Source: an uncultured delta proteobacterium (lineage in GTDB: Bacteria > Desulfobacterota > Syntrophorhabdia > Syntrophorhabdales > WCHB1-27). Taken from it: a stretch of DNA of 64,000 nt. The first letter of the stretch is position 1. Each line of letters starts with the position of its first letter. Under the pieces are notes generated by a model. The model worked only from the letters and a program-made list of their open reading frames with translations, did not search any database and had not been told where the DNA came from. The stretch is taken from positions 265,106-329,105 of the forward strand of contig CAVQYC010000005.1 of the NCBI GenBank assembly GCA_963717985.1, given 5' to 3'. The position numbers were made by a program, and so were the translations under genes. Below, piece after piece: positions 1-64,000 of the stretch.

Positions 1-268
1 TAAATTGCAGCGGTCGCAGAATACTTCAAAAGTCTTTGCTTCGTTTTCTTGGCTCATAGTTCACTTTTAGCCCAAACATCCAGCAGGGGACCCCCGAGGA
101 GACGACCGTAAACACTAAATGACTTTCAATCCAATGGCAAAAAACAAGAGAGCATGCCTTTCTCGCCTCGCCCTCGTCATCGAGGCCCACAGTCTATCGG
201 TTAATCATTACCGCCATAAAGCACTGTACGGAACGTGTCAATGAAAATGAGACACTTCCAGCAAATAT

Positions 269-1243
269 TTAGTGTACCTCACCATCGCTCGTAAGCGACG
301 GCTTGTTAATCCAGACGGCATCAGGCAGTGACGCCGGTTTCGGTATCCTCCCCTTGAACCGTTCCGGATGTTTTTCATAGGCAGCCCGCAGCACGTCCTT
401 GCGATCTTCAATGATCCCTGACGCCCTCCCATGATGGACATCCGCAGGGGTGAGAAGACCCAACCCCGAATGGTAGTGCCCGGCATTGTACCAGGGAAAG
501 AATGTCTGGCAAAAAGCCCTGGCATCCTCGATGGAACCGAACCTCTCTGGGAACTCCGGGCGGTACTTCATGGTCTTGAACTGAGATTCAGAATAGGGGT
601 TGTCGTTACTGACGGAGGGTCTCGAATGGCTCCTGGTGACGCCAAGATCGGCCATGAGCAAAGCAACTGGTTTTGACGTCATGCTCGACCCCCTGTCCGC
701 ATGGATCAGGAGTTGATCCGGTTGGATCGTTTGCTTGGCGCAGGTCTCCGCAATCAATTTACGGGCAAGGGCGGCAAGTTCCCTGTGGGCCACCATCCAC
801 CCCACGACATAACGGCTGTAGATGTCGAGGATCACGTAGAGATAAAAGTAGGTCCACTTTACCGGCCCCTTGAGCTTCGTGATGTCCCAGCTCCACGCTT
901 CGTTGGGCGCTCTTGCAAGAATCTCCGGCTTTGCATACCGGGGACGGGATACCTGCCTTCTCCTTTCTTTCAGCTCACCCTCTTTTTCAAGGATCCGGTA
1001 CATGGTGCGCACCGAACAGAGATAGCTCTTCTCATCGAGAAGGGCCGCGTAGATTTCCCTGGGCGCCTTGTCGATGAAACGACCCGCGTGAAGGATATCG
1101 AGCACCTCGTTCCGTTCCTCGAAGGAGAGGGATAGCGGAGGAAGACGGCGTGAGGGCTCTTTCTCTCTTGGATGCCGCCACCGGTAAAAGCCCGCACGGG
1201 ATACGTCGAGGGCGTTGCAGGCCGGCCGGATGTCAAGAGCCAA
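269..1243 (-). CDS. IS3-family transposase OrfB (DDE integrase core), detached from its orfA
   Basis: 324-aa ORF with DDE-type motifs WSWDITK, HADRGS and NDNPYSES and an N-terminal HTH-like ACNALDVSRAGFYRW. The frame is cut upstream by the IS200-like insertion at 1246. Confidence 0.85.
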   Translation of the reverse strand: MALDIRPACNALDVSRAGFYRWRHPREKEPSRRLPPLSLSFEERNEVLDILHAGRFIDKAPREIYAALLDEKSYLCSVRTMYRILEKEGELKERRRQVSRPRYAKPEILARAPNEAWSWDITKLKGPVKWTYFYLYVILDIYSRYVVGWMVAHRELAALARKLIAETCAKQTIQPDQLLIHADRGSSMTSKPVALLMADLGVTRSHSRPSVSNDNPYSESQFKTMKYRPEFPERFGSIEDARAFCQTFFPWYNAGHYHSGLGLLTPADVHHGRASGIIEDRKDVLRAAYEKHPERFKGRIPKPASLPDAVWINKPSLTSDGEVH

Positions 1244-1245
1244 GG

Positions 1246-1880
1246 TAATTATCCTCTGGGTATACCCCCGGCTCTGCCGGGGGACTCCAAAAGTTTGACA
1301 TTTTCGGGAATATAAAAGAAAACCTCCTCCAATGTGAACCGCTCGAAGTTACACAAGGAGGAGGCCTTAGTGAATAACTTTCAGAGTTTAAATCACACCA
1401 GGTGGGATTGCAAGTTCCATGTGGTGTGGATACCGAAGTACAGGAAGAGGGCACTCTACGGGCAGCTCAGGAAACAGTTAGCGCCGGTGCTCAAGGAGCT
1501 GGCGAATCAGAAGGAAAGCGAAGTATTGGAAGGGCGTCTCGTAGAGGATCACGTACACATGCTCATATCAATACCGCCCAAGTATGCCGTCGCCCAAGTT
1601 ATAGGCTACATCAAGGGGAAGAGCGCCATATGGATCGCCCGTACGTGCGGAAGGAGAAAAAACTTCATCGGCCAGAATTTTTGGGCCAGGGGCTACTATG
1701 TGACAACGGCAGGGTTGGATGAAGAAACGGTCCGCGACTACATCAGAAAGCAGGAAGACGAGGATAAGAAGCTCGATCAGCTCAAGATGTTCGACGAGTA
1801 GGGCTACCTTTAGGTAGCTCACGGTGTTTAACCGCTTTGAGCGGTTCACATATTTTCAAACCCCCGGCTCTGCCGGGGGA
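1246..1880 (+). mobile_element. IS200/IS605-family element, copy 1
   Basis: The same 19-nt hairpin CCCCCGG-CTCTG-CCGGGGG sits subterminally at both ends (1265-1283 and 1861-1879). A single Y1 transposase gene lies inside. The left 5' ~500 bp is repeated at 4982-5486. Confidence 0.8.
1370..1801 (+). CDS. tnpA: IS200/IS605-family Y1 (HUH) transposase TnpA
   Basis: HUH motif in EDHVHMLISIPPKY, conserved WDCKFHVVWIPKYRK and C-terminal ARGYYVTTAG. GTG start at 1370 is preceded by AAGGAGGAGG. The ORF track extends the frame to 1334. Confidence 0.85.
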   Translation: MNNFQSLNHTRWDCKFHVVWIPKYRKRALYGQLRKQLAPVLKELANQKESEVLEGRLVEDHVHMLISIPPKYAVAQVIGYIKGKSAIWIARTCGRRKNFIGQNFWARGYYVTTAGLDEETVRDYIRKQEDEDKKLDQLKMFDE

Positions 1881-1942
1881 TGAGTAATTCCCCACCCCCG
1901 GGGCGGCGGTAATTCCTCACTTCTGCCCGGATGGGTAGTCAG

Positions 1943-2689
1943 TCATCGGTTGTTGTTTGGGCTCAGTTTCCTCCTATATGATTCTCCTTCATCTATAATG
2001 ATGTGATGGGCATGGTGGCTCAGGCGGTCGAGCGCTGAGTTGGCCATGACCGGATCGGGGAAAAGACCTATCCAGTCCTGCGGCGGCCGGTTGCTGGTGA
2101 TGACGATGGATGACCGAAGGTGCCGCTCCGCGACGAGCTCGTAGAAGTCCTCCGCCTGGATCGGCGTCAACGCTGTAAGCCCGAAGTCATCGATAATGAG
2201 GAGGTCCGGTCTCACGAACCTCTTGAGCTGCCTCTCCCATGACTGATCCGCTCGTGCCGCAAAAAGGCTCCTGAGTATCTTTGCCGATTTAATAAAGAGC
2301 GTCGTATATCCTCTCCTGCAAGCCTCGTGTCCCAGCGCCTCGGCCAAGTGGGTCTTCCCCACGCCGGCGGGTCCGTATATGAGGACATGCTCTTTTTTCT
2401 CTATGAACAGACAGGTCGCGAGGTCGGTAACAACGCCCCTTCTGATCCTTGGATTGAAGGCAAAGTCGAACCCCTCCAGAGTCTTCTCTTCTTCGAAGGC
2501 GGCCTGCCGGATACGGAGGGATAGCTTCTTCGCCTCTCTCCGTTCGATCTCGTCCTGGATGATAAGGGTGAGAAAAGCGAGATGGGACAGGTCGTCATTT
2601 GTCACCTGGGCAAGCCTGAGCTCCAGGCTTTCCAGGAACCCTCCCAGCTTCAACTTACGTAATTGGTCTATGAGGTGGTGGTCGATCAT
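1943..2689 (-). CDS. istB: IS21-family helper ATPase IstB
   Basis: Walker A GPAGVGKTHLA and Walker B LLIIDDFG. Typical N-terminus MIDHHLIDQLRKLKLGGF. Its start overlaps the istA stop (ATGA). Confidence 0.9.
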   Translation of the reverse strand: MIDHHLIDQLRKLKLGGFLESLELRLAQVTNDDLSHLAFLTLIIQDEIERREAKKLSLRIRQAAFEEEKTLEGFDFAFNPRIRRGVVTDLATCLFIEKKEHVLIYGPAGVGKTHLAEALGHEACRRGYTTLFIKSAKILRSLFAARADQSWERQLKRFVRPDLLIIDDFGLTALTPIQAEDFYELVAERHLRSSIVITSNRPPQDWIGLFPDPVMANSALDRLSHHAHHIIIDEGESYRRKLSPNNNR

Positions 2690-4221
2690 CGCGCGACCCC
2701 CTTAAAATAATCGGGTGATCGGAGGAAGCGCTTCCCCAGTTCCGACAACGGCGCCGTTCTGGTGGTCATGTGATCTGTCTGGGTCATGCCGTTCTCAAGC
2801 ATGGCCTTGATGCTCTTGTATCTGGTATTGCCGAAGGAAAGAGCCCTCTCCGCGACCTTCTCGATGATGTCGCGGTATTTTTCCGCGAGACGCAGGATTG
2901 CCTGGGTTTTACGGAGGTTCCTCATGGCGTGTTCCTCAAGGATTGCCGTGATGAGCGCCTCGGTGTGGGGACCATACTCGGCGGCCTTCTTCCGGCACCA
3001 TGTAGGCGTTGCCATAAGAAAGGCGAGTTTATCCGGCGGATAGTCTGTCTGGTCGGTGACCCAGCTCCCTGGCCGGGACGCCCGCGGATGGAGCTTGATT
3101 CGCTCGTGGTCAAGGAAAACCTCTACCTTTTTGTACGTTCCCTTCGCCCACACCTTTTTCCCGATGTATCTCGTAGGGAGGGAGTAATAGGACTTGTCGA
3201 AGACGATGTGGTGGTCGGGATGGACCGTGCACTTCTTCCATAAGGGACGCTCGAAAGGCGCGTCCGGAAGGGCTTTCAGCCGGGGCCTTTCTTCGGCGAG
3301 GAAGACGGGATAGGGCTTTCTCTTTGTGGTACCATGGATCTCCTGGCCGATCTCCTCCTTGCACCAGTGCAGCGCCCGCTCGTTCGCCTCATGGATATCC
3401 TTGAACGTCCTGCCTGCAAGGAGATGCTTTTTCACCACCGCAACGGACCGCTCGACCTTTCCCTTTTGTTCGGCGTCCCCCGCCTTGGCAGGGTCAGCGA
3501 CAAAACCATAGTATCGTTCGAGATCGGCATAGGCGTAATTGACGAGGGGGTCATAAATGTCCGCCTTCAAAACACCGGATTTTAGGTTGTCCAGGGTTAC
3601 CCTTGCGGGTACCCCTCCGAGCCACTGGAAGGCCCGTTCGTGGCAGTCGAGCCAGGTGGGGATGTCCTGGTGGAAGACGAACCGCACGAACCGATGGCGG
3701 CTAAAAGACAGGGTCATGATGAACGCCCAGGTCTTGCGCTTCCTTTGCGCCTCGGGATCGTACATGAGCCCCGCGTAGCCGAAGTCTACCTGCGCCTCAT
3801 CGCCTGCAGGCGTCTCGATGCGGACGGTCACGTGGGGCTTTTCCCGGTGGAACTCCTTTCTCACATACCGCTTGACGGTGGTGTAGCCGACGTCAATGTT
3901 GTAGTTCTCCTTCAAAAGCCGCCATGCCTGCTTGGCGGTCATGCGAGTGTCATCGAACCATTGTTTGATATCATCCCGGTACTGTGCGACGAGATCAAAC
4001 GCCGGACGCTCGTAGGCAGCCGCCTGCGTTGCCATAAGGTCCTTCAACTTACCGATGATCTCCTGCTCGTCAGGGAGAGGACTTCCACGGTCTATCGACA
4101 GCTCGTTTATCATGCCAAGATACTTGCGCACGGTTTTGCGATCAAGGCCCAGCGATTTGCTGATCTGCTGGATCTTTCTTCCCTGGTGCCACTGGTAGAT
4201 TGTCTCCACAACTTCATTCAT
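2686..4221 (-). CDS. istA: IS21-family transposase IstA
   Basis: N-terminal HTH (IQQISKSLGLDRKTVRKY) followed by an integrase-core DDE region. Start chosen at the ATG at 4221, preceded by GGAGGG 8 nt upstream. The ORF track extends the frame to 4314. Confidence 0.85.
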   Translation of the reverse strand: MNEVVETIYQWHQGRKIQQISKSLGLDRKTVRKYLGMINELSIDRGSPLPDEQEIIGKLKDLMATQAAAYERPAFDLVAQYRDDIKQWFDDTRMTAKQAWRLLKENYNIDVGYTTVKRYVRKEFHREKPHVTVRIETPAGDEAQVDFGYAGLMYDPEAQRKRKTWAFIMTLSFSRHRFVRFVFHQDIPTWLDCHERAFQWLGGVPARVTLDNLKSGVLKADIYDPLVNYAYADLERYYGFVADPAKAGDAEQKGKVERSVAVVKKHLLAGRTFKDIHEANERALHWCKEEIGQEIHGTTKRKPYPVFLAEERPRLKALPDAPFERPLWKKCTVHPDHHIVFDKSYYSLPTRYIGKKVWAKGTYKKVEVFLDHERIKLHPRASRPGSWVTDQTDYPPDKLAFLMATPTWCRKKAAEYGPHTEALITAILEEHAMRNLRKTQAILRLAEKYRDIIEKVAERALSFGNTRYKSIKAMLENGMTQTDHMTTRTAPLSELGKRFLRSPDYFKGVAR

Positions 4222-4441
4222 CGGTATATCCCTCCTTGCCATGATCCCTCCGTTCCCATTTGTTGCCATAGGAATGGCAGGATCAGATTCGGTTTGTCTA
4301 CCGACATCCGGCAAAAGTGGGGAATTATCTTGGCCCTACCAAGTGGGGAATAACCTTGGCCCTAAGAGCCTTCTAGTGGGGATATACCATAGTCCTCGAC
4401 AGGCCGGATACCCACTTCACAGGCAAGCGACGCGGTGATGT

Positions 4442-4840
4442 TCATGACTTCTCCTCGCTGGACCCCTTGAGCAGTTCGGCCACTTTTTTTTGGACATCGA
4501 TAATCAGCTCCGCCTGTTTGAGCTTATGCGCGAGTTTTTCATTTTCCTTTTCCAGTTCGGTAATACGGCGCACGTGGGGATCCGCCTTTTGCGCAGCAGG
4601 TCCTCTCTTCTTAGGAACGAGGCCTTGGGCAACCTGACGCCGCCACGAGGTGAGGCTCGACGAGTAGAGACCTTCCCTGCGCAGAAGGGCTCCGATCTGG
4701 CCGGGCTCGGTACAGCTCTCCGCCTCTTTGAGGATACGGAGCTTATACGCCGCAGTGAATTTCCTGCGTACCGTCTTCTCCGGCACCTCCGGATCAGGGA
4801 CTACCTTCGGGTGTGCCATCACTGAATTCTTCTCTTCCAT
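4442..4840 (-). CDS. IS3-family transposase OrfA (HTH / leucine zipper)
   Basis: FTAAYKLRILKEAE HTH region and a coiled-coil C-terminus (ELEKENEKLAHKLKQAELIIDVQKK). The stop overlaps a -1 frame ATG (ATGA at 4445-4442). Start chosen at MEEKNS; the ORF track begins at 4897. Confidence 0.8.
   Translation of the reverse strand: MEEKNSVMAHPKVVPDPEVPEKTVRRKFTAAYKLRILKEAESCTEPGQIGALLRREGLYSSSLTSWRRQVAQGLVPKKRGPAAQKADPHVRRITELEKENEKLAHKLKQAELIIDVQKKVAELLKGSSEEKS
4484..4491 (-). promoter_or_regulatory. Candidate programmed -1 ribosomal frameshift site (A-run) of IS3 element 1
   Basis: The run of eight T on the plus strand reads CAA AAA AAA G in the orfA frame. I translated the -1 frame and it stays open from this run through the orfA stop up to the IS21 insertion point at 4390. 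Confidence 0.55.
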
Positions 4841-4981
4841 GATCGTTCTTTCCTTCCCGCCCTCAGAGTCTAAACTATTGGGTGGGAAGTGTCTCACTTA
4901 TATTGGCACAGAGGGGTATGTCAAGGAAAGAATGGGACCCACACTTTCAGGAAGCTATTATGCATAGAAGGAAGCCACACA

Positions 4982-5486
4982 TAATTATCCTCTGGGTATA
5001 CCCCCGGCTCTGCCGGGGGACTCGAAAAGTTTGACATTTTCGGGAATATAAAAGAAAACCTCCTCCAATGTGAACCGCTCGAAGTTACACAAGGAGGAGG
5101 CCTTAGTGAATAACTTTCAGAGTTTAAATCACACCAGGTGGGATTGCAAGTTCCATGTGGTGTGGATACCGAAGTACAGGAAGAGGGCACTCTACGGGCA
5201 GCTCAGGAAACAGTTAGCGCCGGTGCTCAAGGAGCTGGCGAATCAGAAGGAAAGCGAAGTATTGGAAGGGCGTCTCGTAGAGGATCACGTACACATGCTC
5301 ATATCAATACCGCCCAAGTATGCCGTCGCCCAAGTTATAGGCTACATCAAGGGGAAGAGCGCCATATGGATCGCCCGTACGTGCGGAAGGAGAAAAAACT
5401 TCATCGGCCAGAATTTTTGGGCCAGGGGCTACTATGTGACAACGGCAGGGTTGGATGAAGAAACGGTCCGCGACTACATCAGAAAG
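4982..5486 (+). mobile_element. IS200/IS605-family element, copy 2, truncated at the 3' end
   Basis: Matches copy 1 from TAATTATCC (4982, equivalent to 1246), including the hairpin at 5001-5019. Homology ends after CATCAGAAAG at 5486. The right-end hairpin is missing. Confidence 0.8.
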
Positions 5487-5534
5487 GGGCTCTTGGGGGG
5501 GCTCTTGGGGACGCTCTTGAAATGTGATTCCTGA
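5106..5534 (+). pseudogene. tnpA: Truncated tnpA (IS200 family) with a chimeric C-terminus
   Basis: The protein is identical to copy 1 through ...ETVRDYIRK. It then reads GLLGGLLGTLLKCDS from unrelated flanking DNA instead of QEDEDKKLDQLKMFDE. Confidence 0.7.
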
Positions 5535-7365
5535 GAAGAAAGTGCCCTTTCTGAAAGGATCAATCGTCACCATCGTTGTGTTACCACCATCGTGAAGATG
5601 AACTTCTTAGGCAAGGACACGCTGACTATTTGGGCCAAGAATACCTTCATGCTAATACAAAGAGACGATATGCAGCCTTCCAGGGTCTTTTTCAAGGCCC
5701 AAGGGGCCTTGGCCCACCTCTTTATGTTGCAGGCGATCAGTTTGCATGCAACGGCAAAGCATACTTTTGCCAGCCGGCGCACCCGAAGTCTGCCGATTCC
5801 GTGCGCTCGTTTCAGTTCGGAGTTCGTTGCTTCGATCCCTGCACGAATCTTGTACCGGTCCTTCCATTCAGTGGTCTGCTGGATGGCATACATCTGATCC
5901 CGCAGGCGAAGCTCGGCAGTGATCTCCAGACGAAAGTCCCCGACCGTTTCACGGGCCTGGCAGCCTTTGTTGCGGTGGTTCGGAGCTCTTACCGGGCACC
6001 TATCGAGCATCGTGCACGATCGACAGGCGTTTCCGTCAAAGATCGCATGGAGAGAACGACGGGTGCTGTTGTTGCCGCTCAGTATGCGATGGTCTATGGG
6101 ACTATTACCCATGGGACATCGGGTCACCAAACCTTCCGAGTCGAAGGAGAAAAGGTCTCTGCCCACGATATCGTCGGAGAGCCTGCTGCGGTTGACGGGC
6201 GTGACGAATTCGATACCTTGCTCTATGACCTTTGCCGCTGAAGGGACAGACGGATAACCGCCGTCGGCAAAGAGCGCTTCGGGCTTCAACCCGGCAGCCT
6301 CCAAACGTTCGATAACAGGAAGGGCCTTGCCGATGTCGGATCTGGCGGCGCCATGCACCTCATAGTCTGTGATGATTTCGGTTTTTCCGGTATTCTTGCA
6401 CGTCTCCGTAACATGAAGGCTGTATCCCGGCCCTTTATGTCCGCAGGACGCATCCGGGTCGTAAGGGGATTGAAGGGTTGCTCCTTCACTCTTTTTCTTC
6501 ACCTGGACCTTGGACGATTCTTGGTCTGAGGTGAATTCGCATTGTTCGGAGAAAAGGCGCTTCAACAATTGGTACGGCTCATTGCCTGTAAGTTCATTAT
6601 CCTTCTCGAAGATAACAATAAGGTCATAGAGATACTGCGCCAGTTCTTCCAGCTTGATCTTCTGCTCGGCCGGACCCAATCCGAACCAACCCTCGGGTTC
6701 GCTTGAATGCCATTCCTGAATTGCCTTCGGGACTCTCGACAATTGATCTTCATTCAGACTCTTGAGAAACTGGGTGAGCGTATTCGAGAATAGAGCCAAT
6801 CTGCCTCGTACACGAATGTTCGAGATTATGTGGGTAGAATCAAGCCGCTGGCTGGAAGACGAGAGGCCAAGTTTGCTTATCGCTGAATCTCTGATATTGT
6901 CGAATACATGGCGGACCAGCTTCATCTCCGGGTCTTTGGCGGCCAATCGCCTGCGGAACTCTACAAGAGAGCGACGGGACAAATAATCTTCCTCATCGCT
7001 GACATCCAAGGCGTATCGCCACCGGGTGTCAAAGCTGAAGGTGTCGAGGGCCTCCTGGTCACTCAAGTTGCTCCACTCCTGAAGGAGACACAAACCCAAA
7101 AGACGCGCAACGCTGAAATTAGGCCGGCCTGTTGTGCCGTACAGAATCGCATAGCGATCTTCGTTCCTGAACAGGATTGGAAATACCTCGCCTCTAAACA
7201 GGTGAGCCCATGAAGACTCAAGACGGTTCCGCAAAGAGGGGGACACCTGCGTCTCCACGCCGAGTAGTTTTTGTTGAGGTGGTGTTTTCTTATACATGAC
7301 ATATTCTATCATTGTATGTAATTAAATACAATAGTTATTTGTGGAGAGTTACTTCTCAGGAATCA
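5525..7365 (-). mobile_element. IS1182/IS5-superfamily-like element, copy A
   Basis: Terminal inverted repeats TGATTCCTGAGAAG (5525-) and CTTCTCAGGAATCA (-7365). AATG is present on both flanks. Confidence 0.7.
5567..7312 (-). CDS. DDE transposase, IS1182/IS5-superfamily-like (copy A)
   Basis: 581-aa ORF. The N-terminal region (FSVARLLGLCLLQEW, DQEALD) resembles the DUF772-type transposase N-terminal domain. FADGGY is present, and so is the C-terminal motif RAGIEATNSELKRAHGIGRLRVRR, typical of IS5/IS1182 DDE transposases. Confidence 0.75.
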   Translation of the reverse strand: MIEYVMYKKTPPQQKLLGVETQVSPSLRNRLESSWAHLFRGEVFPILFRNEDRYAILYGTTGRPNFSVARLLGLCLLQEWSNLSDQEALDTFSFDTRWRYALDVSDEEDYLSRRSLVEFRRRLAAKDPEMKLVRHVFDNIRDSAISKLGLSSSSQRLDSTHIISNIRVRGRLALFSNTLTQFLKSLNEDQLSRVPKAIQEWHSSEPEGWFGLGPAEQKIKLEELAQYLYDLIVIFEKDNELTGNEPYQLLKRLFSEQCEFTSDQESSKVQVKKKSEGATLQSPYDPDASCGHKGPGYSLHVTETCKNTGKTEIITDYEVHGAARSDIGKALPVIERLEAAGLKPEALFADGGYPSVPSAAKVIEQGIEFVTPVNRSRLSDDIVGRDLFSFDSEGLVTRCPMGNSPIDHRILSGNNSTRRSLHAIFDGNACRSCTMLDRCPVRAPNHRNKGCQARETVGDFRLEITAELRLRDQMYAIQQTTEWKDRYKIRAGIEATNSELKRAHGIGRLRVRRLAKVCFAVACKLIACNIKRWAKAPWALKKTLEGCISSLCISMKVFLAQIVSVSLPKKFIFTMVVTQRW

Positions 7366-7369
7366 AATG

Positions 7370-9215
7370 TGATTCCTGAGAAGTAAGTGCCCTTTCTGAA
7401 AGGAATCAACGCCACCCATCATTGTGCCACCACCATCGTGAAGGTGAACTTCTTAGGCAAGGACACGCTGACTATTTCGGCCAAGAATACCTTCACGCGA
7501 ACACAAAGAGACGATATGCAGCCTTCCAGGGTCCTTTTTAAGGCCCAATGGGCCTTGGCCCACCTCTTTATGTTGCAGGCGATCAGCTTGCATGCCACGG
7601 CGAAGTATACTTTTGCCAGCCGGCGCACCCGAAGTCTGCCGATTCCGTGCGCTCGTTTCAATTCGGAGTTTGTTGCTTCGATCCCTGCGCGGATCTTATA
7701 CCGGTCCTTCCATTCAGTTGTTTGCTGGACGGCGTACATCCGATCCCTCAGGCGAAGCTCGGGGGTGATCTCCAGACGAAAATCCCCGACCGTGTCACGG
7801 GCATTGCAGCCTTTCAGACGATGGTTGGGAGCCCGCACCGGACATCGATCGAGCATCGTGCACGATCGACAGAGGTTTCCGTCAAAGATCGCATGGAGAG
7901 AACGGCGGGTGCTGTTGTTGCCGCTCAGTACGCGATGGTCTTTGGGACTATGGCCCATGGGACATGTAGTTACCAAACCTTCCGGGTCGAAGGAGAAAAG
8001 GTCTCTGCCCACGATATCGTCGGAGAGCCTGCTCCGGTTTACCGGAGTAATGAATTCGATGCCTTGCTCTATGACCTTCGACGCTGAAGGAACAGATGGA
8101 TAACCGCCGTCGGCAAAAAGTGTTTGAGGCTTACACCCGGCAGCGTCAAGCCGTTCGATGACCGGAAGGGCTTTGCCGATGTCGGACCTGGCAGCGCCGT
8201 GCACCTCATAGTCGGTGATGATTTCGGTTTTTCCGGTATTCTTGCACGTCTCCGTAATATGAAGGCTGTATCCCGGTCCTTTATGTCCGCAGGACGCATC
8301 CGGATCGTAGGGGGATTGAAGGGCGGCTCCTTCGCTCTTTTTCTTCACCTGAACCTTGGACGAATCCGAGGAGTTGTCCTGTACGAATTCGCATTGTTCC
8401 GAGAAAAGGCGGTTAAGCAATTGATATGGCTCATTGCCTGTAAGTCCATCATCTTTCTCAAAGATAACGATAAGGTCGTAAAGATACTGAGCCAGTTCTT
8501 GCAGCTTGACGGTTTGCTCAGCCGGACCCAATCCGAACCAGCCTTCGGAGTCACGTGAATGCCACTCCAGAATTGCCTTCGGGACTGTCGACAATTGATC
8601 TTCATTCAGACTCTTGAGAAACTGGGTAAGCGTGTTTGAGAAGAGCGCCAACCTGCCTCGTACACGAATATTTGAGATGATATGGGTAGAATCAAGCCGC
8701 TGGCTGGAGGACGAGAGGCCAAGTTTGCTTATCGCTGAATCTCTGATATTGTCGAATATACCGCGAACCAGCTTCATCTCAGGGTCTTTGGCCGCCAACC
8801 GCCTGCGGAACTCTACAAGAGAGCGACGGGAAAGATAGTCTTCTTCATCGCTGACATCCAACGCATAGCGCCACCGGATGTCAAAGCTGAATTCGTCCAG
8901 GGCCTCCTGATCGCTCAAGTCGTTCCACTCCTGCAGGAGACACAGGCCCAAAAGACGCGCAACGCTGAAATTGGGACGGCCTGTTGTGCCGTACAGCATC
9001 GCATAGCGATCTTCGTTTCTGAACAAGACTGGAAATACCTCGCCTCTAAACAGGTGAGCCCAAGAAGACTCAAGACGGTTCCGCAAAGAGGGAGACACCT
9101 GCGTCTCCACGCCGAGTAGCTTTTGTTGAGGTGGTGTTCTCTTATACATGACATATTCTATCATTGTATGTAATTAAATACAATAGTTTTTTCGGGAGTT
9201 ACTTCTCAGGGATCA
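7370..9215 (-). mobile_element. IS1182/IS5-superfamily-like element, copy B, abutting copy A
   Basis: IRs TGATTCCTGAGAAG (7370-) and CTTCTCAGGGATCA (-9215). Flanked by AATG at 7366-7369 (shared with copy A) and at 9216-9219. Confidence 0.7.
7419..9164 (-). CDS. DDE transposase, IS1182/IS5-superfamily-like (copy B)
   Basis: 581-aa paralogue of 5567-7312. By eye it is roughly nine-tenths identical, with scattered substitutions and a small indel near residue 270. Confidence 0.75.
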   Translation of the reverse strand: MIEYVMYKRTPPQQKLLGVETQVSPSLRNRLESSWAHLFRGEVFPVLFRNEDRYAMLYGTTGRPNFSVARLLGLCLLQEWNDLSDQEALDEFSFDIRWRYALDVSDEEDYLSRRSLVEFRRRLAAKDPEMKLVRGIFDNIRDSAISKLGLSSSSQRLDSTHIISNIRVRGRLALFSNTLTQFLKSLNEDQLSTVPKAILEWHSRDSEGWFGLGPAEQTVKLQELAQYLYDLIVIFEKDDGLTGNEPYQLLNRLFSEQCEFVQDNSSDSSKVQVKKKSEGAALQSPYDPDASCGHKGPGYSLHITETCKNTGKTEIITDYEVHGAARSDIGKALPVIERLDAAGCKPQTLFADGGYPSVPSASKVIEQGIEFITPVNRSRLSDDIVGRDLFSFDPEGLVTTCPMGHSPKDHRVLSGNNSTRRSLHAIFDGNLCRSCTMLDRCPVRAPNHRLKGCNARDTVGDFRLEITPELRLRDRMYAVQQTTEWKDRYKIRAGIEATNSELKRAHGIGRLRVRRLAKVYFAVACKLIACNIKRWAKAHWALKRTLEGCISSLCVRVKVFLAEIVSVSLPKKFTFTMVVAQ

Positions 9216-9282
9216 AATGTTGAAATTGGGCAGCGTCGGGGCCGTAGCTCCGTTTATTCCGTTATTCCAGCAGAACAGTGCG

Positions 9283-9684
9283 TTACGGAGCTATCAGGTT
9301 GAGAGTGGGAAAATAGTTTCTGTACCGTTTACCGTCCCTGGTGAGAAGAGGCATGCCTTGCACTGCAGCGTGAGCCCCGATAAAGAAGTCAGGGAGGGGC
9401 GTAACTTTTCTGCCGCCTTTCTTTCTGTACTTGAGAAAGACTTTCCCAGCGAGAAAAGCGGCTTCCCAAGGGAGTGGGTCTTTCCGGAAGAACAGGGGAT
9501 CAAGGACTTCCTCCAGATCCTCGATAGAGGCAAAGCGTATTGATATCTCTGCATAGATAATGGGATTGATGACGAGGGTGTTCTTGTCTGCTTCAAAAGC
9601 CAGCTTCTCGGAGGACCAGGCGAACCACGCGGCATCGTTCGTAAGGACATCGAGAATAACGTTACTGTCGACAAGGACTTCCAA
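9283..9684 (-). CDS. vapC: PIN-domain toxin VapC
   Basis: 133 aa. N-terminal VLVDSNVILD and C-terminal LLTRD match the PIN acidic-residue pattern. It lies immediately downstream of an AbrB-type antitoxin gene with a 1-nt gap. Confidence 0.85.
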   Translation of the reverse strand: MEVLVDSNVILDVLTNDAAWFAWSSEKLAFEADKNTLVINPIIYAEISIRFASIEDLEEVLDPLFFRKDPLPWEAAFLAGKVFLKYRKKGGRKVTPLPDFFIGAHAAVQGMPLLTRDGKRYRNYFPTLNLIAP

Positions 9685-9685
9685 T

Positions 9686-9907
9686 TCAACCCCTTGTGAG
9701 GGCCATGATCTCGTCGGTCGTCATCCGGACCGAACCCTTGCCGCGAATGCGCTCGATAAGCTCTTTACCGCGGCCACCTGGTTTGCTTTTCAATACACAC
9801 ACGTTGTTCCCTTCCAGTGTGAACTCTACCTCTACTCCTGGCAGCAAACCGGCCTTATCCCTGATTTCTTGTGGAATTGTCACCTGACCCTTGCTGGTGA
9901 TCCGCAT
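9686..9907 (-). CDS. vapB: AbrB/SpoVT/MazE-fold antitoxin VapB
   Basis: MRITSKGQVTIPQEIRDKAGL is the classic SpoVT-AbrB swapped-hairpin motif. The ATG at 9907 is preceded by GGAGGG. The ORF track extends the frame to 9967. Confidence 0.8.
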   Translation of the reverse strand: MRITSKGQVTIPQEIRDKAGLLPGVEVEFTLEGNNVCVLKSKPGGRGKELIERIRGKGSVRMTTDEIMALTRG

Positions 9908-10210
9908 ATGATCCCTCCGCCTAGTCTTACTCTTACCAATATTACTGTATATTGAGAGAGAAGCCATGTCAAGGAGTCTACACGGGAAAGCCCTTCTCCT
10001 TCATGATTGCTTGTCCTCGCGCCGTCGCGATACCGACAACTGGTTGGTGTCATCATTCCTCGTCATCAGTGATAAGGAACTCAAAGGTGAGGAAGCAGGC
10101 GAAAGCCTTGTGGGCATCAGAAAAAGGCTGCACGGATGACCGAATAGGACTGTTTTCGGAACCGCCTCGCCGCACCTTTATACCGGTCGTGGCGCCGAAC
10201 GGAGAAGGGC

Positions 10211-10705
10211 TCACTGCGACACCTTGGCAATCACTCCCATGATATGGCCCTGGAGCGTCTGGTAGCTCTGGAAGTCGGTAAAGATAAAGGACGCCCCGAT
10301 GGTCGTCTGGCCGTTGGAGTGTGTATGCCTGGCCAGGCAATCCACGGTGAGCGCTCTCTCGCCTTCGGACAGGGTGAAGATCACGGAGATGGCAGACTCC
10401 TCCCCTGCCTCGCACTGAAAGCCCTGGGGGACCGATATCCGTATGCCGTCGAGGGAGATGTCCTGGAGCATTCCCGCGTGCACCGTCCCATCAAGGCCCC
10501 TCACAAGGGCGGGGATGGATATCTTTTTCCGAGGATAAAGGCGCTTCTCCCCGTCCACGTTTTTCAGCTCTCGCTCTTTTATGTGCGCATAGAGGATGTT
10601 CTCTATGAAGGAAGAAAGAGATCTCTTTTCCTCGCTGGAGATCTTCTCCAGCGCTTTGCGCAATTCCTCGCTCGTCCGGAAACATATTGTCGTATCCCTG
10701 CTCAA
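10211..10705 (-). CDS. Ribbon-helix-helix (CopG-like) / PilZ-domain fusion protein
   Basis: The N-terminus TICFRTSEELRKALEKISSEEKRSLSSFIENILYAHI fits an RHH fold. Both PilZ signatures are present: RLYPR (RxxxR), then DISLDG (DxSxxG) about 20 residues later. Confidence 0.7.
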   Translation of the reverse strand: MSRDTTICFRTSEELRKALEKISSEEKRSLSSFIENILYAHIKERELKNVDGEKRLYPRKKISIPALVRGLDGTVHAGMLQDISLDGIRISVPQGFQCEAGEESAISVIFTLSEGERALTVDCLARHTHSNGQTTIGASFIFTDFQSYQTLQGHIMGVIAKVSQ

Positions 10706-10947
10706 GCGGTCCCTTTCTCCTCAATGAGATTATAAGCGTGCCGGGGTAGAAATGCTGCAAGAGTCATCGGAGATCAGCCGGAACTATTGCCTCAATTCCT
10801 TTTTCAACTGCACAAAATAGCCCCTGATATATTCATAGTCCCCTAACTCATCTTCTACAGTTTTCCCCCATTTTTGCCAATCGACCCACGTATTTATGCG
10901 GGTTTTCGGGCAATAATCTGAAAAACGGCCCTTTCCGTAGTGCCACG

Positions 10948-12659
10948 TTATTACCACTATTTGCTTGACAGGTAGGATAATAGTATTTAGTATAGTGGTG
11001 ATATGTTCTTCAGAACCAAGAAGTCGGGACCCCGGGAGTATCTCCAGATCGTCCGCAATCGAAGGGATGAAGGAAAGGTGAAACAGGAGGTCATCGGAAC
11101 CATCGGCCGGACCGATCTCCTTAAAGAAAGCGGTGCCATTGACAGCCTCCTCCGTTCGGGCGCCCGGTTCTCTGAAAGACTCGCCCTTCTGGATGCCTAT
11201 GAGAAGGGGGAGGCATCTCCGGCGAAAGATACGAAGATAGGCATACTGCTTATCTTCGGTCGTCTCTGGAACGAACTCGGCATACGGGAAGTTCTCGATG
11301 ATCTTCTTGCCCGCCGCCAGTTCCAGTTTCCCCTCGAAAGAGCCCTTTTTCTTACAGTGCTCCACCGTCTCACAGAAACCGGTTCCGACCGCTCCTGCGA
11401 CGAATGGCAGAAGGACTACCGGATAGAAGGGACAGAAGATATCGCTCTTCACCATCTCTACCGGGCGATGGCATGGCTCGGTGAACCTCTTCCGGATCAA
11501 ACAGACGCTACGCCCTTCTCGCCCCGCTGTGTGAAGGACATCGTGGAGGAGAAGCTCTTCGAGAAAAGAAAGGATCTCTTTGCCGACCTCACCCTTGCCT
11601 TCTTCGATACGACGAGCATCTACTTCGAGGGCGAGGGGGATTACTTGGGGGAGTATGGTAACTCGAAGGACAGCCGGCCTGATCTGTTGCAGATGGTGGT
11701 CGGCGTCGTCTTGGACCGATCAGGCACTCCCCTCTGCTCCGAGATGTGGCCCGGCAACACGGCCGACGTAAAGACCCTTCTCCCCGTCGTCACACGACTG
11801 CAAAAGCGCTTCGGCATAGGCAGGATATGCATAGTCGCCGACAGGGGGATGATAAGCAGGGAAACAATCGCCGAACTCGAAAGAAACCACATCGACTATA
11901 TCCTGGGCGTCAGGATGAGAAGCCAAAAGGAGATAGGAACAGATGTTCTCTCCAGAGCCGGACGCTATCATGAGGTGGAAGAGAACCTGAAGGTAAAGGA
12001 AGTCCTGCACGGAGGCAAGCGTTATATCGTCTGCGTCAATGAAGACCAGGCGAAGAAAGATGCTCATGATAGGCAGGCCATAGTCGCGGCGCTCGAAGAG
12101 CGCCTGACGAAGGGGACGAAAGGCCTCATCGGGAATAAAGGCTATAGGAAGTACGTCAGGATGGAGAGGAATGCAGTGACGATCGACAACGACAAGATTG
12201 CCGATGAGGCGCGCTACGACGGCAAGTGGGTGCTCGCCACGAACACGTCCCTTAAACCGGAGCACGTGGCAAGACAGTACAAAAACCTCTGGATGGTGGA
12301 GCAGGCGTTCAGGACGATGAAATCCGTGCTCAACACACGGCCCATCTTCCACAAGAGGACCGAGACGATAAGAGGTCATGTCTTTTGCAGCTTCCTGGCG
12401 CTTATCCTCATGAAAGAGCTCAAGACCAGGCTTGCGAAGAAAGGCTGGAAGCTCGAATGGGACAGGCTGATCCGTGATCTCGATCATCTCAAGGAAATAG
12501 AAGTGTCGGCTGTCGGGAAAAACGTGATCATCAGAACGGAACTCAGGGGTGACACGGGCAAGGTGTTCCAGGCAGCGGGCGTCGCCGTCCCCTCTACAGT
12601 GAAACTGATAAACAGGACAGAGTCAGATGAGGCATGATCCCGTAACCCCAACCTCTTTT
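10948..12659 (+). mobile_element. IS1634-like (IS4 superfamily) element; boundaries inferred from an 11-bp flanking direct repeat
   Basis: GTAGTGCCACG occurs at 10937-10947 and again at 12660-12670, bracketing the transposase gene. I could not recognise convincing terminal inverted repeats. Confidence 0.5.
11003..12637 (+). CDS. IS1634-family (IS4 superfamily) DDE transposase
   Basis: 544 aa. The N-terminus FRTKKSGPREYLQIVRNRRDEGKVKQEVIGTIGR is characteristic of IS1634-type transposases. Also present: DTTSIYFEG, VADRGM and a C-terminal YKNLWMVEQAFRTMKS block. Confidence 0.8.
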   Translation: MFFRTKKSGPREYLQIVRNRRDEGKVKQEVIGTIGRTDLLKESGAIDSLLRSGARFSERLALLDAYEKGEASPAKDTKIGILLIFGRLWNELGIREVLDDLLARRQFQFPLERALFLTVLHRLTETGSDRSCDEWQKDYRIEGTEDIALHHLYRAMAWLGEPLPDQTDATPFSPRCVKDIVEEKLFEKRKDLFADLTLAFFDTTSIYFEGEGDYLGEYGNSKDSRPDLLQMVVGVVLDRSGTPLCSEMWPGNTADVKTLLPVVTRLQKRFGIGRICIVADRGMISRETIAELERNHIDYILGVRMRSQKEIGTDVLSRAGRYHEVEENLKVKEVLHGGKRYIVCVNEDQAKKDAHDRQAIVAALEERLTKGTKGLIGNKGYRKYVRMERNAVTIDNDKIADEARYDGKWVLATNTSLKPEHVARQYKNLWMVEQAFRTMKSVLNTRPIFHKRTETIRGHVFCSFLALILMKELKTRLAKKGWKLEWDRLIRDLDHLKEIEVSAVGKNVIIRTELRGDTGKVFQAAGVAVPSTVKLINRTESDEA

Positions 12660-12684
12660 GTAGTGCCACGCCCTCTTTCTGTCT

Positions 12685-13311
12685 CTATAAGTCGTTAATT
12701 TTGCAGAAGAATAAATTTGTTGGTGTAGAAGATGAGCCTAATGCAAGCTCTCGCGTCTCCGGGAGAGCAAGTCCCTGCCACCTCTGCTCGATATCGTCGA
12801 GCATGTAATCTATCGGCTTTTTCCCATAATAGTGTCGGATATACCTGAGGATGCCTATGACCCCCAGAGTATCTATCTTATCGGCATCGTAGAGGATTTT
12901 AGATTCTATGCTCGTCCTCTGATCCGATGTTGCACTCACATCATGTACCCTGATGGCATGGAGAACGCGCTCTCTCTTTTCCGTGGGGAAATGGATTCTC
13001 TCCAGCACCGGCTCCGCCTTCTGGGCGCTCAGGGCGCCGTGAGCCGTATCGGGAATGTAGTGTCGACCGAGATCGTGCAGATAGACAGCAGCCACCAGTA
13101 TCTCGGGGTCCGCGTCGAGTTTCTTTCCCAGACGGTCGCAACGTTCCCGTACCCGGAGAATATGATCCAGGGCGTGCACCTCCGACACCGCCGGAGCCTT
13201 TTCCATCTCATCAAGGAGTTCCTTTTCAAGCACTGGTATCCAGCTCATCCAATGGTCTTTCCAATCATCCATCTGTGCCTCCCGATGCATAAGGGCGGTG
13301 CGGACGTCCAC
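12685..13311 (-). CDS. HD-domain metal-dependent phosphohydrolase
   Basis: H...HD pattern (HALDHILRV, VYLHDLGRH), a downstream HAIRVHD and YDADKIDTLG. The C-terminal 20 aa look atypical and end 15 bp from the IS1634-like flank. Confidence 0.75.
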   Translation of the reverse strand: MDVRTALMHREAQMDDWKDHWMSWIPVLEKELLDEMEKAPAVSEVHALDHILRVRERCDRLGKKLDADPEILVAAVYLHDLGRHYIPDTAHGALSAQKAEPVLERIHFPTEKRERVLHAIRVHDVSATSDQRTSIESKILYDADKIDTLGVIGILRYIRHYYGKKPIDYMLDDIEQRWQGLALPETRELALGSSSTPTNLFFCKINDL

Positions 13312-13371
13312 TCGGAAGGGATTTCAGAAATCACTTCCGAGACGCAGGAAATCAGCGCATCACCTACGTAC

Positions 13372-13587
13372 CTACGATCTCTCTTCATCAAGAAGCAAAT
13401 AGACGTTACGTACCTCCTGGCCTACGGCATGGAGATAGTCGCGTACCGTTGTTGCGGCGCTGTCTACACTGCCTCCTGCGGCTGGTAAAAGGCCGTTGTC
13501 GATGAGCGCACACAGAATGTCAGTCGATAGCTTCATTATCTCTTCGGTCTTCACGTCGTGCCTCCTATCCGTCATTATCAAACGCAT
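13372..13587 (-). CDS. Small hypothetical protein (no recognisable domain)
   Basis: A 71-codon ORF fills the gap between the ATPase and HD genes on the same strand. There is no motif support. Confidence 0.25.
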   Translation of the reverse strand: MRLIMTDRRHDVKTEEIMKLSTDILCALIDNGLLPAAGGSVDSAATTVRDYLHAVGQEVRNVYLLLDEERS

Positions 13588-13598
13588 ACACCGAGTTA

Positions 13599-14765
13599 CT
13601 ATCTCAACACGTGCTCATGGGGAAATTCATTCCGAAGGGCATTGACAAGATCGGTAAGCCCTACGAATTGGACGGCTACATTTCCGGCAATACGAGAGAA
13701 CGGCCTATCCACGTCTGACGCGACAACGAAATTCGCACCTGCAGGATACCATCTTCTGAAAATATGAAGGTTTTTGGCGTCAAAGTCCGACGCGGACCAT
13801 TTACATTCGATCGCTATCGGATCGCCGCCACGCACATCGAGTATTATATCGATCTCGTGGTTATTCTTGTCTCTCCAGTAGTACAGTTGCCGCGTCTGGA
13901 GCCTGGCGAAAAGCTCATTCATCACATAATGTTCCCAGAGCACTCCCATGTCTTCACTCCGCAGATCGTACCATCCACGATAGTAGCAGTGGAAGCCCGT
14001 ATCGAAGGCGTATACTTTCGGGGCCGCGACAATTTCGGTAGGGCGATGCGAGCTGAAGGGCCGTATGACGTGTGCGATGAATGTTGTTTCGAGCACCGAG
14101 AGGTAGTTTGCAATAGTCGCTCTGCTCACCTCGCACGGTTTTGAGAATTTACTTGCTTCGAAAATACCACCACTTTGCGCCAAAAGCAACTCGACAAACT
14201 TCAAGAACGAGTGGCGCCGCTCAAGCCTGAAAAGCTCCTGGATGTCTTTAGCCCAGTAGGCGTCCATCCACTCCACGAAATCCCGTTCCGGGATGTCCTT
14301 GGAGAGAAAAAACGGGGGTAAGCCGCCTCGGAGAAAACGATGGGTGAGGGCTGTTTGTTGAAAAGCTTCAAGATCCGATGAGATCATCGGCGTGAGCCAT
14401 AACTCGGTCTTACGTCCGGTCAAGGTGTCCTTGAATTTGGAGGAAGCGCCGAGTGTCGAGGATCCTGTCGCAATTACCTTGGTTTCAGGGTAGTGGTCAG
14501 CCGCAATTTTGAGGATCTCCGATGGATTGTCGAGTCGGTGGATCTCGTCCAGAACGATTGTTCGGCCTTGTAGGCCTTGAAGAAAGCCCTGGGGGTCCTC
14601 CATCTCACGGCGTACTCGGGGCAGTTCACAGTCGAAGTATTCAATGTCCGGTATGCTTTTGCAAAGGTATGTCTTTCCGACGCGCCTAACACCCGAGAGC
14701 CACAGGACCGAACGTTGCTGCAGTTGTTCTTCAATGCGATGAATCCAGAAGTCCCGCTTTACCAT
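13599..14765 (-). CDS. AAA-family ATPase of the AAA_14 + DUF4143 type
   Basis: Walker A SGVRRVGKTY and Walker B IVLDEIH. The ~390-aa length and C-terminal architecture match this widespread stand-alone ATPase family. Confidence 0.75.
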   Translation of the reverse strand: MVKRDFWIHRIEEQLQQRSVLWLSGVRRVGKTYLCKSIPDIEYFDCELPRVRREMEDPQGFLQGLQGRTIVLDEIHRLDNPSEILKIAADHYPETKVIATGSSTLGASSKFKDTLTGRKTELWLTPMISSDLEAFQQTALTHRFLRGGLPPFFLSKDIPERDFVEWMDAYWAKDIQELFRLERRHSFLKFVELLLAQSGGIFEASKFSKPCEVSRATIANYLSVLETTFIAHVIRPFSSHRPTEIVAAPKVYAFDTGFHCYYRGWYDLRSEDMGVLWEHYVMNELFARLQTRQLYYWRDKNNHEIDIILDVRGGDPIAIECKWSASDFDAKNLHIFRRWYPAGANFVVASDVDRPFSRIAGNVAVQFVGLTDLVNALRNEFPHEHVLR

Positions 14766-15214
14766 ATGCTTATCATGATAACATATAGTGATTCTAACTG
14801 CAAACGGATATGACAGTTAGTGTTGACGGTGGGGACGTCGCTCTGCAAGATCATATGACAGAAGAACCGATGAGAAAGACGCATTCAGGATTGACATAGG
14901 CCGAACACTCTTATAGAGTAAGGGCGGCCGGGGCAGAAGCGCCGGAAGACCGTTCGGACAAGAGTGGGCAAAGCGTTCGAGGAAAATAGACTGGGCACTC
15001 CTGCCTGTTTGCGAGGGTCGGGCTTAAGTATGACTCCCGACCGCCGACCATATACGAAACTCGTCGCTGGATCATGAGCGACAATGTGCGTACCCTGGGG
15101 ACACCATGAGAGTGTGGAAATTTGGAGAAGGGAATATCACAACCTTGCTTTATTTCCTGCCTGCCATTGAAGACACCATTGAGACAGCAAAATCCGCAAA
15201 GGAGGCGGACAGAC

Positions 15215-16174
15215 ATGAAAAGACTCAACCTAGCAGCTATTTCCACACTATTCGTGCTATTTTTTGCGAACGCAGCGATATCCGCAACCTATCATATTTC
15301 ACCAGGCGGCAGTGACAGCAATCCGGGCTCCATTACCGCACCATTCGCAACTATAGGGAAGGCGGCCGCTCTGGTTAATGCGGGAGATACCGTAATCGCG
15401 TCGAACGGCACCTACTATGAGAATTACCAGGCGCAAGGAGTGTTCGGTCTTCTTCTCAGCAGAGGAGGGACCGCGAGCAACCCGATCCTGTTCATGTCTG
15501 CCAGCCCGGGCGGGGCGATCATCGATGGGAATAGCACGGTACAGATAGGAGTCTACATCCCCGCCAACTACGTACAGATCCAGGGCTTTCAACTGAGAAA
15601 CTTTTCGCGTGAAGGAGTATCGGTACACGGACAGTACGCGACGATAAGGGGGAACATCGTCAAAAACAACGGGAGCGATACCACCGTGAGTCCTACCCTC
15701 GGCCACAACGGGATCTACACCGACCAAAACGCCACGAATTCCATGGTAGACGGTAATATCGTCTACGGAAACGGCAGGCTCTCTTTGGGTTCCGGAATCC
15801 CTTACGGGTATTTAGATCAGGGGGTTTACGTTTGCAGTCCAAATTCCACTGTGCAGAACAACCTGATATACGGAAACCAGGCTTATGGCATCCAGATCGC
15901 CGGATATGTGAGCTTGAGTAATATCCTGGTGCAAAACAATACGATAGCCAGCGAGCAAAATGCCGGGGGCATCGTCATCTGGCAGGCCGGCGCCAAGGGC
16001 TGCGTTATCCAAAATAACACCGTGATGAACAATGCCGGCTACGGATTGGACTTCTTCGATGACGGCGGGGGACATGTCGTCCAGAACAACACATTTTACG
16101 GAAATGCTGCGGGCGGCATCGATCCATCAATGAGCGCGCAATACACAGGGTCGAATAATTTAGTCGGACCCTAG
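15215..16174 (+). CDS. Secreted right-handed parallel beta-helix repeat protein (DUF1565 / pectate-lyase-fold like)
   Basis: Signal peptide MKRLNLAAISTLFVLFFANAAISA, followed by TYHISPGGSDSNPGS. Repeated NN-I-x-GN-type turns occur (IRGNIVKNNG, VDGNIVYGNG, VQNNLIYGNQ, IQNNTVMNNA, VQNNTFYGNA). The ATG at 15215 follows AAAGGAGG. Confidence 0.75.
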   Translation: MKRLNLAAISTLFVLFFANAAISATYHISPGGSDSNPGSITAPFATIGKAAALVNAGDTVIASNGTYYENYQAQGVFGLLLSRGGTASNPILFMSASPGGAIIDGNSTVQIGVYIPANYVQIQGFQLRNFSREGVSVHGQYATIRGNIVKNNGSDTTVSPTLGHNGIYTDQNATNSMVDGNIVYGNGRLSLGSGIPYGYLDQGVYVCSPNSTVQNNLIYGNQAYGIQIAGYVSLSNILVQNNTIASEQNAGGIVIWQAGAKGCVIQNNTVMNNAGYGLDFFDDGGGHVVQNNTFYGNAAGGIDPSMSAQYTGSNNLVGP

Positions 16175-16181
16175 AGGACGC

Positions 16182-16389
16182 GTACCTTTTCTGCCGCCTT
16201 TCTTTCTGTACTTGAGAAAGACTTTTCCAGCGAGAAAGGCGGCTTCCCAGGGGAGTGGGTCTTTCCGGAAGAACAGGGGATCGAGGACTTCCTCCAGATC
16301 CTCGATAGAGGCAAAGCGTATCGATATCTCTGCATAGATAAGGGGATTGATGACGAGAGTGTTCTTGTCTGCTTCAAAAGCCGGCTTCT
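16182..16389 (-). pseudogene. vapC: Internal fragment of a second vapC gene
   Basis: 208 bp align base-for-base with vapC positions 9401-9608, with only about ten mismatches by eye. No start codon, no N- or C-terminal portion and no antitoxin partner are present. Confidence 0.8.
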
Positions 16390-16419
16390 AGGTCCATTGC
16401 CTGGGTGTGGTTTCAGCCG

Positions 16420-17316
16420 CTATTGACTCGGGTCGAGAAAGGAACTGTCCATTCTCTCTATAACATCATTCAGAGAGCCCGTGAACGGACCGGCGGATTC
16501 CATCTTGATCGATGCGAGCGCTGCGGCGAAGCGAAGCGAGTCTTCGACAGAATGATCCAGCCTGCGTGCCAGGTACGATCCCATAACGGTATCGCCCCGG
16601 CCCATCCTGCCCCGGGTGCTCCTGTTAGTAAATTTCGCAAACGTAGTTTTCCCCTTGCTGCGAGCCAGGGCTCCCTCCGAAGAAGTTATTATAGTCTCGG
16701 AACTTCCCCAGTCTTCCAGCCTGTCCGCCTGGTCCTGCAGAACTTCGGTACCCGTCAAGGTCTTTGCCTCCATGGCATCAAGCTTTACGAAATCGGCCAT
16801 GTCCAGGATTTCTTTTTTCTCCGGAACATCTTTAAGCTGGACGACCCCCGTCTCATCGTCCGCCTGGAGCACGAAGCTCTGCATATCCACTGACAAACGG
16901 AATCCGCGTGCCTTCAGTGCTCGCATCAAGTCCAACTGAAACTCGCGGACGCCCATGCAGCAAAGGTGGATCAGACACGCTTCAAAAGGAGGTATGTCTC
17001 TAATAGCAAAATGTTCTCCGCCCTTTATGAGAAAGGCCTGCCTTTGATCGACATTTGCGGTCGGGAAAACGACACGGTATCGAGTAATCTCTCCGGGCTC
17101 CACAAAGAGATCAATCCCGGCAGCTTTCAGCGGTTCCAGGAGGTATTCTTCGCTCTCGGAGATTTTCGTCACGGCGGCAATCCTTTTTCCCAGACAGGAG
17201 GCTGCTATTGGAGCAAAGAGTACCGGACTGCCCTGTTCGACGAAAGGGGATCCCTCGAAAGGAACAATTATACCCGTACCCAAGTGACCGATAAATACGA
17301 TATCGTAGCGATTCAT
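16420..17316 (-). CDS. PfkB-family carbohydrate/nucleoside kinase
   Basis: Ribokinase-like layout: N-terminal YDIVFIGHLG and a C-terminal GRGDT anion-hole-like motif. The ATG at 17316 is preceded by GGAGGG. Confidence 0.65.
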   Translation of the reverse strand: MNRYDIVFIGHLGTGIIVPFEGSPFVEQGSPVLFAPIAASCLGKRIAAVTKISESEEYLLEPLKAAGIDLFVEPGEITRYRVVFPTANVDQRQAFLIKGGEHFAIRDIPPFEACLIHLCCMGVREFQLDLMRALKARGFRLSVDMQSFVLQADDETGVVQLKDVPEKKEILDMADFVKLDAMEAKTLTGTEVLQDQADRLEDWGSSETIITSSEGALARSKGKTTFAKFTNRSTRGRMGRGDTVMGSYLARRLDHSVEDSLRFAAALASIKMESAGPFTGSLNDVIERMDSSFLDPSQ

Positions 17317-17337
17317 CTTCAGCCCTCCGGACATCTC

Positions 17338-17835
17338 CTACTTTTCCCATTCATAAAATTCAGTTTGTTTTGCTTCCAATTCTCTTCTTGCCGTCATCTT
17401 CTTTACTTCCATGACTATTGCTCTCGTTTCCAAGAGGGACGACCGTGATATCTCACGTTTCTCTTTCCCGTAATATTTCAGGAATTTATCCAATATTTCC
17501 TGAAGCTCTTGCTCATCCTCAACATACCTCGCATTACCGTAGGCTATTACGCTCTCCCATTTCCCATGACAGTTATTCCTGCTCTTAAAATCCTCCGGAG
17601 ATCCATAATATTTCATGATGGTATACACAACAGATGAGTTTCTTTTTATGTAATCAATCTTTTTCCCGCCGACAGCACAGTGAAAGTAAAAGTTGCCGTC
17701 TTCATACGCGTGATTCACCGGTACGGCATAGGGTTCGCTTTCGTGGCTGAATGACAACACTCCGTGATATGACCCTTTGATAATAGCTTCACACTCTTCA
17801 TTATTTGTTTCTGTAGGTTTGATTCTATATGTCAT
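17338..17835 (-). CDS. Pyridoxamine 5'-phosphate oxidase-like FMN-binding protein
   Basis: CEAIIKGSYHGVLSF...PYAVPVNHAYEDGNFYFHCAVGGKKIDYIK matches the Pyridox_ox_2/NimA-like pattern. The ATG at 17835 is preceded by GAGGAGG. Confidence 0.6.
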   Translation of the reverse strand: MTYRIKPTETNNEECEAIIKGSYHGVLSFSHESEPYAVPVNHAYEDGNFYFHCAVGGKKIDYIKRNSSVVYTIMKYYGSPEDFKSRNNCHGKWESVIAYGNARYVEDEQELQEILDKFLKYYGKEKREISRSSLLETRAIVMEVKKMTARRELEAKQTEFYEWEK

Positions 17836-17858
17836 TATGACCTCCTCTTGTCCAATGG

Positions 17859-18695
17859 CTAACAATTAACATACCACGTTGGTATTCTATGGTGACCTGT
17901 AATCTTCAAAAGAAAAGTTTCTATTGCACTGTTGACGACTTCCGGATGCGTCACCGGACCCATATGACCCATGCCCTCCAGTTCGAGTATTTTCGCATGT
18001 GGCAAGACTGAAGATAACAGCCTGGTCATAGCCCTGGCTGGAGCGGTCGATTTCGTTCCTGACAGAAGGAGGGTTGGAATATCCACCGCTGCGAAGGCAG
18101 CCAGGGGTATCGCCTCGTGGAATGATGCGTGCCATTCCGGACTCGCCGCACACATACTCGCGGCAAAAGCCGAACGTCGCGCTTCCGTCATGCCCTTCCA
18201 GGTGCCGGGGCCAATCCAGTAGTCAATGAAATATTCCCCCGCTCCCGCATAGTCCCTCCCATCGATCAACCGCTGGGTTTCGTCACGGTTGGTTGCTATA
18301 TCTCGTGCGGGGGCACTGCAAGGGTCATCAGCAATCAGGAGACTCCATAGCGCCGGCTCAAAGAGCACCAGTGACAGCAACCGCGGCAAATGGCGTAGGG
18401 CAGCTTTCAGTGCTATTGCGGCGCCCCAGGAGTGTCCAATAAGGTGGAACCTATCGGCGGCCAACCGGAAGACAGGCTCCAGGAGATCGACTTCGTCATC
18501 AACATGCATCCCACGGTGATCCGGCCAGGGGGGCGTGCGGCCATGCCCATAGAGGTCAGGGGCAATGAGCCGGAACCTGTCGGACAGTCTATCCATCAAG
18601 GAGCGCCACTGACCGGACGAGCTTGCGCTTCCGTGAATGCACACAACCGAAGGTCCGCAACCTGCTTCTCTATAACCGGGAATAGGTGTGTCCAT
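17859..18695 (-). CDS. Alpha/beta-fold hydrolase
   Basis: VVCIHGSASSSGQW oxyanion region, nucleophile elbow GHSWG and a C-terminal GHMGPVTHPE histidine motif. Confidence 0.8.
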   Translation of the reverse strand: MDTPIPGYREAGCGPSVVCIHGSASSSGQWRSLMDRLSDRFRLIAPDLYGHGRTPPWPDHRGMHVDDEVDLLEPVFRLAADRFHLIGHSWGAAIALKAALRHLPRLLSLVLFEPALWSLLIADDPCSAPARDIATNRDETQRLIDGRDYAGAGEYFIDYWIGPGTWKGMTEARRSAFAASMCAASPEWHASFHEAIPLAAFAAVDIPTLLLSGTKSTAPARAMTRLLSSVLPHAKILELEGMGHMGPVTHPEVVNSAIETFLLKITGHHRIPTWYVNC

Positions 18696-18859
18696 AGCTT
18701 TTCGCCTGGTGCTGATTATGAGTAAACGGGCATTGGGGCCGGCAAATTATACCAGAACAATTTTATGATATAAAGATCGGTTCTTCTTCCCGATTAGCGG
18801 ACTGAAATGTTGCGCCACGGCTCCGGGAAGCCCATCGTCCTTTTTTCCGAGGATGCTTT

Positions 18860-18924
18860 TTGTCACCCTTGGTTGTCATCTCTGGTTGTCGCTCCTGGTT
18901 GTCACTCCTCCTTGTCGCTTTGAC
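18860..18924. repeat. Five tandem 13-bp repeats (TTGTCAC-type), the inverted counterpart of 31458-31522
   Basis: TTGTC(A/G) recurs at 18860, 18873, 18886, 18899 and 18912, an exact 13-bp period. The reverse complement aligns with the GTGACAA array at 31458-31522. Confidence 0.85.
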
Positions 18925-19088
18925 AGGAGAGCGGAAAACTGAGAAAATCTTATCAGCACCCTTCCCTCCCTGCCGGTCGGGTGGTGCGACGTGAGCAAGT
19001 GGCGACCCGGCCGCATCCGGGTGGGGTATGATGGATTTAGTGGACACCAAAGTTGAGGTACAATACAGAAGCAGACGGAGGTGTCACT

Positions 19089-19409
19089 ATGGCGAAGGAG
19101 AAGATCCCCTATGGCGTCTATTCGAGAGAGTTCCGGGAGGAGGCGGTCAAGCTGGTCATAGAAAACGGCTTCAGCGTCAGGCAGGTGGGCGTTCAGCTAT
19201 CAATCCCTTCTACCACCATAAGGTACTGGGTAAAGGCCCACAAGAAGGGTGAACTCGCATCAGTGGGGAAGACGAAGAAGACCCTCTCGGAAACAGAGCT
19301 GGAACTGGCACGGGTGAGAAGAGAACTGGCCGAAGTGAAGATGGAACGTGATCTACTAAAAAAGGCAGCCGCGTACTTTGCGAAAGGGTCGCTGCCCGGT
19401 ACGCGCTGA
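19089..19409 (+). CDS. IS3-family transposase OrfA
   Basis: HTH (FSVRQVGVQLSIPSTTIRYWV) plus a leucine-zipper-like tail. The ATG at 19089 follows GGAGG. The ORF track begins at 19053. Confidence 0.85.
   Translation: MAKEKIPYGVYSREFREEAVKLVIENGFSVRQVGVQLSIPSTTIRYWVKAHKKGELASVGKTKKTLSETELELARVRRELAEVKMERDLLKKAAAYFAKGSLPGTR
19358..19364 (+). promoter_or_regulatory. Programmed -1 frameshift heptamer A_AAA_AAG (OrfAB fusion)
   Basis: CTA AAA AAG is in the orfA frame. The -1 frame read from here runs in frame into orfB (...ALMKQMRLTY). This is the canonical IS3/IS911/IS150-type motif. Confidence 0.75.
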
Positions 19410-20269
19410 TGAAGCAGATGCGACTCACGTACTCCATCCCCCGGATGTGCCGTTTCTTCAGGGTATCGGCAAGCGGATACTATAAATGGCTCAATGCTCC
19501 TCCTTCAAGACATGCCAGGGAGGAAGCACGGCTGGAAATAGAGATCCGGGTTGCCCACAAAAGGACCCGTGAGACCTCAGGGCCTGAGAAGCTTCAGGCA
19601 GACCTTGCGGAACATGGGATAAGGGTGGGCATCTGCAGGATCAGACGGATCAGGGAGAAACTGGGGATACGGTGCAAACAAATCAGGAAGTTCAAGGCAA
19701 CAACGCACTCGAAACATACGCTTCCCGTGGCGGAGAACCTCCTGGAACAGAACTTCAGGGTAGAAGCTCCAAACGAGGTCTGGGTCAGTGACCTGACCTA
19801 TGTGCCCACCGAAGAAGGCTGGCTCTACTGCGCCGCTCACAAAGACCTCTTCAACGGGGAGATCGTCGGCTACGCCCTGGGATCGAGGATCATCACGGAC
19901 CTAGTGAAGGAGTCCCTCTCCCGGGCAGTAGGGTCCAGGCGCCCGGCCAGGGGACTCATTCATCACTCTGATCGCGGTTGTCAGTACTGCTCCCACGAAT
20001 ACCGGAAGCTGCTCGAACGGTTCGGCATGAAGGCATCAATGAGCAGAAAGGGCAACTGCTACGACAACGCCCCTATGGAGAGCTTTTGGGGCACCTTGAA
20101 GAACGAGCTTGTCCACCACCGGCATTACAGAACAAGAGAGGAGGCACGCAGAGACATTACCGAATACATTGAAGTCTTCTACAACCGGCAGCGGCGTCAG
20201 AGACGGCTTGGCTATCTATCTCCCGTGGCATATGGGAGGCAGTTCCACGCCAGACAGGTTGCGGCATGA
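19409..20269 (+). CDS. IS3-family transposase OrfB (DDE integrase core)
   Basis: DDE motifs WVSDLTY, HHSDRGCQY and CYDNAPMESFW. It overlaps the orfA stop. Confidence 0.9.
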   Translation: MKQMRLTYSIPRMCRFFRVSASGYYKWLNAPPSRHAREEARLEIEIRVAHKRTRETSGPEKLQADLAEHGIRVGICRIRRIREKLGIRCKQIRKFKATTHSKHTLPVAENLLEQNFRVEAPNEVWVSDLTYVPTEEGWLYCAAHKDLFNGEIVGYALGSRIITDLVKESLSRAVGSRRPARGLIHHSDRGCQYCSHEYRKLLERFGMKASMSRKGNCYDNAPMESFWGTLKNELVHHRHYRTREEARRDITEYIEVFYNRQRRQRRLGYLSPVAYGRQFHARQVAA

Positions 20270-20318
20270 AAGATATTTCGTGTCCACTATTGACATCAGG
20301 GGTCAGACGGCGGTGCCC

Positions 20319-20516
20319 CACCCCCCCCTAAACCGTCCAGTTTCGTCCACTTTCGTCCACCCCCCTTCTGGAAGGCTTGCGGGAGAAGAGAATGAGAAGA
20401 GGGGTTGCGAGACGGCCTGTGAAAAATGCGTGCCGAAGAGGGCAAAGAAAGAGTAAAAGGCGGTAAAACATGCCAAAACTAAGCGTTTTTGCGTTTGTTT
20501 GTTCACAACGTTGCGC
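20319..20516. repeat. ~0.2-kb repeat block with three tandem 10-bp units, the inverted counterpart of 31113-31268
   Basis: CGTCCAGTTT, CGTCCACTTT and CGTCCACCCC at 20334-20363, followed by CCTTCTGGAAGGCTTGCGGGAGAAG. The reverse complement aligns, with indels, to 31113-31268. Confidence 0.8.
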
Positions 20517-20585
20517 GGCCGGTCTAACTCCGCAACAACATGGTTGTAATTGCCGGTGTAACCTGTATAATCTTTAGCGATATTT

Positions 20586-21272
20586 ATGGAGAACTCCTTT
20601 ACTATACATGATCTCCCCAGGGCCGAAAGGCCGCGGGAGCGCATGCAAGCACTTGGGGCCGAAGCGCTTTCGTCCCTGGAGCTGCTCAGCCTGATTATCG
20701 GCAGGGGTGTCTCCGGCAAATCGGCCATGCACATAGCCCAGGAACTTTTGACCACATTCGGGAACATCCATGCCGTCAGCCTTGCTACAATAGAGGAGCT
20801 TTCCCGGGTAAAAGGCATAGGGCTTGCGAAGGCTGCCCAGATCAGGGCCGCCTTCGAGCTGGGCAGGCGCCAGGACCTGGAGCCGGATGTGGGACAGTAC
20901 AGTATAAGCGATCCGGAGCGTCTCGTAAAAGCCCTTCGAAAAGGTATTCAGGAGAAGGCAAAGGAGCACTTCAAGCTTGTCCTTCTCAACACGAGGAACA
21001 AGATTATCGGTATATCGACTATATCCGTGGGAACCTTGAACGCGAGTCTCGTGCATCCCCGCGAGGTCTTCAAGGACGCGCTGACGCACAACGCCTCGTC
21101 GATCATACTCGTCCACAACCACCCTTCGGACGACCCCGAGCCTTCGGATGACGACCTTACGGTAACCCGCAGGCTGGTCGATGCAGGCCGGCTGATGGGG
21201 ATCGAGGTGCTCGACCATATCATTATCACCCGGAGCGGCTACACGAGCCTCAAAGAAAAGGGCCTGCTGTGA
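20586..21272 (+). CDS. radC: RadC-family JAB/MPN-domain protein
   Basis: N-terminal HhH region (ELLSLIIGRG, VKGIGLAKAAQI) and the JAMM motif HNHPSDDPEPSDDD. Confidence 0.9.
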   Translation: MENSFTIHDLPRAERPRERMQALGAEALSSLELLSLIIGRGVSGKSAMHIAQELLTTFGNIHAVSLATIEELSRVKGIGLAKAAQIRAAFELGRRQDLEPDVGQYSISDPERLVKALRKGIQEKAKEHFKLVLLNTRNKIIGISTISVGTLNASLVHPREVFKDALTHNASSIILVHNHPSDDPEPSDDDLTVTRRLVDAGRLMGIEVLDHIIITRSGYTSLKEKGLL

Positions 21273-21297
21273 TCCGGCCGCGAGAGGAGACCGGCGC

Positions 21298-22149
21298 ATG
21301 CTGCGCATGAACGTCGTTTGCAAGAGGAACAAGGAGGCTGCCTTCGCTGCCGCCCAGGAGATTATTGATCGGTACGGGGCATCTCTCGACATCGCCCTCG
21401 ATGAAGATGCAGCGAGCCGGATCGGCCACGGGAAGACATTCGAGATGGAGCATGTGGCGGATGGTGCAGACCTCATCGTAGTACTCGGCGGGGACGGCAC
21501 CCTGCTTTCGGTTGCCCGGCAAGTAAGGGGGAGAGACGTGCCCGTCCTTGGGGTGAACCTGGGGGGCCTCGGTTTCCTTACGGAGATAACCCTCGAAGAG
21601 TTGCCGGAAATGCTGACCCGTGTGTGTGCAGGTGATTACTGCACCTCAACCAGGGCCATGCTCGATGTGGCGGTGAAGAGAGAGGGAGAGGAGATTTTTG
21701 CCCTTTCTCTCCTCAATGACGCGGTTATCGCAAAGGATGCCCTGGCGCGCATTATCAATATCGAGACGTACGTGGACAACGACTATCTGACGACCTTCCG
21801 AGGCGACGGCCTGATCGTCTCCACCCCTACCGGTTCCACGGGTTATTCTCTGGCCGCGGGCGGCCCTATCCTCTATCCTTCCCTGGAGCAGATCGTGCTC
21901 ACCCCCATCTGCCCGCACATGCTGACCAATCGTCCTATCATCCTTTCCCGGGAGGTGATAGTGCGGGCAAAGCTCGTTTCCCCTGACGAAAAAGTGATAC
22001 TGACCCTGGATGGTCAGGTGGGACTGCCCCTCGACCACATGGACGAGGTGCTGATGAGAAAATCGGCATTTTCCGTGACTTTGATAAAATCGGAGACGAG
22101 GGATTATTTCGAAGTGCTGCGGGATAAACTGAAGTGGGGTGAGAGGTAA
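21298..22149 (+). CDS. nadK: NAD(+) kinase
   Basis: GGDGTLL motif (VVLGGDGTLLSVAR), NLGGLGFL and the TPTGSTGYSLAAGGP block. Confidence 0.9.
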   Translation: MLRMNVVCKRNKEAAFAAAQEIIDRYGASLDIALDEDAASRIGHGKTFEMEHVADGADLIVVLGGDGTLLSVARQVRGRDVPVLGVNLGGLGFLTEITLEELPEMLTRVCAGDYCTSTRAMLDVAVKREGEEIFALSLLNDAVIAKDALARIINIETYVDNDYLTTFRGDGLIVSTPTGSTGYSLAAGGPILYPSLEQIVLTPICPHMLTNRPIILSREVIVRAKLVSPDEKVILTLDGQVGLPLDHMDEVLMRKSAFSVTLIKSETRDYFEVLRDKLKWGER

Positions 22150-22150
22150 C

Positions 22151-23770
22151 ATGCTCGCTTTCCTGCGGGTGAAGGGTTTTGCCATTATCGATGAGCTGGA
22201 CGTGGAATTCAAGGAAGGGTTCAACGTGATAACAGGGGAAACAGGCGCGGGAAAATCGATCATCATCAACGCCCTCGCGTCGCTGCTTAATGCGCGGGTG
22301 CCGACCGATGTAGTTCGGGGAGCGGCGGAGCGCGCGGAGGTAGTGGGCCATTGCTTTCAGGACGGCGAGGAATATGTTTTAAGAAGAATTATAGGCAATC
22401 AGGGGAGGTCACGGGCTTTTATCAATGACAACCCCGTCACGGTGAAAAGCTTGGAGGAGCTTGGGAGTCTGCTCATCCACGTGTACGGCCAGAACGAGTC
22501 GCAGCAGCTTCTCAGCAAGGAGAACTATGTCTCCATGGTCGACCGTTTTCTCCATTTGGAGGGGGAAGCGCAGGCCCTCTCCGGCCGGGTGAGACGCCTT
22601 GACGAGGTGAGGCGGCTCCTGGAGGCGCGGAAGTCGGCTGCTGCCGGTCAGGGCAAGGAGATAGACCTCCTCACGTACCAGCTTCAGGAGATCGAGAAGG
22701 AGCGCATCGGGGCCGGCGAGGAAGAGAGGGTCAGGCAGAGGCTGAAAGTGTTGAAAGATGCGGCGAGGATAAAGAACAGCATCCAGGGCGTCGCGGGCGG
22801 GTTGTATGAAGACGAGCAATCGGCGCATGCCTTGGTCACCGGGTGCTCGGCACTCCTCAGACCATTTTCCGGCATCGCGTGGGTAGATGCGATCAGGAAG
22901 AGGATAGAAGGCATATCTTTTGACGTGGAGGACATAGTCCGGTCGATCAGGGAAGAGGAAAAATCCCTCGATGACGAGCCGGGCGAGCTTGAAGGGCTCG
23001 GGGAGCGGCTGGCGACGATCGCCAGGCTTAAAGAGAAGTACGGCAAGACTTACGGCGGCATCGCGGAGTTTGAAGACTGGGCGCGAAAACGGCTCGAAGA
23101 GCTTCTCCATATGAAGACGGATGAAGAGGAGCTGGAATTGGAGAAGGCATCTCTTGAGGCCGCCGTCGGAGAGATGGCGGCCGCCTTGTCCGCATCGAGG
23201 AAGAACGGGGCACAGGAGATCGAGGAACTCGTGAAGGGAGAGCTCGCGTTCCTTTCCATGAAAGGCGTTCAATTCAAGGTCGATATCGCGGACAAGGGCT
23301 GGATCGGCGAAGACGGCAGGGACGAGGTGGAGTTCCTGCTCACGACGAACCCGGGAGAGCCCCTGAGGCCGTTGCGGAAGGTCGCGTCCGGCGGCGAGCT
23401 TTCGAGGATCATGCTCGCCGTCAAGAAGGTCACGGGCGGCGAAGAGGATAAGACCTTTGTCTTCGACGAGATTGATGCAGGCATCGGGGGCAGGGTGGCC
23501 GAGGTTGTGGGTAAAAGGCTCGGGGAGCTTTCAGGGAAACACCAGATCATCTGTATTACCCATCTCCCGCAGATAGCGGTATACGCAGACCACCATTTCC
23601 TTGTGGAGAAATACCAGGAAGAGGCTGCGACCCGCACCTCGATCAGGCAGCTCACAGGTCCTGAGCGGATCGAAGAGATCGCAAGGATGCTCGGGGGTAT
23701 CACGATTACCGGGAAGACACGGGGGCAAGCGGAGGAGATGCTGAGGAATGCTCAGAAAAGCGCGTATTAG
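22151..23770 (+). CDS. recN: DNA repair protein RecN
   Basis: Walker A GETGAGKS, a long coiled-coil centre, the signature ASGGELSRIMLA and Walker B FVFDEIDAGIGG. The ATG at 22151 follows the nadK stop. Confidence 0.9.
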   Translation: MLAFLRVKGFAIIDELDVEFKEGFNVITGETGAGKSIIINALASLLNARVPTDVVRGAAERAEVVGHCFQDGEEYVLRRIIGNQGRSRAFINDNPVTVKSLEELGSLLIHVYGQNESQQLLSKENYVSMVDRFLHLEGEAQALSGRVRRLDEVRRLLEARKSAAAGQGKEIDLLTYQLQEIEKERIGAGEEERVRQRLKVLKDAARIKNSIQGVAGGLYEDEQSAHALVTGCSALLRPFSGIAWVDAIRKRIEGISFDVEDIVRSIREEEKSLDDEPGELEGLGERLATIARLKEKYGKTYGGIAEFEDWARKRLEELLHMKTDEEELELEKASLEAAVGEMAAALSASRKNGAQEIEELVKGELAFLSMKGVQFKVDIADKGWIGEDGRDEVEFLLTTNPGEPLRPLRKVASGGELSRIMLAVKKVTGGEEDKTFVFDEIDAGIGGRVAEVVGKRLGELSGKHQIICITHLPQIAVYADHHFLVEKYQEEAATRTSIRQLTGPERIEEIARMLGGITITGKTRGQAEEMLRNAQKSAY

Positions 23771-24206
23771 CGATGTCAGCCTTATCCACCGGTTGATCAA
23801 CTCGTGCGCCGAGCGCGGGGAGATGCTTCCGCGGTCGCTGGCCGAGTTGTATGATAACATGCGCGACTATTTTGTGTATGAGCATCCGGAAACAGGCGAG
23901 ATCGGAGGTGCGTGCAGCCTTCACATCTGCTGGGAAGACCTGGCCGAGATAAGGTCTCTCTGTGTCGTGGAACACCTGCGGCGCCTGGGTGTGGGTGCGG
24001 ACCTTGTGAGGGCATGCATGGAAGAGGCGAAGCAGTTTGCTGTAGAAGAGCTGTTCGTTCTGACCTATCGACGTGAATTCTTCGGGCAGTTCGGGTTCGA
24101 AGAGGTGGAGAAAACGCGGCTCCCCCAGAAGATTTGGACCGATTGCGTGAAATGTCCGAAATTCCCTCTCTGCGACGAAGTCGCAATGATCACCCGTCTG
24201 CCGTAA
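23748..24206 (+). CDS. GNAT-family N-acetyltransferase
   Basis: 152 aa with an acetyl-CoA binding motif (VVEHLRRLGVGADLV). It overlaps the recN 3' end by 23 nt. Confidence 0.75.
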   Translation: MLRKARISDVSLIHRLINSCAERGEMLPRSLAELYDNMRDYFVYEHPETGEIGGACSLHICWEDLAEIRSLCVVEHLRRLGVGADLVRACMEEAKQFAVEELFVLTYRREFFGQFGFEEVEKTRLPQKIWTDCVKCPKFPLCDEVAMITRLP

Positions 24207-24236
24207 TTTACCGCGCCGGCGCAAGGAGGTTTCGCC

Positions 24237-25541
24237 ATGGAGAGCCAATTCTGGACACAACGTCTGGAGACAATCTTTGAAGACTGGGAGGTCTGCCTGG
24301 TAAAAGAGCGCGCCAAGAAGTACGAAGCCGCTGATGGCGAGCTCCTTACCATGGAGGTCAAGGAGGAGGAGGGCATCTCACTCCGCGCCGTGAAAGACGG
24401 GAAGAGGTGTTTCTCATACACCTTCGAAAAGGGGGAGAAGGCGGTCTCCAGCCTCTTAGGGAATGTCACCGCGTTGATGCCCTTTCTCGATGCAGACCCC
24501 TGCTACGTGTTCCCGTCCGGATCCGGGCAGTATCCAGACCTCGATCTTTACGACGAAACAGGCCTAAGGACCGCTGACGACGTGAAAATCGACGCGCTCC
24601 TGCAAATGGAATCGACCATCCGGCTAATCGACCGGCGGATCACCCACACGAGGAATTGCGAGCTTCATGAATCGGAGCTGCACGTGGGTATCATCAATTC
24701 ACGTGGCTTGAGGGCAGATGCAAAAAAGACCGTGTACACCTTGGGCGCCATGGCGGTTGCGCAGGACGGCAGCGACGAGGTCTCCTGGTACGACTGGTCA
24801 TGGGCGTCGCGGTACCGCGATCTGGATGGACACAAACTAGGGCGCCGGATAGCGGAAAAGGCGCTCTCCTGCCTCGCGGGGGAGGTCCTCACGACAGGCG
24901 TCTATAATGGCCTTCTGACCCCTGCATGCGCCTGCCAGATACTGGAGATTCTCTCTCCCTCTTTCCTGTCCGAGAACCTGTACAAGAATAAGACCTGCCT
25001 GAGAGACAAGGTGGGGACGCGGTGTTTTTCAGAGCATCTCACGGTCATCGATTCGGGGTTAAGGGGGATGGACGCGTTCCCCTTTGACGGGGAGGGCGTT
25101 CCTTCTCAGGAGAACGTGCTGGTGAACGATGGTGTGCTTCAGGCCTTCCTCTACGACACGTATTATGCAAAAAGGATGGAGAAGGAGTCCACGGGTAATT
25201 CCGTGCGGCCAGGCATCAAAGAGCCGCCGAGATGCGGGTCGCGAGGTTTTTTTATCGATCGCGGCCGTATGGACGATCCGGAGGCGGGAAGGGACGGGGT
25301 CGTGATTGAGGAGTTGATGGGCACCCACATGGCAAACACTATCACGGGCGATTTTTCCCTGGGCGCTATCGGTCACTACTGTTCGGGCACCGCGCCGACG
25401 CCCTTCAAGGGTGTCATCCTCTCGGGAAATCTGTTCGATCTCCTCGGCCGGGTGAAGGCCGTGGGGAAGGACCTCACCTTCTACGGCGACTACGGTTCGC
25501 CGACGCTTCTTGTGGAGGGTCTCAAGATAAGCGGAAGGTAA
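24237..25541 (+). CDS. TldD/PmbA-family metalloprotease-like protein
   Basis: 434 aa. The C-terminal conserved block NTITGDFSLGAIGHY is typical of PmbA_TldD proteins. Confidence 0.75.
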   Translation: MESQFWTQRLETIFEDWEVCLVKERAKKYEAADGELLTMEVKEEEGISLRAVKDGKRCFSYTFEKGEKAVSSLLGNVTALMPFLDADPCYVFPSGSGQYPDLDLYDETGLRTADDVKIDALLQMESTIRLIDRRITHTRNCELHESELHVGIINSRGLRADAKKTVYTLGAMAVAQDGSDEVSWYDWSWASRYRDLDGHKLGRRIAEKALSCLAGEVLTTGVYNGLLTPACACQILEILSPSFLSENLYKNKTCLRDKVGTRCFSEHLTVIDSGLRGMDAFPFDGEGVPSQENVLVNDGVLQAFLYDTYYAKRMEKESTGNSVRPGIKEPPRCGSRGFFIDRGRMDDPEAGRDGVVIEELMGTHMANTITGDFSLGAIGHYCSGTAPTPFKGVILSGNLFDLLGRVKAVGKDLTFYGDYGSPTLLVEGLKISGR

Positions 25542-25564
25542 GAGGGGGCCGGGAGATACCCGCG

Positions 25565-26932
25565 TTGGATAATAAAGGAAAGAGATACATACTGCTCGCG
25601 TTGATCTTCTCTGCGGCGATTGGTCTCAGATTGGCCATCATGGCGAATTCCACGGCCATCGAGCTGGACGGTATAGGCTATGCGACCATGGCCGAACAAT
25701 TCGTCAGGGGCCTTTTCAGCCAGGCCCTGGGCAGTGTTTTCCCTCCCGTTTATCCCCTTATCGTCGCGTCTTTCCACCTTTTCATACCAGACGTGGAGCT
25801 GGCTGGCCGCCTGGTCTCTCTTGTGTTCGGCATGGCCACGATCTACGTCTCTTTCCTCTTCGCGAGACGGCTGCTCCACGACGAGACAAAGGCCGTATGG
25901 GTCGTCTTTCTCCTCGCACTTCAGCCATATCTGGTGCGGTACTCAGGGGCCGTGCTCTCCGAATCCCTCGCCGTCTTTCTCTTTAGCGTCACTGTTTTTG
26001 CCTTCTACGTGGGATGGCAGGAGGGGCGGTCATGGTATATCGCCGTGGCCGGCTTCTGTCTCACGCTGACCTACCTTACAAGGCCCGAGTATCTTATTTT
26101 CTACGTGCCCTTCGTTGCTTTTCTTGCAAAAGGCCGACGTATAAAGGATCTTTTCTTGCTTCTCCTGCCTTTCTTTGTGCTCGGTCTTTTATACATCTGC
26201 TATCTTCGGATTGAAACGGGCTTGTGGATGGTGAGCAAAAAGGCGGTTCCTTCGCCCTTTGCCATGCTTCATGCTTTTGCTGGCAACGTTTCTCTCGTTT
26301 CCTACGAATTCATTATCGCTCTTTACCCGCTGTTTGTTTTTCTTGCAACGCTCGGCTTAAATAAGGTCGAAAGACCTTACCGGAACCTCGTCCTCGGCTT
26401 GATCATCTTCCATGTACTCAGTCTTTGCTTTGTGGGCCATTCGACAAAACGATACTCAGTTGAATTTATTCCTATCTGCATGGTCTTTGTTGTCGAAGGG
26501 ATCTACGCTTCTCGAGCATACTCAAAGGGGATCTTTTTTCAACGGTCCTTCATCTATATTGTTGTCCTGGTCATCATGTGTTTGACCGCTTTTCAGACCT
26601 TTACCCCAATTCGGAATGATAGGGCTCTCCACAAGCAGGCAGGTGTTTTTCTTCTTCGGTACGGGCCGGGTAGTCTCATTGCAGCCCGACTTCCCATCGT
26701 CGCCTTTTATGCCAGAGGTAAGCCTATCGACCTTGCCCACGAGATCGGAGGCAAGAAGGATTTGGCCCATTTTCTCGAAATAGTGTCTGAAAAGAAGGTG
26801 GCGTATCTCGTAGTTGACGAGGAAACGGAGGAGGAGTTTCCATTTCTCAGGAACTACCCAACGTCGGCGCCTCTAAGAGAGTTCAGGAATAAACAGTCTT
26901 TCGTCCGATTGTACAGGCTTCCGTATGGATGA
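25565..26932 (+). CDS. Polytopic membrane glycosyltransferase of the ArnT/PMT type (GT39/GT83-like, GT-C fold)
   Basis: About 11-12 hydrophobic segments. The N-terminus RLAIMANSTAIELDGIGYATMA resembles the first periplasmic loop of ArnT/PMT_2-like enzymes. TTG start. Confidence 0.6.
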   Translation: MDNKGKRYILLALIFSAAIGLRLAIMANSTAIELDGIGYATMAEQFVRGLFSQALGSVFPPVYPLIVASFHLFIPDVELAGRLVSLVFGMATIYVSFLFARRLLHDETKAVWVVFLLALQPYLVRYSGAVLSESLAVFLFSVTVFAFYVGWQEGRSWYIAVAGFCLTLTYLTRPEYLIFYVPFVAFLAKGRRIKDLFLLLLPFFVLGLLYICYLRIETGLWMVSKKAVPSPFAMLHAFAGNVSLVSYEFIIALYPLFVFLATLGLNKVERPYRNLVLGLIIFHVLSLCFVGHSTKRYSVEFIPICMVFVVEGIYASRAYSKGIFFQRSFIYIVVLVIMCLTAFQTFTPIRNDRALHKQAGVFLLRYGPGSLIAARLPIVAFYARGKPIDLAHEIGGKKDLAHFLEIVSEKKVAYLVVDEETEEEFPFLRNYPTSAPLREFRNKQSFVRLYRLPYG

Positions 26933-27953
26933 TCTTGTTTCCGTTGTTATCGTGAATTGGAACGGTGAGCCATTCCTGGGGAAAGCCCTCGACAGCGTTC
27001 TCAGGCAGGATTACCGATCAATTGAAATAATAGCGGTCGATAATGCTTCTACAGACCGGTCGGTCGACCTGGTAAGGGAGCGTTATCCCCAGGTAAAGCT
27101 GCTATTAAACGGACAAAACCTGGGTTTTGCCGCGGGTAATAACATGGGGATTCGTCACGCACGAGGGCGATATATCGTGCTGCTTAACAATGACGCGGAA
27201 CTGGGACACGACTGTATCACCGAGATGAAGCGGGCCATAGATAGCGATCCGAGGTTCGGCGCGTGCGCATCCAAAATTTATCTAAAATTCGAGGAGAATT
27301 TGCTGGATGCGGCCGGGATTGCAATTTGTCCTGACGGACTGTCTATTGGACGGGGAAGACTGGAGAGGGGTGATTGCTATAATGCGGAGGAAGAGGTTTT
27401 TTTTGGGAGCGGTTGCTGCATTATGTGCAGGAGGGATATGCTCGAGGATGTGAGCATTGATAATGATTATTTTGATGAGGACTTTTTCATGTACGCCGAC
27501 GATACCGATCTCGGTTGGAGGGCGAGGCTGCGAGGCTGGAAGACTATCTATTCTCCTCTGGCAAGGACCTACCATGCCCACTCGCTGGCAGCAGGCAGTT
27601 ATTCGCCATTCAAGGCCTTTCACGTAGAGAGAAACAGAATCTGGGTGGCGTTGAAATATTTCCCCCCGGGCCTTCTCGCTTGCGGCCAGATCTTTACGCT
27701 TCAGCGATATGTGCTTCAGGCATATGGGGCATTCGCGGGAAAAGGCGCGGCAGGTTCATTCGTGAAGGAGCGGTCAAGAAGAGAGTTGGTCCGTGTATTG
27801 GGAAGGGTCTACTGGGCGGCCCTCAAGGGTCTTCCGAAGATGCTCAGAAAAAGAAACGAGGTACAAAAGCGACGCACGATCACAAAGAGTGAGATATACA
27901 GGCTTTTCAAAGATTATGGAATACGGGCGCGGGATATCGCGCTGAGAAAATAG
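26925..27953 (+). CDS. Family 2 glycosyltransferase
   Basis: VSVVIVNWNG, AVDNASTD, NLGFAAGNN and an ADDTD (DxD-like) motif. Confidence 0.85.
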   Translation: MDDLVSVVIVNWNGEPFLGKALDSVLRQDYRSIEIIAVDNASTDRSVDLVRERYPQVKLLLNGQNLGFAAGNNMGIRHARGRYIVLLNNDAELGHDCITEMKRAIDSDPRFGACASKIYLKFEENLLDAAGIAICPDGLSIGRGRLERGDCYNAEEEVFFGSGCCIMCRRDMLEDVSIDNDYFDEDFFMYADDTDLGWRARLRGWKTIYSPLARTYHAHSLAAGSYSPFKAFHVERNRIWVALKYFPPGLLACGQIFTLQRYVLQAYGAFAGKGAAGSFVKERSRRELVRVLGRVYWAALKGLPKMLRKRNEVQKRRTITKSEIYRLFKDYGIRARDIALRK

Positions 27954-27970
27954 AGGCGGGTTCGCGTGGG

Positions 27971-28945
27971 TTACTTGAGGAATCTTTCGACAATGCGAAA
28001 CAGGCGGTAAACTAAAGCTTTAGGGAGTGCAATAGCCGGGACGGTAAAGAGCCAAAAGTAGAGATACCCACGGTACAGGGGGTACAGGGAGCGGAAGTAA
28101 TTTTCGGGGATGAGGTTGATCACCTTGCTTCGGGCGAGCGCGAGCATGGCCGGGAAGTGCATCAGCAGGAGCTTCCGGTTAATCGCGCGGAAGTATCTGT
28201 CATCCACGCCTTGTTTTCTGAATATATCGAAAATTTTGTTGAAGTTGTGCCCGAAGACCTGACACAGGGCGTATCCGCTCCAGTCATGGACTCGTGCCGC
28301 GAGCAGATACTCATCAACGTACACCTGTTTTTTGGCATTGAATAGGGCCGAAAATATCCACGCGAGGTGGACGAGGTTTGAGTCGAGGAACGGACGCCAT
28401 TCGGAAGGCTCCTCGACTAAGGTGCGGTTGAATATATTGGCTGACATGAACGCGAACAGGTAACGGGCCCTGTTGACGAAGGCCAGGGTGTCCGTATAGA
28501 CGGTATAGCCCGTCGGCCTGTCGGCCGGTTTCTCCCGGACAAAATCGCTCTCAAAACCGTATGAGTTCAGAAAGACCACGCCGTAATCTCCGCCCCTCAG
28601 GATGGGGAGTAGTTTGTCCAGCGCGCCATCCAAGAGCACGTCGTCATCCCCTGTCATGAGCACGTACTTGCCTTTCGCTTTCCTGTAGCACTGCTCGAAG
28701 TTTCTGTCCGGGCCGATGTTTTCGGCGTTCTTCAGGTAGGTGAGAGGATGGCCGAGAGAGAGGTATTTGTGGACCACCTCCTCTGTTGCATCAGGCGAGC
28801 AGTTGTCCGAGATAAGAAGCTCCACCTCACTTTCGTGGGTTTTTAGTTGACTGCAAATGTTATGAAGACATATATCAAGGTACGATGCCCTGTTATACGT
28901 TGGCACCGCGATGGTGAAGAGGTAAGAGGGGGCGGAAGCGGTCAT
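27971..28945 (-). CDS. Family 2 glycosyltransferase
   Basis: AVPTYNRASYL, ISDNCSPD and GDDDVL (DxD). Start set at the ATG that forms an ATGA overlap with the upstream gene's stop (28942-28945). The ORF track extends the frame to 29023. Confidence 0.8.
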   Translation of the reverse strand: MTASAPSYLFTIAVPTYNRASYLDICLHNICSQLKTHESEVELLISDNCSPDATEEVVHKYLSLGHPLTYLKNAENIGPDRNFEQCYRKAKGKYVLMTGDDDVLLDGALDKLLPILRGGDYGVVFLNSYGFESDFVREKPADRPTGYTVYTDTLAFVNRARYLFAFMSANIFNRTLVEEPSEWRPFLDSNLVHLAWIFSALFNAKKQVYVDEYLLAARVHDWSGYALCQVFGHNFNKIFDIFRKQGVDDRYFRAINRKLLLMHFPAMLALARSKVINLIPENYFRSLYPLYRGYLYFWLFTVPAIALPKALVYRLFRIVERFLK

Positions 28946-30306
28946 ATAGTTTGCCAGGCGCGCTTTTTCGTTCTGAATATCCAGAGAATCCAGGGAAAGC
29001 CCCAGACGCAGCCGGAGAGCCATCCGAGAAAGAAATACTGGGGAGCGAAATACTTGGCACAGAGGACGGTCGTCAGCGTGACGTAGATGGCGGAGAGCAC
29101 CGAGGGCAGCACGAGCGGTTCCTGCTTGTGGGCCCGAAGGTAGGTAGCAAGGCCGTTAACGATGATCTGCAAAAACCAGGCGATTGCGAGAAAAAGCATG
29201 GAGAGCGGGTCGGAAAAGCGGTCTATTATCGCGTACCTCCCTTTCAAAAGGTAGATGAGGGCAAAGATCGCGAGACCGCCTGTGAGAAACGTTGCCCCTG
29301 AAAAGAGCAGGTTCCGCCAAAAGAGCGCATCGAGGCCGGTCCAGTCGCGCTTCGACACGAGCATGTTCAGCCGCGGCGTCACGGCGTAGATCCATGAATT
29401 GGAGACGGCAAAGATGCCTATCCAGAGCATGACGGAGAGGCCCACCCTGCCTGCCTCCACGGGGCCGTGGAACTGGAACGCCAGAGGGGTGTAAACCTGG
29501 AAGATGAAATAACCCGAAGACCAGCTCAGGGCGTAGCGCCAGAGAAGAGCGAGGACGTGGCGCCTCCATGAATAGGCGGCAGCCCTGGACTCGGTAATGA
29601 AGGCGCCGAAGAGCGGTCCGTACCGCCGCCAGACCGCGTAGAGACCGTAGAGCGCCGCCCCGAGCATGGAGAGGGAGAGCGCGTAGAGGCCGAAATGGAA
29701 CACGAGGCCCAGCCACATGAGCACCATGGTCAAGGCCGTGATGAAAAGCCTGAGCCTCTGGATTGCGGCGACCAGGTTGCAGCCCTCCAGAAAGCAGAGG
29801 AGGCCGCTCGTGAAGAAGGTGACGCCTCCCCCCGCCACGTAAACGACCCAGGGAATACCCCAGCGGATGGCGGTCTTCTGTTGAGAAAGGAAGAGGAACC
29901 CCACGAGAAAAATAACCGGAAAGGCCACCACGGCAACGGACAGCGCCCACTTGGCACAGAAAACGAAGAGGCTCGCAAGCCTCTTCTTGTGCTCCTCGCT
30001 ACCGACAATGTCATTGCTGTCGAATTTCAGATAGGCGAACTCGTGGGCGGCAAACTGCAGGGTCACCTGAAAAAAGCCAAGCTCGGCGAGCATGGCCAAC
30101 GCAGCGAGGCTCGTCATGGTGAACCAGTATCCCTGCTGCTCTTTGGTAAGGAAAAGCGGGATCAGGATGAGTGTAAAGATGCCCGAAAGCCCGCGAAAAA
30201 GCTGGTTCGCCTGCGTAAAGATGACGGCTTCATGCAGATACCTCTTCAAACTACTGCCCTGACAAATGCTTTCCTCATTGCATGCCGTCCGGCAACCTAT
30301 TTCCAT
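28942..30306 (-). CDS. Wzx-like oligosaccharide/polysaccharide flippase family membrane protein
   Basis: About 12-14 TM segments. The N-terminal pattern FRGLSGIFTLILIPLFLTKEQQGYWFTMTSL resembles Polysacc_synt-type flippases. Start codon uncertain. Confidence 0.55.
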   Translation of the reverse strand: MEIGCRTACNEESICQGSSLKRYLHEAVIFTQANQLFRGLSGIFTLILIPLFLTKEQQGYWFTMTSLAALAMLAELGFFQVTLQFAAHEFAYLKFDSNDIVGSEEHKKRLASLFVFCAKWALSVAVVAFPVIFLVGFLFLSQQKTAIRWGIPWVVYVAGGGVTFFTSGLLCFLEGCNLVAAIQRLRLFITALTMVLMWLGLVFHFGLYALSLSMLGAALYGLYAVWRRYGPLFGAFITESRAAAYSWRRHVLALLWRYALSWSSGYFIFQVYTPLAFQFHGPVEAGRVGLSVMLWIGIFAVSNSWIYAVTPRLNMLVSKRDWTGLDALFWRNLLFSGATFLTGGLAIFALIYLLKGRYAIIDRFSDPLSMLFLAIAWFLQIIVNGLATYLRAHKQEPLVLPSVLSAIYVTLTTVLCAKYFAPQYFFLGWLSGCVWGFPWILWIFRTKKRAWQTI

Positions 30307-30366
30307 ACACGGTCGTCAAGCGAAAACGGACGTGGGTTGCCGGTACCTCTCCTCCCGGCCGGCCGA

Positions 30367-30768
30367 TCATCGCCAGAGAGTTTTGAGGCCAAGCTTTTTG
30401 TAAGGCCCCAGCCCCCTGTCTTTTGTAATGAGCACGGCATTTCGGTTGAGAGCCTGCCATACAACGAGCCGGTCAAAAGGGTCTTTGTGCGAACCCCTCG
30501 GAAGCTTGTAGAAGGTCGACGCCGTCTCTGCATCCACGTCCATGGTCTCGAAACTCATTTGTTGGGAAATGCCGGGAAGGGCGTCCGGCAAGACATTCGT
30601 CAGCACGAGTTTCCCGAGGGCATATTTCAATGATATCTCCCAGTATGTTGCCGCGCTTACGTACACTCTATTGTCAGGGTCCTCGATTGTTTCCCGGGCT
30701 TTTTGGCTGAGTTTGTCCGGGTCGAATAACGTCCAGAGAAAAACATAGGTATCAAGGAGATAGTTCAC
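30367..30768 (-). CDS. PIN-domain toxin (VapC-like)
   Basis: The N-terminus YLLDTYVFLW and C-terminus LITKD fit the PIN acidic pattern. It overlaps the upstream antitoxin stop by 4 nt. Confidence 0.8.
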   Translation of the reverse strand: MNYLLDTYVFLWTLFDPDKLSQKARETIEDPDNRVYVSAATYWEISLKYALGKLVLTNVLPDALPGISQQMSFETMDVDAETASTFYKLPRGSHKDPFDRLVVWQALNRNAVLITKDRGLGPYKKLGLKTLWR

Positions 30769-31013
30769 GACGCGAACAATTCTTCATCTGTTATCTGAAA
30801 CGGCTCACAGACTTCAAACCTCGCCTTGTCGTGCAGCGGCCCGAGTTTTCTCCGTCCCTTGGGGCGATACTCATCGTACGACACGATTACCGCGACCCTT
30901 TCTCTCTTCTTTCCGTAAGCAACGGCTATCTTCTCTCCGCCCTTCACCCGTTCCAGCACCTCCGAAAAATGTGCCTTGATCTCGCCGACGCCTAACGTTT
31001 TCACTTCATTCAC
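30765..31013 (-). CDS. Phd/YefM-family antitoxin
   Basis: 82 aa. KTLGVGEIKAHFSEVLERVKGGEKIAV is a typical Phd/YefM N-terminal fold signature. Confidence 0.75.
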   Translation of the reverse strand: MNEVKTLGVGEIKAHFSEVLERVKGGEKIAVAYGKKRERVAVIVSYDEYRPKGRRKLGPLHDKARFEVCEPFQITDEELFAS

Positions 31014-31112
31014 CTCATTCTCACAGAGAAATTATAGCCTGGTGTTTGACAAGTTGTCAAGAATAAAGGACGGCCCTAATCGTTCCGGCCGGGTGCCGTC
31101 ATGGACAAATAT

Positions 31113-31268
31113 GCGCAACAAACAGTCTTCTTTTGGCATTGTTTGCCCTTTTTTGCACGCATTTGTCACCAACCGTTTTGCAACCCCTTCCGGATCCCCT
31201 TCTCCCGCAAGCCTTCCAGAAGGGGGGTTTACGAAAGTGGACGAAAGTGGACGGTTTCAGGGGGGGTG
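31113..31268. repeat. ~0.16-kb repeat block with tandem 10-bp GTGGACGAAA units, the counterpart of 20319-20516
   Basis: TTTACGAAAG, TGGACGAAAG and TGGACGGTTT at 31228-31257, preceded by CTTCTCCCGCAAGCCTTCCAGAAGG. It aligns to the reverse complement of 20319-20516. Confidence 0.8.
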
Positions 31269-31457
31269 CATGCCCATTCGACGGAAGATGGGCGACGGGA
31301 GAGGGGAGCAACACTGCTATCCGAAGGGCTGTCGCGGCTCAGTTGTCAAAGAACACGGCCGGGCACGTGATCTATATACGCGGCCTTGGGCTCACACGCT
31401 GACGAAGTGCGGGCGCCTATGCGATATAGTATCTCTCAATCCCTTCTTCCCGTCAAA

Positions 31458-31522
31458 GTGACAAGGAGGGGTGACAATCAGAGACGACAAGGAGAGGTGA
31501 CAACCAGGGGTGACAATAGGCA
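31458..31522. repeat. Five tandem 13-bp repeats (GTGACAA-type)
   Basis: (G/A)(T/C)GACAA starts at 31458, 31471, 31484, 31497 and 31510, an exact 13-bp period. The array ends 3 bp before the IS3 copy 2 terminus. Confidence 0.85.
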
Positions 31523-31561
31523 TGTTGACCCCTGATGTCAATAGTGGACACGAAATATCTT

Positions 31562-32422
31562 TCATGCCGCAACCTGTCTGGCGTGGAACTGCCTCCCATA
31601 TGCCACGGGAGATAGATAGCCAAGCCGTCTCTGACGCCGCTGCCGGTTGTAGAAGACTTCAATGTATTCGGTAATGTCTCTGCGTGCCTCCTCTCTTGTT
31701 CTGTAATGCCGGTGGTGGACAAGCTCGTTCTTCAAGGTGCCCCAAAAGCTCTCCATAGGGGCGTTGTCGTAGCAGTTGCCCTTTCTGCTCATTGATGCCT
31801 TCATGCCGAACCGTTCGAGCAGCTTCCGGTATTCGTGGGAGCAGTACTGACAACCGCGATCAGAGTGATGAATGAGTCCCCTGGCCGGGCGCCTGGACCC
31901 TACTGCCCGGGAGAGGGACTCCTTGACTAGGTCCGTGATGATCCTCGATCCCAGGGCGTAGCCGACGATCTCCCCGTTGAAGAGGTCTTTGTGAGCGGCG
32001 CAGTAGAGCCAGCCTTCTTCGGTGGGCACATAGGTCAGGTCACTGACCCAGACCTCGTTTGGAGCTTCTACCCTGAAGTTCTGTTCCAGGAGGTTCTCCG
32101 CCACGGGAAGCGTATGTTTCGAGTGCGTTGTTGCCTTGAACTTCCTGATTTGTTTGCACCGTATCCCCAGTTTCTCCCTGATCCGTCTGATCCTGCAGAT
32201 GCCCACCCTTATCCCATGTTCCGCAAGGTCTGCCTGAAGCTTCTCAGGCCCTGAGGTCTCACGGGTCCTTTTGTGGGCGACCCGGATCTCTATTTCCAGC
32301 CGTGCTTCCTCCCTGGCATGTCTTGAAGGAGGAGCATTGAGCCATTTATAGTATCCGCTTGCCGATACCCTGAAGAAACGGCACATCCGGGGGATGGAGT
32401 ACGTGAGTCGCATCTGCTTCAT
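31562..32422 (-). CDS. IS3-family transposase OrfB (copy 2)
   Basis: Protein identical to 19409-20269. Confidence 0.9.
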   Translation of the reverse strand: MKQMRLTYSIPRMCRFFRVSASGYYKWLNAPPSRHAREEARLEIEIRVAHKRTRETSGPEKLQADLAEHGIRVGICRIRRIREKLGIRCKQIRKFKATTHSKHTLPVAENLLEQNFRVEAPNEVWVSDLTYVPTEEGWLYCAAHKDLFNGEIVGYALGSRIITDLVKESLSRAVGSRRPARGLIHHSDRGCQYCSHEYRKLLERFGMKASMSRKGNCYDNAPMESFWGTLKNELVHHRHYRTREEARRDITEYIEVFYNRQRRQRRLGYLSPVAYGRQFHARQVAA

Positions 32423-32742
32423 CAGCGCGTACCGGGCAGCGACCCTTTCGCAAAGTACGCGGCTGCCTTTTTTAGTAGATCACGTTCCATCTTCACTTCG
32501 GCCAGTTCTCTTCTCACCCGTGCCAGTTCCAGCTCTGTTTCCGAGAGGGTCTTCTTCGTCTTCCCCACTGATGCGAGTTCACCCTTCTTGTGGGCCTTTA
32601 CCCAGTACCTTATGGTGGTAGAAGGGATTGATAGCTGAACGCCCACCTGCCTGACGCTGAAGCCGTTTTCTATGACCAGCTTGACCGCCTCCTCCCGGAA
32701 CTCTCTCGAATAGACGCCATAGGGGATCTTCTCCTTCGCCAT
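32422..32742 (-). CDS. IS3-family transposase OrfA (copy 2)
   Basis: Protein identical to 19089-19409. Confidence 0.85.
   Translation of the reverse strand: MAKEKIPYGVYSREFREEAVKLVIENGFSVRQVGVQLSIPSTTIRYWVKAHKKGELASVGKTKKTLSETELELARVRRELAEVKMERDLLKKAAAYFAKGSLPGTR
32467..32473 (-). promoter_or_regulatory. Programmed -1 frameshift heptamer A_AAA_AAG (copy 2)
   Basis: CTTTTTT on the plus strand is the mirror of 19358-19364. Confidence 0.7.
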
Positions 32743-32955
32743 AGTGACACCTCCGTCTGCTTCTGTATTGTACCTCAACTTTGGTGTCCACTAAATCCAT
32801 CATACTCTATGTTTGAGATTTTTTGATCGGCCTGTTGTCATATTACCGGCTGGCAGCGAGACGCCGGAGAATATCAGTATTGACGCGAAAGAAGCATAAC
32901 GCCGAAGGCATGGCGAGGGTAGCGAGACTCATCATGGTAAACCATGTTCTGTTAC

Positions 32956-33693
32956 TTATCGTACTTCTTTTGCGGCGTAAAAATCAGTATAGAAATATCG
33001 ATCATGAATCATGTCATCGAAATTGTCATGCTTTTTTATGTGAGGAAATCTAACAGAAAGCCCTAAATTTTCCAAGAGCTTAAGGTATTCATTGGGCCTA
33101 ACTCCCGCCTTGTTGAGTGCGTAAGGCCACAATTCCCCCAGTATGACAAGAGATGAAGAATGGTTTATTGTTTCAACAGCCCCTTTGATGGCGTAAAAAT
33201 CGTATCCTTGGATATCGATCTTGATGAAGTCGACCTTTTCACTGTTGTTGAGATAATCGTCGATAGAAACAGACTGAGTTTCAACGCACTTTCTGCCTTC
33301 GCCGCTGTCAAAAGTCTGATGGTCCACATTAAATCTGTCGGAGAGGTAGAGTTTCAGTTTCCCGGTTTTGTCTCCGCAGGCCAACTGACGCACGGTAACA
33401 TTTGCAAATTTCCTTGCATTTGCACTAAGACGCCTGAAATTAAGTGCATCCGGCTCAAAGGCTATGACATGCCCCTTTTCGCCCACCAATTTTGAGAATA
33501 GAATAGAATAGAAACCAATATTCGCGCCGATATCTAGAACCTTCATTCCGGGCTTGACGGTTCTCTTGATTAACGCAATCTGTTCTCTATCGCTCACGGT
33601 TTTATAGAGAAAATACAGAGGTTTGTAAAGAAAATAGAAATGCCTGTAGAGCCCGTTAAAACACGTGTATACGGCGTATAGCAGTTTATTCAA
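32956..33693 (-). CDS. FkbM-family SAM-dependent methyltransferase
   Basis: VLDIGANIGFYSILF followed by VIAFEPDALNFRRL and ACGDKTGKLKLY is the FkbM family pattern. Confidence 0.8.
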   Translation of the reverse strand: MNKLLYAVYTCFNGLYRHFYFLYKPLYFLYKTVSDREQIALIKRTVKPGMKVLDIGANIGFYSILFSKLVGEKGHVIAFEPDALNFRRLSANARKFANVTVRQLACGDKTGKLKLYLSDRFNVDHQTFDSGEGRKCVETQSVSIDDYLNNSEKVDFIKIDIQGYDFYAIKGAVETINHSSSLVILGELWPYALNKAGVRPNEYLKLLENLGLSVRFPHIKKHDNFDDMIHDRYFYTDFYAAKEVR

Positions 33694-33883
33694 GTTTACC
33701 TTTCAGATTGTAGCCAACATTGGTTCTTATCTGTCCGGAACGGCTTTTGAAGGCGGGCCCGAAACGGCGAGAATGTGTTCGGCCAAAACGACATAGGACC
33801 CTGACAAAGTTTCCCGGCATTGTGTTCTCCGGCGCAGCGCGAGCTATGCAGGGTGCTTGACGCGGCAGACCGGTCATCACATA

Positions 33884-34675
33884 TCAGGTTCGCATGAAAA
33901 TGAACTCATTACAGCCCGTCGGCACGCCTGCCCTTACCGTCCGAACTGTGACAAAACCCTCCTTGTTCAGGACCTGCTCGATCTCAGGCACGGAAGCATA
34001 TTCGTAGGGATACCCACCCACCCAGTCCACGACATTGAAATAGAAGTCCATGCCCCGCTGCTGCTTCTTGGGGCTCCGGCGGGCAACGGCAAACTTGGCA
34101 AGATAGATAACAGGATACAGCAGGGCCACTAACGGTTTTTGAAGGAGGGGGAACTTATTGTAGCTGTATTTAATGACGAGCCACGCAGGGCTTGTCCAGT
34201 GTCTGTTGTAGATGGCGATTATGAGTTGTCCTCCCGGTTTGACAAGGGAGCATACGTTTTTCAAGGCCATCTTCATATTGCCTGTATGGTGAAGCACGCC
34301 CCAGGAATGAACGATATCGTACTGTCCGCTCCTATCCGGCGATCTGTCTCGCAACGTTTTCACCGCATCTCCCTCGATAATCGAGCCAACCACAAGGTCC
34401 ACTTTCCGATCGTTCGCCTCAGGAAAATAGACGTGGTTCCTCTCTATTACTTCACGGCATCTGGGATTTATGTCGCATCCTACCGCGCGTGCTCCCTGCT
34501 CTGCCGCAATCAGAAGGCTGATCCCCTGTCCGAATCCGACATCAAGAAAAGAGCGATCGCGCAGTTCTATCCCCTGGAATAACGCGGCAAAGTCCCTCCT
34601 TGCCTGCGATATCTTTTCCTCGGAAAGCGCAGCCTGAGAGAATTTTAACCAGTTTCTACCGAAATCAAACTGCAT
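33884..34675 (-). CDS. Class I SAM-dependent methyltransferase
   Basis: Motif I FLDVGFGQG, an acidic loop GCDINP and post-I YDIVHSWGVLHH. Confidence 0.8.
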   Translation of the reverse strand: MQFDFGRNWLKFSQAALSEEKISQARRDFAALFQGIELRDRSFLDVGFGQGISLLIAAEQGARAVGCDINPRCREVIERNHVYFPEANDRKVDLVVGSIIEGDAVKTLRDRSPDRSGQYDIVHSWGVLHHTGNMKMALKNVCSLVKPGGQLIIAIYNRHWTSPAWLVIKYSYNKFPLLQKPLVALLYPVIYLAKFAVARRSPKKQQRGMDFYFNVVDWVGGYPYEYASVPEIEQVLNKEGFVTVRTVRAGVPTGCNEFIFMRT

Positions 34676-34744
34676 GAAGGCCCATGGAATAGAACGATAC
34701 CCCGAACATTATGACATGTTCACTATCGCGGTCCTATGCCACTG

Positions 34745-35446
34745 TCACGTGACGATGCCGACTATAGTGAACCTCCTGAGAAAGGTCAACCTTAGTTTGT
34801 ACAACTTATCCTCATCGCTTCGAGATCCTGACGTGAGAAATGTAAGCACCTTGACGCATCGGCTCACCAGAAACCCGCCAACTCCGGTAAAAGGCCCGTA
34901 GGTATATCGGCTCCCTGCTATACGAAAACCGGCGTCGTACAATAGTTGCCTGGCACGGCGCAGAGTGGTCACGTAGTTGTGCGTAAAATCACAGTTAAAA
35001 AAATCGGTTTTCCAGTCAAGGCTGTCCGGACTGATGATTGACAAGATACCTCCGGGTCTCAAAACCCGACGGGCTTCCTTAACAAACTGTTGCGCGTATT
35101 CAGCATCAGCCAAGTGTTCGAGGACATCGGCTATGATCAGAGCATCATAGGACCGGTCAGGCGCCTGTATGGGCGGGACCATGAAATTGCTTATCGTCCT
35201 TATCCCGAGGCCGGTTAATAGTGAATTCATCAGCGGATTGGGCTCACATGCGTCGAACCGTGAGAAACCACTGTTGATAAATATCCGAGCGAGCAGGCCC
35301 TGCCCCGGGCCAATTTCCAGTATTTCGGCTTCCCTGGAGCTCAGGAACCGGCTTATGTAGACCTGTTCTCGACGTTTGGTCAGTTTTTCAAGCCACGCAC
35401 CGACCTGCGTGGGAGTGCCGCGAGCAAAGTGATCAAAAAAGGCCAT
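34745..35446 (-). CDS. Class I SAM-dependent methyltransferase
   Basis: Motif I ILEIGPGQG, YDALIIADVLEH and LRPGGILSI. Confidence 0.8.
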   Translation of the reverse strand: MAFFDHFARGTPTQVGAWLEKLTKRREQVYISRFLSSREAEILEIGPGQGLLARIFINSGFSRFDACEPNPLMNSLLTGLGIRTISNFMVPPIQAPDRSYDALIIADVLEHLADAEYAQQFVKEARRVLRPGGILSIISPDSLDWKTDFFNCDFTHNYVTTLRRARQLLYDAGFRIAGSRYTYGPFTGVGGFLVSRCVKVLTFLTSGSRSDEDKLYKLRLTFLRRFTIVGIVT

Positions 35447-35481
35447 ACTGTCAATCCTCTGAAGCGTTTTGCTGGATTCTT

Positions 35482-36309
35482 TTATAGGGGCTGTTTTCGA
35501 GCGACCACAAACTTCATATCACTGCACCTGTCTCTGAAACGCTCATACAAAGCCACGCCTCCTTTGGGCCTATAGAACAGGTAGTCTTCATTCCGCACAA
35601 GAACGCATTGCCGGCATAGGGTCTCAAGTACCTTACCCCAGTCTACATGGTCGTCAGGCCAGACATGAATGTCGCCTTCTCTCTTGTAGCGCCGGTTTAC
35701 AAACAACTTGATTAACGCAGTTTTATAAAGCGACAGCGAGAAGAGGTCTCCGTCCCTCATGAGTTGTGCCAAGTGATCGAGGATGCGGTAAGACGTCAGA
35801 GCCTGATATTCACCTAACACGCCATCAGGCCTCCAATGGTTGTCGGTGAACTCGTGGTCTATATAAAGCAGGCCCCCTGGCTTAAGCACCCGGACCAACT
35901 CGTTCACCGCGCGAAGGTAGTCCGGAACATGGTGTAAGACCGAATATGTGACTGCCATATGAAACGTGTGATCAGCAAAGGGAAGATTCTCCCCGGCGAA
36001 GAGTGTCGTATTGAGACGATCGGACCCCATTTTTTGCTTCAGGATATCAAGTGACATCCTCGAAACATCGCAAGCGGTTACCAGAAACTTTTTCTCAAGA
36101 AAAAACTTTGTCAGGTTCCCGGTTCCCGCTCCGAAATCCACCACATGTATTTCGCCATGTTCTGCGTAGCTCGCTGCCAAGTCTGCGACTATTTTTCCGA
36201 TTCGACCTTGTTCGATATCATTAAAGATCTCCCGGTGCTTTGAATCGTAGGTGTGCGCCATTCTGTTTTGAGAGCCGCCATTCAATTTAGACAGATTGTG
36301 ACGAGTCAT
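35482..36309 (-). CDS. Class I SAM-dependent methyltransferase
   Basis: Motif I VVDFGAGTG, ACDVS, VTYSVLHHV and LKPGGLLYI. Start codon uncertain. Confidence 0.8.
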   Translation of the reverse strand: MTRHNLSKLNGGSQNRMAHTYDSKHREIFNDIEQGRIGKIVADLAASYAEHGEIHVVDFGAGTGNLTKFFLEKKFLVTACDVSRMSLDILKQKMGSDRLNTTLFAGENLPFADHTFHMAVTYSVLHHVPDYLRAVNELVRVLKPGGLLYIDHEFTDNHWRPDGVLGEYQALTSYRILDHLAQLMRDGDLFSLSLYKTALIKLFVNRRYKREGDIHVWPDDHVDWGKVLETLCRQCVLVRNEDYLFYRPKGGVALYERFRDRCSDMKFVVARKQPL

Positions 36310-36315
36310 TGAGTC

Positions 36316-37440
36316 TCACGCACACAGCAATTGTTCATAAATTGTCCTGAGCTGGGACACGTAGCGCTCGACATCGTACTGTCTCGATGTGGCAAGCCCC
36401 CCGGCCGTGAGCTTGTCTCGCAAATCAGGCTGTGACCGGAGGAGCAGGATTTTGTTCGCCAAATCCTCCGCGTTGCCCGTTTCAAACAGAAGGCCATTCT
36501 GACCATCCTGAATTATTTCGTTCAGGGCTTCGGTATTGGAGGCAATTACAGGCACACCGAGGGCTTGGGCCTCGATCTCAACCAAACCCTGCGGTTCCCA
36601 TAATGACGGCACGACCAGACAATTCAGGCCCATATAGAATGACTTCATGTCTTCGATCTGGCCAAAATAGATGATACGGTCTGCCCGTGCTCTCTCCCTG
36701 ATCGCCTCAAGAACCCGCTGCTTTTCGGGGCCGTCGCCGGCAATCAGGAATTTGAATGCCGGGAACTTCCCGAAGACGTGATCCGTGGCGTCCAGAAAGG
36801 TCAACCAGCCCTTGCGATGCACCAACCTGCCCGCAAAACCGACACGGAAATCTGAGGCATCAGGACCCCGAGCACTGTGGTCCAACCTTCGTCCTCTATC
36901 TGAGACGGGATCGGCATTGCGGAAAAGTGGATCAACGAAGTTGTACAGCACGCTAATTTTGTCGGCCCTGATACGGGAGCGATTGATCAACCGATTCCGG
37001 GTCGCTTTGGAGATGGCAATGAAACCATCGACCTGAAGAGAAGCGATGCGAAGAAACGCCGCATAGAGCCTGTCCCCTGACACGCTACCCAACTCCGACC
37101 CGAAAATCCGCCCATGTTCATGAAATATCAGCTTTATCCTGGGAAAGAATAGCGTCTTCAACAACCAACCGAATACCTGTGACCGAAAGAGATGGCAGTG
37201 AAGAACATCTACGGGATGGCCACTAACCCATTTCCGCAAACCAAGCAGGGGCATTAGAGAAAAGCGCCATTCCGAATCGTTGATAGTGACTCTTGGATGC
37301 TCTACAGGGACAGGGTTCTTCACGGGGCGCAAAACGTAAAGGGAAACATCCGGGTCCTGGCGTTGACGCTCCAGCAATCCTTTGACAATTATCTGGGCTC
37401 CACCTCTTGCCAAAGAGTCCACGACATGAAGCGCTCTCAT
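36316..37440 (-). CDS. Family 4 (GT-B, group 1) glycosyltransferase
   Basis: N-terminal HVVDSLARGGAQ and the C-terminal E-x7-E region EPQGLVEIEAQALGVPVIAS. Confidence 0.85.
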   Translation of the reverse strand: MRALHVVDSLARGGAQIIVKGLLERQRQDPDVSLYVLRPVKNPVPVEHPRVTINDSEWRFSLMPLLGLRKWVSGHPVDVLHCHLFRSQVFGWLLKTLFFPRIKLIFHEHGRIFGSELGSVSGDRLYAAFLRIASLQVDGFIAISKATRNRLINRSRIRADKISVLYNFVDPLFRNADPVSDRGRRLDHSARGPDASDFRVGFAGRLVHRKGWLTFLDATDHVFGKFPAFKFLIAGDGPEKQRVLEAIRERARADRIIYFGQIEDMKSFYMGLNCLVVPSLWEPQGLVEIEAQALGVPVIASNTEALNEIIQDGQNGLLFETGNAEDLANKILLLRSQPDLRDKLTAGGLATSRQYDVERYVSQLRTIYEQLLCA

Positions 37441-39155
37441 CGTTGCCTAAGATCCCCCGATTTCGATCCAACAGGAGAGATGCGAATGACCGAGAAAAGC
37501 TGATCGGTGTAGACGGCATTGGCAACGGGCCATGGAACCACTGCCAGTTCTGCGCGGTGTTTCTGTGCGACGCGGACGACTTCTTCCGTCCTGCCGCTGC
37601 TCAACGCCTTCTGGGTGTCGGACAATTCATCGACCCATGTGACAGCTTTAGCGGTAACCGCAGCCACGGCAGCCGCCTGTCGCGACCCCACTAGGGTCAA
37701 GTTCAGCAAAGACAGGTCGTCCCGATTGGTCAGCACCCGGGTCCCTGGCCTGGCATTCCGGTCCAGCCATGTCCTAAGTTGTTCAGTGGAGTAATAGAGA
37801 GAACTGGCATTGCCGCCGCCACCAATGCCTAAAGCCGAGCGTGCATTTCGCATCGCAGCCATATCCTGTCCGTTCACGATGCCGGTGTTAGTGGCTACCG
37901 ACAGAAGATACTCCCGCGCCGAGCCTGACATGGACTTCATAAACGCCGGCAACGCCAAGTAGGCTACGACAATAAACATTGCTCCGGCGATTGCTTTTCG
38001 GTCTCCCGGCTCGGTCGCTTTCTCAAAGAGACAGAAGATAAAGTAGATGGACGGGATCATGACGACAGACAGAGCGCGAACCTCTTCGAAGTTAATCGGG
38101 TAAACAGGAAAAAATGACCTGACGATCCACATGAGAGTCTGAGGTCCGAATGACACTACAACCGAACTGAGAAAAAGTCCCGCCATCAGCCGGTCGTTCC
38201 CAGTCAGTCCCTGACGCTTTCGGACAAAGAATCCGGCCACTGCCAGAAGACCAATCAAGGCGTACGACGAAATCATATTGGCCACATTGACGAGGGGCAC
38301 GGGCATATTCCGCCATGGCCGCAGACTGAGCTCGACGTCCCAGGCCACTGCAGGGGTCATCACATCGCCTGGCACCATTGGCAGGATGGATCTCCCTTTG
38401 GCCATCGCGCTAAGTACAGCCACATTGTTCGTGCTGAACCTTGTCTGTTGCAGCGCCAGAAGCGTCAGGCAAGCCAGTCCCAAACCTCCAATAAACCAGA
38501 AGATACGAGCATCAACTTTCCACTTCCGAAGCACGGCAAAGTCCCAGGCCTCCAGCGCAACAAAAATGGCGATGATGTGAAAGGCACTCAGATGAATTGG
38601 GGAGCAAAGCACCAATAGCGAATACACTAGATATTTCGCTGGAGTTTTAGAAAATTGCCAGAAGAACCAGAACGCCAGGATGATCAGGGGCATCACAAGG
38701 GTTCGACTCAGCAACGCCGTCGAATCGGTGACGCCCCATGAGGAAATACCAAAGGAAACCGCAAAGGCGGCCAGGATGGCAAAAAACACGCATTTCCATT
38801 TCAGGTCGGTGAAAAGCGACATCCACAGCTCAAACGCGAACAGGTAAAAGACCGTCGCCACAGCCAGAATGATCCTCATCGAAAGTATATGCGAGCCGGT
38901 ATACGCATGGAGGTAGGCCATCAGGACGGCAAAGTTCCTGACAGAATTCGACTCCTTCCAGTAATCACCCGCCGGCCTCGCCGCCAGAATGGAGTCTGCA
39001 AGTTTGATATAGGAGATGTGATCCCCACCCAAGGGCGGTTGCGGACCCATGGCCACAAAAGTAAGAGCCGAAAATCCAATGTAAAGAGCGAAGGATACCA
39101 GGAGTCCCTTCAACCAACTTGATCTCGCTGCTGCGGTCGTCACATTCATCGTCAT
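37437..39155 (-). CDS. Uncharacterised polytopic membrane protein with a C-terminal soluble domain (polymerase or GT-C candidate)
   Basis: 572 aa. About 12 hydrophobic segments span residues 1-420, followed by a hydrophilic tail of roughly 150 aa. No family motif recognised. Coupled by ATGA overlaps to both neighbours. Confidence 0.5.
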   Translation of the reverse strand: MTMNVTTAAARSSWLKGLLVSFALYIGFSALTFVAMGPQPPLGGDHISYIKLADSILAARPAGDYWKESNSVRNFAVLMAYLHAYTGSHILSMRIILAVATVFYLFAFELWMSLFTDLKWKCVFFAILAAFAVSFGISSWGVTDSTALLSRTLVMPLIILAFWFFWQFSKTPAKYLVYSLLVLCSPIHLSAFHIIAIFVALEAWDFAVLRKWKVDARIFWFIGGLGLACLTLLALQQTRFSTNNVAVLSAMAKGRSILPMVPGDVMTPAVAWDVELSLRPWRNMPVPLVNVANMISSYALIGLLAVAGFFVRKRQGLTGNDRLMAGLFLSSVVVSFGPQTLMWIVRSFFPVYPINFEEVRALSVVMIPSIYFIFCLFEKATEPGDRKAIAGAMFIVVAYLALPAFMKSMSGSAREYLLSVATNTGIVNGQDMAAMRNARSALGIGGGGNASSLYYSTEQLRTWLDRNARPGTRVLTNRDDLSLLNLTLVGSRQAAAVAAVTAKAVTWVDELSDTQKALSSGRTEEVVRVAQKHRAELAVVPWPVANAVYTDQLFSVIRISPVGSKSGDLRQR

Positions 39156-40093
39156 CTCTGCCCCGAAGGAAGCGGACCCGTGGACTTATGCACGACAATT
39201 CCCATGTCAGTGCTAAGATCGACCAGGGCCAGCAGAGAAGGCAGAAGAAATGGTCGGTCAAAGCGATAGACAATTTCAACCCGCCCGAAACCTTTGGCCT
39301 TCAATAACCTCCTGATCGTGCCCGGACTCATGACGTTGATATGCGTCTGCATGTAATACTGATGGATAAGCTCTGTCTCCGCGCTCCGAAACCCAGTCAG
39401 TTTCCGCCAACAGGAACGAAGAGATTCCCGGATAACCACCAGGACATGGTAAACGCCATTGCTGGCCGTCCTATCAACATTTCCATTGGGCGTATGGATC
39501 AGGAGCTTTCCGTCATCTTTCAGAAGATTCTTGAATACGTCCAGAAGGTTCTTGAACTCGCCCTCACCGAGATGTTCAACTACGTCCGACAATAGTATGT
39601 AGTCATACCGATCCTTGAACGGTTCGAGACTATCCACCCTGAAGAATTCCACGGTGCCCGGCATGGCTCCTCGGCAGCGGGCCAGCTTCTCCTTGGCCTT
39701 ATCGATAGCGTCAGTGTCAAAATCCACCCCGTGAACACGAAACCCCATGCTGCCAAGCGCCAGATCGAGTTCGCCGGCTCCACAGCCAAAGTCCATAACC
39801 GCAAGGGATTGCCGTTTTTCGTAATTTTGTAGACGGTCGAATATAAAGCTACAGTAATGATGGATACGGAACCCAGACACAGTTTCTACCGCCGGTAAGC
39901 TATCATGTATTTCCGTGTACTGCTTGTCGTAGATCGACTTCACATCCGAGCTAGTCAATGAACCGTATCGGGCCCGCGCATTCCGTTTTAGAAGGCCGAT
40001 TGTCGCATCGATTCCAATAATCTCTGCCAGGGCAAAGATCATCTTCTTGTCATCAAATACTTTCATGCCACATTCCACTGACAGTTTTTGCAT
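39152..40093 (-). CDS. Class I SAM-dependent methyltransferase
   Basis: Motif I VMDFGCGAG, GVDFD, ILLSDVVEHL and LKDDGKLLI. Confidence 0.8.
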   Translation of the reverse strand: MQKLSVECGMKVFDDKKMIFALAEIIGIDATIGLLKRNARARYGSLTSSDVKSIYDKQYTEIHDSLPAVETVSGFRIHHYCSFIFDRLQNYEKRQSLAVMDFGCGAGELDLALGSMGFRVHGVDFDTDAIDKAKEKLARCRGAMPGTVEFFRVDSLEPFKDRYDYILLSDVVEHLGEGEFKNLLDVFKNLLKDDGKLLIHTPNGNVDRTASNGVYHVLVVIRESLRSCWRKLTGFRSAETELIHQYYMQTHINVMSPGTIRRLLKAKGFGRVEIVYRFDRPFLLPSLLALVDLSTDMGIVVHKSTGPLPSGQR

Positions 40094-40265
40094 TGCGTCT
40101 CAAAAATTGTTGAAGCTCAGAGCGTTCTCCGCTATAAACAATGTACGCTGAAGATATCTTGACTTACTGGGTTCTAAACGGTTGTCTGCAAGGAATTCTA
40201 TGCGATACCGATGTGTGCCGATGAGTCTACCGCCAGTTCGGGTAAAATGCTCACCGCAAGGGGAA

Positions 40266-41732
40266 TTATATGTTTTTATAAAAACGTTGAAAAACCCCAA
40301 ACCACATACGACGCACAAAGAGCCAAAGTTTCTCAACATCATTTATCTTAGGAAAAAAGCCAACAAGGACGTATTTGGGGCTAAGAAATCGTCGTATTCG
40401 GGCTTTGTTGAACCGGCGGACTGCGGAAAGCCTTATTTCTTCCAGTTGCTCTTTTGTAAAATGCAGCGAATCGCATGTTCGCGCAGCGGTTTGGTCCGGC
40501 GCCATCAACCCGTGTTTGATATAATCTTTACCTAAGTCCGTGTGAGAGTACGCGATGGGTAACACAATATTGACGGCATCGACGTTGAGCTTTTCGATAA
40601 ACTGAATTGTAGTTTCGATGTCTTCTTTTGTCTCTTTTGGAAATCCTAGAATAATATTCGTTTTGGTCCAGAATCCGAGTTGATTGGCTTTATCGATAAT
40701 TTCCACACCTTTTGCGAGGTTGATTGGTTTCCGGATGTATTTTACAGTCTTGGGGTTTCCTGTTTCAAATTGTGGATTAATAACATACAGGCCACTTCGT
40801 TTGAATTTGATGAGCAATTCTTCATCGAGTAAATGAAGATTGACTCCCGGTGGAATCTGGTAACGGATGTCTAACCCACGGTTTATGATTTCATCACATA
40901 TTCCAATAACACGGGACCGATCTGCAGTAAAACTATCGTCGTTAATCAAGAACTCACGGACCCCATACTCATTGTGCAGGTGCGCCATTTCATCAACAAC
41001 ATTCTTTGGGGAGTTTCCTCGGAACTTCCTTCCCCACAGCAAAGTAGTGCTGCAAAAAATGCAGTTAAAAGGACAGGCTCGGCTAGTCATGATGGATGCG
41101 ACAGGGTGCCTCATGTAATAATATCTCGGCCGATGTTTGAAATAATTGTGCATTGGCAGAAGGTGCCGGGCAGGAAAAGGGAGGCTTTCGATGTTGACTG
41201 GTTCTCTTTCTGCTGTTTTGACCGGCACCTCGTCCTTATTTTTGAATACGATTCCTCTGATCGACTCAAGGGGGGACTGGATCTCAATACTCTCAAGGAG
41301 TTCGACAACGGTTCTTTCCCCCTCACCCATGACAATGATGTCGATGGAGGGTTCCTTGATACATCTTTTCCATTCAAGGGTTGCATGAGCCCCTCCAACC
41401 ATCAGCAGGACATCAGGTTTGATCCTTTTGATCTCTTTTAGGAAGGAAATAATCTCCTGTGCATACAAAGACGTAATAAGCGAAACGCCAACAATGTCTG
41501 GGTCTCTTTCTTTCACCATGGCCAAAAGTTCTTCCACAGGTAGACCAATCCGGAGTGTATCGTTCTCTTTATCGAAGGCGTGAGACAATCCGACACTGTC
41601 AATGATTTCAACGTGATGCTTTGTGCTGCGCTCGATGACGGCGGCAATATAGGCAAGTCCCAGTGGCTCTCCAAAAGATAAACCAAGGGAGAAGAAAGTA
41701 TGATACGTTGGATTTATCAGTAGGACGTTCAT
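40266..41732 (-). CDS. B12-binding-domain radical SAM enzyme (class B type)
   Basis: N-terminal cobalamin-binding-like Rossmann region (VLLINP..., IVGVSLITS, LMVGGAHAT), then the radical SAM cluster motif CPFNCIFC (CxxxCxxC). Confidence 0.8.
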   Translation of the reverse strand: MNVLLINPTYHTFFSLGLSFGEPLGLAYIAAVIERSTKHHVEIIDSVGLSHAFDKENDTLRIGLPVEELLAMVKERDPDIVGVSLITSLYAQEIISFLKEIKRIKPDVLLMVGGAHATLEWKRCIKEPSIDIIVMGEGERTVVELLESIEIQSPLESIRGIVFKNKDEVPVKTAEREPVNIESLPFPARHLLPMHNYFKHRPRYYYMRHPVASIMTSRACPFNCIFCSTTLLWGRKFRGNSPKNVVDEMAHLHNEYGVREFLINDDSFTADRSRVIGICDEIINRGLDIRYQIPPGVNLHLLDEELLIKFKRSGLYVINPQFETGNPKTVKYIRKPINLAKGVEIIDKANQLGFWTKTNIILGFPKETKEDIETTIQFIEKLNVDAVNIVLPIAYSHTDLGKDYIKHGLMAPDQTAARTCDSLHFTKEQLEEIRLSAVRRFNKARIRRFLSPKYVLVGFFPKINDVEKLWLFVRRMWFGVFQRFYKNI

Positions 41733-41892
41733 ACGGATCGTTTTGTTATGGTCTTTAACACAACTAACCCTCTGTCAGCGAGGTTTCCACAGGCATACGA
41801 AACAACGCATGCTGAAGATGGGTGTGCTTGCCGGAGTGTCACGGAGGGGCTATCTGTGAAAAGCCCTTGTGGATAAGTTTTACGCCTCTCCC

Positions 41893-42897
41893 TCAAGCAG
41901 GTCGAGGTCTCCGGGTCGCTCTCCAGGGGAAAAGATCGGCGATTTGAACGAGGCCGCCCGCCATGGCTGTTATCACCAGGAGAGCAAGTGACAACCATGC
42001 AAAGGCCACCCCCGCCTGTCCATCGCCCCAGAAGGACTGAAAAAAGGCGAGAGAGAACCAATCTCGCAAGCCAAGCCCTGATATGGTCACTGGAAGGGAA
42101 ACAAGCACTGCAAGCACGGAGTAGAACACCACCACCTCGATCGTGCGGCAGCCCACGCCCAGCCCTCGGATTACAAGATAAAATGACAGCACACCCAGGC
42201 AGTGTATGAGCATACTGTATCCCATTGCTTTCAGAAGCAGACAAGGCTGACGCCTGTAAAGCTGCAGGGTATCGAAAGCCTGGCTGAAGAAAGCCAGGAT
42301 TCTATTGGAGGGACGCCGGCCTATTTCACGCCTGCCGAGCGCCTTTCCTACTAGACCTGCCCCGCAAGCTCCAAACAATAGTGCTAAGGCTCCGGCAGTG
42401 AATCCGTACCTGCCAAGCTTTTTCAAGTAGGGGTTCAAGGTCCCGTCGCCGAGCGCCAGAATCGCGCAGCTTATGACAAAGAAGACGAGCAGTGTGTAGA
42501 GACCGATGATCCTATCCATTGCTATCGACAAAGGTAGCTCCCCAACACGGGCATCCTTGTTCTTGAGCGCCAGCGAAGCACCCTTGGCCACGTCGCCGGA
42601 AACCACCCCGGGCAGGATTGCACCGTAGAACACCCCAATCCAATTGTATCTGAGAGTCTGCGCGTATGAAAGCAGGTCACCTGAAAGTATCTGCCAGCGA
42701 CGAGCGGCCAGAAAGAGGATAACCACGAAGCACATCAGAGAAGCTCCCGGAAAAACCAACCCCACGCTCCTAACTCGAGACACAACCTCTACCACATCAA
42801 CTTTTCTCAGAACAAGAAAGACTAGAATTGCCGATAGCAGGGCCTTGCCAATAAATATAGCGACTACCTTGACTTTCTTCATTCCCATTCGGCTCAA
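41893..42897 (-). CDS. Flippase-like / LPG-synthase-TM (UPF0104) family membrane protein
   Basis: The N-terminus KALLSAILVFLVLRKVDVVEV and about 8 TM segments fit the TIGR00374-type family. The frame opens with TTG at 42897, overlapping the upstream stop; ATG alternatives are at 42888 and 42882. Confidence 0.6.
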   Translation of the reverse strand: MSRMGMKKVKVVAIFIGKALLSAILVFLVLRKVDVVEVVSRVRSVGLVFPGASLMCFVVILFLAARRWQILSGDLLSYAQTLRYNWIGVFYGAILPGVVSGDVAKGASLALKNKDARVGELPLSIAMDRIIGLYTLLVFFVISCAILALGDGTLNPYLKKLGRYGFTAGALALLFGACGAGLVGKALGRREIGRRPSNRILAFFSQAFDTLQLYRRQPCLLLKAMGYSMLIHCLGVLSFYLVIRGLGVGCRTIEVVVFYSVLAVLVSLPVTISGLGLRDWFSLAFFQSFWGDGQAGVAFAWLSLALLVITAMAGGLVQIADLFPWRATRRPRPA

Positions 42898-44021
42898 GAG
42901 AGTAACCTTATGAATCTTTCTGCGATACTGTCCCAGGAATAACTTTTTACAGCCCTTCGTCTGCCTCGGTCCCCCATTGTCGAGGCGCCCTCGGGATCTC
43001 GCGCTATTTTCGCCAAGGCATCAAAACACGCATCAGGCTTCTTGAGGTCAAAAATATATCCATTCTGACCATCCTTTATCAGAGTATTGTTTCCAGGTAT
43101 GTCACTTGCTACCACCGGCAATCCGCTCGCCATGGCTTCCAGCACGGTATTGGGCATGCCTTCATAGAGGGACGGGTTCACGAAGCAACTCGAAGTCGCA
43201 TACAGTCCTCTCAGTTGGTCTTTATTTGTCCATCCATACCACGTCACGGATCCTTCAAGACCCACTTTAGCCGCATATGTTTCTAACTCCCCCCTCTGGG
43301 GTCCATCTCCAACCATGCGCAATGACACTTTCCCCGGGAACGCTGATTTCAGCTTCGAACATTGATCCAGCAGATAAAAGAGGTTCTTTTGCACTACAAA
43401 CCGCCCTGCAAACAAAATATGGAAGCCATTAATGTGCGGTTCATGTTTTGCCGGGGCAAAATAGTCCGTGTCGACTCCGTTGGGTATGACGCCTACGGGA
43501 TAAGGGTCTGCAGCCATTGATAGATTGGCCAATCCGTCATCGTTGGCGATAATGGCTGATGCGTTTCGCAGAATCAACCGCCTTATCGGCCTGGTAATTC
43601 GATGAATCCTTTCAAGTTCTGGTGCCCACCCTGGAACCTCACCGCCCCTCAGAAGAATCACGTATGGAATCCCGTGTCTTTTTTTCAGCCAATACCCCAA
43701 TGCGCCGGAAGGCAGAGTGAAGAACGCCATCGTTCTCTGTATGCCGTGTTTTCGCACAAGGCGATCGGCGCGAATAGCCGCAGCAGCCGGGAAAAGCATC
43801 ATTTCCATTATCCGTGCCCTGTCTATGGATCTCCTAAGAACCGGGACTCTATAAACTTGAAGCCCTTCTTCGTCTCTGTATCCCCTCAAATCGGCGAAAG
43901 ACGATGTCAAGACCACCGTATTGATTCCCATTCGGCAAAAGGCCCTGCCCAGAGAGAAAGTGGCGTTGCTTGCACCACCGCCAATTGGCGGATACTCATA
44001 ATTAACAAGCAGCAGATTCAT
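42894..44021 (-). CDS. Family 4 (GT-B, group 1) glycosyltransferase
   Basis: MNLLLVNYEYPPIGGGASN N-terminus and an E-x7-E region YEGMPNTVLEAMASGLPVVASD. Confidence 0.85.
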   Translation of the reverse strand: MNLLLVNYEYPPIGGGASNATFSLGRAFCRMGINTVVLTSSFADLRGYRDEEGLQVYRVPVLRRSIDRARIMEMMLFPAAAAIRADRLVRKHGIQRTMAFFTLPSGALGYWLKKRHGIPYVILLRGGEVPGWAPELERIHRITRPIRRLILRNASAIIANDDGLANLSMAADPYPVGVIPNGVDTDYFAPAKHEPHINGFHILFAGRFVVQKNLFYLLDQCSKLKSAFPGKVSLRMVGDGPQRGELETYAAKVGLEGSVTWYGWTNKDQLRGLYATSSCFVNPSLYEGMPNTVLEAMASGLPVVASDIPGNNTLIKDGQNGYIFDLKKPDACFDALAKIARDPEGASTMGDRGRRRAVKSYSWDSIAERFIRLLS

Positions 44022-44030
44022 CTATTGACA

Positions 44031-44915
44031 CTAGGAGACCTTATAAATGTTGGACACGTTTTGGTTCATGGCCCTTTTTCTTAATACAAATATATGACAT
44101 GAACTCCCTAATATATAGCTAAGATGCCTCCTGAGTTTAAGTGATAGTGCCGACCCAAGAATCCCATACCCTGTATAAAACAATCTATTCGTAAATATCT
44201 TTTCTATTTTCCAGTCGGTAATTGTAAACAGTTTAACCCATTTATGTCTGCTGAAATGATACAATTCGGTAAATGCAGTACCGATTTCTCCATGCCTAGG
44301 TGCGAGCGCCATTCTTCTAAGTAGATAACCAAGGCTCAAGTGTTGTATTCTTGACAGATCGTTGGTTTTGGCGACATTTTCCGCTTCGCCAGAACTATCT
44401 TCACTTTTTGACGACGCTAGTTGTTTGATAATGATGTTTTTGATGGTTTTGATTACAAACCCGTAGTGTGCCACATTTGTCCAAAATCGCCAACTCCCGC
44501 TGGGGACTATATTGATAGAAAGGCCATCTGATTTCAATACTCTCTTAATTTCATGTTGAAACGCTATAACATGAGGGACATGTTCTAATACGTTTGAGGT
44601 GAACACAATATCAAAATAATCATCTGGAAAGGGGATATGTTTACCGTCATAGTTTGTTATAGGCCAAATCCTACCTTTTGAGTAATTACTACTGTCAATA
44701 TCTATTGCCTCGACGGAATGACCGTTCTCACTTAGTTTTTGTGACTGCCATCCCGAGCCGGCTCCGATTTCCAATATGATATTTCGTCCAGGCTTTTCTA
44801 TTTTTATCTCAGATAATACACACTCAAGTTCCAATAAACGTATTGACTCAAGATACTCTAAAGTCATTAATGAATCCCGAAAAGCAGCCACGAATACCCT
44901 ATTATTTTGTATCAT
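44031..44915 (-). CDS. Class I SAM-dependent methyltransferase
   Basis: Motif I ILEIGAGSG, AIDID and FDIVFTSNVLEHV. The ATG at 44915 is preceded by GGAGG. The ORF track extends the frame to 45014. Confidence 0.8.
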   Translation of the reverse strand: MIQNNRVFVAAFRDSLMTLEYLESIRLLELECVLSEIKIEKPGRNIILEIGAGSGWQSQKLSENGHSVEAIDIDSSNYSKGRIWPITNYDGKHIPFPDDYFDIVFTSNVLEHVPHVIAFQHEIKRVLKSDGLSINIVPSGSWRFWTNVAHYGFVIKTIKNIIIKQLASSKSEDSSGEAENVAKTNDLSRIQHLSLGYLLRRMALAPRHGEIGTAFTELYHFSRHKWVKLFTITDWKIEKIFTNRLFYTGYGILGSALSLKLRRHLSYILGSSCHIFVLRKRAMNQNVSNIYKVS

Positions 44916-44949
44916 GGTGTGCCACCTCCGTCCGAAATAATGAGATGGT

Positions 44950-46809
44950 CTATCCAGCCGGTTCGTTCCATCGCGACAAAAGCCACGCATTCCAGAGAAA
45001 CGCGCGGTGATCATGGCGGCTGCTCCGATGCTCTTCGATCATGCGTTTCGTGAATGCGGCGTTGATTAAGCCGGTGCCGTCGGTTCCATCAACCGCGAAA
45101 TTGCCGTTCTGAAACCATTTGCCGATGGGAACTCCGAAGCCTTTTTTGGAGCGGTAGAGGATGCTGCCGGGGAGTACCGGCTCAAGAGCCTTCTTGAGTA
45201 TGTATTTGGATTGTCCCCTCCTGCACTTATAGTCACTGGGGATTCGCCGAACAAAATCGACGAGATCGATGTCAAGAAAGGGGGCACGGACCTCCAGAGA
45301 GTTCATCATGCTGGCGCGGTCTACCTTGACCAGGATATCATCCTGCAAATAAAGTTTTGTGTAAAACTGCAGCGTCTTGTCGGTCAGGTTATCCTGGGGA
45401 CAATTTTCCCAGTGCTCGATGGCCTCGGCATACACTTCCTCAAGGTCGACCGGTTCGTTGAACAGCTCCGCAAGATCGGTGGGATCAAGCGGCCCAAGCC
45501 ACACCGCGTTCCAGAATCGGCAAGGGTAGCTCAATCCGCGGAGGGTCCGCTTTATTCTGAAGTCAAGACTCATGTTTCGATGGGAGGTAGGTAGGCGAGC
45601 CATCACCATCCGGATCGCGGCATGAATCGGCTTCGGGACCAGGCGACCATATAGTTCGGCCCAGTAGAGTGCTTTGAATGGATCATAGCCGGCGAACAAC
45701 TCGTCTGCACCATCGCCACCGAGAGCCACTGTGACCTGCCTTCGTGCCTCCCTGCAGAGCAAGAATGTGGGTAGGATGGAGCTGTCACCCATGGGTTCGT
45801 CAAGTTTGCCGGCAATGTCGTCCAACAGCGACGCCGATCTCTCCAGAGAAAGGAATTCGAGGACATGGTCCGTCCCGAGAAAGGATGCTACTTGCCGTGA
45901 ATAGCTGGATTCATCAAATGATGGTTCCTCAAAACCGATTGAGAATGACTTGATCCTGTCTCCCGCGGAAGAAACCGCGAAAGCGGCAATTGAGGAAGAG
46001 TCGATTCCGCCGCTGAGGAAAATACCCAGCGGAACATCCGACATAAGTCTACGCTTGACGGCTCGCTGCAAGAGGTCGCGAATGGCCTCTCCCCATTCAC
46101 TCTCCGGGTTTTGTGGGATCTTCTCGAAAGGTTCTATCGCAAGGTCCCAGTATTTTGTGATCTCAACCTCCATCCGGGGCAGGCTTAGGAGCAGGTTGTA
46201 TCCACCCGGCAGCTTGAGAATCTTGTGATACAAGGACCAGGGGGCCGGAATGTATCCGTAGGCAAAGTATTTCTTAAGGCTCATCGGGTTGATACTTGTC
46301 ACTATAGACGGATGCTTGACGAGTGAACTCAGCTCGGAGGCGAAGGCAAATGTTCCATTCTGAAGTGAATAAAAGAGCGGCTTCTTGCCAAAACGGTCGC
46401 GACTGATAAATATCTCCTGCTTCTGCCGGTCATAAATAGCGAATGCCCACATACCGTTCAGCCTCTGGGGCAGACCGTCGCCCCACTCCCGGTATCCGTG
46501 GAGTAAGACCTCCGTGTCCGAATGGTCTGACGAGAATCGGTGGCCGGCGTCGGTCAGGGCTGCACGAAGGTCGACATGGTTGTAAATCTCCCCATTGAAG
46601 ACCACGCCGAGGGCTCCGTCGGCCGTCCACATCGGCTGATTTCCACCTGCCAGATCGATGATGGAAAGCCTGCGATGCCCGAGATATACGGCTTTCTTTT
46701 CATCGCTCCACAGCCCCTCAGCATCAGGGCCACGGTGGGTCATAGCCCTTGACATACGTGTCAGGTCCTGCAAATCGCCTTGACCGACAAAACCGCAAAT
46801 GCCGCACAT
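44950..46809 (-). CDS. asnB: Asparagine synthase (glutamine-hydrolysing) family amidotransferase
   Basis: N-terminal nucleophile MCGICG, the Ntn glutaminase domain and the PP-loop FLSGGIDSS. Confidence 0.9.
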   Translation of the reverse strand: MCGICGFVGQGDLQDLTRMSRAMTHRGPDAEGLWSDEKKAVYLGHRRLSIIDLAGGNQPMWTADGALGVVFNGEIYNHVDLRAALTDAGHRFSSDHSDTEVLLHGYREWGDGLPQRLNGMWAFAIYDRQKQEIFISRDRFGKKPLFYSLQNGTFAFASELSSLVKHPSIVTSINPMSLKKYFAYGYIPAPWSLYHKILKLPGGYNLLLSLPRMEVEITKYWDLAIEPFEKIPQNPESEWGEAIRDLLQRAVKRRLMSDVPLGIFLSGGIDSSSIAAFAVSSAGDRIKSFSIGFEEPSFDESSYSRQVASFLGTDHVLEFLSLERSASLLDDIAGKLDEPMGDSSILPTFLLCREARRQVTVALGGDGADELFAGYDPFKALYWAELYGRLVPKPIHAAIRMVMARLPTSHRNMSLDFRIKRTLRGLSYPCRFWNAVWLGPLDPTDLAELFNEPVDLEEVYAEAIEHWENCPQDNLTDKTLQFYTKLYLQDDILVKVDRASMMNSLEVRAPFLDIDLVDFVRRIPSDYKCRRGQSKYILKKALEPVLPGSILYRSKKGFGVPIGKWFQNGNFAVDGTDGTGLINAAFTKRMIEEHRSSRHDHRAFLWNAWLLSRWNEPAG

Positions 46810-46811
46810 AA

Positions 46812-47831
46812 TCAATTGCCTTCAAAGTTACGGGATTCCGAGACGGAATATACCGGTTTCTGCTGGGATTCGTGATAGGTCCTGATAAGAATCTCAGCTA
46901 TCAGACCCATAAGAACGCACATGACGCCGGTGATGCTGCACATTATGAAGAGCAGGGGTAAAGGGGTTGAGATAAAAGCTTTGCCGTGGAAGAGCTTGTA
47001 GTACAGGCTGGCAACAGCCGAGCAAAATGCGGCCATGAGATTCAGGATTCCAAAGACACCGAAGACGTAAATCGGTTTCTGGGCATATTTGGCAAAAAAC
47101 TTTACCACGATGAGATCGAGGAGCACCTTGACCGCCCTTTCAATCCCGTACTTCGACTTGCCGTGTATCCTTGCATGGTGATTGACGGGGATCTCCGTGA
47201 CTCTCGCCCCTTCCCAAAAGGCATATATGGGGATGAAACGATGCATCTCGCCGTAAAGCTTGACCTCTTTTATAACCTCTTTTCTGTAAGCTTTAAGGGA
47301 GCAGCCGTAGTCGTGGAGATGGACCCCGGAAATCCAGGATATCAGGAAATTGGCAATGCGACTGGGCAGGTTGCGCCTCAAGGCATGGTCTTTGCGGTTC
47401 TTACGCCATCCCGAGCACACGTCGTACCCTTCTTCCAGCTTGGCAAGCAAAAGCGGTATATCCTGCGGGTCGTTTTGGAGGTCTCCATCCATGGGAACCA
47501 GCACATCCCCCGAGGAAAAATCGATTCCCGCCATCATCGCCGCCGTTTGACCAAAATTTCTCCGGAAGTGGATCACTTTTACCCGGAGGTCCCTTTCGGC
47601 CAGTTTGTCCAGGGTACTCTTAGTTCCGTCGGTAGATCCGTCGTTAATGAAAATCAATTCGAACGGGCAACCAAGGATTGGCGCCACATTCAACACCATT
47701 TCATAAAGGGGCAGGATATTTTGTTCCTCATTGTAAACAGGTACGATGAAAGATAGAAGCCCGAGCCATGAGGGGTCAGTCATGGTTCTTGCCCGGGGCG
47801 CGTCTGCATCAAAGGGATGAGGGGTTTTCAT
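46812..47831 (-). CDS. GT2 polyprenyl-phosphate glycosyltransferase (GtrB/ArnC/DPM1-like)
   Basis: VPVYNEE, INDGSTDGT, MDGDLQNDP and two C-terminal TM helices. The ATG at 47831 forms an ATGA overlap with the upstream gene. Confidence 0.8.
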   Translation of the reverse strand: MKTPHPFDADAPRARTMTDPSWLGLLSFIVPVYNEEQNILPLYEMVLNVAPILGCPFELIFINDGSTDGTKSTLDKLAERDLRVKVIHFRRNFGQTAAMMAGIDFSSGDVLVPMDGDLQNDPQDIPLLLAKLEEGYDVCSGWRKNRKDHALRRNLPSRIANFLISWISGVHLHDYGCSLKAYRKEVIKEVKLYGEMHRFIPIYAFWEGARVTEIPVNHHARIHGKSKYGIERAVKVLLDLIVVKFFAKYAQKPIYVFGVFGILNLMAAFCSAVASLYYKLFHGKAFISTPLPLLFIMCSITGVMCVLMGLIAEILIRTYHESQQKPVYSVSESRNFEGN

Positions 47832-49210
47832 CCAACACGTTTGCACTCCGTTGAGCGGACTTTCCTGAACCAAAATATATAACAGGCAGCGGTCAGGTGT
47901 TCGCGCACGTTTTGCTTAATATCTGCCACGAAAACATTGCGCAGCCCACTCGCAATCATGCTCAGCAGAAAAACAGATATTATCAACGGATTCAGTATGA
48001 CTGAGATGCTTATATCTCCTTTTATAGGATAGTACGCCTTCGGAATCAAAAGCAATGCGAAAAGAATCGAGTAGAGGAGGTCTGCTCCGCTCCTTTCCTT
48101 GGAATTGAGAAATAGCCACATGGGTATGTACAAGTTGAGAAGCCTGTAATCGGCCGTTACAAAGGGGAAAAATATCATACTCAGTGTCAGGATCGCCACT
48201 TTTTTCCATAGTTCTTTCTCTACCAACACTATGTACAGAGCAACAAGTGCAAAAAGCAGCAAGGAGACCCAATAATAGGTTCTGTAAAGCAGCAGTAGGC
48301 GCGGGGCCGATACTTGCGGAGCCCACGCGTAAATCGCTGCCTTAAGCGCTCCGAAGGCGCTCGAGCAAAACGCCGCTCCCCCGTCGCCTATCACGTATAG
48401 AGCGTTGTAAGTATTCCGAGGGTCCCCAGAGCTCTTGATTATTGAAGTAAAGCTTGAAAAGCGAAAAGTGATGCCTTGGAGGCTATTATAAGTCAACCCA
48501 GACAAGACGAGCAGGGTGCCCCCGAAGATGGCTATGTCTTTGTACCTTTTTTCTGATAAGTAAAGAAGGAAAAATATGACGGGGTAGATTTTCAGCGCCG
48601 TTGCTGCGGCGAGGAAGATGGCGCTTATCCATGTCTTATTAGAGCGAAAAAAGTACACAAATAGAGACAACAATATGAAGGCAAAACCTTCGACATTTCC
48701 TCTATCCAGGGTAAAAAGTACGGGATAAGAGAGGAATGACAAAACGAAGAGGCCAAGAATAAGGCTGACCGGGGACATCTTCGGGAAAGATCCCGACAGT
48801 AGATTCTTCAGGTTGTAAAACAGCACATACAGAGCTATCGTTACGGTGTAGACTAGAAAAGACACGTAGGCGTTCTTGAAAGAGATCAGATAAAGGAACC
48901 GCCACACGAAGTATGCCAGTCCTGATGTGCCGACCATGCCTTCACCATGACCGGCTGTTACGTAAGTGAGCGAGTTAAAGTAATCCATGAATCTATCCCC
49001 AGGTTGAAACAGGAAAGTATTGAAGGGATATCCCAGATGCATATACGTGCCCATGAAGTAGTGAAAAAGAGCGGACAAAATGAACCCAGTGAACACGATG
49101 AAGGAAACGATGCTGATCTTGTCCTTTCTCTCCAAAGATATCTTTGCCCATCTCGAAGTTTTCAGGAATGACAGGAAGGCGCTATTTTTACTGAAGAAAG
49201 TTTTGTGCAT
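47828..49210 (-). CDS. Uncharacterised polytopic membrane protein (GT-C or polymerase candidate)
   Basis: 460 aa, about 12 TM segments, with an LKIYPVIFFLLYL segment reminiscent of DUF2029/GT87-type proteins. Family assignment is weak. Confidence 0.45.
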   Translation of the reverse strand: MHKTFFSKNSAFLSFLKTSRWAKISLERKDKISIVSFIVFTGFILSALFHYFMGTYMHLGYPFNTFLFQPGDRFMDYFNSLTYVTAGHGEGMVGTSGLAYFVWRFLYLISFKNAYVSFLVYTVTIALYVLFYNLKNLLSGSFPKMSPVSLILGLFVLSFLSYPVLFTLDRGNVEGFAFILLSLFVYFFRSNKTWISAIFLAAATALKIYPVIFFLLYLSEKRYKDIAIFGGTLLVLSGLTYNSLQGITFRFSSFTSIIKSSGDPRNTYNALYVIGDGGAAFCSSAFGALKAAIYAWAPQVSAPRLLLLYRTYYWVSLLLFALVALYIVLVEKELWKKVAILTLSMIFFPFVTADYRLLNLYIPMWLFLNSKERSGADLLYSILFALLLIPKAYYPIKGDISISVILNPLIISVFLLSMIASGLRNVFVADIKQNVREHLTAACYIFWFRKVRSTECKRVG

Positions 49211-49278
49211 GGCTGATCCTGTTACCTGGGCATGGCTTTATTTGTCCAGAAGCAATAAGGTGGGCCGCAAACCGGTAT

Positions 49279-51747
49279 TCAGTTTATCCGCTCGTACACA
49301 CTCACGAGCTCCCCTTTCGCGATTTTTCTATAGTTGTTTCTTACCCCATCGAATACTTTTTTCAATTCAAGGAGTCTTCCGTATCTTGAAGCCCTCTCAT
49401 TTTTGTCGAAATTACTGATAAATAGTGTATTCCATGGATCGAAGGGCTTGTTGGTGAGATCGATATCCGTATCCACGAAGAGGAATCGCGCGCGGTTCTT
49501 TTCAATGCTATCAACCGCCACCGCAGTATCCTCACGGGAAATCAAAGCCCAAGACAGTTCGAACTGGGGCATGCGGCTGTATTTACGAGCGAGAAATGGC
49601 AGAAGATTATCATACCGTGAGATAATGAAAATCCCGTCATCCGCTTCGCTGTATTTGTCTATGAGCGAGACGGCCTCTGTCAGTGGGGAAGGATTGATTG
49701 TCGTTATCACTTTTGCCCTCGGAAACTGCCAGTGATAGACGCGATGATCGGTGAAGTTATTATAAAACTCTTGTTTACCGGTGTAGTAACTAACGGCTGC
49801 AACTAACATAAGCAGGAAGAAACCGGCGGTAAGAGCCGCTACCCCCATGCGCAGTTTGTCTCTTGCTTCTTCCCTTTCCCTGAGGAGTACTTTATGCGCG
49901 ACGAAGAGCATAAGAAAGAGCTGTACTCCGAGAAAGGGAAGGACCAAAGGAAGATGGTTGAGAAAGCCGGACCAGTAGAAGTAAACGAGCAACCCCTGGC
50001 TGTACATGAAGCTGAACGTATAGAGGTATTTGACAGGTTCTCTGTGAGGCCTCAATAAGAGCATGAATGCATAGGATACGACCAGGTAAAAAAGCGTCAA
50101 TACCACAATCACTCTTTCGGGCTCCCATGAGAAGTAGCCGAGAAGGAAGTAGTGGAAATCGTGAGCCGATTTTCCGGCGGGCAGAAGAAGAAGCAGGGCA
50201 ACGTCCAAGGCAAGCATGGCGACAGTGATTGCAACCGCAGGATAAGTTCCTTTTTTGTAGAAGTTTTCAAGAATGAAAAGGCCTGCGATGAGGACAAAGG
50301 CTGTAGAAAGGATCGCCCCGAACTGAAAGCTGCACAATAGGGCCAGCGTTGAGGCAAGCGCCGCAAGGCCGAGAAAGATCAAGTTCTTCCGCGAAAAAAA
50401 CAGGACCAGCAGAATGAGTACCACTACATCGAACATGTGACCCGAAGGCATTATGCCCGGAGCTAACACGAAGCCTATAAAGCCTGTCCAGAAGAAAGCG
50501 AGGGCATAGACGGCGAAAGATCCGAGCGTGAACAGGCGATCCCCCTTGAACAGCATTCTCAGCATAATGAAGAAGAGCGCTGCGTAGATCAAATAGAATA
50601 CGTAGCACTTGTAGTACCCCTGGAGGGAGAGGTCTCCAGACAGGTCTGTCACCCATTTCATGAGAAACGTGTTCCCAACGCCATACTGAAAGTACGATTG
50701 GTCTAGTGGCCTGCCTAGCGCATATTCATTGAGTGGGTTAAGGATGTGGCCGATATGGTTGATCTGCCCCCTAGTCATGTTCTGATGTTGGTATTCCAAC
50801 ACATTGTTGAGATAGAAGCTCTTTATGTCTTCGATATCGGTGTTCGGATTCCGGATTGTCGAATTATCACCAAGTTTCTCTCCACCCTCGAGCGTAGAAG
50901 GTTCGTTCACCTTGCGATCGAGGTCATGGTATGCCTCGATCGGCCTGAGGTCCTCACTCTTCACGAAGGCAAGGACGACTGATCGGGATTTGATCGTCCT
51001 GTAGTTAATCGCTTTGTATCGATTCCTTAGGTCCTGAAATAAGGTGAAATCATATGCATTCTCGTGAAACCGGCCCAAAAACTCTCTGTTATTAACGTAC
51101 TTGTTTCTGATTAATGTCTCGCCATACAGGTCCTGGTACTCATTCATGAGATAAACCGGACCGAGCATGAGAAAGAAAGGCTCAAGAAGCAGCGCAAAAA
51201 GAATCAGATAGGAGCAGGCTAGCGACATTCGGGACAAGCGCCGGACAAGCGCCAGTTTGTCCGGCTTCCATGATGGAGTCAGAAAGAGTATCAGAGGAAT
51301 TACGAATATGAGGGCATAGACAGTGGGGCGTAATCCTGTAAAGAAAAAAGCGGTAGTGCCGAGACCGGATAAGGAAAGAATAGGTGACGCCACAAGGAGC
51401 AGGTATCCGATGCCATCGCTTTTGTTTCTTACGTAGCTTGTCAGTCTCCCGGTATAGAGGCATAGAGCACAAGCCCCGAGGAACGCAGCAACAATCACAT
51501 AATTGAATAGAGAACTCTCGGAGGGGTGGAAGAAGATATATACCCACGTATTGACATCGAGCTTCCCTATGACGGAGCTCTTCACGAAGGTAACCAGTTC
51601 CCACAGAAGAAGCGCCGCACCCGTCACCGAGAGCATGAGCTGAATGGTCAATAAGATAGTCTTACGTTCCGACAAGTTCCGAAAAGTCTCCTTGGTTATT
51701 CTGCGACTTTTGAGGAAAGGCTTGCCCTGCTGCGTGCGCTTGGGCAA
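49279..51747 (-). CDS. Large uncharacterised polytopic membrane protein (822 aa) in the GtrC position
   Basis: TM bundles occupy residues ~30-210 and ~390-650. They are separated by a ~170-aa hydrophilic insert, and a ~150-aa soluble C-terminus follows. TTG start, so the start is uncertain. No motif recognised. Confidence 0.5.
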   Translation of the reverse strand: MPKRTQQGKPFLKSRRITKETFRNLSERKTILLTIQLMLSVTGAALLLWELVTFVKSSVIGKLDVNTWVYIFFHPSESSLFNYVIVAAFLGACALCLYTGRLTSYVRNKSDGIGYLLLVASPILSLSGLGTTAFFFTGLRPTVYALIFVIPLILFLTPSWKPDKLALVRRLSRMSLACSYLILFALLLEPFFLMLGPVYLMNEYQDLYGETLIRNKYVNNREFLGRFHENAYDFTLFQDLRNRYKAINYRTIKSRSVVLAFVKSEDLRPIEAYHDLDRKVNEPSTLEGGEKLGDNSTIRNPNTDIEDIKSFYLNNVLEYQHQNMTRGQINHIGHILNPLNEYALGRPLDQSYFQYGVGNTFLMKWVTDLSGDLSLQGYYKCYVFYLIYAALFFIMLRMLFKGDRLFTLGSFAVYALAFFWTGFIGFVLAPGIMPSGHMFDVVVLILLVLFFSRKNLIFLGLAALASTLALLCSFQFGAILSTAFVLIAGLFILENFYKKGTYPAVAITVAMLALDVALLLLLPAGKSAHDFHYFLLGYFSWEPERVIVVLTLFYLVVSYAFMLLLRPHREPVKYLYTFSFMYSQGLLVYFYWSGFLNHLPLVLPFLGVQLFLMLFVAHKVLLREREEARDKLRMGVAALTAGFFLLMLVAAVSYYTGKQEFYNNFTDHRVYHWQFPRAKVITTINPSPLTEAVSLIDKYSEADDGIFIISRYDNLLPFLARKYSRMPQFELSWALISREDTAVAVDSIEKNRARFLFVDTDIDLTNKPFDPWNTLFISNFDKNERASRYGRLLELKKVFDGVRNNYRKIAKGELVSVYERIN

Positions 51748-51759
51748 ATTGATTCGGCT

Positions 51760-52212
51760 TCATCTATTCTTAAAGGAGAACTTCGAGTGTCCTACATAAC
51801 TTATGATGACACAGGCGAGGATCACGAGAGCGGCCGCGAACTTTGGAGTGAGCCTGAAGAATTCGACGAAGACAGGCAAAAGCACGAGGCTTAGCAGAAA
51901 AGTGCCGACATAGGTGAGGCAAAATCGAATAAACTCGATTATGAGAGAGGTACCCTCTTTAGTTGACCTGAAAGTAATGTACTTGTGGAAGACATATGCA
52001 TTGATGACCGAAATGATGTTTGAGACGATATTGGCACTCATATACGTGAGGTAACGGGTCTGAAAGACACCGGTAAAAAGCGTGTCAAAGAGAACGAACA
52101 TCAGATATCCGAATAGGGTATTCCACGCCCCGACAGCGACGAACCTCGCCTTCGTTTCATGTCTCTTATAAAGAGACAGATAGTGAGTTGATTCCGTGAT
52201 TGACATCTGCAT
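51760..52212 (-). CDS. gtrA: GtrA-family small membrane protein (polyprenyl-P-sugar translocase-like)
   Basis: 150 aa with 4 TM segments. FVAVGAWNTLFGYLMFVLF is the GtrA-family N-terminal signature. Confidence 0.75.
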   Translation of the reverse strand: MQMSITESTHYLSLYKRHETKARFVAVGAWNTLFGYLMFVLFDTLFTGVFQTRYLTYMSANIVSNIISVINAYVFHKYITFRSTKEGTSLIIEFIRFCLTYVGTFLLSLVLLPVFVEFFRLTPKFAAALVILACVIISYVGHSKFSFKNR

Positions 52213-52285
52213 CCGTCAAGTAGCCTCGAATGGCAATTATTGCTTTCACCTTGACTTTTGTCCTATCTCGAAATGGCAATTCCGA

Positions 52286-53227
52286 TTATGGCTTCTCGAA
52301 GCCTATCTTTTGATTGACAATGAAACTCGGCCTCGCCTTCACTTCCTCGTATATCTGCGCGATATACTGCCCCAATATCCCGAGGATGAAGAAAAGGATT
52401 CCGAACATCAACACGATGAGTGAAACGATTGTGCCATACCCGGCGAAGGGGACACCTTTCAAAATTATCCTGGCCACGGTAAACAGGAGATAGAGGAGCG
52501 ATACTCCCGATACAAATACACCGAAAACTGAGATGGAGCGAATGGGGATGTACGAGAAGGCAAATATGCTGCTCACGGCGAGCTGGACCACGTGAAACGA
52601 ATGGGCATGGGACTGCCCGGAAAACCTCCTGGCGCGCTCGTATTCCACCCCGACGGACTTGAAGCCGGTCCATGCGACCATGCCGCGAATAAAGCGGTTG
52701 CGCTCTTTCATGAAATTGATCGTTTCGTATACCTTTCGGTCAATAAGTCTGAAATCGCTCACGTTCTGTGGAATGAGATCATCGGTCATGACGTTTATTA
52801 TCTTGTAAAAGAGCACCGAGTTGAACCGCCTCAATAACCCCTTGCCCGTCCTCTTCTTTACTATGCCATAGACGTTTTCATACCCTTCTTCCCATCGCTT
52901 GATGAACTCGGTGATGACCTCCGGTCTGTCCTGCAGGTTTGCCGTCATAATAACGGCGGCATCGCCCCTGGCGTGGCTCAGCCCCGCCGTGATGCCCCCA
53001 TCCATCCTAAAATTCCTTGATAACTGGACAATCTTGAAACGTCTGTCCTCTTCGTTGACCTTGAGCATCTTTTCGAATGTGTGGTCTTGGGAGCCGTTTT
53101 CAACCAGGATGACTTCGAAATCATACTTATCGTTCTCATTGAATACAGCCTTGAGCTGCCGGGCCAGCTCGTCTACGTTGCCTTCCTCATTGTATGCTGA
53201 GGCAACTATGCTTATCAGTTTTTTCAC
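52286..53227 (-). CDS. gtrB: GT2 polyprenyl-phosphate glycosyltransferase (GtrB/ArnC-like)
   Basis: SAYNEEGNV, VENGSQDHT, MTANLQDRP and two C-terminal TM helices. Confidence 0.8.
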   Translation of the reverse strand: MKKLISIVASAYNEEGNVDELARQLKAVFNENDKYDFEVILVENGSQDHTFEKMLKVNEEDRRFKIVQLSRNFRMDGGITAGLSHARGDAAVIMTANLQDRPEVITEFIKRWEEGYENVYGIVKKRTGKGLLRRFNSVLFYKIINVMTDDLIPQNVSDFRLIDRKVYETINFMKERNRFIRGMVAWTGFKSVGVEYERARRFSGQSHAHSFHVVQLAVSSIFAFSYIPIRSISVFGVFVSGVSLLYLLFTVARIILKGVPFAGYGTIVSLIVLMFGILFFILGILGQYIAQIYEEVKARPSFIVNQKIGFEKP

Positions 53228-53344
53228 GGCGCATCTCCTTCCGTGAAGCCGGCATCAACGAATTGTCGGTAGATTTTATGAACGTCAAGAAGATCGGCCG
53301 GACACGTGGCATGCCAAAGTGAGGTAGGCCGGGAAGAACTATGA

Positions 53345-54415
53345 TTAACGCAACTGATCTGAAGCGATGTCAAGGGCTTTGCCCGCTTCCTGTTCGGTGA
53401 GGTCGTGTACTCTGTACATTTGATTGTTGTCGCCCATCATCACGAGGGCCAGCCCAATGCCTGTCCGTTTCTTGTCTTTCTTCATGCCTTCGATCACGCT
53501 TGCACGATCGAAGTAGTCGCTCCTCACCTTGACGGCAAGGCTCGGCAGGAGCAGCTCACGCATGATGAACTGATAGAACTCATCGGAAAGAAGGCCCCGT
53601 TCCCGGGCGACTATATTCGCAAGGAGCATGCCCAGAACAACCGCTTGTCCGTGGGGAATCTCGTACCTGGCTGCCGATTCGATGGCGTGTCCGAAGCAGT
53701 GACCGAAATTGAGCATGTTGCGTCTACCTGTATCGAACTCGTCTTCCGTAATAAATCCTTTCTTGATTAAGAGGGAGCTCTGTACGCTTTCAAGGAGAGC
53801 ATCGGGTTCCCTTCCAATGATGGCAGGTAATGCCGCTATGATGCGGTGCATACTATCGGTTCCCCCGATCATGTGGAGCTTCACCACTTCACCGAGACCG
53901 CTGTAAAAGTCGACGTCCTCCTGGGTGAGAAGGAACGGCGTATGGATCAGGACCTGCGAAGGTGGATAGAAGGTGCCTATCAGGTTCTTGAATGCCTTAT
54001 AGTTGAGGGACGTCTTGGCGCCGATGCAGCTATCCGCCTGGGCGAGCAGCGTGGTGGGAATGAAAACCCAGTTTATGCCCCGGTAGAGGGTAGAGGCGGC
54101 AAAACCTGAAATATCCTGCAGAATGCCCCCCCCAATGGAGATAAGCGTCAGATTTCGCTTGGCGCTCCGTTGAACCAGGTAGTCATAAAGCTTTTGAACG
54201 CTCTCCAGGGATTTCAGCTCCTCCTCGATGGGGAGCACGATAACGTCTGAATGGCGCAGGTCCTTGAGCGGCCCCTCGGAATAAAGACGCCATACGTTCT
54301 TATCGATGGCATAGCACCGCTCTCGATATTGTTCGAGTTCCTGTAGAAACTGAAAGGATTCAGGGAAGCTCACCGTGTAGTCGCGGATATTCGATTTGAT
54401 GGTAATCAAAGACAC
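53345..54415 (-). CDS. 3-dehydroquinate synthase-like enzyme (sugar phosphate cyclase superfamily)
   Basis: Nucleotide-binding GGGILQD, metal-binding NFGHCFGHAIE and HGQAVVLGM, arranged collinearly with the AroB motifs GGGVIGD, GHTFGHAxE and HGEAVAxGM. Confidence 0.75.
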   Translation of the reverse strand: MSLITIKSNIRDYTVSFPESFQFLQELEQYRERCYAIDKNVWRLYSEGPLKDLRHSDVIVLPIEEELKSLESVQKLYDYLVQRSAKRNLTLISIGGGILQDISGFAASTLYRGINWVFIPTTLLAQADSCIGAKTSLNYKAFKNLIGTFYPPSQVLIHTPFLLTQEDVDFYSGLGEVVKLHMIGGTDSMHRIIAALPAIIGREPDALLESVQSSLLIKKGFITEDEFDTGRRNMLNFGHCFGHAIESAARYEIPHGQAVVLGMLLANIVARERGLLSDEFYQFIMRELLLPSLAVKVRSDYFDRASVIEGMKKDKKRTGIGLALVMMGDNNQMYRVHDLTEQEAGKALDIASDQLR

Positions 54416-55080
54416 GTAAACCCCCCGTCGACCATGATGATCTGCCCCGTGACGTACGAGTTCCTGTCCGAGGCAAGAAAGGCGGCCACTTCCGCGATTT
54501 CTTCGGGTTCGGCCAGCCGGCCGACAGGGATAGTCCTTTCAATTGCCTCTATTTCTGCCCCGGTATTGTTCCGGCGCGTCAACTCCGTGTTGACGTAACC
54601 CGGTGCGAGTGCGTTTACGAGGACATTGTAAGGGGCCAGCTCAACGGAAAGGGTCCTTGTCATTCCTCCCAGGCCGGCCTTGGCGGTAGAGTACATGAGC
54701 CTTCCCGCCTTGGTGACGACGGCCCAGACAGAGCTGATATTGACGATCCTCCCGTAGCGCCGTTCCATCATTGAGGGCGCAAGGGCCCTAGCGAGGCGAA
54801 GTGGAGCGAGAAGGTCGATCTGTATGGTGTCCTGAATATCAGGGTCGGCTATCTCGGCCAAAGAGGCTATAATGTTGATCCCCGCATTGTTAATGAGAAT
54901 ATCGACAGGCTGTTTCAGCGACCGCACGTAAGCGTCTATGGACGCGCCCGACAAAAGGTCCATTTCCGTGCGGGTTGGCGCTATGATATCGACCCCGTCC
55001 GCGTGCAGCCTCTTACCGATGGCGAGCCCGATGCCCCTCGACCCTCCCGTAACCAGCGCCGTTCGCCTGTCCGTGTTCAT
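54406..55080 (-). CDS. Classical short-chain dehydrogenase/reductase
   Basis: TGGSRGIGLA (TGxxxGIG), NNAG and the catalytic YSTAK (YxxxK). Confidence 0.85.
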   Translation of the reverse strand: MNTDRRTALVTGGSRGIGLAIGKRLHADGVDIIAPTRTEMDLLSGASIDAYVRSLKQPVDILINNAGINIIASLAEIADPDIQDTIQIDLLAPLRLARALAPSMMERRYGRIVNISSVWAVVTKAGRLMYSTAKAGLGGMTRTLSVELAPYNVLVNALAPGYVNTELTRRNNTGAEIEAIERTIPVGRLAEPEEIAEVAAFLASDRNSYVTGQIIMVDGGFTCL

Positions 55081-55099
55081 CGTGCTTTCGTGTCCCTAC

Positions 55100-55897
55100 C
55101 TACGTCCGGGACTGCTCATGGCGAGCTTCGAGCATCGAGATTCTTTTTTCGTCCTCTTCCGCGATGGTTTTGTAGTAACTTCTCTTGTTTTGCAGCCACA
55201 GCAGCTCAAATTCGACGGCCTTTTCTATCCCTTTTTCGGCGCCATCCTTCAGGGCGGCCGGGCAGGAGAAACATATCTTCCTCGTTTCATACCTGTCGAT
55301 CATCACGCCGTCTGAAAGCCGTCTCAGGAAGGGCAGGGCATCCGCCGATATGCCGCCCCCCACAACCACCGTCATCTTTTTTTCCTTGGCTACGGTGAGT
55401 ACGTCCTTTGTAATGGCAAAAATTTTGTCGCTGTCACATGCGCTCCTGCCAAGCCCCATCGACCCCACGAGGTCAACCCTGCCGACCACTATCCCGCCCA
55501 GTTTCTCTATGCCCGGGATTTTTATCATGTTGCCGAAGTTCTGCGCAGTCATTAGTGTTTCGACGTTGATCAGGAATTCAATCTTCTCCTGTTCGTCTTT
55601 CGGGAACACGAGGTCAATTACTTTCAGGTATTTTTGAAGGGCAAAGGGTGTTTCAACCATGGGAGCGACGAGATAATTGACTCCAACGGTGCGGGCATCG
55701 TACATGTCCCGAACAGCTTCGCAGCCACCGATCTTAAGCGTCAGCGCCACCTTCGCCGTCATGCAGATCTCTTTCAGCCGCATAAGCTCTTCGGTTCGTG
55801 TCCCCTCCGCCTCGAATTCGGCTTTCACCCCAACGACCGCGTGGTTGTCTCTTAGTTCTTTGAGCACGTCCACTATCTTGATCTCTATCGCGTTCAT
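55100..55897 (-). CDS. HpcH/HpaI-like TIM-barrel aldolase/lyase family protein (paralogue 1)
   Basis: FEAEG, LVAPMVETPFAL, INVET and GRVDLVGSMG parallel the HpcH/citrate-lyase-beta motifs (xPMVET, IEt, GxxDLS). Family assignment rests on pattern only. Confidence 0.55.
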   Translation of the reverse strand: MNAIEIKIVDVLKELRDNHAVVGVKAEFEAEGTRTEELMRLKEICMTAKVALTLKIGGCEAVRDMYDARTVGVNYLVAPMVETPFALQKYLKVIDLVFPKDEQEKIEFLINVETLMTAQNFGNMIKIPGIEKLGGIVVGRVDLVGSMGLGRSACDSDKIFAITKDVLTVAKEKKMTVVVGGGISADALPFLRRLSDGVMIDRYETRKICFSCPAALKDGAEKGIEKAVEFELLWLQNKRSYYKTIAEEDEKRISMLEARHEQSRT

Positions 55898-55922
55898 GTC
55901 ACACCCCTAATGAGGCTAAGAT

Positions 55923-56723
55923 TCAAGCCTCAATTATCTTCCAGTACTGGTCTTCGATGACCCCGATTCTTTGTCTGTCCAGAGATGCTATCGCGTCGTA
56001 GTAGCTCAGTTTGTTGCGAAGCCACAGGAGCTCGAATGCAAGGGCCTTAAGGATACCCTTTCCCAGGTCAGCCTTTTTACCTTTCGTATAATCGAAGCAA
56101 ATCTTTCGCGTCTCGCACCGATCCAGACGGCCCTCAGGGAGTCGCGAAAAAAACGGCAAAGAATGAGCCGACACACCTCCTCCGATGGTACAACTCAGAC
56201 CTTTTGTCTTCGCCTTTGCGGTTACACCGGCTATCAGCTCATTGATTTCCTCATCATTGATGCACCGCTCGTCCCTTCCCAGGGAAAAACACAAATCGAC
56301 CCGCTCGATTACGATGCCGTCGAGCGACCCTATTTCCGGGACCTCCAGCATCTCGACGAAATTGTCTATAGCAGTTGCAGTCTCCACATTGCAAAGTATT
56401 TCGACATGTTGCTCCCGTTGGTCTTTCGAAAAGAGCTTGCTCACGGCCTGTAGATATTTGCGTAGTGCATAGGCGGATTCGACCATGGGCGCCACGAGAT
56501 AGTTCACCCCTACCACCCTGGCTTCGAGCATATCCCTTATTGATTCGCAGCCGCCTATCTTCAAGGTGAGTCCGAGTTCGGCGGCCATGCAGATCTCTTT
56601 CAGCCGAAGCAGTTCCTCGAGCTTGGTCCCCTCCTGCTCGAACTCGGCACGAATGCTTAATGCCCCATGCTTTTCCTTCAGTTCCCTGAGGACATCCAGC
56701 ATCTTGTACTCTAATGTATTCAC
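55923..56723 (-). CDS. HpcH/HpaI-like TIM-barrel aldolase/lyase family protein (paralogue 2)
   Basis: Collinear with 55100-55897 and about half identical by eye: FEQEG, LVAPMVESAYAL, CNVET, ERVDLCFSLG. Confidence 0.55.
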   Translation of the reverse strand: MNTLEYKMLDVLRELKEKHGALSIRAEFEQEGTKLEELLRLKEICMAAELGLTLKIGGCESIRDMLEARVVGVNYLVAPMVESAYALRKYLQAVSKLFSKDQREQHVEILCNVETATAIDNFVEMLEVPEIGSLDGIVIERVDLCFSLGRDERCINDEEINELIAGVTAKAKTKGLSCTIGGGVSAHSLPFFSRLPEGRLDRCETRKICFDYTKGKKADLGKGILKALAFELLWLRNKLSYYDAIASLDRQRIGVIEDQYWKIIEA

Positions 56724-56753
56724 TCAACCCCCCCCCTTATTAGTGGTAAACGC

Positions 56754-58568
56754 CTACTCCTTGAGCGGCTCTAATATCATATTACTGAGCATCTCTTCTC
56801 TCGACAAAAATGGATACATGTCTTCGAGAGGCTTTGATACAATCCTTCCGTCCGGCTCTTTCTTGGATGAAACGCGGGGACTGAAATTCTGTTCAGGTGA
56901 GAGGATGACTTCACAAACCACAGGTCCCGGGGTTGTCAGTACCTCTTCTATCCTTTCTTTCAGGCCAATCTGGTTGGCGATAACGGCCGAAGGGATTCCA
57001 TAGGCGACCGCGACCCGACAAACATCGGGGAAGGTAACGCCGCTGCTCGGACCGCACGCAACATACCTGCTCTCGAAAAAGCTGTCCTGCGTCTGCCTGA
57101 TGGATACGTAGCCGCCGTTGTTCAGAACAAAGAGTTTTACGGGGACTTTGTGATGGGATAACGTCTGCAACTCCTGTATGTTCATTTGCAGGCTCCCGTC
57201 CCCCGCCAGGCACACGACCGGATTTCCCGATGAGCCGAGGCAAGCGCCTACGGCCGCCGGCAGGTCGTATCCCATGGAGGCACATCCCGAGTTCCAAAAG
57301 AAACGCTGCCCGTCCTTTACGATTCCTGCCTGAAAGAGTGTTACGCAAGCGGTTCCGTTTCCCGCGACCACGATTGCCCTTTCGTCGAGGGCCTCGGTTA
57401 ATGTCTGCATGAAACAGTAAGGATTGACGGGCTCTTTACGCTCCCAGTATTCGGTAAGCACGACCGGGTAGCGCTCTCTGCGCTCACGGCACCAGTCGAT
57501 CCAGGGTTGGCGGTTAGGGAAGGAGGCTATTTCCACTGCTTCCTTGAAACGGCGCAGGAACTCTGTAGCATCGGCGCGGATAGCGACATCGGGAAAAAAG
57601 GTCGGTTTCTTCAGCTCCGCCTCATCTATGTCCACAACGACCTTTATCGCGTTCTTGGCAAAATCACCTGAATTGTAACTCACCTGGCGGATATTGTTCC
57701 TGGAGCCGACCGATATGAGCAGGTCGGCGTTCTGGAGCGCGAAATTTCCAAACCTTGACCCGAGTGTTCCGGGCCTTCCGGCAAAAAGACGATGGCTTGA
57801 AGGTATGAGATCGAAGCCGCAGAATGAGGCAAGTACGGGAATTTGGATCTTATCTACCACCTGCCTGAACAGGTCGATGCCTTTGCTTATCCGGATGCCC
57901 TGTCCGGCCAGAAAAATGGGACGCTCGGCTTTTTGCAGCAGTGCGACCACCTGGGCGACTTGCCGCGAGAGCGCGGCCCCGTCGAACGGCATCTCGTCTT
58001 CCCGGTTGTCGTAGGGGGTGAGGCCATCGGGATCAACGAGGGCCGCCTGCACGTCGAGGGGTATGTCGAGCCAAACCGGGCCGGGCCGTCCGTGCGTGGC
58101 GAGATAGATCGCCTTATCAAGGTGATAGCGGATGTCCTGCGGACCTTTTACGATTGCCGTATACTTTGTCACGGGCCTCACGATATCCGTGATGTTGATT
58201 TCCTGGTCGCCGAGTTGTCTGAGGCTCAATTCGCGGCACGATTCTATTGTTGTTTCTTGCTTTACCTGTCCCGAGAGATAGAGAACAGGCACGGAGTCGA
58301 GCCATTGTCCAATGACGCCGGTGAGGGCATTGGTGCCGCCCGGACCGCTGGTCACGACCACGACGGCGAGCTTGCCCGTGACGCGGGAATACCCTTCTGC
58401 CGCAATGGCAGCCGCTTGCTCATGATGGGGACATATGTATTGGAGGCCCGGCTGCTTCCCTACGGAGTCAACTAGGTGCATCGCCCCTCCTCCAGAGATC
58501 ATAAAAACATCACGCACGGCATACTCGGTCGCAAGGCGGTTAGTCACATAGTCGGTCAACTTGATCAT
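56754..58568 (-). CDS. Thiamine-diphosphate-dependent enzyme, acetolactate-synthase-like (YerE-like candidate)
   Basis: 604 aa. N-terminal Pyr domain (ISGGGAMHL, VTSGPGGTNA) and the ThDP motif GDGSLQMNIQEL...NNGGY, with 24 residues counted between GDG and NN. Confidence 0.8.
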   Translation of the reverse strand: MIKLTDYVTNRLATEYAVRDVFMISGGGAMHLVDSVGKQPGLQYICPHHEQAAAIAAEGYSRVTGKLAVVVVTSGPGGTNALTGVIGQWLDSVPVLYLSGQVKQETTIESCRELSLRQLGDQEINITDIVRPVTKYTAIVKGPQDIRYHLDKAIYLATHGRPGPVWLDIPLDVQAALVDPDGLTPYDNREDEMPFDGAALSRQVAQVVALLQKAERPIFLAGQGIRISKGIDLFRQVVDKIQIPVLASFCGFDLIPSSHRLFAGRPGTLGSRFGNFALQNADLLISVGSRNNIRQVSYNSGDFAKNAIKVVVDIDEAELKKPTFFPDVAIRADATEFLRRFKEAVEIASFPNRQPWIDWCRERRERYPVVLTEYWERKEPVNPYCFMQTLTEALDERAIVVAGNGTACVTLFQAGIVKDGQRFFWNSGCASMGYDLPAAVGACLGSSGNPVVCLAGDGSLQMNIQELQTLSHHKVPVKLFVLNNGGYVSIRQTQDSFFESRYVACGPSSGVTFPDVCRVAVAYGIPSAVIANQIGLKERIEEVLTTPGPVVCEVILSPEQNFSPRVSSKKEPDGRIVSKPLEDMYPFLSREEMLSNMILEPLKE

Positions 58569-59713
58569 GCGTTGCAGTCTCTGTTTGCTTCCTGATCCAT
58601 GGAGGAATCAGCCTTTTTCCAGGGTCTCTTGCCGCCTTCCCGTTTCACCCGATGCCACTCGACCGTCTTCTTGATGGCGCTTATGAAGTCAACGTCTTGT
58701 CTTAACCCAAGTTCCTGACGCGCCTTCGAGGTACTTGGCACGTACCGCTCGGCCTGAAGGCCGGGCGCCTTCTTTTCGTTTATCGTGACCTGTTGGGGCG
58801 GGTCAAAGCAGTCGGCGACGGCGCGGGCGGTTTCGGAGATGGAAACGGCTTGTTCAGACCCCACATTATACGCAGACCCTGCCTTTCCCTTGAAAAGAAG
58901 GACCCATAGCCAGATGGCGAGATCCGAGGCGTAGAGATAGGAACGGAGGGGCGTCCCATCTCCCTTTACCACAATGGGACCCCCGTTGAGGCCATCCCGG
59001 ATAAAGTTCCCTATGGCAAAATGTGTGTCCAGATTCAAATAGGGTCCGACAAAGGCGAAACAGCGTGCGATCACGGTGTCAATCTCATAAGAACGGTGGT
59101 AAGTGGAACAAAGGAGCTCCCCCAATCTCTTGGCCTCACCATACGCCGAGCCGGGATCAAGGGGGTTGGGACCGCCGGAATAACTCTCGGCCACATGGCC
59201 TATGTGGGCGGACTGTTTCCCGTATACAGCCCCTGAGCTGATGAAAAGGAAACGCTCCGTTCCTCGATTCCTCGCCAGCTCCAGAACGGCTTGCGTCCCT
59301 TCGGTAATCGTTTGTACCATCAGCAGGGGAGTTTCCTTGTTCAATGCTGCACTCGCCTGGGCTGCCCCATGTATCACCGCGTCGAATGAGCCTTGGGGCC
59401 ATGCGAAGGTCCTCACATCACCCTGAGTGAACTGAAGGGCGGGATGGGAAGCAAGACGAGGACTGTTCCTCTTGAATGAGTCGAAGTCCCTGGTGAGGAC
59501 AGTCATCCGGGCTCGAAGGTCAAGTTTGTCGCAAGCCCACGTGAAGCTCTCAAGAAGCCACTTCCCGATGAAACCCGTTCCCCCGGTAACGAATATCGAT
59601 TTTCCCCGGAGCTGTTCCCATATCTCTCGCGTGGACGCCAGGATATGATCGAGATCGGAGGATAGCGGATTCTCGCGATTCGTCGTGCGACTGCCGGAAG
59701 GCCTTATTCCCAA
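58565..59713 (-). CDS. Extended SDR, NAD-dependent epimerase/dehydratase/reductase family (YerF-like or RfbS/RfbE-like candidate)
   Basis: VTGGTGFIGKWL Rossmann motif and the catalytic YGEAK (YxxxK). Confidence 0.75.
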   Translation of the reverse strand: MGIRPSGSRTTNRENPLSSDLDHILASTREIWEQLRGKSIFVTGGTGFIGKWLLESFTWACDKLDLRARMTVLTRDFDSFKRNSPRLASHPALQFTQGDVRTFAWPQGSFDAVIHGAAQASAALNKETPLLMVQTITEGTQAVLELARNRGTERFLFISSGAVYGKQSAHIGHVAESYSGGPNPLDPGSAYGEAKRLGELLCSTYHRSYEIDTVIARCFAFVGPYLNLDTHFAIGNFIRDGLNGGPIVVKGDGTPLRSYLYASDLAIWLWVLLFKGKAGSAYNVGSEQAVSISETARAVADCFDPPQQVTINEKKAPGLQAERYVPSTSKARQELGLRQDVDFISAIKKTVEWHRVKREGGKRPWKKADSSMDQEANRDCNA

Positions 59714-60426
59714 TCATCCACCTTGATGCTGCTTTCGGCTACCCCGGCCGCCGTCAAGCAGGACCTAAAGTCCCTAATCATCTGAAGGGGACCGGACAAA
59801 TAGTATACCGAAGCTGTCTCTGCCTTGTTTTCGGCATATATCTCTTCTATAGGGATGATACCCTGTCTGCATCGGCCGACGCCGTCCACGATGCTTCCAT
59901 CCTCGAAATAACAGGAATATTTAAAATCCGCCAATTGCTTCGCGCATTCTCTCAGAAGATCACCACAGATCAAGTCGGCGCCGGTCCTTACTCCGTAGTG
60001 GAGCCTGATCTGTGTGCCTGCCTGTTTATCAAGGCACTGCTCGAGAAAAGAGAGAAAAGGAGTCACTCCGGTGCCCCCTGCGATAAGAACAACCGGGTGG
60101 TCACTCAAGAAAGTGAAGCTCCCGTAAGGCAGCTTCACAAACAACTCGTCACCCTCTTTCACCTCGTGGAACATTCTGGAGGTGAAGGGGCCTTTTACCG
60201 CGAAGACAATCCTCAGTGGATCCCGTGAAGGGGCGCTTGCTATGGAGAAGACGCGTGATTCGGGCCAATGACTTGCGGGGTCATAGGGATCGAGTGCCAG
60301 GTGAAGAAATTGTCCTGGCTTGAAGACGGGGCATTTTTTCAGGGGTCTGAGAAGAAAGGTCTTGACCTTATCGGTATGCTGGATGACGGCTTCTACGACA
60401 ACGGGGATTTTTATCGGCGTAGTCAA
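59704..60426 (-). CDS. FNR-like FAD/NAD(P)H oxidoreductase (E3/AscD/DdhD-like, lacking the ferredoxin domain)
   Basis: FAD motif RVFSIAS and NAD(P) motif GGTGVTPF. At 240 aa it starts directly with the FAD beta-barrel. No Cys-rich 2Fe-2S N-terminal domain is present. Confidence 0.7.
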   Translation of the reverse strand: MTTPIKIPVVVEAVIQHTDKVKTFLLRPLKKCPVFKPGQFLHLALDPYDPASHWPESRVFSIASAPSRDPLRIVFAVKGPFTSRMFHEVKEGDELFVKLPYGSFTFLSDHPVVLIAGGTGVTPFLSFLEQCLDKQAGTQIRLHYGVRTGADLICGDLLRECAKQLADFKYSCYFEDGSIVDGVGRCRQGIIPIEEIYAENKAETASVYYLSGPLQMIRDFRSCLTAAGVAESSIKVDDWE

Positions 60427-61743
60427 CTAATGGTTCCTCAGGAACCGATCGAAGTGCTCGATGATGTAATCGATCTGCGGGTTGCCGAGACCGGGAAAGA
60501 CCCCGATAAAAAAAGTGTTCTCCATGATATAATCGGTGTTCCCCAGGTCGCCGATCTGTCGTTTTTCGATGTCCGCATAAGCCGGCTGGCGCGTCAGGTT
60601 CCCGGAGAAGAGGTTGCGCGTCTCGATCCCGTTTTGTTCGAGATAGGTGGACAGCTCGTTCCGGGTGAAGCCGCTGTTCTTCCTGACGCTTATGACAAAA
60701 CCGAACCAGGAAGGATCGCTGTGAGGGGTCGGCTCGGGCAAGAGCAGCCGGTCCTCGAACTGCCGCAACCCCTTGAGGATGCGGTCAAAATTCTCTTTTC
60801 TTTTTTCGATGAAGCCTTCCAGCTTATCGAGCTGCGCAACTCCTATGGCCGCCTGCATGTCGGTGGCCTTTAAATTGTATCCTATGTGTGAGTAAACGTA
60901 CTTGTGGTCATAGCCAAGCGGCAGGGTGCCGAATTGCTGCGTGAACCTCTTTCCGCAGGTATTGTTTTCACCTCCGCTGCAATAGCAGTCCCTTCCCCAG
61001 TCGCGAAAGGAGCGGACGATTCTTGCAAGATCTTCTGAGTTGGTAAGGACGCAGCCGCCTTCACCCATGGTAATGTGATGCGCCGGGTAGAAGGAACATG
61101 TGGCAAGGTCGCCGAAGGTGCCTGTCAGCTTTCCGGTATACCTGCTGCCCAAGGCGTCGCAATTATCTTCGATGACCCAGAGATTGTTTTTCCTCGCTAT
61201 TTCGACCACTGCCTCGACTTCGAAAGGATTCCCCATGGTGTGGGCCATGAAGATGGCGCGGGTCAGGGGACCTATAGCATCTGCGACCTGCTCGACAAGG
61301 GCATTGTAGGTTCCCAGGTGAACGTCGACAAAGACGGGAATGAGTCTGTTTTGAACGATCGGCGCCACTGTGGTGGGAAAACCTGCCGCTGCCGTGATGA
61401 CCTCGTCTCCCGGCTTGAGCCGCCTCTCTCCCAGCTTGGGGGACGTGAGGGCGCTGAGTGCCACAAGATTGGCGGACGAGCCGGAATTTACGAGGACCGC
61501 ATCGGAGAGGTCGAAGAAACCGGCGAACCTTGACTCGAATTCCTCTGCGTACCGGCCGGCAGTAAGCCAGAAATCGAGCGACGCGTCGACAAGATTGATC
61601 ATTTCCCGTTCGTCAAAGACCCGTCCTGCATAGCGGACGGGGGTTTTTCCGGGAATGAACGGACTCGCGCCGCAGCGCTGCCGGTGAAGCCGTCTTACCA
61701 AATCAAAAATGTCGCTTCTAATCTGCTCTTCTTCCCGCGTCAT
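60427..61743 (-). CDS. ddhC: CDP-6-deoxy-L-threo-D-glycero-4-hexulose-3-dehydrase (E1; RfbH/DdhC/AscC)
   Basis: DegT/RfbH-type blocks NSGSSANL, SFYPAHHITMGEGG (His in place of the PLP Lys) and GYDHKYVYSHIGYNLKATDMQAA. The E1 iron-sulfur motif C-X57-C-X1-C-X7-C was counted directly (EDNC ... RDCYCSGGENNTC). Confidence 0.9.
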   Translation of the reverse strand: MTREEEQIRSDIFDLVRRLHRQRCGASPFIPGKTPVRYAGRVFDEREMINLVDASLDFWLTAGRYAEEFESRFAGFFDLSDAVLVNSGSSANLVALSALTSPKLGERRLKPGDEVITAAAGFPTTVAPIVQNRLIPVFVDVHLGTYNALVEQVADAIGPLTRAIFMAHTMGNPFEVEAVVEIARKNNLWVIEDNCDALGSRYTGKLTGTFGDLATCSFYPAHHITMGEGGCVLTNSEDLARIVRSFRDWGRDCYCSGGENNTCGKRFTQQFGTLPLGYDHKYVYSHIGYNLKATDMQAAIGVAQLDKLEGFIEKRKENFDRILKGLRQFEDRLLLPEPTPHSDPSWFGFVISVRKNSGFTRNELSTYLEQNGIETRNLFSGNLTRQPAYADIEKRQIGDLGNTDYIMENTFFIGVFPGLGNPQIDYIIEHFDRFLRNH

Positions 61744-62836
61744 CAGTGAGCATCCGTTCCATGTAGTCTTTGATCTGGTCTACGTTCACTCGGGCCATAT
61801 CGGCGTTCCCGCTGGATGCCCTGTACCACTCGACCGTTCTCTTGACCGCCTCCTGTACCCGGAGGCATGGCGTCCAGCCGAGCTTATAGCGGGCCTTGTT
61901 GATGTCGAGGATAAGCAGACCGTCTTCATGCGACTGATTATCGACCGCGGTCGATTCCCATGACCCCGATCCCCATTCTGATACTACGAGTCCGACAAGC
62001 TCGCCGACGGTTATAGTAGAATATCTTTCGGGGCCGAAGTTCCATGGGCCGCTGTACATATCCGGATGCTCGCTCATCATCGCCCCGAGGAGCAGGTAGC
62101 CGCCGAGGGGCTCCAGGACGTACTGCCATGGCCTTATAGCATAGGGACTCCTGACCTTTATCGCCTCTCCCGTTTCAAGAAACCTGATGCAGTCAGGCAC
62201 GATCCGGTCTTTGGACCAATCGCCGCCGCCTATCACATTTCCCGCCCGCACCGTGGCGAGAGCCTTTCCGTATGGTTGCGGTCTGTTGCCGTTGAAGAAG
62301 GACTTCGCGTAAGCCGCGCTTATAAGCTCCGAACAGCCCTTGCTCGCGCTGTAGGGGTCATGACCGCCCATAGGGTCGCACTCCCTGTATCCCCAAAACC
62401 ATTCCTTGTTCTCATAGCACTTGTCGCTTGTCACATTAACGATTATCCCGGCCGAATCTGAAAGTCTGCAGCTCTCCAAAACATTGACGGTGCCCCCCAG
62501 ATTCGTGTCAAACGTCTCCTTGGGGCTTTCGTAACCTTTCATTACGAGCGCCTGGGCTGCGAGGTGGAAGACAAACTCCGGCTTGAACTCTTCGAAGACC
62601 TTCCGGAGTGCTCCTAAGTCTCTCACATCGCCACGGACGTCAACGATCCGATCCCCCAACCGTGAGACTACGAAATTGTCACGGGCGGTACGGGGATCAA
62701 GGGCATACCCGACGACATGAGCACCAAGCTCGGCCAGCCAGAGCGCGAGCCAGGAGCCCTTAAATCCTGTGTGGCCGGTTATCAGGACTCTGCGGTCACG
62801 GTAGCACTTTTGAAGGAGATCAGCCGCGCGTCCCAT
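61718..62836 (-). CDS. rfbG: CDP-glucose 4,6-dehydratase
   Basis: VLITGHTGFKGSWLALWL and YSASK are typical RfbG signatures. The ATG at 62836 lies 1 nt after the rfbF stop. The ORF track extends the frame to 62881. Confidence 0.9.
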   Translation of the reverse strand: MGRAADLLQKCYRDRRVLITGHTGFKGSWLALWLAELGAHVVGYALDPRTARDNFVVSRLGDRIVDVRGDVRDLGALRKVFEEFKPEFVFHLAAQALVMKGYESPKETFDTNLGGTVNVLESCRLSDSAGIIVNVTSDKCYENKEWFWGYRECDPMGGHDPYSASKGCSELISAAYAKSFFNGNRPQPYGKALATVRAGNVIGGGDWSKDRIVPDCIRFLETGEAIKVRSPYAIRPWQYVLEPLGGYLLLGAMMSEHPDMYSGPWNFGPERYSTITVGELVGLVVSEWGSGSWESTAVDNQSHEDGLLILDINKARYKLGWTPCLRVQEAVKRTVEWYRASSGNADMARVNVDQIKDYMERMLTDDAGRRAD

Positions 62837-62837
62837 T

Positions 62838-63605
62838 CTACCAGACCTTCCAGGGGCAGGCGCCTGAATCCCAGAGCTCATTGAGGAGCATCACATCCCT
62901 CAAGGTGTCCATGCACTGCCAGAAACTGTCGTGCTTATACGCCGCCAATTGGCCATCCCGCGCCAGCCGCTCCAGGGGCTGGCGTTCAAAAGGCATCTCG
63001 TCGCCGCTAATGTAATCGAAAACTCCCGGCTCCAATACAAAAAACCCTCCGTTGATCCAGCCTTCCCCTAACTGCGGCTTTTCGATGAAGTCGGTGACCA
63101 GCCCGTTATCGATGGCCATACCCCCGAACCTGGACGGTGGACGTACGGCGGTTACGGTGGCAAGCTTGCCATGGCTCTTGTGGAATGCCAGGAGTGCCTG
63201 AATGTCGATATCGGCCACCCCGTCCCCATAAGTGAGCATGAAGGTTTGATTGTCCAGATAGTTCCGGATGCGCAGGATGCGGCCTCCCGTCATCGTCTTG
63301 TCGCCGGTATCGACGAGGGTAATCCTCCACGGCTCGGTACTGTTACTGTGAAGAAGGGAGCTGTTGGTTCTCAGGTCGATGGTAATGTCCGATCCGTGGG
63401 TTACATAGTTTGCGAAGAATTCTTTGATCGTGTAGCCCTTGTACCCCAGGCAGACTACGAAATCCTCAAAGCCCCAGCGTCCGTATATCTTCATGATATG
63501 CCAGATGATCGGTCTCCCTCCGATTTCAACCATGGGTTTTGGCTTGACAATAGTTTCCTCGGTCAAGCGTGTGCCTAGTCCGCCGGCCAGAATGACAGTT
63601 TTCAT
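62838..63605 (-). CDS. rfbF: Glucose-1-phosphate cytidylyltransferase
   Basis: MKTVILAGGLGTRL...KPKPMVEIGGRPIIWHIMKIY is the RfbF N-terminal signature. The ORF track extends the frame to 63641. Confidence 0.9.
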   Translation of the reverse strand: MKTVILAGGLGTRLTEETIVKPKPMVEIGGRPIIWHIMKIYGRWGFEDFVVCLGYKGYTIKEFFANYVTHGSDITIDLRTNSSLLHSNSTEPWRITLVDTGDKTMTGGRILRIRNYLDNQTFMLTYGDGVADIDIQALLAFHKSHGKLATVTAVRPPSRFGGMAIDNGLVTDFIEKPQLGEGWINGGFFVLEPGVFDYISGDEMPFERQPLERLARDGQLAAYKHDSFWQCMDTLRDVMLLNELWDSGACPWKVW

Positions 63606-63774
63606 GATAGTACCTCGTTCATGCGGGTGAGAGGCGGGCAATCATCGACAAAAAGTGTGCGCTTCGCCACAGATTTGGGTCGGCGCAACAGATGAAGCAT
63701 CGAGATTGGTCGCCGCTGGAAAATGCAATATTGACAAACACGACCGATAGCATACGGCTAAGAAGACAAGGAAT

Positions 63775-64000
63775 TCAAGGCTTTTTTCCAGGAGCGGCAC
63801 CGCCTCCCGTAATCTCCTCCACGTACCGGTCCACGCTGCTTGTCCAGTCCGGTATCTCCGCGCCGAGGGCGGCTGCGAGCTTCGCGTTCGACAGCGCTGA
63901 AAAGCGGGGGCGCCGGGCAGGGGAGGGGAAATAGTCCGTGGAAACGGGTATGATGGTATTCGTCATGCCCATCCGCGTCAGGAAGTAACGCGCGATCTGA
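63775..64000 (-). CDS. rfbD: dTDP-4-dehydrorhamnose reductase, C-terminal part only (the gene continues beyond the window)
   Basis: TDYFPSPARRPRFSALSNAKL...IPDWTSSV matches the RmlD C-terminal pattern (YPTPAxRPxxSxLxxxKL...PxW). The frame stays open to the window edge. Confidence 0.65.
   Translation of the reverse strand, partial: QIARYFLTRMGMTNTIIPVSTDYFPSPARRPRFSALSNAKLAAALGAEIPDWTSSVDRYVEEITGGGAAPGKKP

Follow-up and report, generated by a model that had tools for sequence, protein, structure and literature searches.

The window (the whole 64,000-nt stretch of DNA that was analysed) carries four co-oriented open reading frames on its minus strand between positions 53345 and 56723, and an ORF check returned exactly these coordinates. 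They sit directly after a gene for a YerE-like ThDP-dependent carboligase and a complete set of CDP-3,6-dideoxyhexose genes. The locus comprises the following genes.

62838..63641, minus strand: glucose-1-phosphate cytidylyltransferase (ddhA/rfbF; TIGR02623, 411.9 bits, cut-off 300)
61718..62881, minus strand: CDP-glucose 4,6-dehydratase (ddhB; TIGR02622, 455 bits, cut-off 278)
60427..61743, minus strand: RfbH/DdhC (E1), PMP-dependent 3-dehydrase (NF011936 RfbH, 706 bits, cut-off 423)
59704..60426, minus strand: FNR-type reductase, DdhD/E3-like, 240 aa (Pfam NAD_binding_1; FNR-like NCBIfam matches over residues 10-235)
58565..59713, minus strand: extended SDR, candidate YerF-like reductase (Epimerase and GDP_Man_Dehyd Pfam matches)
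56754..58568, minus strand: YerE-like ThDP-dependent carboligase, 604 aa (TPP_N, TPP_M and TPP_C domains)
55923..56723, minus strand: HpcH-like aldolase paralogue A (extra copy), 266 aa (PF03328, 37.7 bits)
55100..55897, minus strand: HpcH-like aldolase paralogue B, 265 aa (PF03328, 28.1 bits)
54406..55080, minus strand: classical SDR ketoreductase, 224 aa (adh_short_C2, 162 bits)
53345..54415, minus strand: DHQS-like NAD+/metal enzyme, putative phosphate-eliminating lyase, 356 aa (TIGR04425, 406.4 bits)
52286..53227, minus strand: GT2 polyprenyl-phosphate glycosyltransferase, PgfS/ArnC-like (NF047588 PgfS, 232 bits; ArnC-type, 132 bits; both below cut-off)
51760..52212, minus strand: GtrA-family small membrane protein (PF04138, 71.7 bits)
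49279..51747, minus strand: 822-aa polytopic membrane protein, candidate lipid-linked-sugar transferase (~14 hydrophobic segments in a Kyte-Doolittle scan)
47828..49210, minus strand: GT87-like (GT-C type) membrane glycosyltransferase (PF09594, 35.1 bits)

The junctions are a 30-nt gap between the ThDP and HpcH-A genes, a 25-nt gap between HpcH-A and HpcH-B, a 19-nt gap between HpcH-B and the SDR gene, and a 10-nt overlap between the SDR and DHQS-like genes. The four-gene set described in the sequence-only reading (two HpcH-like proteins, a classical SDR and a DHQS-like enzyme after a YerE-like gene, with short or overlapping junctions) was thus confirmed by ORFs, domains and gaps.

The ddhA, ddhB and ddhC (RfbH) products all scored above NCBIfam equivalog cut-offs and, with the FNR-type reductase that follows them, complete the gene set for CDP-4-keto-3,6-dideoxyglucose. 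No ferredoxin domain was detected in this DdhD/E3-like reductase (59704..60426), and homologues of it stand at the same position in five of the compared loci. The best PDB matches of the ThDP enzyme were 8rph (421 bits, a ThDP-binding protein) and 5ahk (278 bits), with acetolactate synthases ranked lower; we take these two chains to be the YerE-like enzymes JanthE and PpYerE. The extended SDR gene (58565-59713) overlaps the start of the ThDP gene, and in many loci a homologue (50-68% identity) directly precedes the ThDP gene. We regard its product as a candidate YerF-like reductase, which would act on the C1' ketone of the branch. At the other end, a GT2 gene follows the cassette in most compared loci. 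The 822-aa protein gave no Pfam or NCBIfam match; five of the compared loci have homologues of it near the cassette, and it is a candidate transferase for a lipid-linked sugar.

The HpcH-like pair, judged about half identical from the letters, is 51% identical (E = 8e-93). Both PF03328 scores exceed the cut-off of 25 and cover profile positions ~78-185 of 221 only. An AF2 model of HpcH-like A (pLDDT 94.5), a check that the sequence-only reading had proposed, gave the class II pyruvate aldolases HpaI, YfaU and HpcH as top Foldseek matches, with a TIM-barrel fold in common (E = 6e-10, TM about 0.57-0.60). E114 and D143 of HpcH-like A align with E153 and D179 of YfaU; these divalent-metal ligands are invariant in 52 sequences, and paralogues A and B each retain every family-invariant residue. 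This supports the earlier reading of the pair as aldolase-like. By a rough alignment offset, the position of the catalytic Arg (R70 in HpaI, R74 in YfaU) falls at K55/I56 of an invariant LKIGGCE motif. Another invariant residue of the family is R63. The invariant lysine (K55) near the catalytic-Arg position may point to a different chemistry for these aldolases. Among the compared sequences, second HpcH-like copies form one tight clade.

The DHQS-like protein contains the Pfam domains DHQ_synthase (123 bits) and DHQS_C (106 bits) and passes the cut-off of 400 for TIGR04425, the [quoted passage not shown] family; its score against the aroB model TIGR01357 (263.4 bits) lies below the equivalog cut-off of 305. 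When set against other cyclases, a comparison that had been advised for this protein, it was closest to DHQS (130-164 bits), followed by ValA (110.6 bits), DOIS (106.6 bits) and chain 5tpr (73.5 bits). The last is labelled 3-dehydroquinate synthase in the PDB, and we take it to be desmethyl-4-deoxygadusol synthase. The NAD motif and metal ligands are kept, as first noted, and so are all 13 residues by which DHQS contacts its substrate, phosphate and zinc; they are invariant in 45 family members. The residues scored, in A. nidulans numbering checked against the 1dqs chain, were R130, D146, K152, N162, E194, K197, K250, R264, N268, H271, H275, H287 and K356. We take them to bind DAHP, phosphate and zinc, with K250 and R264 as the binders of the DAHP carboxylate. 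No shikimate-pathway context surrounds the DHQS-like gene, which lies in a glycan locus here and in every related locus examined. Its SDR partner shows the classical motifs VTGGSRGIG (TGxxxGxG), NNAG and YSTAK (YxxxK).

To place the cassette in a wider context, we compared 79 genome loci from many phyla and took counts on the 56 that have 3 kb or more of sequence on each side. A ThDP gene adjoins the HpcH-like gene in 54/56 loci, and the two are the constant core of the cassette; ddh genes occur <10 kb away in 43/56. The functional tie that had been proposed between the four genes and the YerE-like and ddh genes is therefore supported. In 55/56 loci the SDR and DHQS-like genes are either both present or both absent. 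Beside the HpcH-like gene, 32 loci have the DHQS-like and SDR genes only, 14 have a HAD phosphatase gene only, one has both and nine have neither. The DHQS-like/SDR pair and the HAD phosphatase at the same position are thus almost mutually exclusive (Fisher exact p = 1.7e-6, 56 loci). HpcH-like sequences from the two types of locus are intermixed, and no alignment column separates them. This alternation, with one and the same aldolase family on either side of it, speaks for an aldolase product that is a phosphate ester, whose phosphate is lost by either hydrolysis or elimination. The related locus L001 is a mosaic: relative to the window, its ddhA is 96%, ddhB 91%, the four genes 91-95% and GT2 92% identical, and its ThDP enzyme just 59%. 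It lacks ddhC, ddhD and the extended SDR and has other genes in those places. The donor module is therefore independent of the acceptor-specific part.

A published scheme for erwiniose, caryophyllose and gastriose runs from an aldolase to a YerE-like ThDP enzyme to a reductase (PMC9306805, 2022). The aldolase makes a functionalised alpha-keto acid, which the YerE-like enzyme joins to CDP-4-keto-3,6-dideoxyglucose, and ErwE rejects pyruvate and accepts aldolase-made gamma-hydroxy keto acids (PMC9306805). In published M. marinum mutants, knock-outs of MMAR_2331, MMAR_2332 and MMAR_2333 (aldolase, ThDP and GT2) lose caryophyllose. The sequence-only reading had known no pathway for the four genes and had called the genetics of caryophyllose unresolved; both statements are out of date. 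The gene combination, which it had called unexplained, is accounted for at the level of gene families by the scheme and the M. marinum locus, and its interpretation as a whole is partly supported. The branch of caryophyllose is a 1,3,4,5-tetrahydroxyhexyl group, a linear 6'-deoxy side chain in the structure quoted for M. marinum. Its donor must hence be 3,7-dideoxyheptulosonate, i.e., a DAHP-type acid without the 7-O-phosphate.

We suggest, with a probability of roughly 0.6, that the four genes supply the donor for a caryophyllose-type pathway to an acyl-branched 3,6-dideoxyhexose, in which the DHQS-like enzyme eliminates phosphate and a C7 keto-acid donor results. The substrates, products and order of steps that we infer are as follows. 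The ddhA-D products would yield CDP-4-keto-3,6-dideoxy-D-glucose. One or both HpcH-like class II aldolases would join pyruvate to an aldose phosphate, for which erythrose 4-phosphate is the most plausible candidate, to form a DAHP-like 3-deoxyheptulosonate 7-phosphate; the aldolases, which the sequence-only reading had suggested could extend the carbon chain, most likely build the keto-acid donor and do not lengthen the sugar directly. With its bound NAD+ and metal, the DHQS-like enzyme would oxidise the adjacent hydroxyl group, and the phosphate would leave by elimination. The enzyme probably removes the terminal phosphate so as to leave a methyl group. The co-translated SDR would reduce the ketone formed, for a net product of 3,7-dideoxyheptulosonate with a terminal methyl. 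The free enol intermediate of DHQS cyclises spontaneously, so a non-cyclising outcome would need altered hydride return or quick trapping by the SDR. The YerE-like ThDP enzyme would then decarboxylate the C7 alpha-keto acid and attach the resulting C6 acyl anion at C4 of the CDP-linked keto-sugar, and the extended SDR would reduce the branch ketone to give a caryophyllose-type C12 sugar. Finally, the GT2 enzyme would put this sugar on polyprenyl phosphate, and the GtrA and GT-C-type membrane proteins would pass it to a glycan outside the membrane.

The same C7 donor would arise in a reversed order, with the DHQS-like enzyme and SDR turning erythrose 4-phosphate into a 4-deoxytetrose aldehyde to which the aldolase then adds pyruvate. 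This order explains the HAD versus DHQS alternation equally well. It also fits the published condensation of pyruvate with an aldehyde and would supply aldehyde "28", presumably a deoxytetrose, whose origin is unstated there (PMC9306805). We nevertheless consider it unlikely. The aroB model still gives the DHQS-like protein 263 bits. Moreover, the invariant residues that we take to bind the DAHP carboxylate (K250 and R264) and the pyranose hydroxyls suggest a heptulosonate, not a C4 aldose, as the substrate. Nor do we put much weight on a role unconnected with the sugar: that the four genes are mere neighbours of sugar genes, e.g., in a shikimate-like or keto-acid salvage route, is very improbable. 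HpcH-family enzymes are common in catabolism and the DHQS-like protein closely resembles AroB, but the YerE-like ThDP gene is linked throughout many phyla, with ddh and GT2 genes in most loci, the junctions are tight or overlapping, and no shikimate genes lie alongside the cassette.

Ring closure was one of the outcomes suggested in the sequence-only reading. The full DHQS reaction could take place on the free acid, with a dehydroquinate-like or, after the SDR, quinate-like product, or on a phosphorylated side chain after ThDP coupling; either would give a caryose-like residue or substituent. The complete DHQS catalytic set is kept, the NCBIfam family name includes "(cyclizing)", and the HAD alternation shows phosphate removal only. 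Yet a cyclised free acid loses its C2 keto group, and no alpha-keto acid is left for the ThDP partner. The invariant residues that presumably bind a carboxylate speak against a bulky CDP-sugar substrate, and we know of no carbocycle in published M. marinum LOS structures. No ligase or acyltransferase that could attach a quinate-like acid lies consistently with the cassette in the compared loci. Furthermore, the side chain of M. marinum caryophyllose is linear and 6'-deoxy in the quoted structure despite the DHQS-family gene annotated in the LOS locus table (PMC12395582, supplement). The carbocycle thus found no positive support, and we rate it as quite improbable. It is likewise improbable that TIGR04425 enzymes close a ring on the phosphorylated chain made by the aldolase, whether ThDP coupling is still to come or has already taken place, to form caryose-related carbocyclic branched sugars. 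If they did, such residues would be spread over hundreds of species, most of them uncultured, and this locus would provide the first genetics for them.

The DHQS-like protein shares the fold family, NAD motif and zinc ligands of AroB and the sugar-phosphate cyclases (EEVS, DOIS and DDGS), and all DAHP-contacting residues of AroB. In contrast to AroB, its gene belongs to a glycan locus and is translationally coupled to that of an SDR, a HAD phosphatase can take its place, and it would eliminate phosphate without ring closure. The aldolases have the TIM-barrel fold and the conserved Glu and Asp metal ligands in common with HpaI, HpcH and YfaU but are only ~15% identical to them, match the Pfam profile partially, carry their own LKIGGCE motif with a Lys near the catalytic-Arg position, and are proposed to use an aldose phosphate as acceptor. 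An in-silico survey by Krug et al. in 2024 is said to hold >200 YerE-like clusters and may already cover such cassettes.

The overall type of pathway is known. The proposed route has the same shape as those of ErwI/ErwJ-ErwE-ErwF (erwiniose), MygI-MyGE-MygF (gastriose) and YerE/YerF (yersiniose A) (PMC9306805). The erwiniose aldolase is BphI-type, whereas those of the window are HpcH-like; YerE itself works with pyruvate as such, for which a donor module is unnecessary. For the DHQS-like and SDR sub-module, no role is described in the literature that we found, including the main text of PMC9306805. The closest parallel, by annotation and gene order only, is the M. marinum LOS locus (MMAR_2327 to MMAR_2336). 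As annotated in the locus table of the PMC12395582 supplement, it shares with the window a DHQS-family gene (MMAR_2329), an aldolase/citrate-lyase gene (MMAR_2331), and genes for a ThDP-binding protein (MMAR_2332), GT2 (MMAR_2333), GT87 (MMAR_2327), and glucose-1-phosphate cytidylyltransferase (ddhA), RfbH and CDP-glucose 4,6-dehydratase (ddhB) (MMAR_2334 to 2336, in this order). In that table MMAR_2330 has no annotation, and the DHQS, aldolase and ThDP genes, with a single gene between the first two, stand in the same order as in the window. Among the genes of the window are those for two aldolase paralogues, a ddhD-like reductase and a GtrA protein. The window comes from an uncultured, deltaproteobacterium-like organism, and the stereochemistry of its sugar may differ from that of M. 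marinum caryophyllose. Given the same annotated families in the same order in that table, the link to caryophyllose, first offered as speculation, holds better than expected.

All four open reading frames that the sequence-only reading had placed downstream of the gene for the YerE-like carboligase (ThDP enzyme; 56754..58568, -) were recovered by ORF calling at exactly the coordinates claimed, and Pfam assigned them to the families claimed. Every gene from 64 kb down to ~33 kb of the window lies on the minus strand, and the four genes are as follows:

55923-56723 (-), HpcH-like A, 266 aa; PF03328 at 37.7 bits, partial profile only
55100-55897 (-), HpcH-like B, 265 aa; PF03328 at 28.1 bits, partial profile only
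54406-55080 (-), classical SDR, 224 aa; adh_short_C2 at 162 bits, with TGxxxGxG, NNAG, and YxxxK motifs
53345-54415 (-), DHQS-like protein, 356 aa; both DHQS Pfam domains

The two HpcH-like proteins are 51% identical. Gaps of 30, 25, and 19 nt separate the ThDP, A, B, and SDR genes in that order, and the SDR gene overlaps the start of the DHQS-like gene by 10 nt. Upstream, ddhA, ddhB, and RfbH/ddhC each exceed their NCBIfam equivalog cut-offs and are accompanied by a 240-aa FNR-type reductase, an extended SDR, and the three-domain ThDP enzyme. The nearest solved structures to the latter (8rph, 421 bits; 5ahk, 278 bits), which we take to be the YerE-like enzymes JanthE and PpYerE, respectively, both outscore acetolactate synthases. 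A 210-aa ORF antisense within the ThDP gene (57843-58475, +) is most likely spurious. The DdhD/E3-like reductase (59704-60426, -; 240 aa) starts immediately past RfbH. A classical E3 has a 2Fe-2S ferredoxin domain; here, the NAD-binding FNR-type module alone was detected, with no space for such a domain, and homologs of ~242 aa occupy the equivalent position in other loci.

The protein collection searched contains more than 3,000 members of the HpcH-like family, and relatives occur in at least 375 genome species. Among the best 79 loci, the closest to the window are from deltaproteobacterial MAGs (86%); the others include MAGs of Omnitrophota, Elusimicrobia, Nitrospira, Chloroflexi, Bacteroidota, Planctomycetes, Spirochaetes, Margulisbacteria, and Actinomycetota, as well as the isolate Sulfuriferula multivorans TTN (L077). 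We located homologs of the window proteins in these loci by tblastn and restricted the counts to the 56 whose flanks are 3 kb or longer on each side. The gene combination recurs in these genomes: a ThDP gene is present in 54/56 loci, usually <100 nt upstream of the HpcH-like gene, and ddhA, ddhB, or ddhC lies within 10 kb in 43/56. The presence or absence of the SDR and DHQS-like genes agrees in 55/56 loci, and only ~20 of the 79 loci have the twin aldolase arrangement. Hence, the ThDP and HpcH-like genes form a constant core, to which the SDR and DHQS-like genes are a two-gene add-on. On a neighbor-joining tree of the HpcH-like copies, the second copies form one clade and the first copies are unresolved.

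Some relatives depart from this pattern. In three loci (L031, L070, and L083), the SDR and/or DHQS-like genes are more divergent (34-41% identity) and may be a second lineage of the add-on; in L031 and L083 they precede the aldolase gene instead of following it. Three loci scored as having neither the add-on nor a phosphatase hold more divergent pairs of this kind. Another locus, L086, is on an unannotated 1.06-Mb megaplasmid of the cultured alphaproteobacterium Novosphingobium humi (NZ_CP103869.1, 1001256-1026026) and carries ddhA, ddhB, and an HpcH-like gene (48% identity), with no ThDP, SDR, or DHQS-like match within 12 kb. The plasmid collection otherwise yielded a distant Ilyobacter match only, and neither of the two plasmid matches was informative.

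Where the SDR and DHQS-like genes are missing, the aldolase is usually followed by a gene for a HAD-family phosphatase. Its identity was confirmed by Pfam in six examples, and HMMs built from these found 22 in all. The DHQS-like and SDR genes occur without HAD in 32/56 loci, HAD alone in 14/56, both DHQS-like and HAD genes in 1/56 (L033, from an Actinomycetota MAG), and neither in 9/56 (Fisher exact p = 1.7e-6 over 56 loci that are not phylogenetically independent). A HAD of the NagD-like IIA or IA type follows the HpcH-like gene in L013, L015, L016, L042, L044, L046, L047, L050, L054-L056, L060, L062, L065, L066, L071, L073, L075, and L076. No aldolase alignment column was found that separates DHQS-type from HAD-type loci, and the sequences are intermixed. 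Because the two gene sets alternate while aldolases of both types intermix, the aldolase product would, on the simplest reading, carry a phosphate; hydrolysis would remove it and leave a terminal hydroxyl, and DHQS-type elimination with subsequent ketoreduction would leave a terminal methyl instead.

An AlphaFold model of HpcH-like A was built from 52 homologs (pLDDT 94.5). A fold search with it ranks HpaI, YfaU, and HpcH first (E = 6e-10 to 1e-8, TM ~0.57-0.60, ~15% identity), all of them class II metal-dependent pyruvate aldolases; pyruvate kinase barrels and CoA-ester lyases come next. In a HMMER alignment, the family-invariant residues E114 and D143 align with YfaU E153 and D179, which are presumably metal ligands; the catalytic Arg of HpaI/YfaU falls roughly at K55 of the invariant LKIGGCE motif, as judged by alignment offset only. 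No residue invariant in the family is lost from either window copy, so neither of them seems to have degenerated. A sequence search of the PDB with HpcH-like A gave marginal matches only (E ~0.05); the one to MfnB (MJ1099) was taken as chance since the fold search favors HpaI-type aldolases. A phosphonate pathway (PEP mutase plus phosphonopyruvate decarboxylase) was rejected because the three domains of the ThDP enzyme are arranged as in acetolactate synthase and YerE and because the barrel resembles that of HpaI.

The DHQS-like protein scores 406.4 bits against NCBIfam TIGR04425 (cut-off 400), a hypothetical equivalog named [quoted passage not shown], and fails the aroB model (263 bits; cut-off 305). 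Among solved structures, genuine DHQS enzymes match it better (130-164 bits) than do the cyclase ValA (110.6), DOIS (106.6), or 5tpr (73.5). We verified the A. nidulans DHQS numbering on chain 1dqs, in which residues 104-372 match exactly. All 13 classical DHQS active-site residues are present in the window protein (A. nidulans/window: R130/R112, D146/D128, K152/K134, N162/N144, E194/E176, K197/K179, K250/K218, R264/R232, N268/N236, H271/H239, H275/H243, H287/H255, and K356/K315) and are invariant across 45 aligned family members (54-83% identity). We take these residues to bind zinc, phosphate, and carboxylate; because they are conserved, the substrate should be close to DAHP, i.e., a 2-keto-3-deoxy acid with a terminal phosphate. 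Literature searches on TIGR04425, and on YerE with dehydroquinate synthase and aldolase, returned nothing, and none found a paper naming both "dehydroquinate synthase" and "caryophyllose". The family of the DHQS-like protein is thus catalogued, and the sub-module of DHQS-like and SDR genes has no role described in the literature found.

The closest relative of the window, L001, is a mosaic. Its ddhA and ddhB products are 96% and 91% identical to those of the window, its four donor genes 91-95%, and its GT2 92%, whereas the ThDP enzymes share only 59% identity. It lacks ddhC, ddhD, and the extended SDR, and an RmlD-like reductase and a methyltransferase fill that place (the regions compared were window 58502-61750 and L001 4083-5922). 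The donor module is therefore separable from the acceptor part, and the ThDP enzyme co-varies with the acceptor sugar. If the four genes make the donor, such constancy across changing ThDP and acceptor genes is expected.

A unifying scheme for acyl-branched sugars has been proposed and partly demonstrated (Steitz et al. 2022; PMC9306805). In it, an aldolase makes a functionalized C4-C8 alpha-keto acid, a YerE-like ThDP enzyme (ErwE, MMAR_2332, or MyGE) couples the acid to CDP-4-keto-3,6-dideoxyglucose, and a YerF-like reductase follows; ErwE does not accept pyruvate, and the source of the omega-deoxy polyhydroxy keto acid is left unstated. The earlier proposal that aldolases build the carbon chain stands. 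Mycobacterium marinum caryophyllose is 3,6-dideoxy-4-C-(D-altro-1,3,4,5-tetrahydroxyhexyl)-D-xylo-hexopyranose. Working backwards, its donor is deduced to be 4,5,6-trihydroxy-2-oxoheptanoate, a DAHP-type acid without the 7-O-phosphate, and therefore the product that phosphate elimination plus ketoreduction would yield.

We suggest that the aldolase condenses pyruvate with an aldose phosphate, probably erythrose 4-phosphate, to give a heptulosonate 7-phosphate; should this be the DAHP epimer at C4, as is possible, the need for a dedicated aldolase would be explained. The bound NAD+ of the DHQS-like enzyme would oxidize C5, and phosphate would be eliminated across C6-C7. Hydride might then return by conjugate addition, the route that sugar 4,6-dehydratases take, and yield a 5-keto-7-deoxy acid; alternatively, the 6-ketone might be trapped on its release. 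With either option, the translationally coupled SDR would restore the alcohol. The ThDP enzyme would take 3,7-dideoxyheptulosonate as its donor, and the extended SDR at 58565-59713 would fill the YerF role. We infer all substrates, the aldolase's included. The probable product of the cluster in this uncultured deltaproteobacterium-like organism is a caryophyllose-like branched C12 sugar.

The same product would arise if the order were reversed, a 4-deoxytetrose being made first and then condensed with pyruvate, but the invariant carboxylate-binding residues of the DHQS-like protein disfavor this route. True cyclization by that protein, the source of the carbocycle envisaged earlier, is improbable: it would destroy the alpha-keto acid needed by the ThDP enzyme, and the side chain of M. 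marinum caryophyllose as quoted is linear. We know of no carbocycle in LOS, and we found no support for one here. That the four genes serve an unrelated role is contradicted by their conserved linkage.

Downstream of the DHQS-like gene are a PgfS/ArnC-like GT2, GtrA, an 822-aa polytopic membrane protein, a GT87-like protein, and further transferases and methyltransferases. Profile searches gave no family match for the 822-aa protein, which has ~14 hydrophobic segments. The block from GT2 to the GT87-like protein (47828-53227, -) suggests that a polyprenyl-phosphate-linked sugar is delivered at the membrane's outer face; the GT2, GtrA, and GT-C-type membrane proteins would use such a carrier. 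The glycan locus extends over 33884-46815 (-), with an LPG_synthase_TM-type membrane protein, two GT4s, an FkbM-type methyltransferase, at least five class I methyltransferases, and the following two genes:

44950-46815 (-), AsnB-like amidotransferase
40266-41732 (-), B12-binding radical SAM enzyme

Heavy methylation of the product is likely. At the low-coordinate edge of the locus lies an IS-type integrase (31562-32422, -) that combines an rve core domain with HTH_21.

Since at least 375 genome species of many phyla carry the cassette, caryophyllose-like sugars may be far commoner than the few known structures. The DHQS-like and SDR pair and its alternation with HAD offer a concrete candidate source of the omega-deoxy keto acid and make the function of the pair directly testable. 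If this is true, the DHQS superfamily gains a non-aromatic, probably non-cyclizing role, and the side-chain end becomes predictable: methyl in DHQS-type loci and hydroxymethyl in HAD-type loci. MMAR_2329 and MMAR_2330 would likewise gain functions in a pathway for glycolipids that has been tied to the uptake of M. marinum by macrophages and its survival inside them.

A search from the L033 HpcH-like protein found metagenomic relatives at ~70% identity only, with no Mycobacterium entry among the matches listed, and a literature search on bradyrhizose found nothing relevant. At the annotation level only, the M. marinum caryophyllose/LOS locus has the gene set of the window and matches its order: DHQS, a gene left unlisted, aldolase, ThDP. 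[quoted passage not shown] Caryophyllose is not added in MMAR_2331, MMAR_2332, and MMAR_2333 mutants. The suspected link to caryophyllose therefore holds, and the gene combination is not unexplained, as had been thought, since the published scheme and the M. marinum annotation cover it: the locus encodes a pathway of an already known kind.

Follow-up and report, generated by a model that had tools for sequence, protein, structure and literature searches.

The window analysed here, a 64,000-nucleotide stretch of DNA, holds six contiguous, co-directional minus-strand genes running from rfbF to a gene for a ThDP carboligase, and an ORF check bore out this part of an earlier sequence-only reading. 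The ATG of rfbF at 63605 coincides with the end of the region delimited in that reading and gives a protein of the length that gene callers report in identical contigs; a TTG-extended ORF reaches 63641. The tight co-directional array extends beyond position 56754, the boundary drawn previously, with the next gene beginning 30 nt downstream of the ThDP gene, and continues to about 33 kb. Past this boundary lie two HpcH-type paralogues, a FabG-like short-chain enzyme (SDR224), a DHQS-like enzyme, a GT2 protein, a GtrA protein and an 822-aa membrane protein (Table 1). Neighbouring genes from rfbF up to and including the AroB-like (DHQS-like) gene lie −44 to +30 nt apart, which indicates one operon. 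The array in the window also holds many more transferases and methyltransferases.

Table 1 Genes of the branched-sugar locus, by window position
Feature	Position	Strand	Basis
rfbF/ddhA, glucose-1-phosphate cytidylyltransferase, 255 aa	62838..63605	minus	ATG at 63605; TIGR02623 equivalog
rfbG/ddhB, CDP-glucose 4,6-dehydratase	61718..62881	minus	TIGR02622 equivalog
rfbH/ddhC (E1), PMP/[2Fe-2S] CDP-6-deoxy-4-keto-glucose 3-dehydrase	60427..61743	minus	NF011936
FNR-type flavin reductase, 240 aa	59704..60426	minus	Pfam NAD_binding_1 only
Extended SDR, 382 aa (SDR382)	58565..59713	minus	Pfam Epimerase 145 bits; GxGxxG, YxxxK
YerE-like ThDP carboligase, 604 aa, JanthE-related subfamily	56754..58568	minus	three TPP domains
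HpcH/HpaI-type class II pyruvate-aldolase-like protein, paralogue A, 266 aa	55923..56723	minus	PF03328
HpcH/HpaI-type aldolase-like protein, paralogue B, 265 aa	55100..55897	minus	PF03328
Classical FabG-like SDR, 224 aa (SDR224)	54406..55080	minus	adh_short_C2 162 bits; TGxxxGIG, YxxxK
AroB-related DHQS-like enzyme, 356 aa	53345..54415	minus	TIGR04425
GT2 polyprenyl-phosphate glycosyltransferase-like (GtrB/ArnC/PgfS type)	52286..53227	minus	PF00535
GtrA-family small membrane protein, putative flippase component	51760..52212	minus	PF04138 71.7 bits
Polytopic membrane protein, 822 aa, candidate GT-C-like transferase	49279..51747	minus	hydrophobic segments

The first three proteins scored above their NCBIfam cut-offs: RfbF with 411.9 bits (cut-off 300), RfbG with 455 bits (cut-off 278) and E1/RfbH with 706 bits (cut-off 423). 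E1 shares 54% identity with Y. bercovieri DdhC and carries a histidine at the position of the PLP lysine (SFYPAHH, residues 217–223); its cysteine motif, previously counted by hand, was verified by script as C195-X57-C253-X1-C255-X7-C263. The fourth protein had been taken for an E3 but turned out to be the FNR module alone, lacking the canonical [2Fe-2S] domain: Pfam returned no Fer2, a script found no Fe–S cysteine motif and the protein aligned solely to residues 100–315 of Y. bercovieri DdhD, at 26% identity. With orthologues at only 6 of 80 related loci, this reductase is a candidate electron donor for E1. Script analysis of the ThDP protein confirmed the motif GDG-X24-NN, which starts at residue 456, and the presence of the catalytic Glu50. 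Its best PDB match was JanthE (8rph, 421 bits, 37% identity), to which it is sister in our tree (bootstrap 100/100); JanthE, PpYerE, Yersinia YerE and the window protein were split 100/100 from AHAS, Gcl and PoxB. Within this group, the protein and classical YerE (32–33% identity) formed separate clades, each at 100/100. The locus is a genuine operon serving a CDP-activated, carbon-branched 3,6-dideoxy sugar destined for a cell-surface glycan.

SDR382 had been assigned the role of YerF, of which it is no orthologue (only 26% identity, E 7e-6). Its orthologues were found in 24 loci, directly upstream of the ThDP gene in 14 of them, and in the related loci never shared a locus with an alternative 294-aa reductase family. 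We propose that SDR382 is the branch-carbonyl reductase, a functional analogue of YerF.

The aldolase-like paralogues A and B share 50% identity and matched the Pfam family with 37.7 and 28.1 bits, respectively (cut-off 25). The AF2 model of A (pLDDT 93) retrieved HpaI, HpcH, YfaU and GarL as top Foldseek matches with probability 1.0, and an alignment with YfaU matches its putative metal ligands, E114 and D143. B is the copy common to most related loci, and single-copy homologues elsewhere are nearer to B than to A. These proteins are very divergent, at 12–17% identity to known aldolases, and in a by-eye alignment the catalytic arginine is seemingly a lysine. The AroB-like protein scored 406 bits (cut-off 400) against TIGR04425, an uncharacterised family that NCBIfam names "sugar phosphate phospholyase (cyclizing)", and 263 against the aroB model TIGR01357, below its cut-off of 305; its nearest PDB entries are true DHQS. 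Every catalytic and ligand residue of DHQS is conserved, both in the window protein and in at least 90% of 27 homologues, including positions that we take to be carboxylate- and phosphate-binding in DHQS. At 356 aa, compared with 362 aa for E. coli AroB, the protein has no extra domain, which makes a free, DAHP-like substrate likely. Further downstream, the GT2 protein has C-terminal TM helices and PgfS and ArnC as best NCBIfam matches, both below cut-off. The 822-aa protein combines some 13 or more hydrophobic segments with a large loop and a soluble domain at its C terminus, and had no Pfam or NCBIfam match; it occupies the same position as the DUF7024 protein of the Y. bercovieri cluster, to which it shows no sequence similarity.

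Across the 80 related loci, which come from many phyla and whose kinship makes all p-values nominal, the ThDP gene mostly sits among ddh genes, and the block ThDP–HpcH–SDR224–AroB-like recurs with its order kept. Next to the ThDP gene stands the gene for an HpcH aldolase or for a NeuB synthase, never both (0 both, 38 HpcH, 25 NeuB, 14 neither; p = 2e-10), one or the other being present in 36 of 42 well-flanked loci. HpcH aldolases and NeuB synthases both yield 3-deoxy-2-ulosonic acids. The AroB-like gene and SDR224 co-occur (22/3/2/50, Fisher p = 6e-14), SDR224 being an obligate partner, and the AroB-like gene is anti-correlated with HAD phosphatases (OR 0.12, p = 0.003), which fits two alternative routes for disposing of a terminal phosphate. 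Such co-occurrence ties the genes to a common locus or glycan but need not mean that they act in one pathway.

The earlier prediction of a 4-C-branched CDP-3,6-dideoxyhexose is supported by the ddhA/B/C-type genes, a non-AHAS YerE-like carboligase and a neighbouring reductase, but its yersiniose-type assignment, with a two-carbon branch from pyruvate, is not supported: the ThDP protein belongs to a subfamily apart from classical YerE and is followed by four genes that are syntenic across phyla, whereas aldolase, NeuB, SDR224 and AroB-like genes are all absent from the classical yerE clusters of Y. bercovieri and P. protegens. These four conserved genes suggest a side chain longer and more elaborate than that of yersiniose. 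We give an even chance that the operon makes a CDP-activated 4-C-acyl-branched 3,6-dideoxyhexose with a long polyhydroxylated branch, of the erwiniose/caryophyllose class; the best reading of the donor is an aldolase-derived 3-deoxy-2-ulosonate rather than pyruvate.

We infer the substrates, step order, outcome of the DHQS-like step and export route as follows. RfbF, RfbG and E1 would form CDP-4-keto-3,6-dideoxy-D-glucose, with electrons from the FNR-only reductase or housekeeping reductases. The HpcH-type aldolase(s) would join pyruvate and an aldose phosphate, such as erythrose-4-P, into a DAHP-like 3-deoxy-2-ulosonate phosphate. At the phosphate end of this product, the DHQS-like enzyme may carry out NAD+-dependent oxidation, beta-elimination of phosphate and re-reduction, and SDR224 could reduce the resulting ketone. 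The outcome that we favour would be an omega-deoxy 2-keto acid, for example 3,7-dideoxy-heptulosonate, the donor implied by the 1,3,4,5-tetrahydroxyhexyl (that is, 2,6-dideoxy) side chain of caryophyllose (PMC5706390). The ThDP enzyme would then decarboxylate the 2-keto acid and attach the acyl anion to the CDP-sugar at its C4 ketone, and SDR382 would reduce the branch carbonyl. Last, GT2 may transfer the sugar to polyprenyl phosphate, GtrA may aid the flip and the 822-aa protein may pass the sugar to the surface glycan. A DHQS homologue that keeps the full catalytic set is expected to cyclise its substrate to an alpha-hydroxy acid that the ThDP enzyme could not decarboxylate, so omega-deoxygenation would occur only if the aldol step were suppressed or outpaced. 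The second HpcH paralogue also speaks against this scheme, which leaves it unaccounted for.

The original reading, with pyruvate as the donor of the ThDP enzyme and an acetyl branch whose reduction by SDR382 yields CDP-yersiniose or a closely related C2-branched sugar, is unlikely; it would leave the downstream aldolase, SDR and DHQS-like genes to serve another component of the same glycan. The logic of ddhABC, a YerE-like enzyme and an SDR is present, the order from ddhA-B-C through ThDP to GT2, GtrA and membrane protein is that of the Y. bercovieri cluster, and pyruvate is among the donors of JanthE (PMC12188165). However, the subfamily difference, the mutually exclusive HpcH or NeuB neighbours missing from classical yerE clusters, the relation of SDR382 to YerF and the 30 nt between the ThDP gene and the first aldolase gene argue otherwise. 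Also improbable is a route that begins with the ThDP enzyme attaching a DAHP-like ulosonate phosphate to the CDP-4-keto sugar; the DHQS-like enzyme would then close the phosphorylated keto side chain into a ring, whose ketone SDR224 would reduce. Such a route would yield a sugar branched with a cyclitol or fused to a carbocycle, comparable to caryose, which occurs with caryophyllose in B. caryophylli and whose origin is reported as unknown (PMC9092360). After coupling, the side chain would mimic DAHP exactly, sugar C4 taking the place of the carboxylate, and the retention of every residue for full cyclisation, the NCBIfam family name and the tight coupling to a ketoreductase agree with this; yet the presumed carboxylate-binding positions are retained and an extra domain to hold a CDP-sugar is absent. 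Moreover, we know of no carbocycle-branched 3,6-dideoxyhexose.

Quite unlikely is that the aldolase, SDR and DHQS-like genes supply the same glycan with a separate component, for example a deoxy sugar, a free ulosonic acid or a quinate-like cyclitol, with the ThDP enzyme drawing on another cellular 2-keto acid. It is common for several sugar pathways to be combined in one glycan locus, the further transferases and methyltransferases of the array fit this, and some related loci carry the AroB-like gene and SDR224 without HpcH or NeuB. Nevertheless, the conserved neighbours in the related loci include no nucleotidyltransferase or other enzyme that could activate a second component, and the order-conserved adjacency across phyla and the HpcH/NeuB alternation are hard to explain without a shared pathway. 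Finally, a housekeeping acetolactate synthase or sulfoacetaldehyde acetyltransferase lying in a glycan locus by chance, as the public annotation "acetolactate synthase large subunit" and 29% identity to E. coli IlvI might suggest, is refuted with next to no probability remaining, as the ThDP protein falls far below every AHAS, Gcl and Xsc NCBIfam cut-off (AHAS 363 versus 538), separates from AHAS in the tree, lies among ddh genes in most related loci and has no small regulatory subunit gene beside it among the ORFs of the window. The earlier reading thus survives its own proposed refutation, a grouping of the ThDP protein with AHAS or Xsc.

The long-branch reading can be compared with known systems. 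With the yersiniose A cluster of Yersinia (ddhDABC, yerE and yerF), the window shares the CDP-glucose-based 3,6-dideoxy-4-keto intermediate and a YerE-superfamily ThDP enzyme adjoining an extended-SDR reductase, and the Y. bercovieri cluster likewise ends in GtrA, GT2 and a large membrane protein; the window differs in having no YerF orthologue and no E3 [2Fe-2S] domain, in its ThDP subfamily and in the four additional genes after the ThDP gene. The view that such pathways have been worked out only in Yersinia is outdated, as ErwE, MMAR_2332, MyGE and JanthE have been studied (PMC9306805, PMC12188165). JanthE of Janthinobacterium sp. HH01 (PDB 8rph, 8rpi and 8rpj), the closest characterised and solved relative, is a ketone-accepting carboligase with a broad donor range that includes pyruvate and 4-hydroxy-2-oxovalerate (PMC12188165); its ThDP motif is an unusual CDG, whereas that of the window protein is a canonical GDG. 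In support of the proposed scheme, the donors used by ErwE, MMAR_2332 and MyGE are 4-hydroxy-2-oxo acids made by aldolases, and ErwE does not accept pyruvate (PMC9306805). The erwiniose (ErwE/ErwI), caryophyllose (MMAR_2331/2332) and gastriose (MyGE/MygI) clusters share with the window the logic of ddh genes, a YerE-like enzyme, a pyruvate aldolase and a reductase (PMC9306805). Steitz et al. 2022 (PMC9306805) describe MMAR_2331 as a member of the aldolase/citrate-lyase (HpcH) family, by that description of the same Pfam family as the two window paralogues; going by the published descriptions, the window differs in having two. The long-branched kind of cluster is already known (Steitz 2022), and a review (PMC12247030) points to an in silico survey reporting more than 200 such clusters. 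For the erwiniose, caryophyllose and gastriose clusters, the accessible literature descriptions make no mention of a DHQS-like enzyme with an SDR of its own, and the module appears to be undescribed. The DHQS-like enzyme resembles the DHQS (AroB)/sugar-phosphate-cyclase superfamily in fold, length, NAD and metal sites and every checked catalytic or ligand position; unlike AroB, it scores below the aroB equivalog cut-off and is found in glycan loci, where its partners are an SDR and a ThDP carboligase instead of shikimate-pathway genes.

The six genes in which a sequence-only reading had seen a yersiniose-type nucleotide-sugar pathway are contiguous and run in one direction, as described there, on the minus strand. 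By NCBIfam equivalog models, the identities of RfbF as glucose-1-phosphate cytidylyltransferase (TIGR02623, 412 bits against a cut-off of 300), RfbG as CDP-glucose 4,6-dehydratase (TIGR02622, 455 against 278) and the E1 enzyme RfbH (NF011936, 706 against 423) are established beyond reasonable doubt. The ATG at 63605 assumed as the RfbF start agrees with the family model and the gene callers. For E1, a DegT-fold PMP enzyme, a script recovered the [2Fe-2S] cysteine motif (C195-X57-C253-X1-C255-X7-C263) and a histidine at the PLP lysine position (PAHH); E1 is 54% identical to DdhC of Y. bercovieri. The lower boundary of the unit, at the end of the ThDP gene, was arbitrary: another gene starts after 30 nt, and from rfbF to the gene for an AroB-like (DHQS-like) protein every junction is an overlap or a gap of at most 30 nt. 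Further downstream lie genes for a GT2 protein, a GtrA-family protein, an 822-aa polytopic membrane protein, a GT87 protein and more transferases, and the array, still co-directional, takes in about six methyltransferases plus a B12-radical-SAM enzyme before it reaches an IS3-type transposase at 31.5–32.4 kb. Several metagenome assemblies contain identical contigs; among genomes, the nearest is a MAG of an uncultured deltaproteobacterium. On the identical contigs L001–L003, an RmlA-like nucleotidyltransferase and an RmlD-like reductase are encoded upstream of rfbF (2998–4794, beyond the right edge of the window), so the operon may start outside the window; in some assemblies the nucleotidyltransferase is broken into at least two ORFs.

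Features of the glycan array and its distal end (window coordinates)
Feature	Position	Strand	Location
HpcH/HpaI-family protein	55923–56723	-	3′ of ThDP gene
HpcH/HpaI-family protein	55100–55897	-	3′ of ThDP gene
FabG-like SDR (SDR224)	54406–55080	-	3′ of ThDP gene
822-aa membrane protein	49279–51747	-	
AsnB-like amidotransferase	44950–46815	-	
SAM methyltransferase	44031–45014	-	
LPG_synthase_TM protein	41893–42897	-	
B12-binding radical-SAM enzyme	40266–41732	-	
SAM methyltransferase	39152–40093	-	
572-aa protein	37437–39155	-	
SAM methyltransferase	35482–36309	-	
SAM methyltransferase	34745–35446	-	
SAM methyltransferase	33884–34675	-	
SAM methyltransferase, FkbM type	32956–33693	-	
IS3-family transposase (rve + HTH_21)	31562–32422	-	distal end of glycan array
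Wzx-like flippase	28942–30306		beside IS3-family transposase
GT2	27971–29023		beside IS3-family transposase

The 604-aa ThDP protein has the PF02776, PF00205 and PF02775 domains; scripts placed its catalytic glutamate at Glu50 and the GDG-X24-NN motif noted earlier from residue 456. It falls under the NCBIfam cut-offs for AHAS, glyoxylate carboligase and sulfoacetaldehyde acetyltransferase, with a best AHAS score of 363 against 538 (TIGR00118) and the remaining AHAS models far under cut-off. No adjacent AHAS regulatory small subunit was found, the neighbouring genes encoding an SDR and an aldolase, and with these scores an AHAS identity is refuted. Ranking against the PDB placed JanthE (8rph, 421 bits) above PpYerE (5ahk, 278 bits) and the AHASs (about 250 bits). 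JanthE is a YerE-like carboligase that accepts ketones and whose physiological substrates are unknown (PMC12188165). Neighbour joining, with bootstrap support computed as split frequencies, covered the window's family, JanthE, PpYerE, three Yersinia YerE orthologues and, as the only outgroups, the E. coli paralogues IlvB, IlvI, Gcl and PoxB; ErwE, MMAR_2332 and MyGE were left out. On this sampling, YerE-like proteins split from AHAS, Gcl and PoxB at 100/100, which bears out the grouping first expected. Within them, the window's family plus JanthE and the classical YerE clade are separate, each at 100/100, so the protein is not the YerE orthologue of the pyruvate-donor type that a yersiniose pathway had implied. 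Its identity is 32–33% to Yersinia YerE, 37% to JanthE and 29% to AHAS; the low value for Yersinia YerE marks it as YerE-like, in a distinct subfamily, which has hundreds of members (50–79% identity) in many phyla. The enzyme is predicted to accept the ketone of a CDP-4-keto sugar, and its gene context suggests a preference for functionalised 2-keto acids of at least C4.

Reduction of E1 appears to differ from the first proposal. The 240-aa protein taken for the E3 is an FNR module alone: domain and motif searches found neither a plant-type [2Fe-2S] ferredoxin domain nor an Fe–S cysteine motif in it. The ddhD product of Y. bercovieri has 329 aa with Fer2, FAD and NAD domains, and the alignment between the two is confined to residues 100–315 (26% identity). 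A separate ferredoxin ORF was sought across the whole window and none was found, and of the new subfamily's 41 loci with RfbH, only 1 has an ORF with the plant-type ferredoxin motif. This scarcity suggests that in these organisms E1 would receive its electrons from the FNR-only protein or from housekeeping systems.

Next to the ThDP gene, the first of them 30 nt downstream, are the genes for two PF03328 proteins, which matches the placement of a pyruvate aldolase gene beside those for the ThDP enzyme, the reductase and the ddh enzymes in longer acyl-branched sugar clusters (Steitz scheme). Since a sequence-level PDB search with the HpcH-like protein returned no match, a structure model was used instead (pLDDT 93), and its best structural matches were HpaI, HpcH, YfaU and GarL (probability 1.0, TM about 0.57). 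In a profile alignment, the family-invariant E114 and D143 fall on the YfaU metal ligands E153 and D179; the catalytic arginine position, judged by eye beyond the confident alignment, is probably Lys55. The AroB-like protein passes the cut-off of TIGR04425 (406 against 400), which NCBIfam names ‘AroB-related putative sugar phosphate phospholyase (cyclizing)’. It does not reach that of the aroB model TIGR01357 for 3-dehydroquinate synthase (263 against 305). Among PDB entries, genuine DHQSs (164 bits) score above EEVS (110) and DOIS (106). Aligned with E. coli AroB, the window protein keeps the NAD site, the metal site and every DHQS catalytic or ligand position that was checked, and at least 90% of 27 homologues keep the checked positions as well; the numbering follows A. 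nidulans DHQS, and the residue roles are the usual assignments. The lack of an extra domain points to a small, DAHP-like substrate.

Eighty related loci were fetched from reference genomes and MAGs, many on short contigs; they span Paenibacillus, Gabonibacter, Elusimicrobia, Melainabacteria/Vampirovibrio, Bacteroidota, Nitrosospira, Legionellaceae, Planctomycetes, Acidobacteria, a CPR Wolfebacteria genome and others. With the window proteins as tblastn queries, matches were obtained in 43 (RfbF), 45 (RfbG), 42 (RfbH), 41 (HpcH), 29 (SDR224), 28 (AroB-like) and 6 (FNR protein) of the 80. The order ThDP–HpcH–SDR224–AroB-like recurs in many phyla. Of the 42 well-flanked loci (5 kb or more on either side), 28 have RfbH within 6 kb, 25 have HpcH, and 36 have HpcH or NeuB. 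When all ORFs were clustered without prior choice of family, recurrent neighbours missing from the window emerged: a 294-aa epimerase-type reductase in 31 loci, a NeuB-family synthase carrying a SAF domain in 25, and HAD phosphatases of two families in 17 and 8.

The neighbours combine in a regular way, with P values that are nominal because the loci are phylogenetically non-independent. HpcH and NeuB never occur together (both 0, HpcH alone 38, NeuB alone 25, neither 14; Fisher P = 2 × 10−10), the AroB-like protein and SDR224 are coupled (22/3/2/50 in the same order; P = 6 × 10−14), and the AroB-like protein shows a negative association with HAD phosphatases (2/23/22/30; odds ratio 0.12, P = 0.003). 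An orthologue of SDR382, the extended SDR of the core, is present in 24 loci, 14 times immediately 5′ of the ThDP gene; none of these loci has the 294-aa reductase. That the genes form independent modules inside one glycan locus is a possible but less likely explanation. In about one-third of the related loci (for example, L022, L024, L030, L035 and L040–L045), a NeuB+SAF synthase takes the place of HpcH beside the ThDP gene. RfbH is nearby in 8 of 25 NeuB loci versus 25 of 38 HpcH loci, which hints at another acceptor keto-sugar in the NeuB clusters. A ThDP, ddh and HpcH cluster is also present in the complete 984-kb genome of Candidatus Wolfebacteria, a CPR bacterium with a reduced genome, and on a contig binned as a haloarchaeon (Halobacteriales MAG); the latter could reflect horizontal transfer or a binning error.

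As positive controls we used the classical clusters of Y. bercovieri (ddhD, ddhA, ddhB, ddhC, yerE, yerF, GtrA, GT2 and a 748-aa DUF7024 membrane protein) and P. protegens (ddhDABC-yerE-yerF). Aldolase, NeuB, HAD and AroB-like genes are absent from both. A YerF orthologue is missing from the window, where SDR382 aligns with YerF at 26% identity over 200 aa (E = 7 × 10−6), and just 2 of the 80 related loci hold a true one. A plain yersiniose pathway is a possible reading, as JanthE takes pyruvate too, but three points disfavour it: the subfamily stands apart from classical YerE, YerF has no orthologue here, and the donor-building genes are conserved.

The preferred reading is a CDP-3,6-dideoxyhexose with a long branch, of the caryophyllose/erwiniose class. 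The donors of ErwE, MMAR_2332 and MyGE are 4-hydroxy-2-oxo acids made by aldolases, and ErwE rejects pyruvate (PMC9306805). The caryophyllose branch is 1,3,4,5-tetrahydroxyhexyl (PMC5706390), from which a 3,7-dideoxy-heptulosonate donor, that is, a 7-deoxy DAHP-like acid, can be deduced. One common scheme fits the alternation of HpcH with NeuB and of HAD with DHQS-like proteins; its substrates, its order of steps and the result of its DHQS-like reaction are inferred, whereas family identities, motifs, co-occurrence and the place in the tree were observed. In brief, HpcH (pyruvate-dependent) or NeuB (PEP-dependent) would make a 3-deoxy-2-ulosonate, probably phosphorylated. The phosphate would be removed through hydrolysis by a HAD phosphatase, or through elimination by the DHQS-like enzyme, with SDR224 reducing the resulting ketone. 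The ThDP enzyme would join the acid to CDP-4-keto-3,6-dideoxyglucose, and SDR382 or the alternative 294-aa reductase would reduce the branch carbonyl.

The main weakness of this scheme lies in the DHQS-like enzyme, whose complete active site should bring about cyclisation. Cyclisation of the free acid would give a product unusable as a ThDP donor; cyclisation after coupling would give a carbocycle-bearing sugar. The complete DHQS-type ligand set and the lack of an extra domain lower the rank of a cyclase that acts on a sugar-linked side chain. We propose, with confidence somewhat short of even, that a TIGR04425 DHQS homologue and a dedicated ketoreductase have been recruited to nucleotide-sugar biosynthesis, to form a carbocyclic (quinate- or caryose-like) CDP-3,6-dideoxyhexose branch or to act as an ‘omega-deoxygenase’. 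In the second option, the methyl-terminated keto-acid donor of caryophyllose-type sugars would arise from a DAHP-like ulosonate phosphate by phosphate elimination. Either role, if true, would give the DHQS fold a new function and would imply a widespread, multi-phylum class of chemically undescribed surface sugars.

Yersiniose, erwiniose and caryophyllose-type branched higher sugars are antigenic determinants of bacterial envelopes, and ThDP branching enzymes are wanted as biocatalysts for chiral tertiary alcohols. The subfamily described here is large, uncharacterised and very broad (Proteobacteria, Firmicutes, Cyanobacteria/Melainabacteria, Elusimicrobia and CPR bacteria), and its modular donor-building genes (HpcH or NeuB; HAD phosphatase or DHQS-like plus SDR) offer a rule to predict side-chain type from sequence. 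The locus also suggests a testable source of omega-deoxy polyhydroxy side chains, possibly of carbocyclic sugars such as caryose. Cultured carriers for sugar isolation include Paenibacillus sp. CGMCC 1.60098, which has the full cassette, Effusibacillus consociatus, and Gabonibacter massiliensis GM7, whose locus is of the HpcH plus HAD type. The branch would be predicted to end in a methyl group or to be carbocyclic in the first two, and to end in CH2OH in the third.

Aldolase-bearing YerE-like branched-sugar clusters are already known (PMC9306805), and a review (PMC12247030) cites a survey that covered over 200 of them in silico. In the accessible literature, a scope that excludes that survey and the JanthE discovery paper, we found nothing relevant on TIGR04425 or on a dehydroquinate synthase linked to YerE or branched sugars, and no description of a module that pairs a TIGR04425 DHQS-like protein with an SDR, of the alternation of HpcH with NeuB and of HAD with DHQS-like genes, or of the near-universal E3 absence. 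The bradyrhizose paper does not mention thiamine, aldolase or cyclase genes, nor do the M. marinum LOS papers mention a dehydroquinate-synthase-like gene; caryose biosynthesis is reported as unknown (PMC9092360). Public records give the locus proteins generic names (‘acetolactate synthase’, ‘hypothetical protein’ and ‘ferredoxin-NADP reductase’).

Finally, the genes downstream bear on the fate of the sugar. The methyltransferases, radical-SAM enzyme, AsnB-like and LPG_synthase_TM proteins of the array suggest a heavily methylated or otherwise modified glycan. The GtrA-family protein matches PF04138, and the GT2 matches its family and stays under the NCBIfam PgfS and ArnC cut-offs. Pfam and NCBIfam searches assigned no family to the 572-aa and 822-aa proteins; the topology of the latter is GT-C-like only, and its homologues occur in only about five related loci. 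Delivery of the sugar would fall to the GT2, GtrA and polytopic membrane proteins, working through a lipid carrier; the layout of the Yersinia cluster points the same way. In Y. bercovieri (L094, 12632–16267), GtrA, GT2 and the 748-aa DUF7024 membrane protein directly follow ddhDABC-yerE-yerF, which suggests that a Gtr-type lipid-carrier route, rather than incorporation into an O-unit, attaches yersiniose in this species. Although the two share no sequence similarity, the DUF7024 protein occupies the same slot there as the 822-aa protein does in the window.
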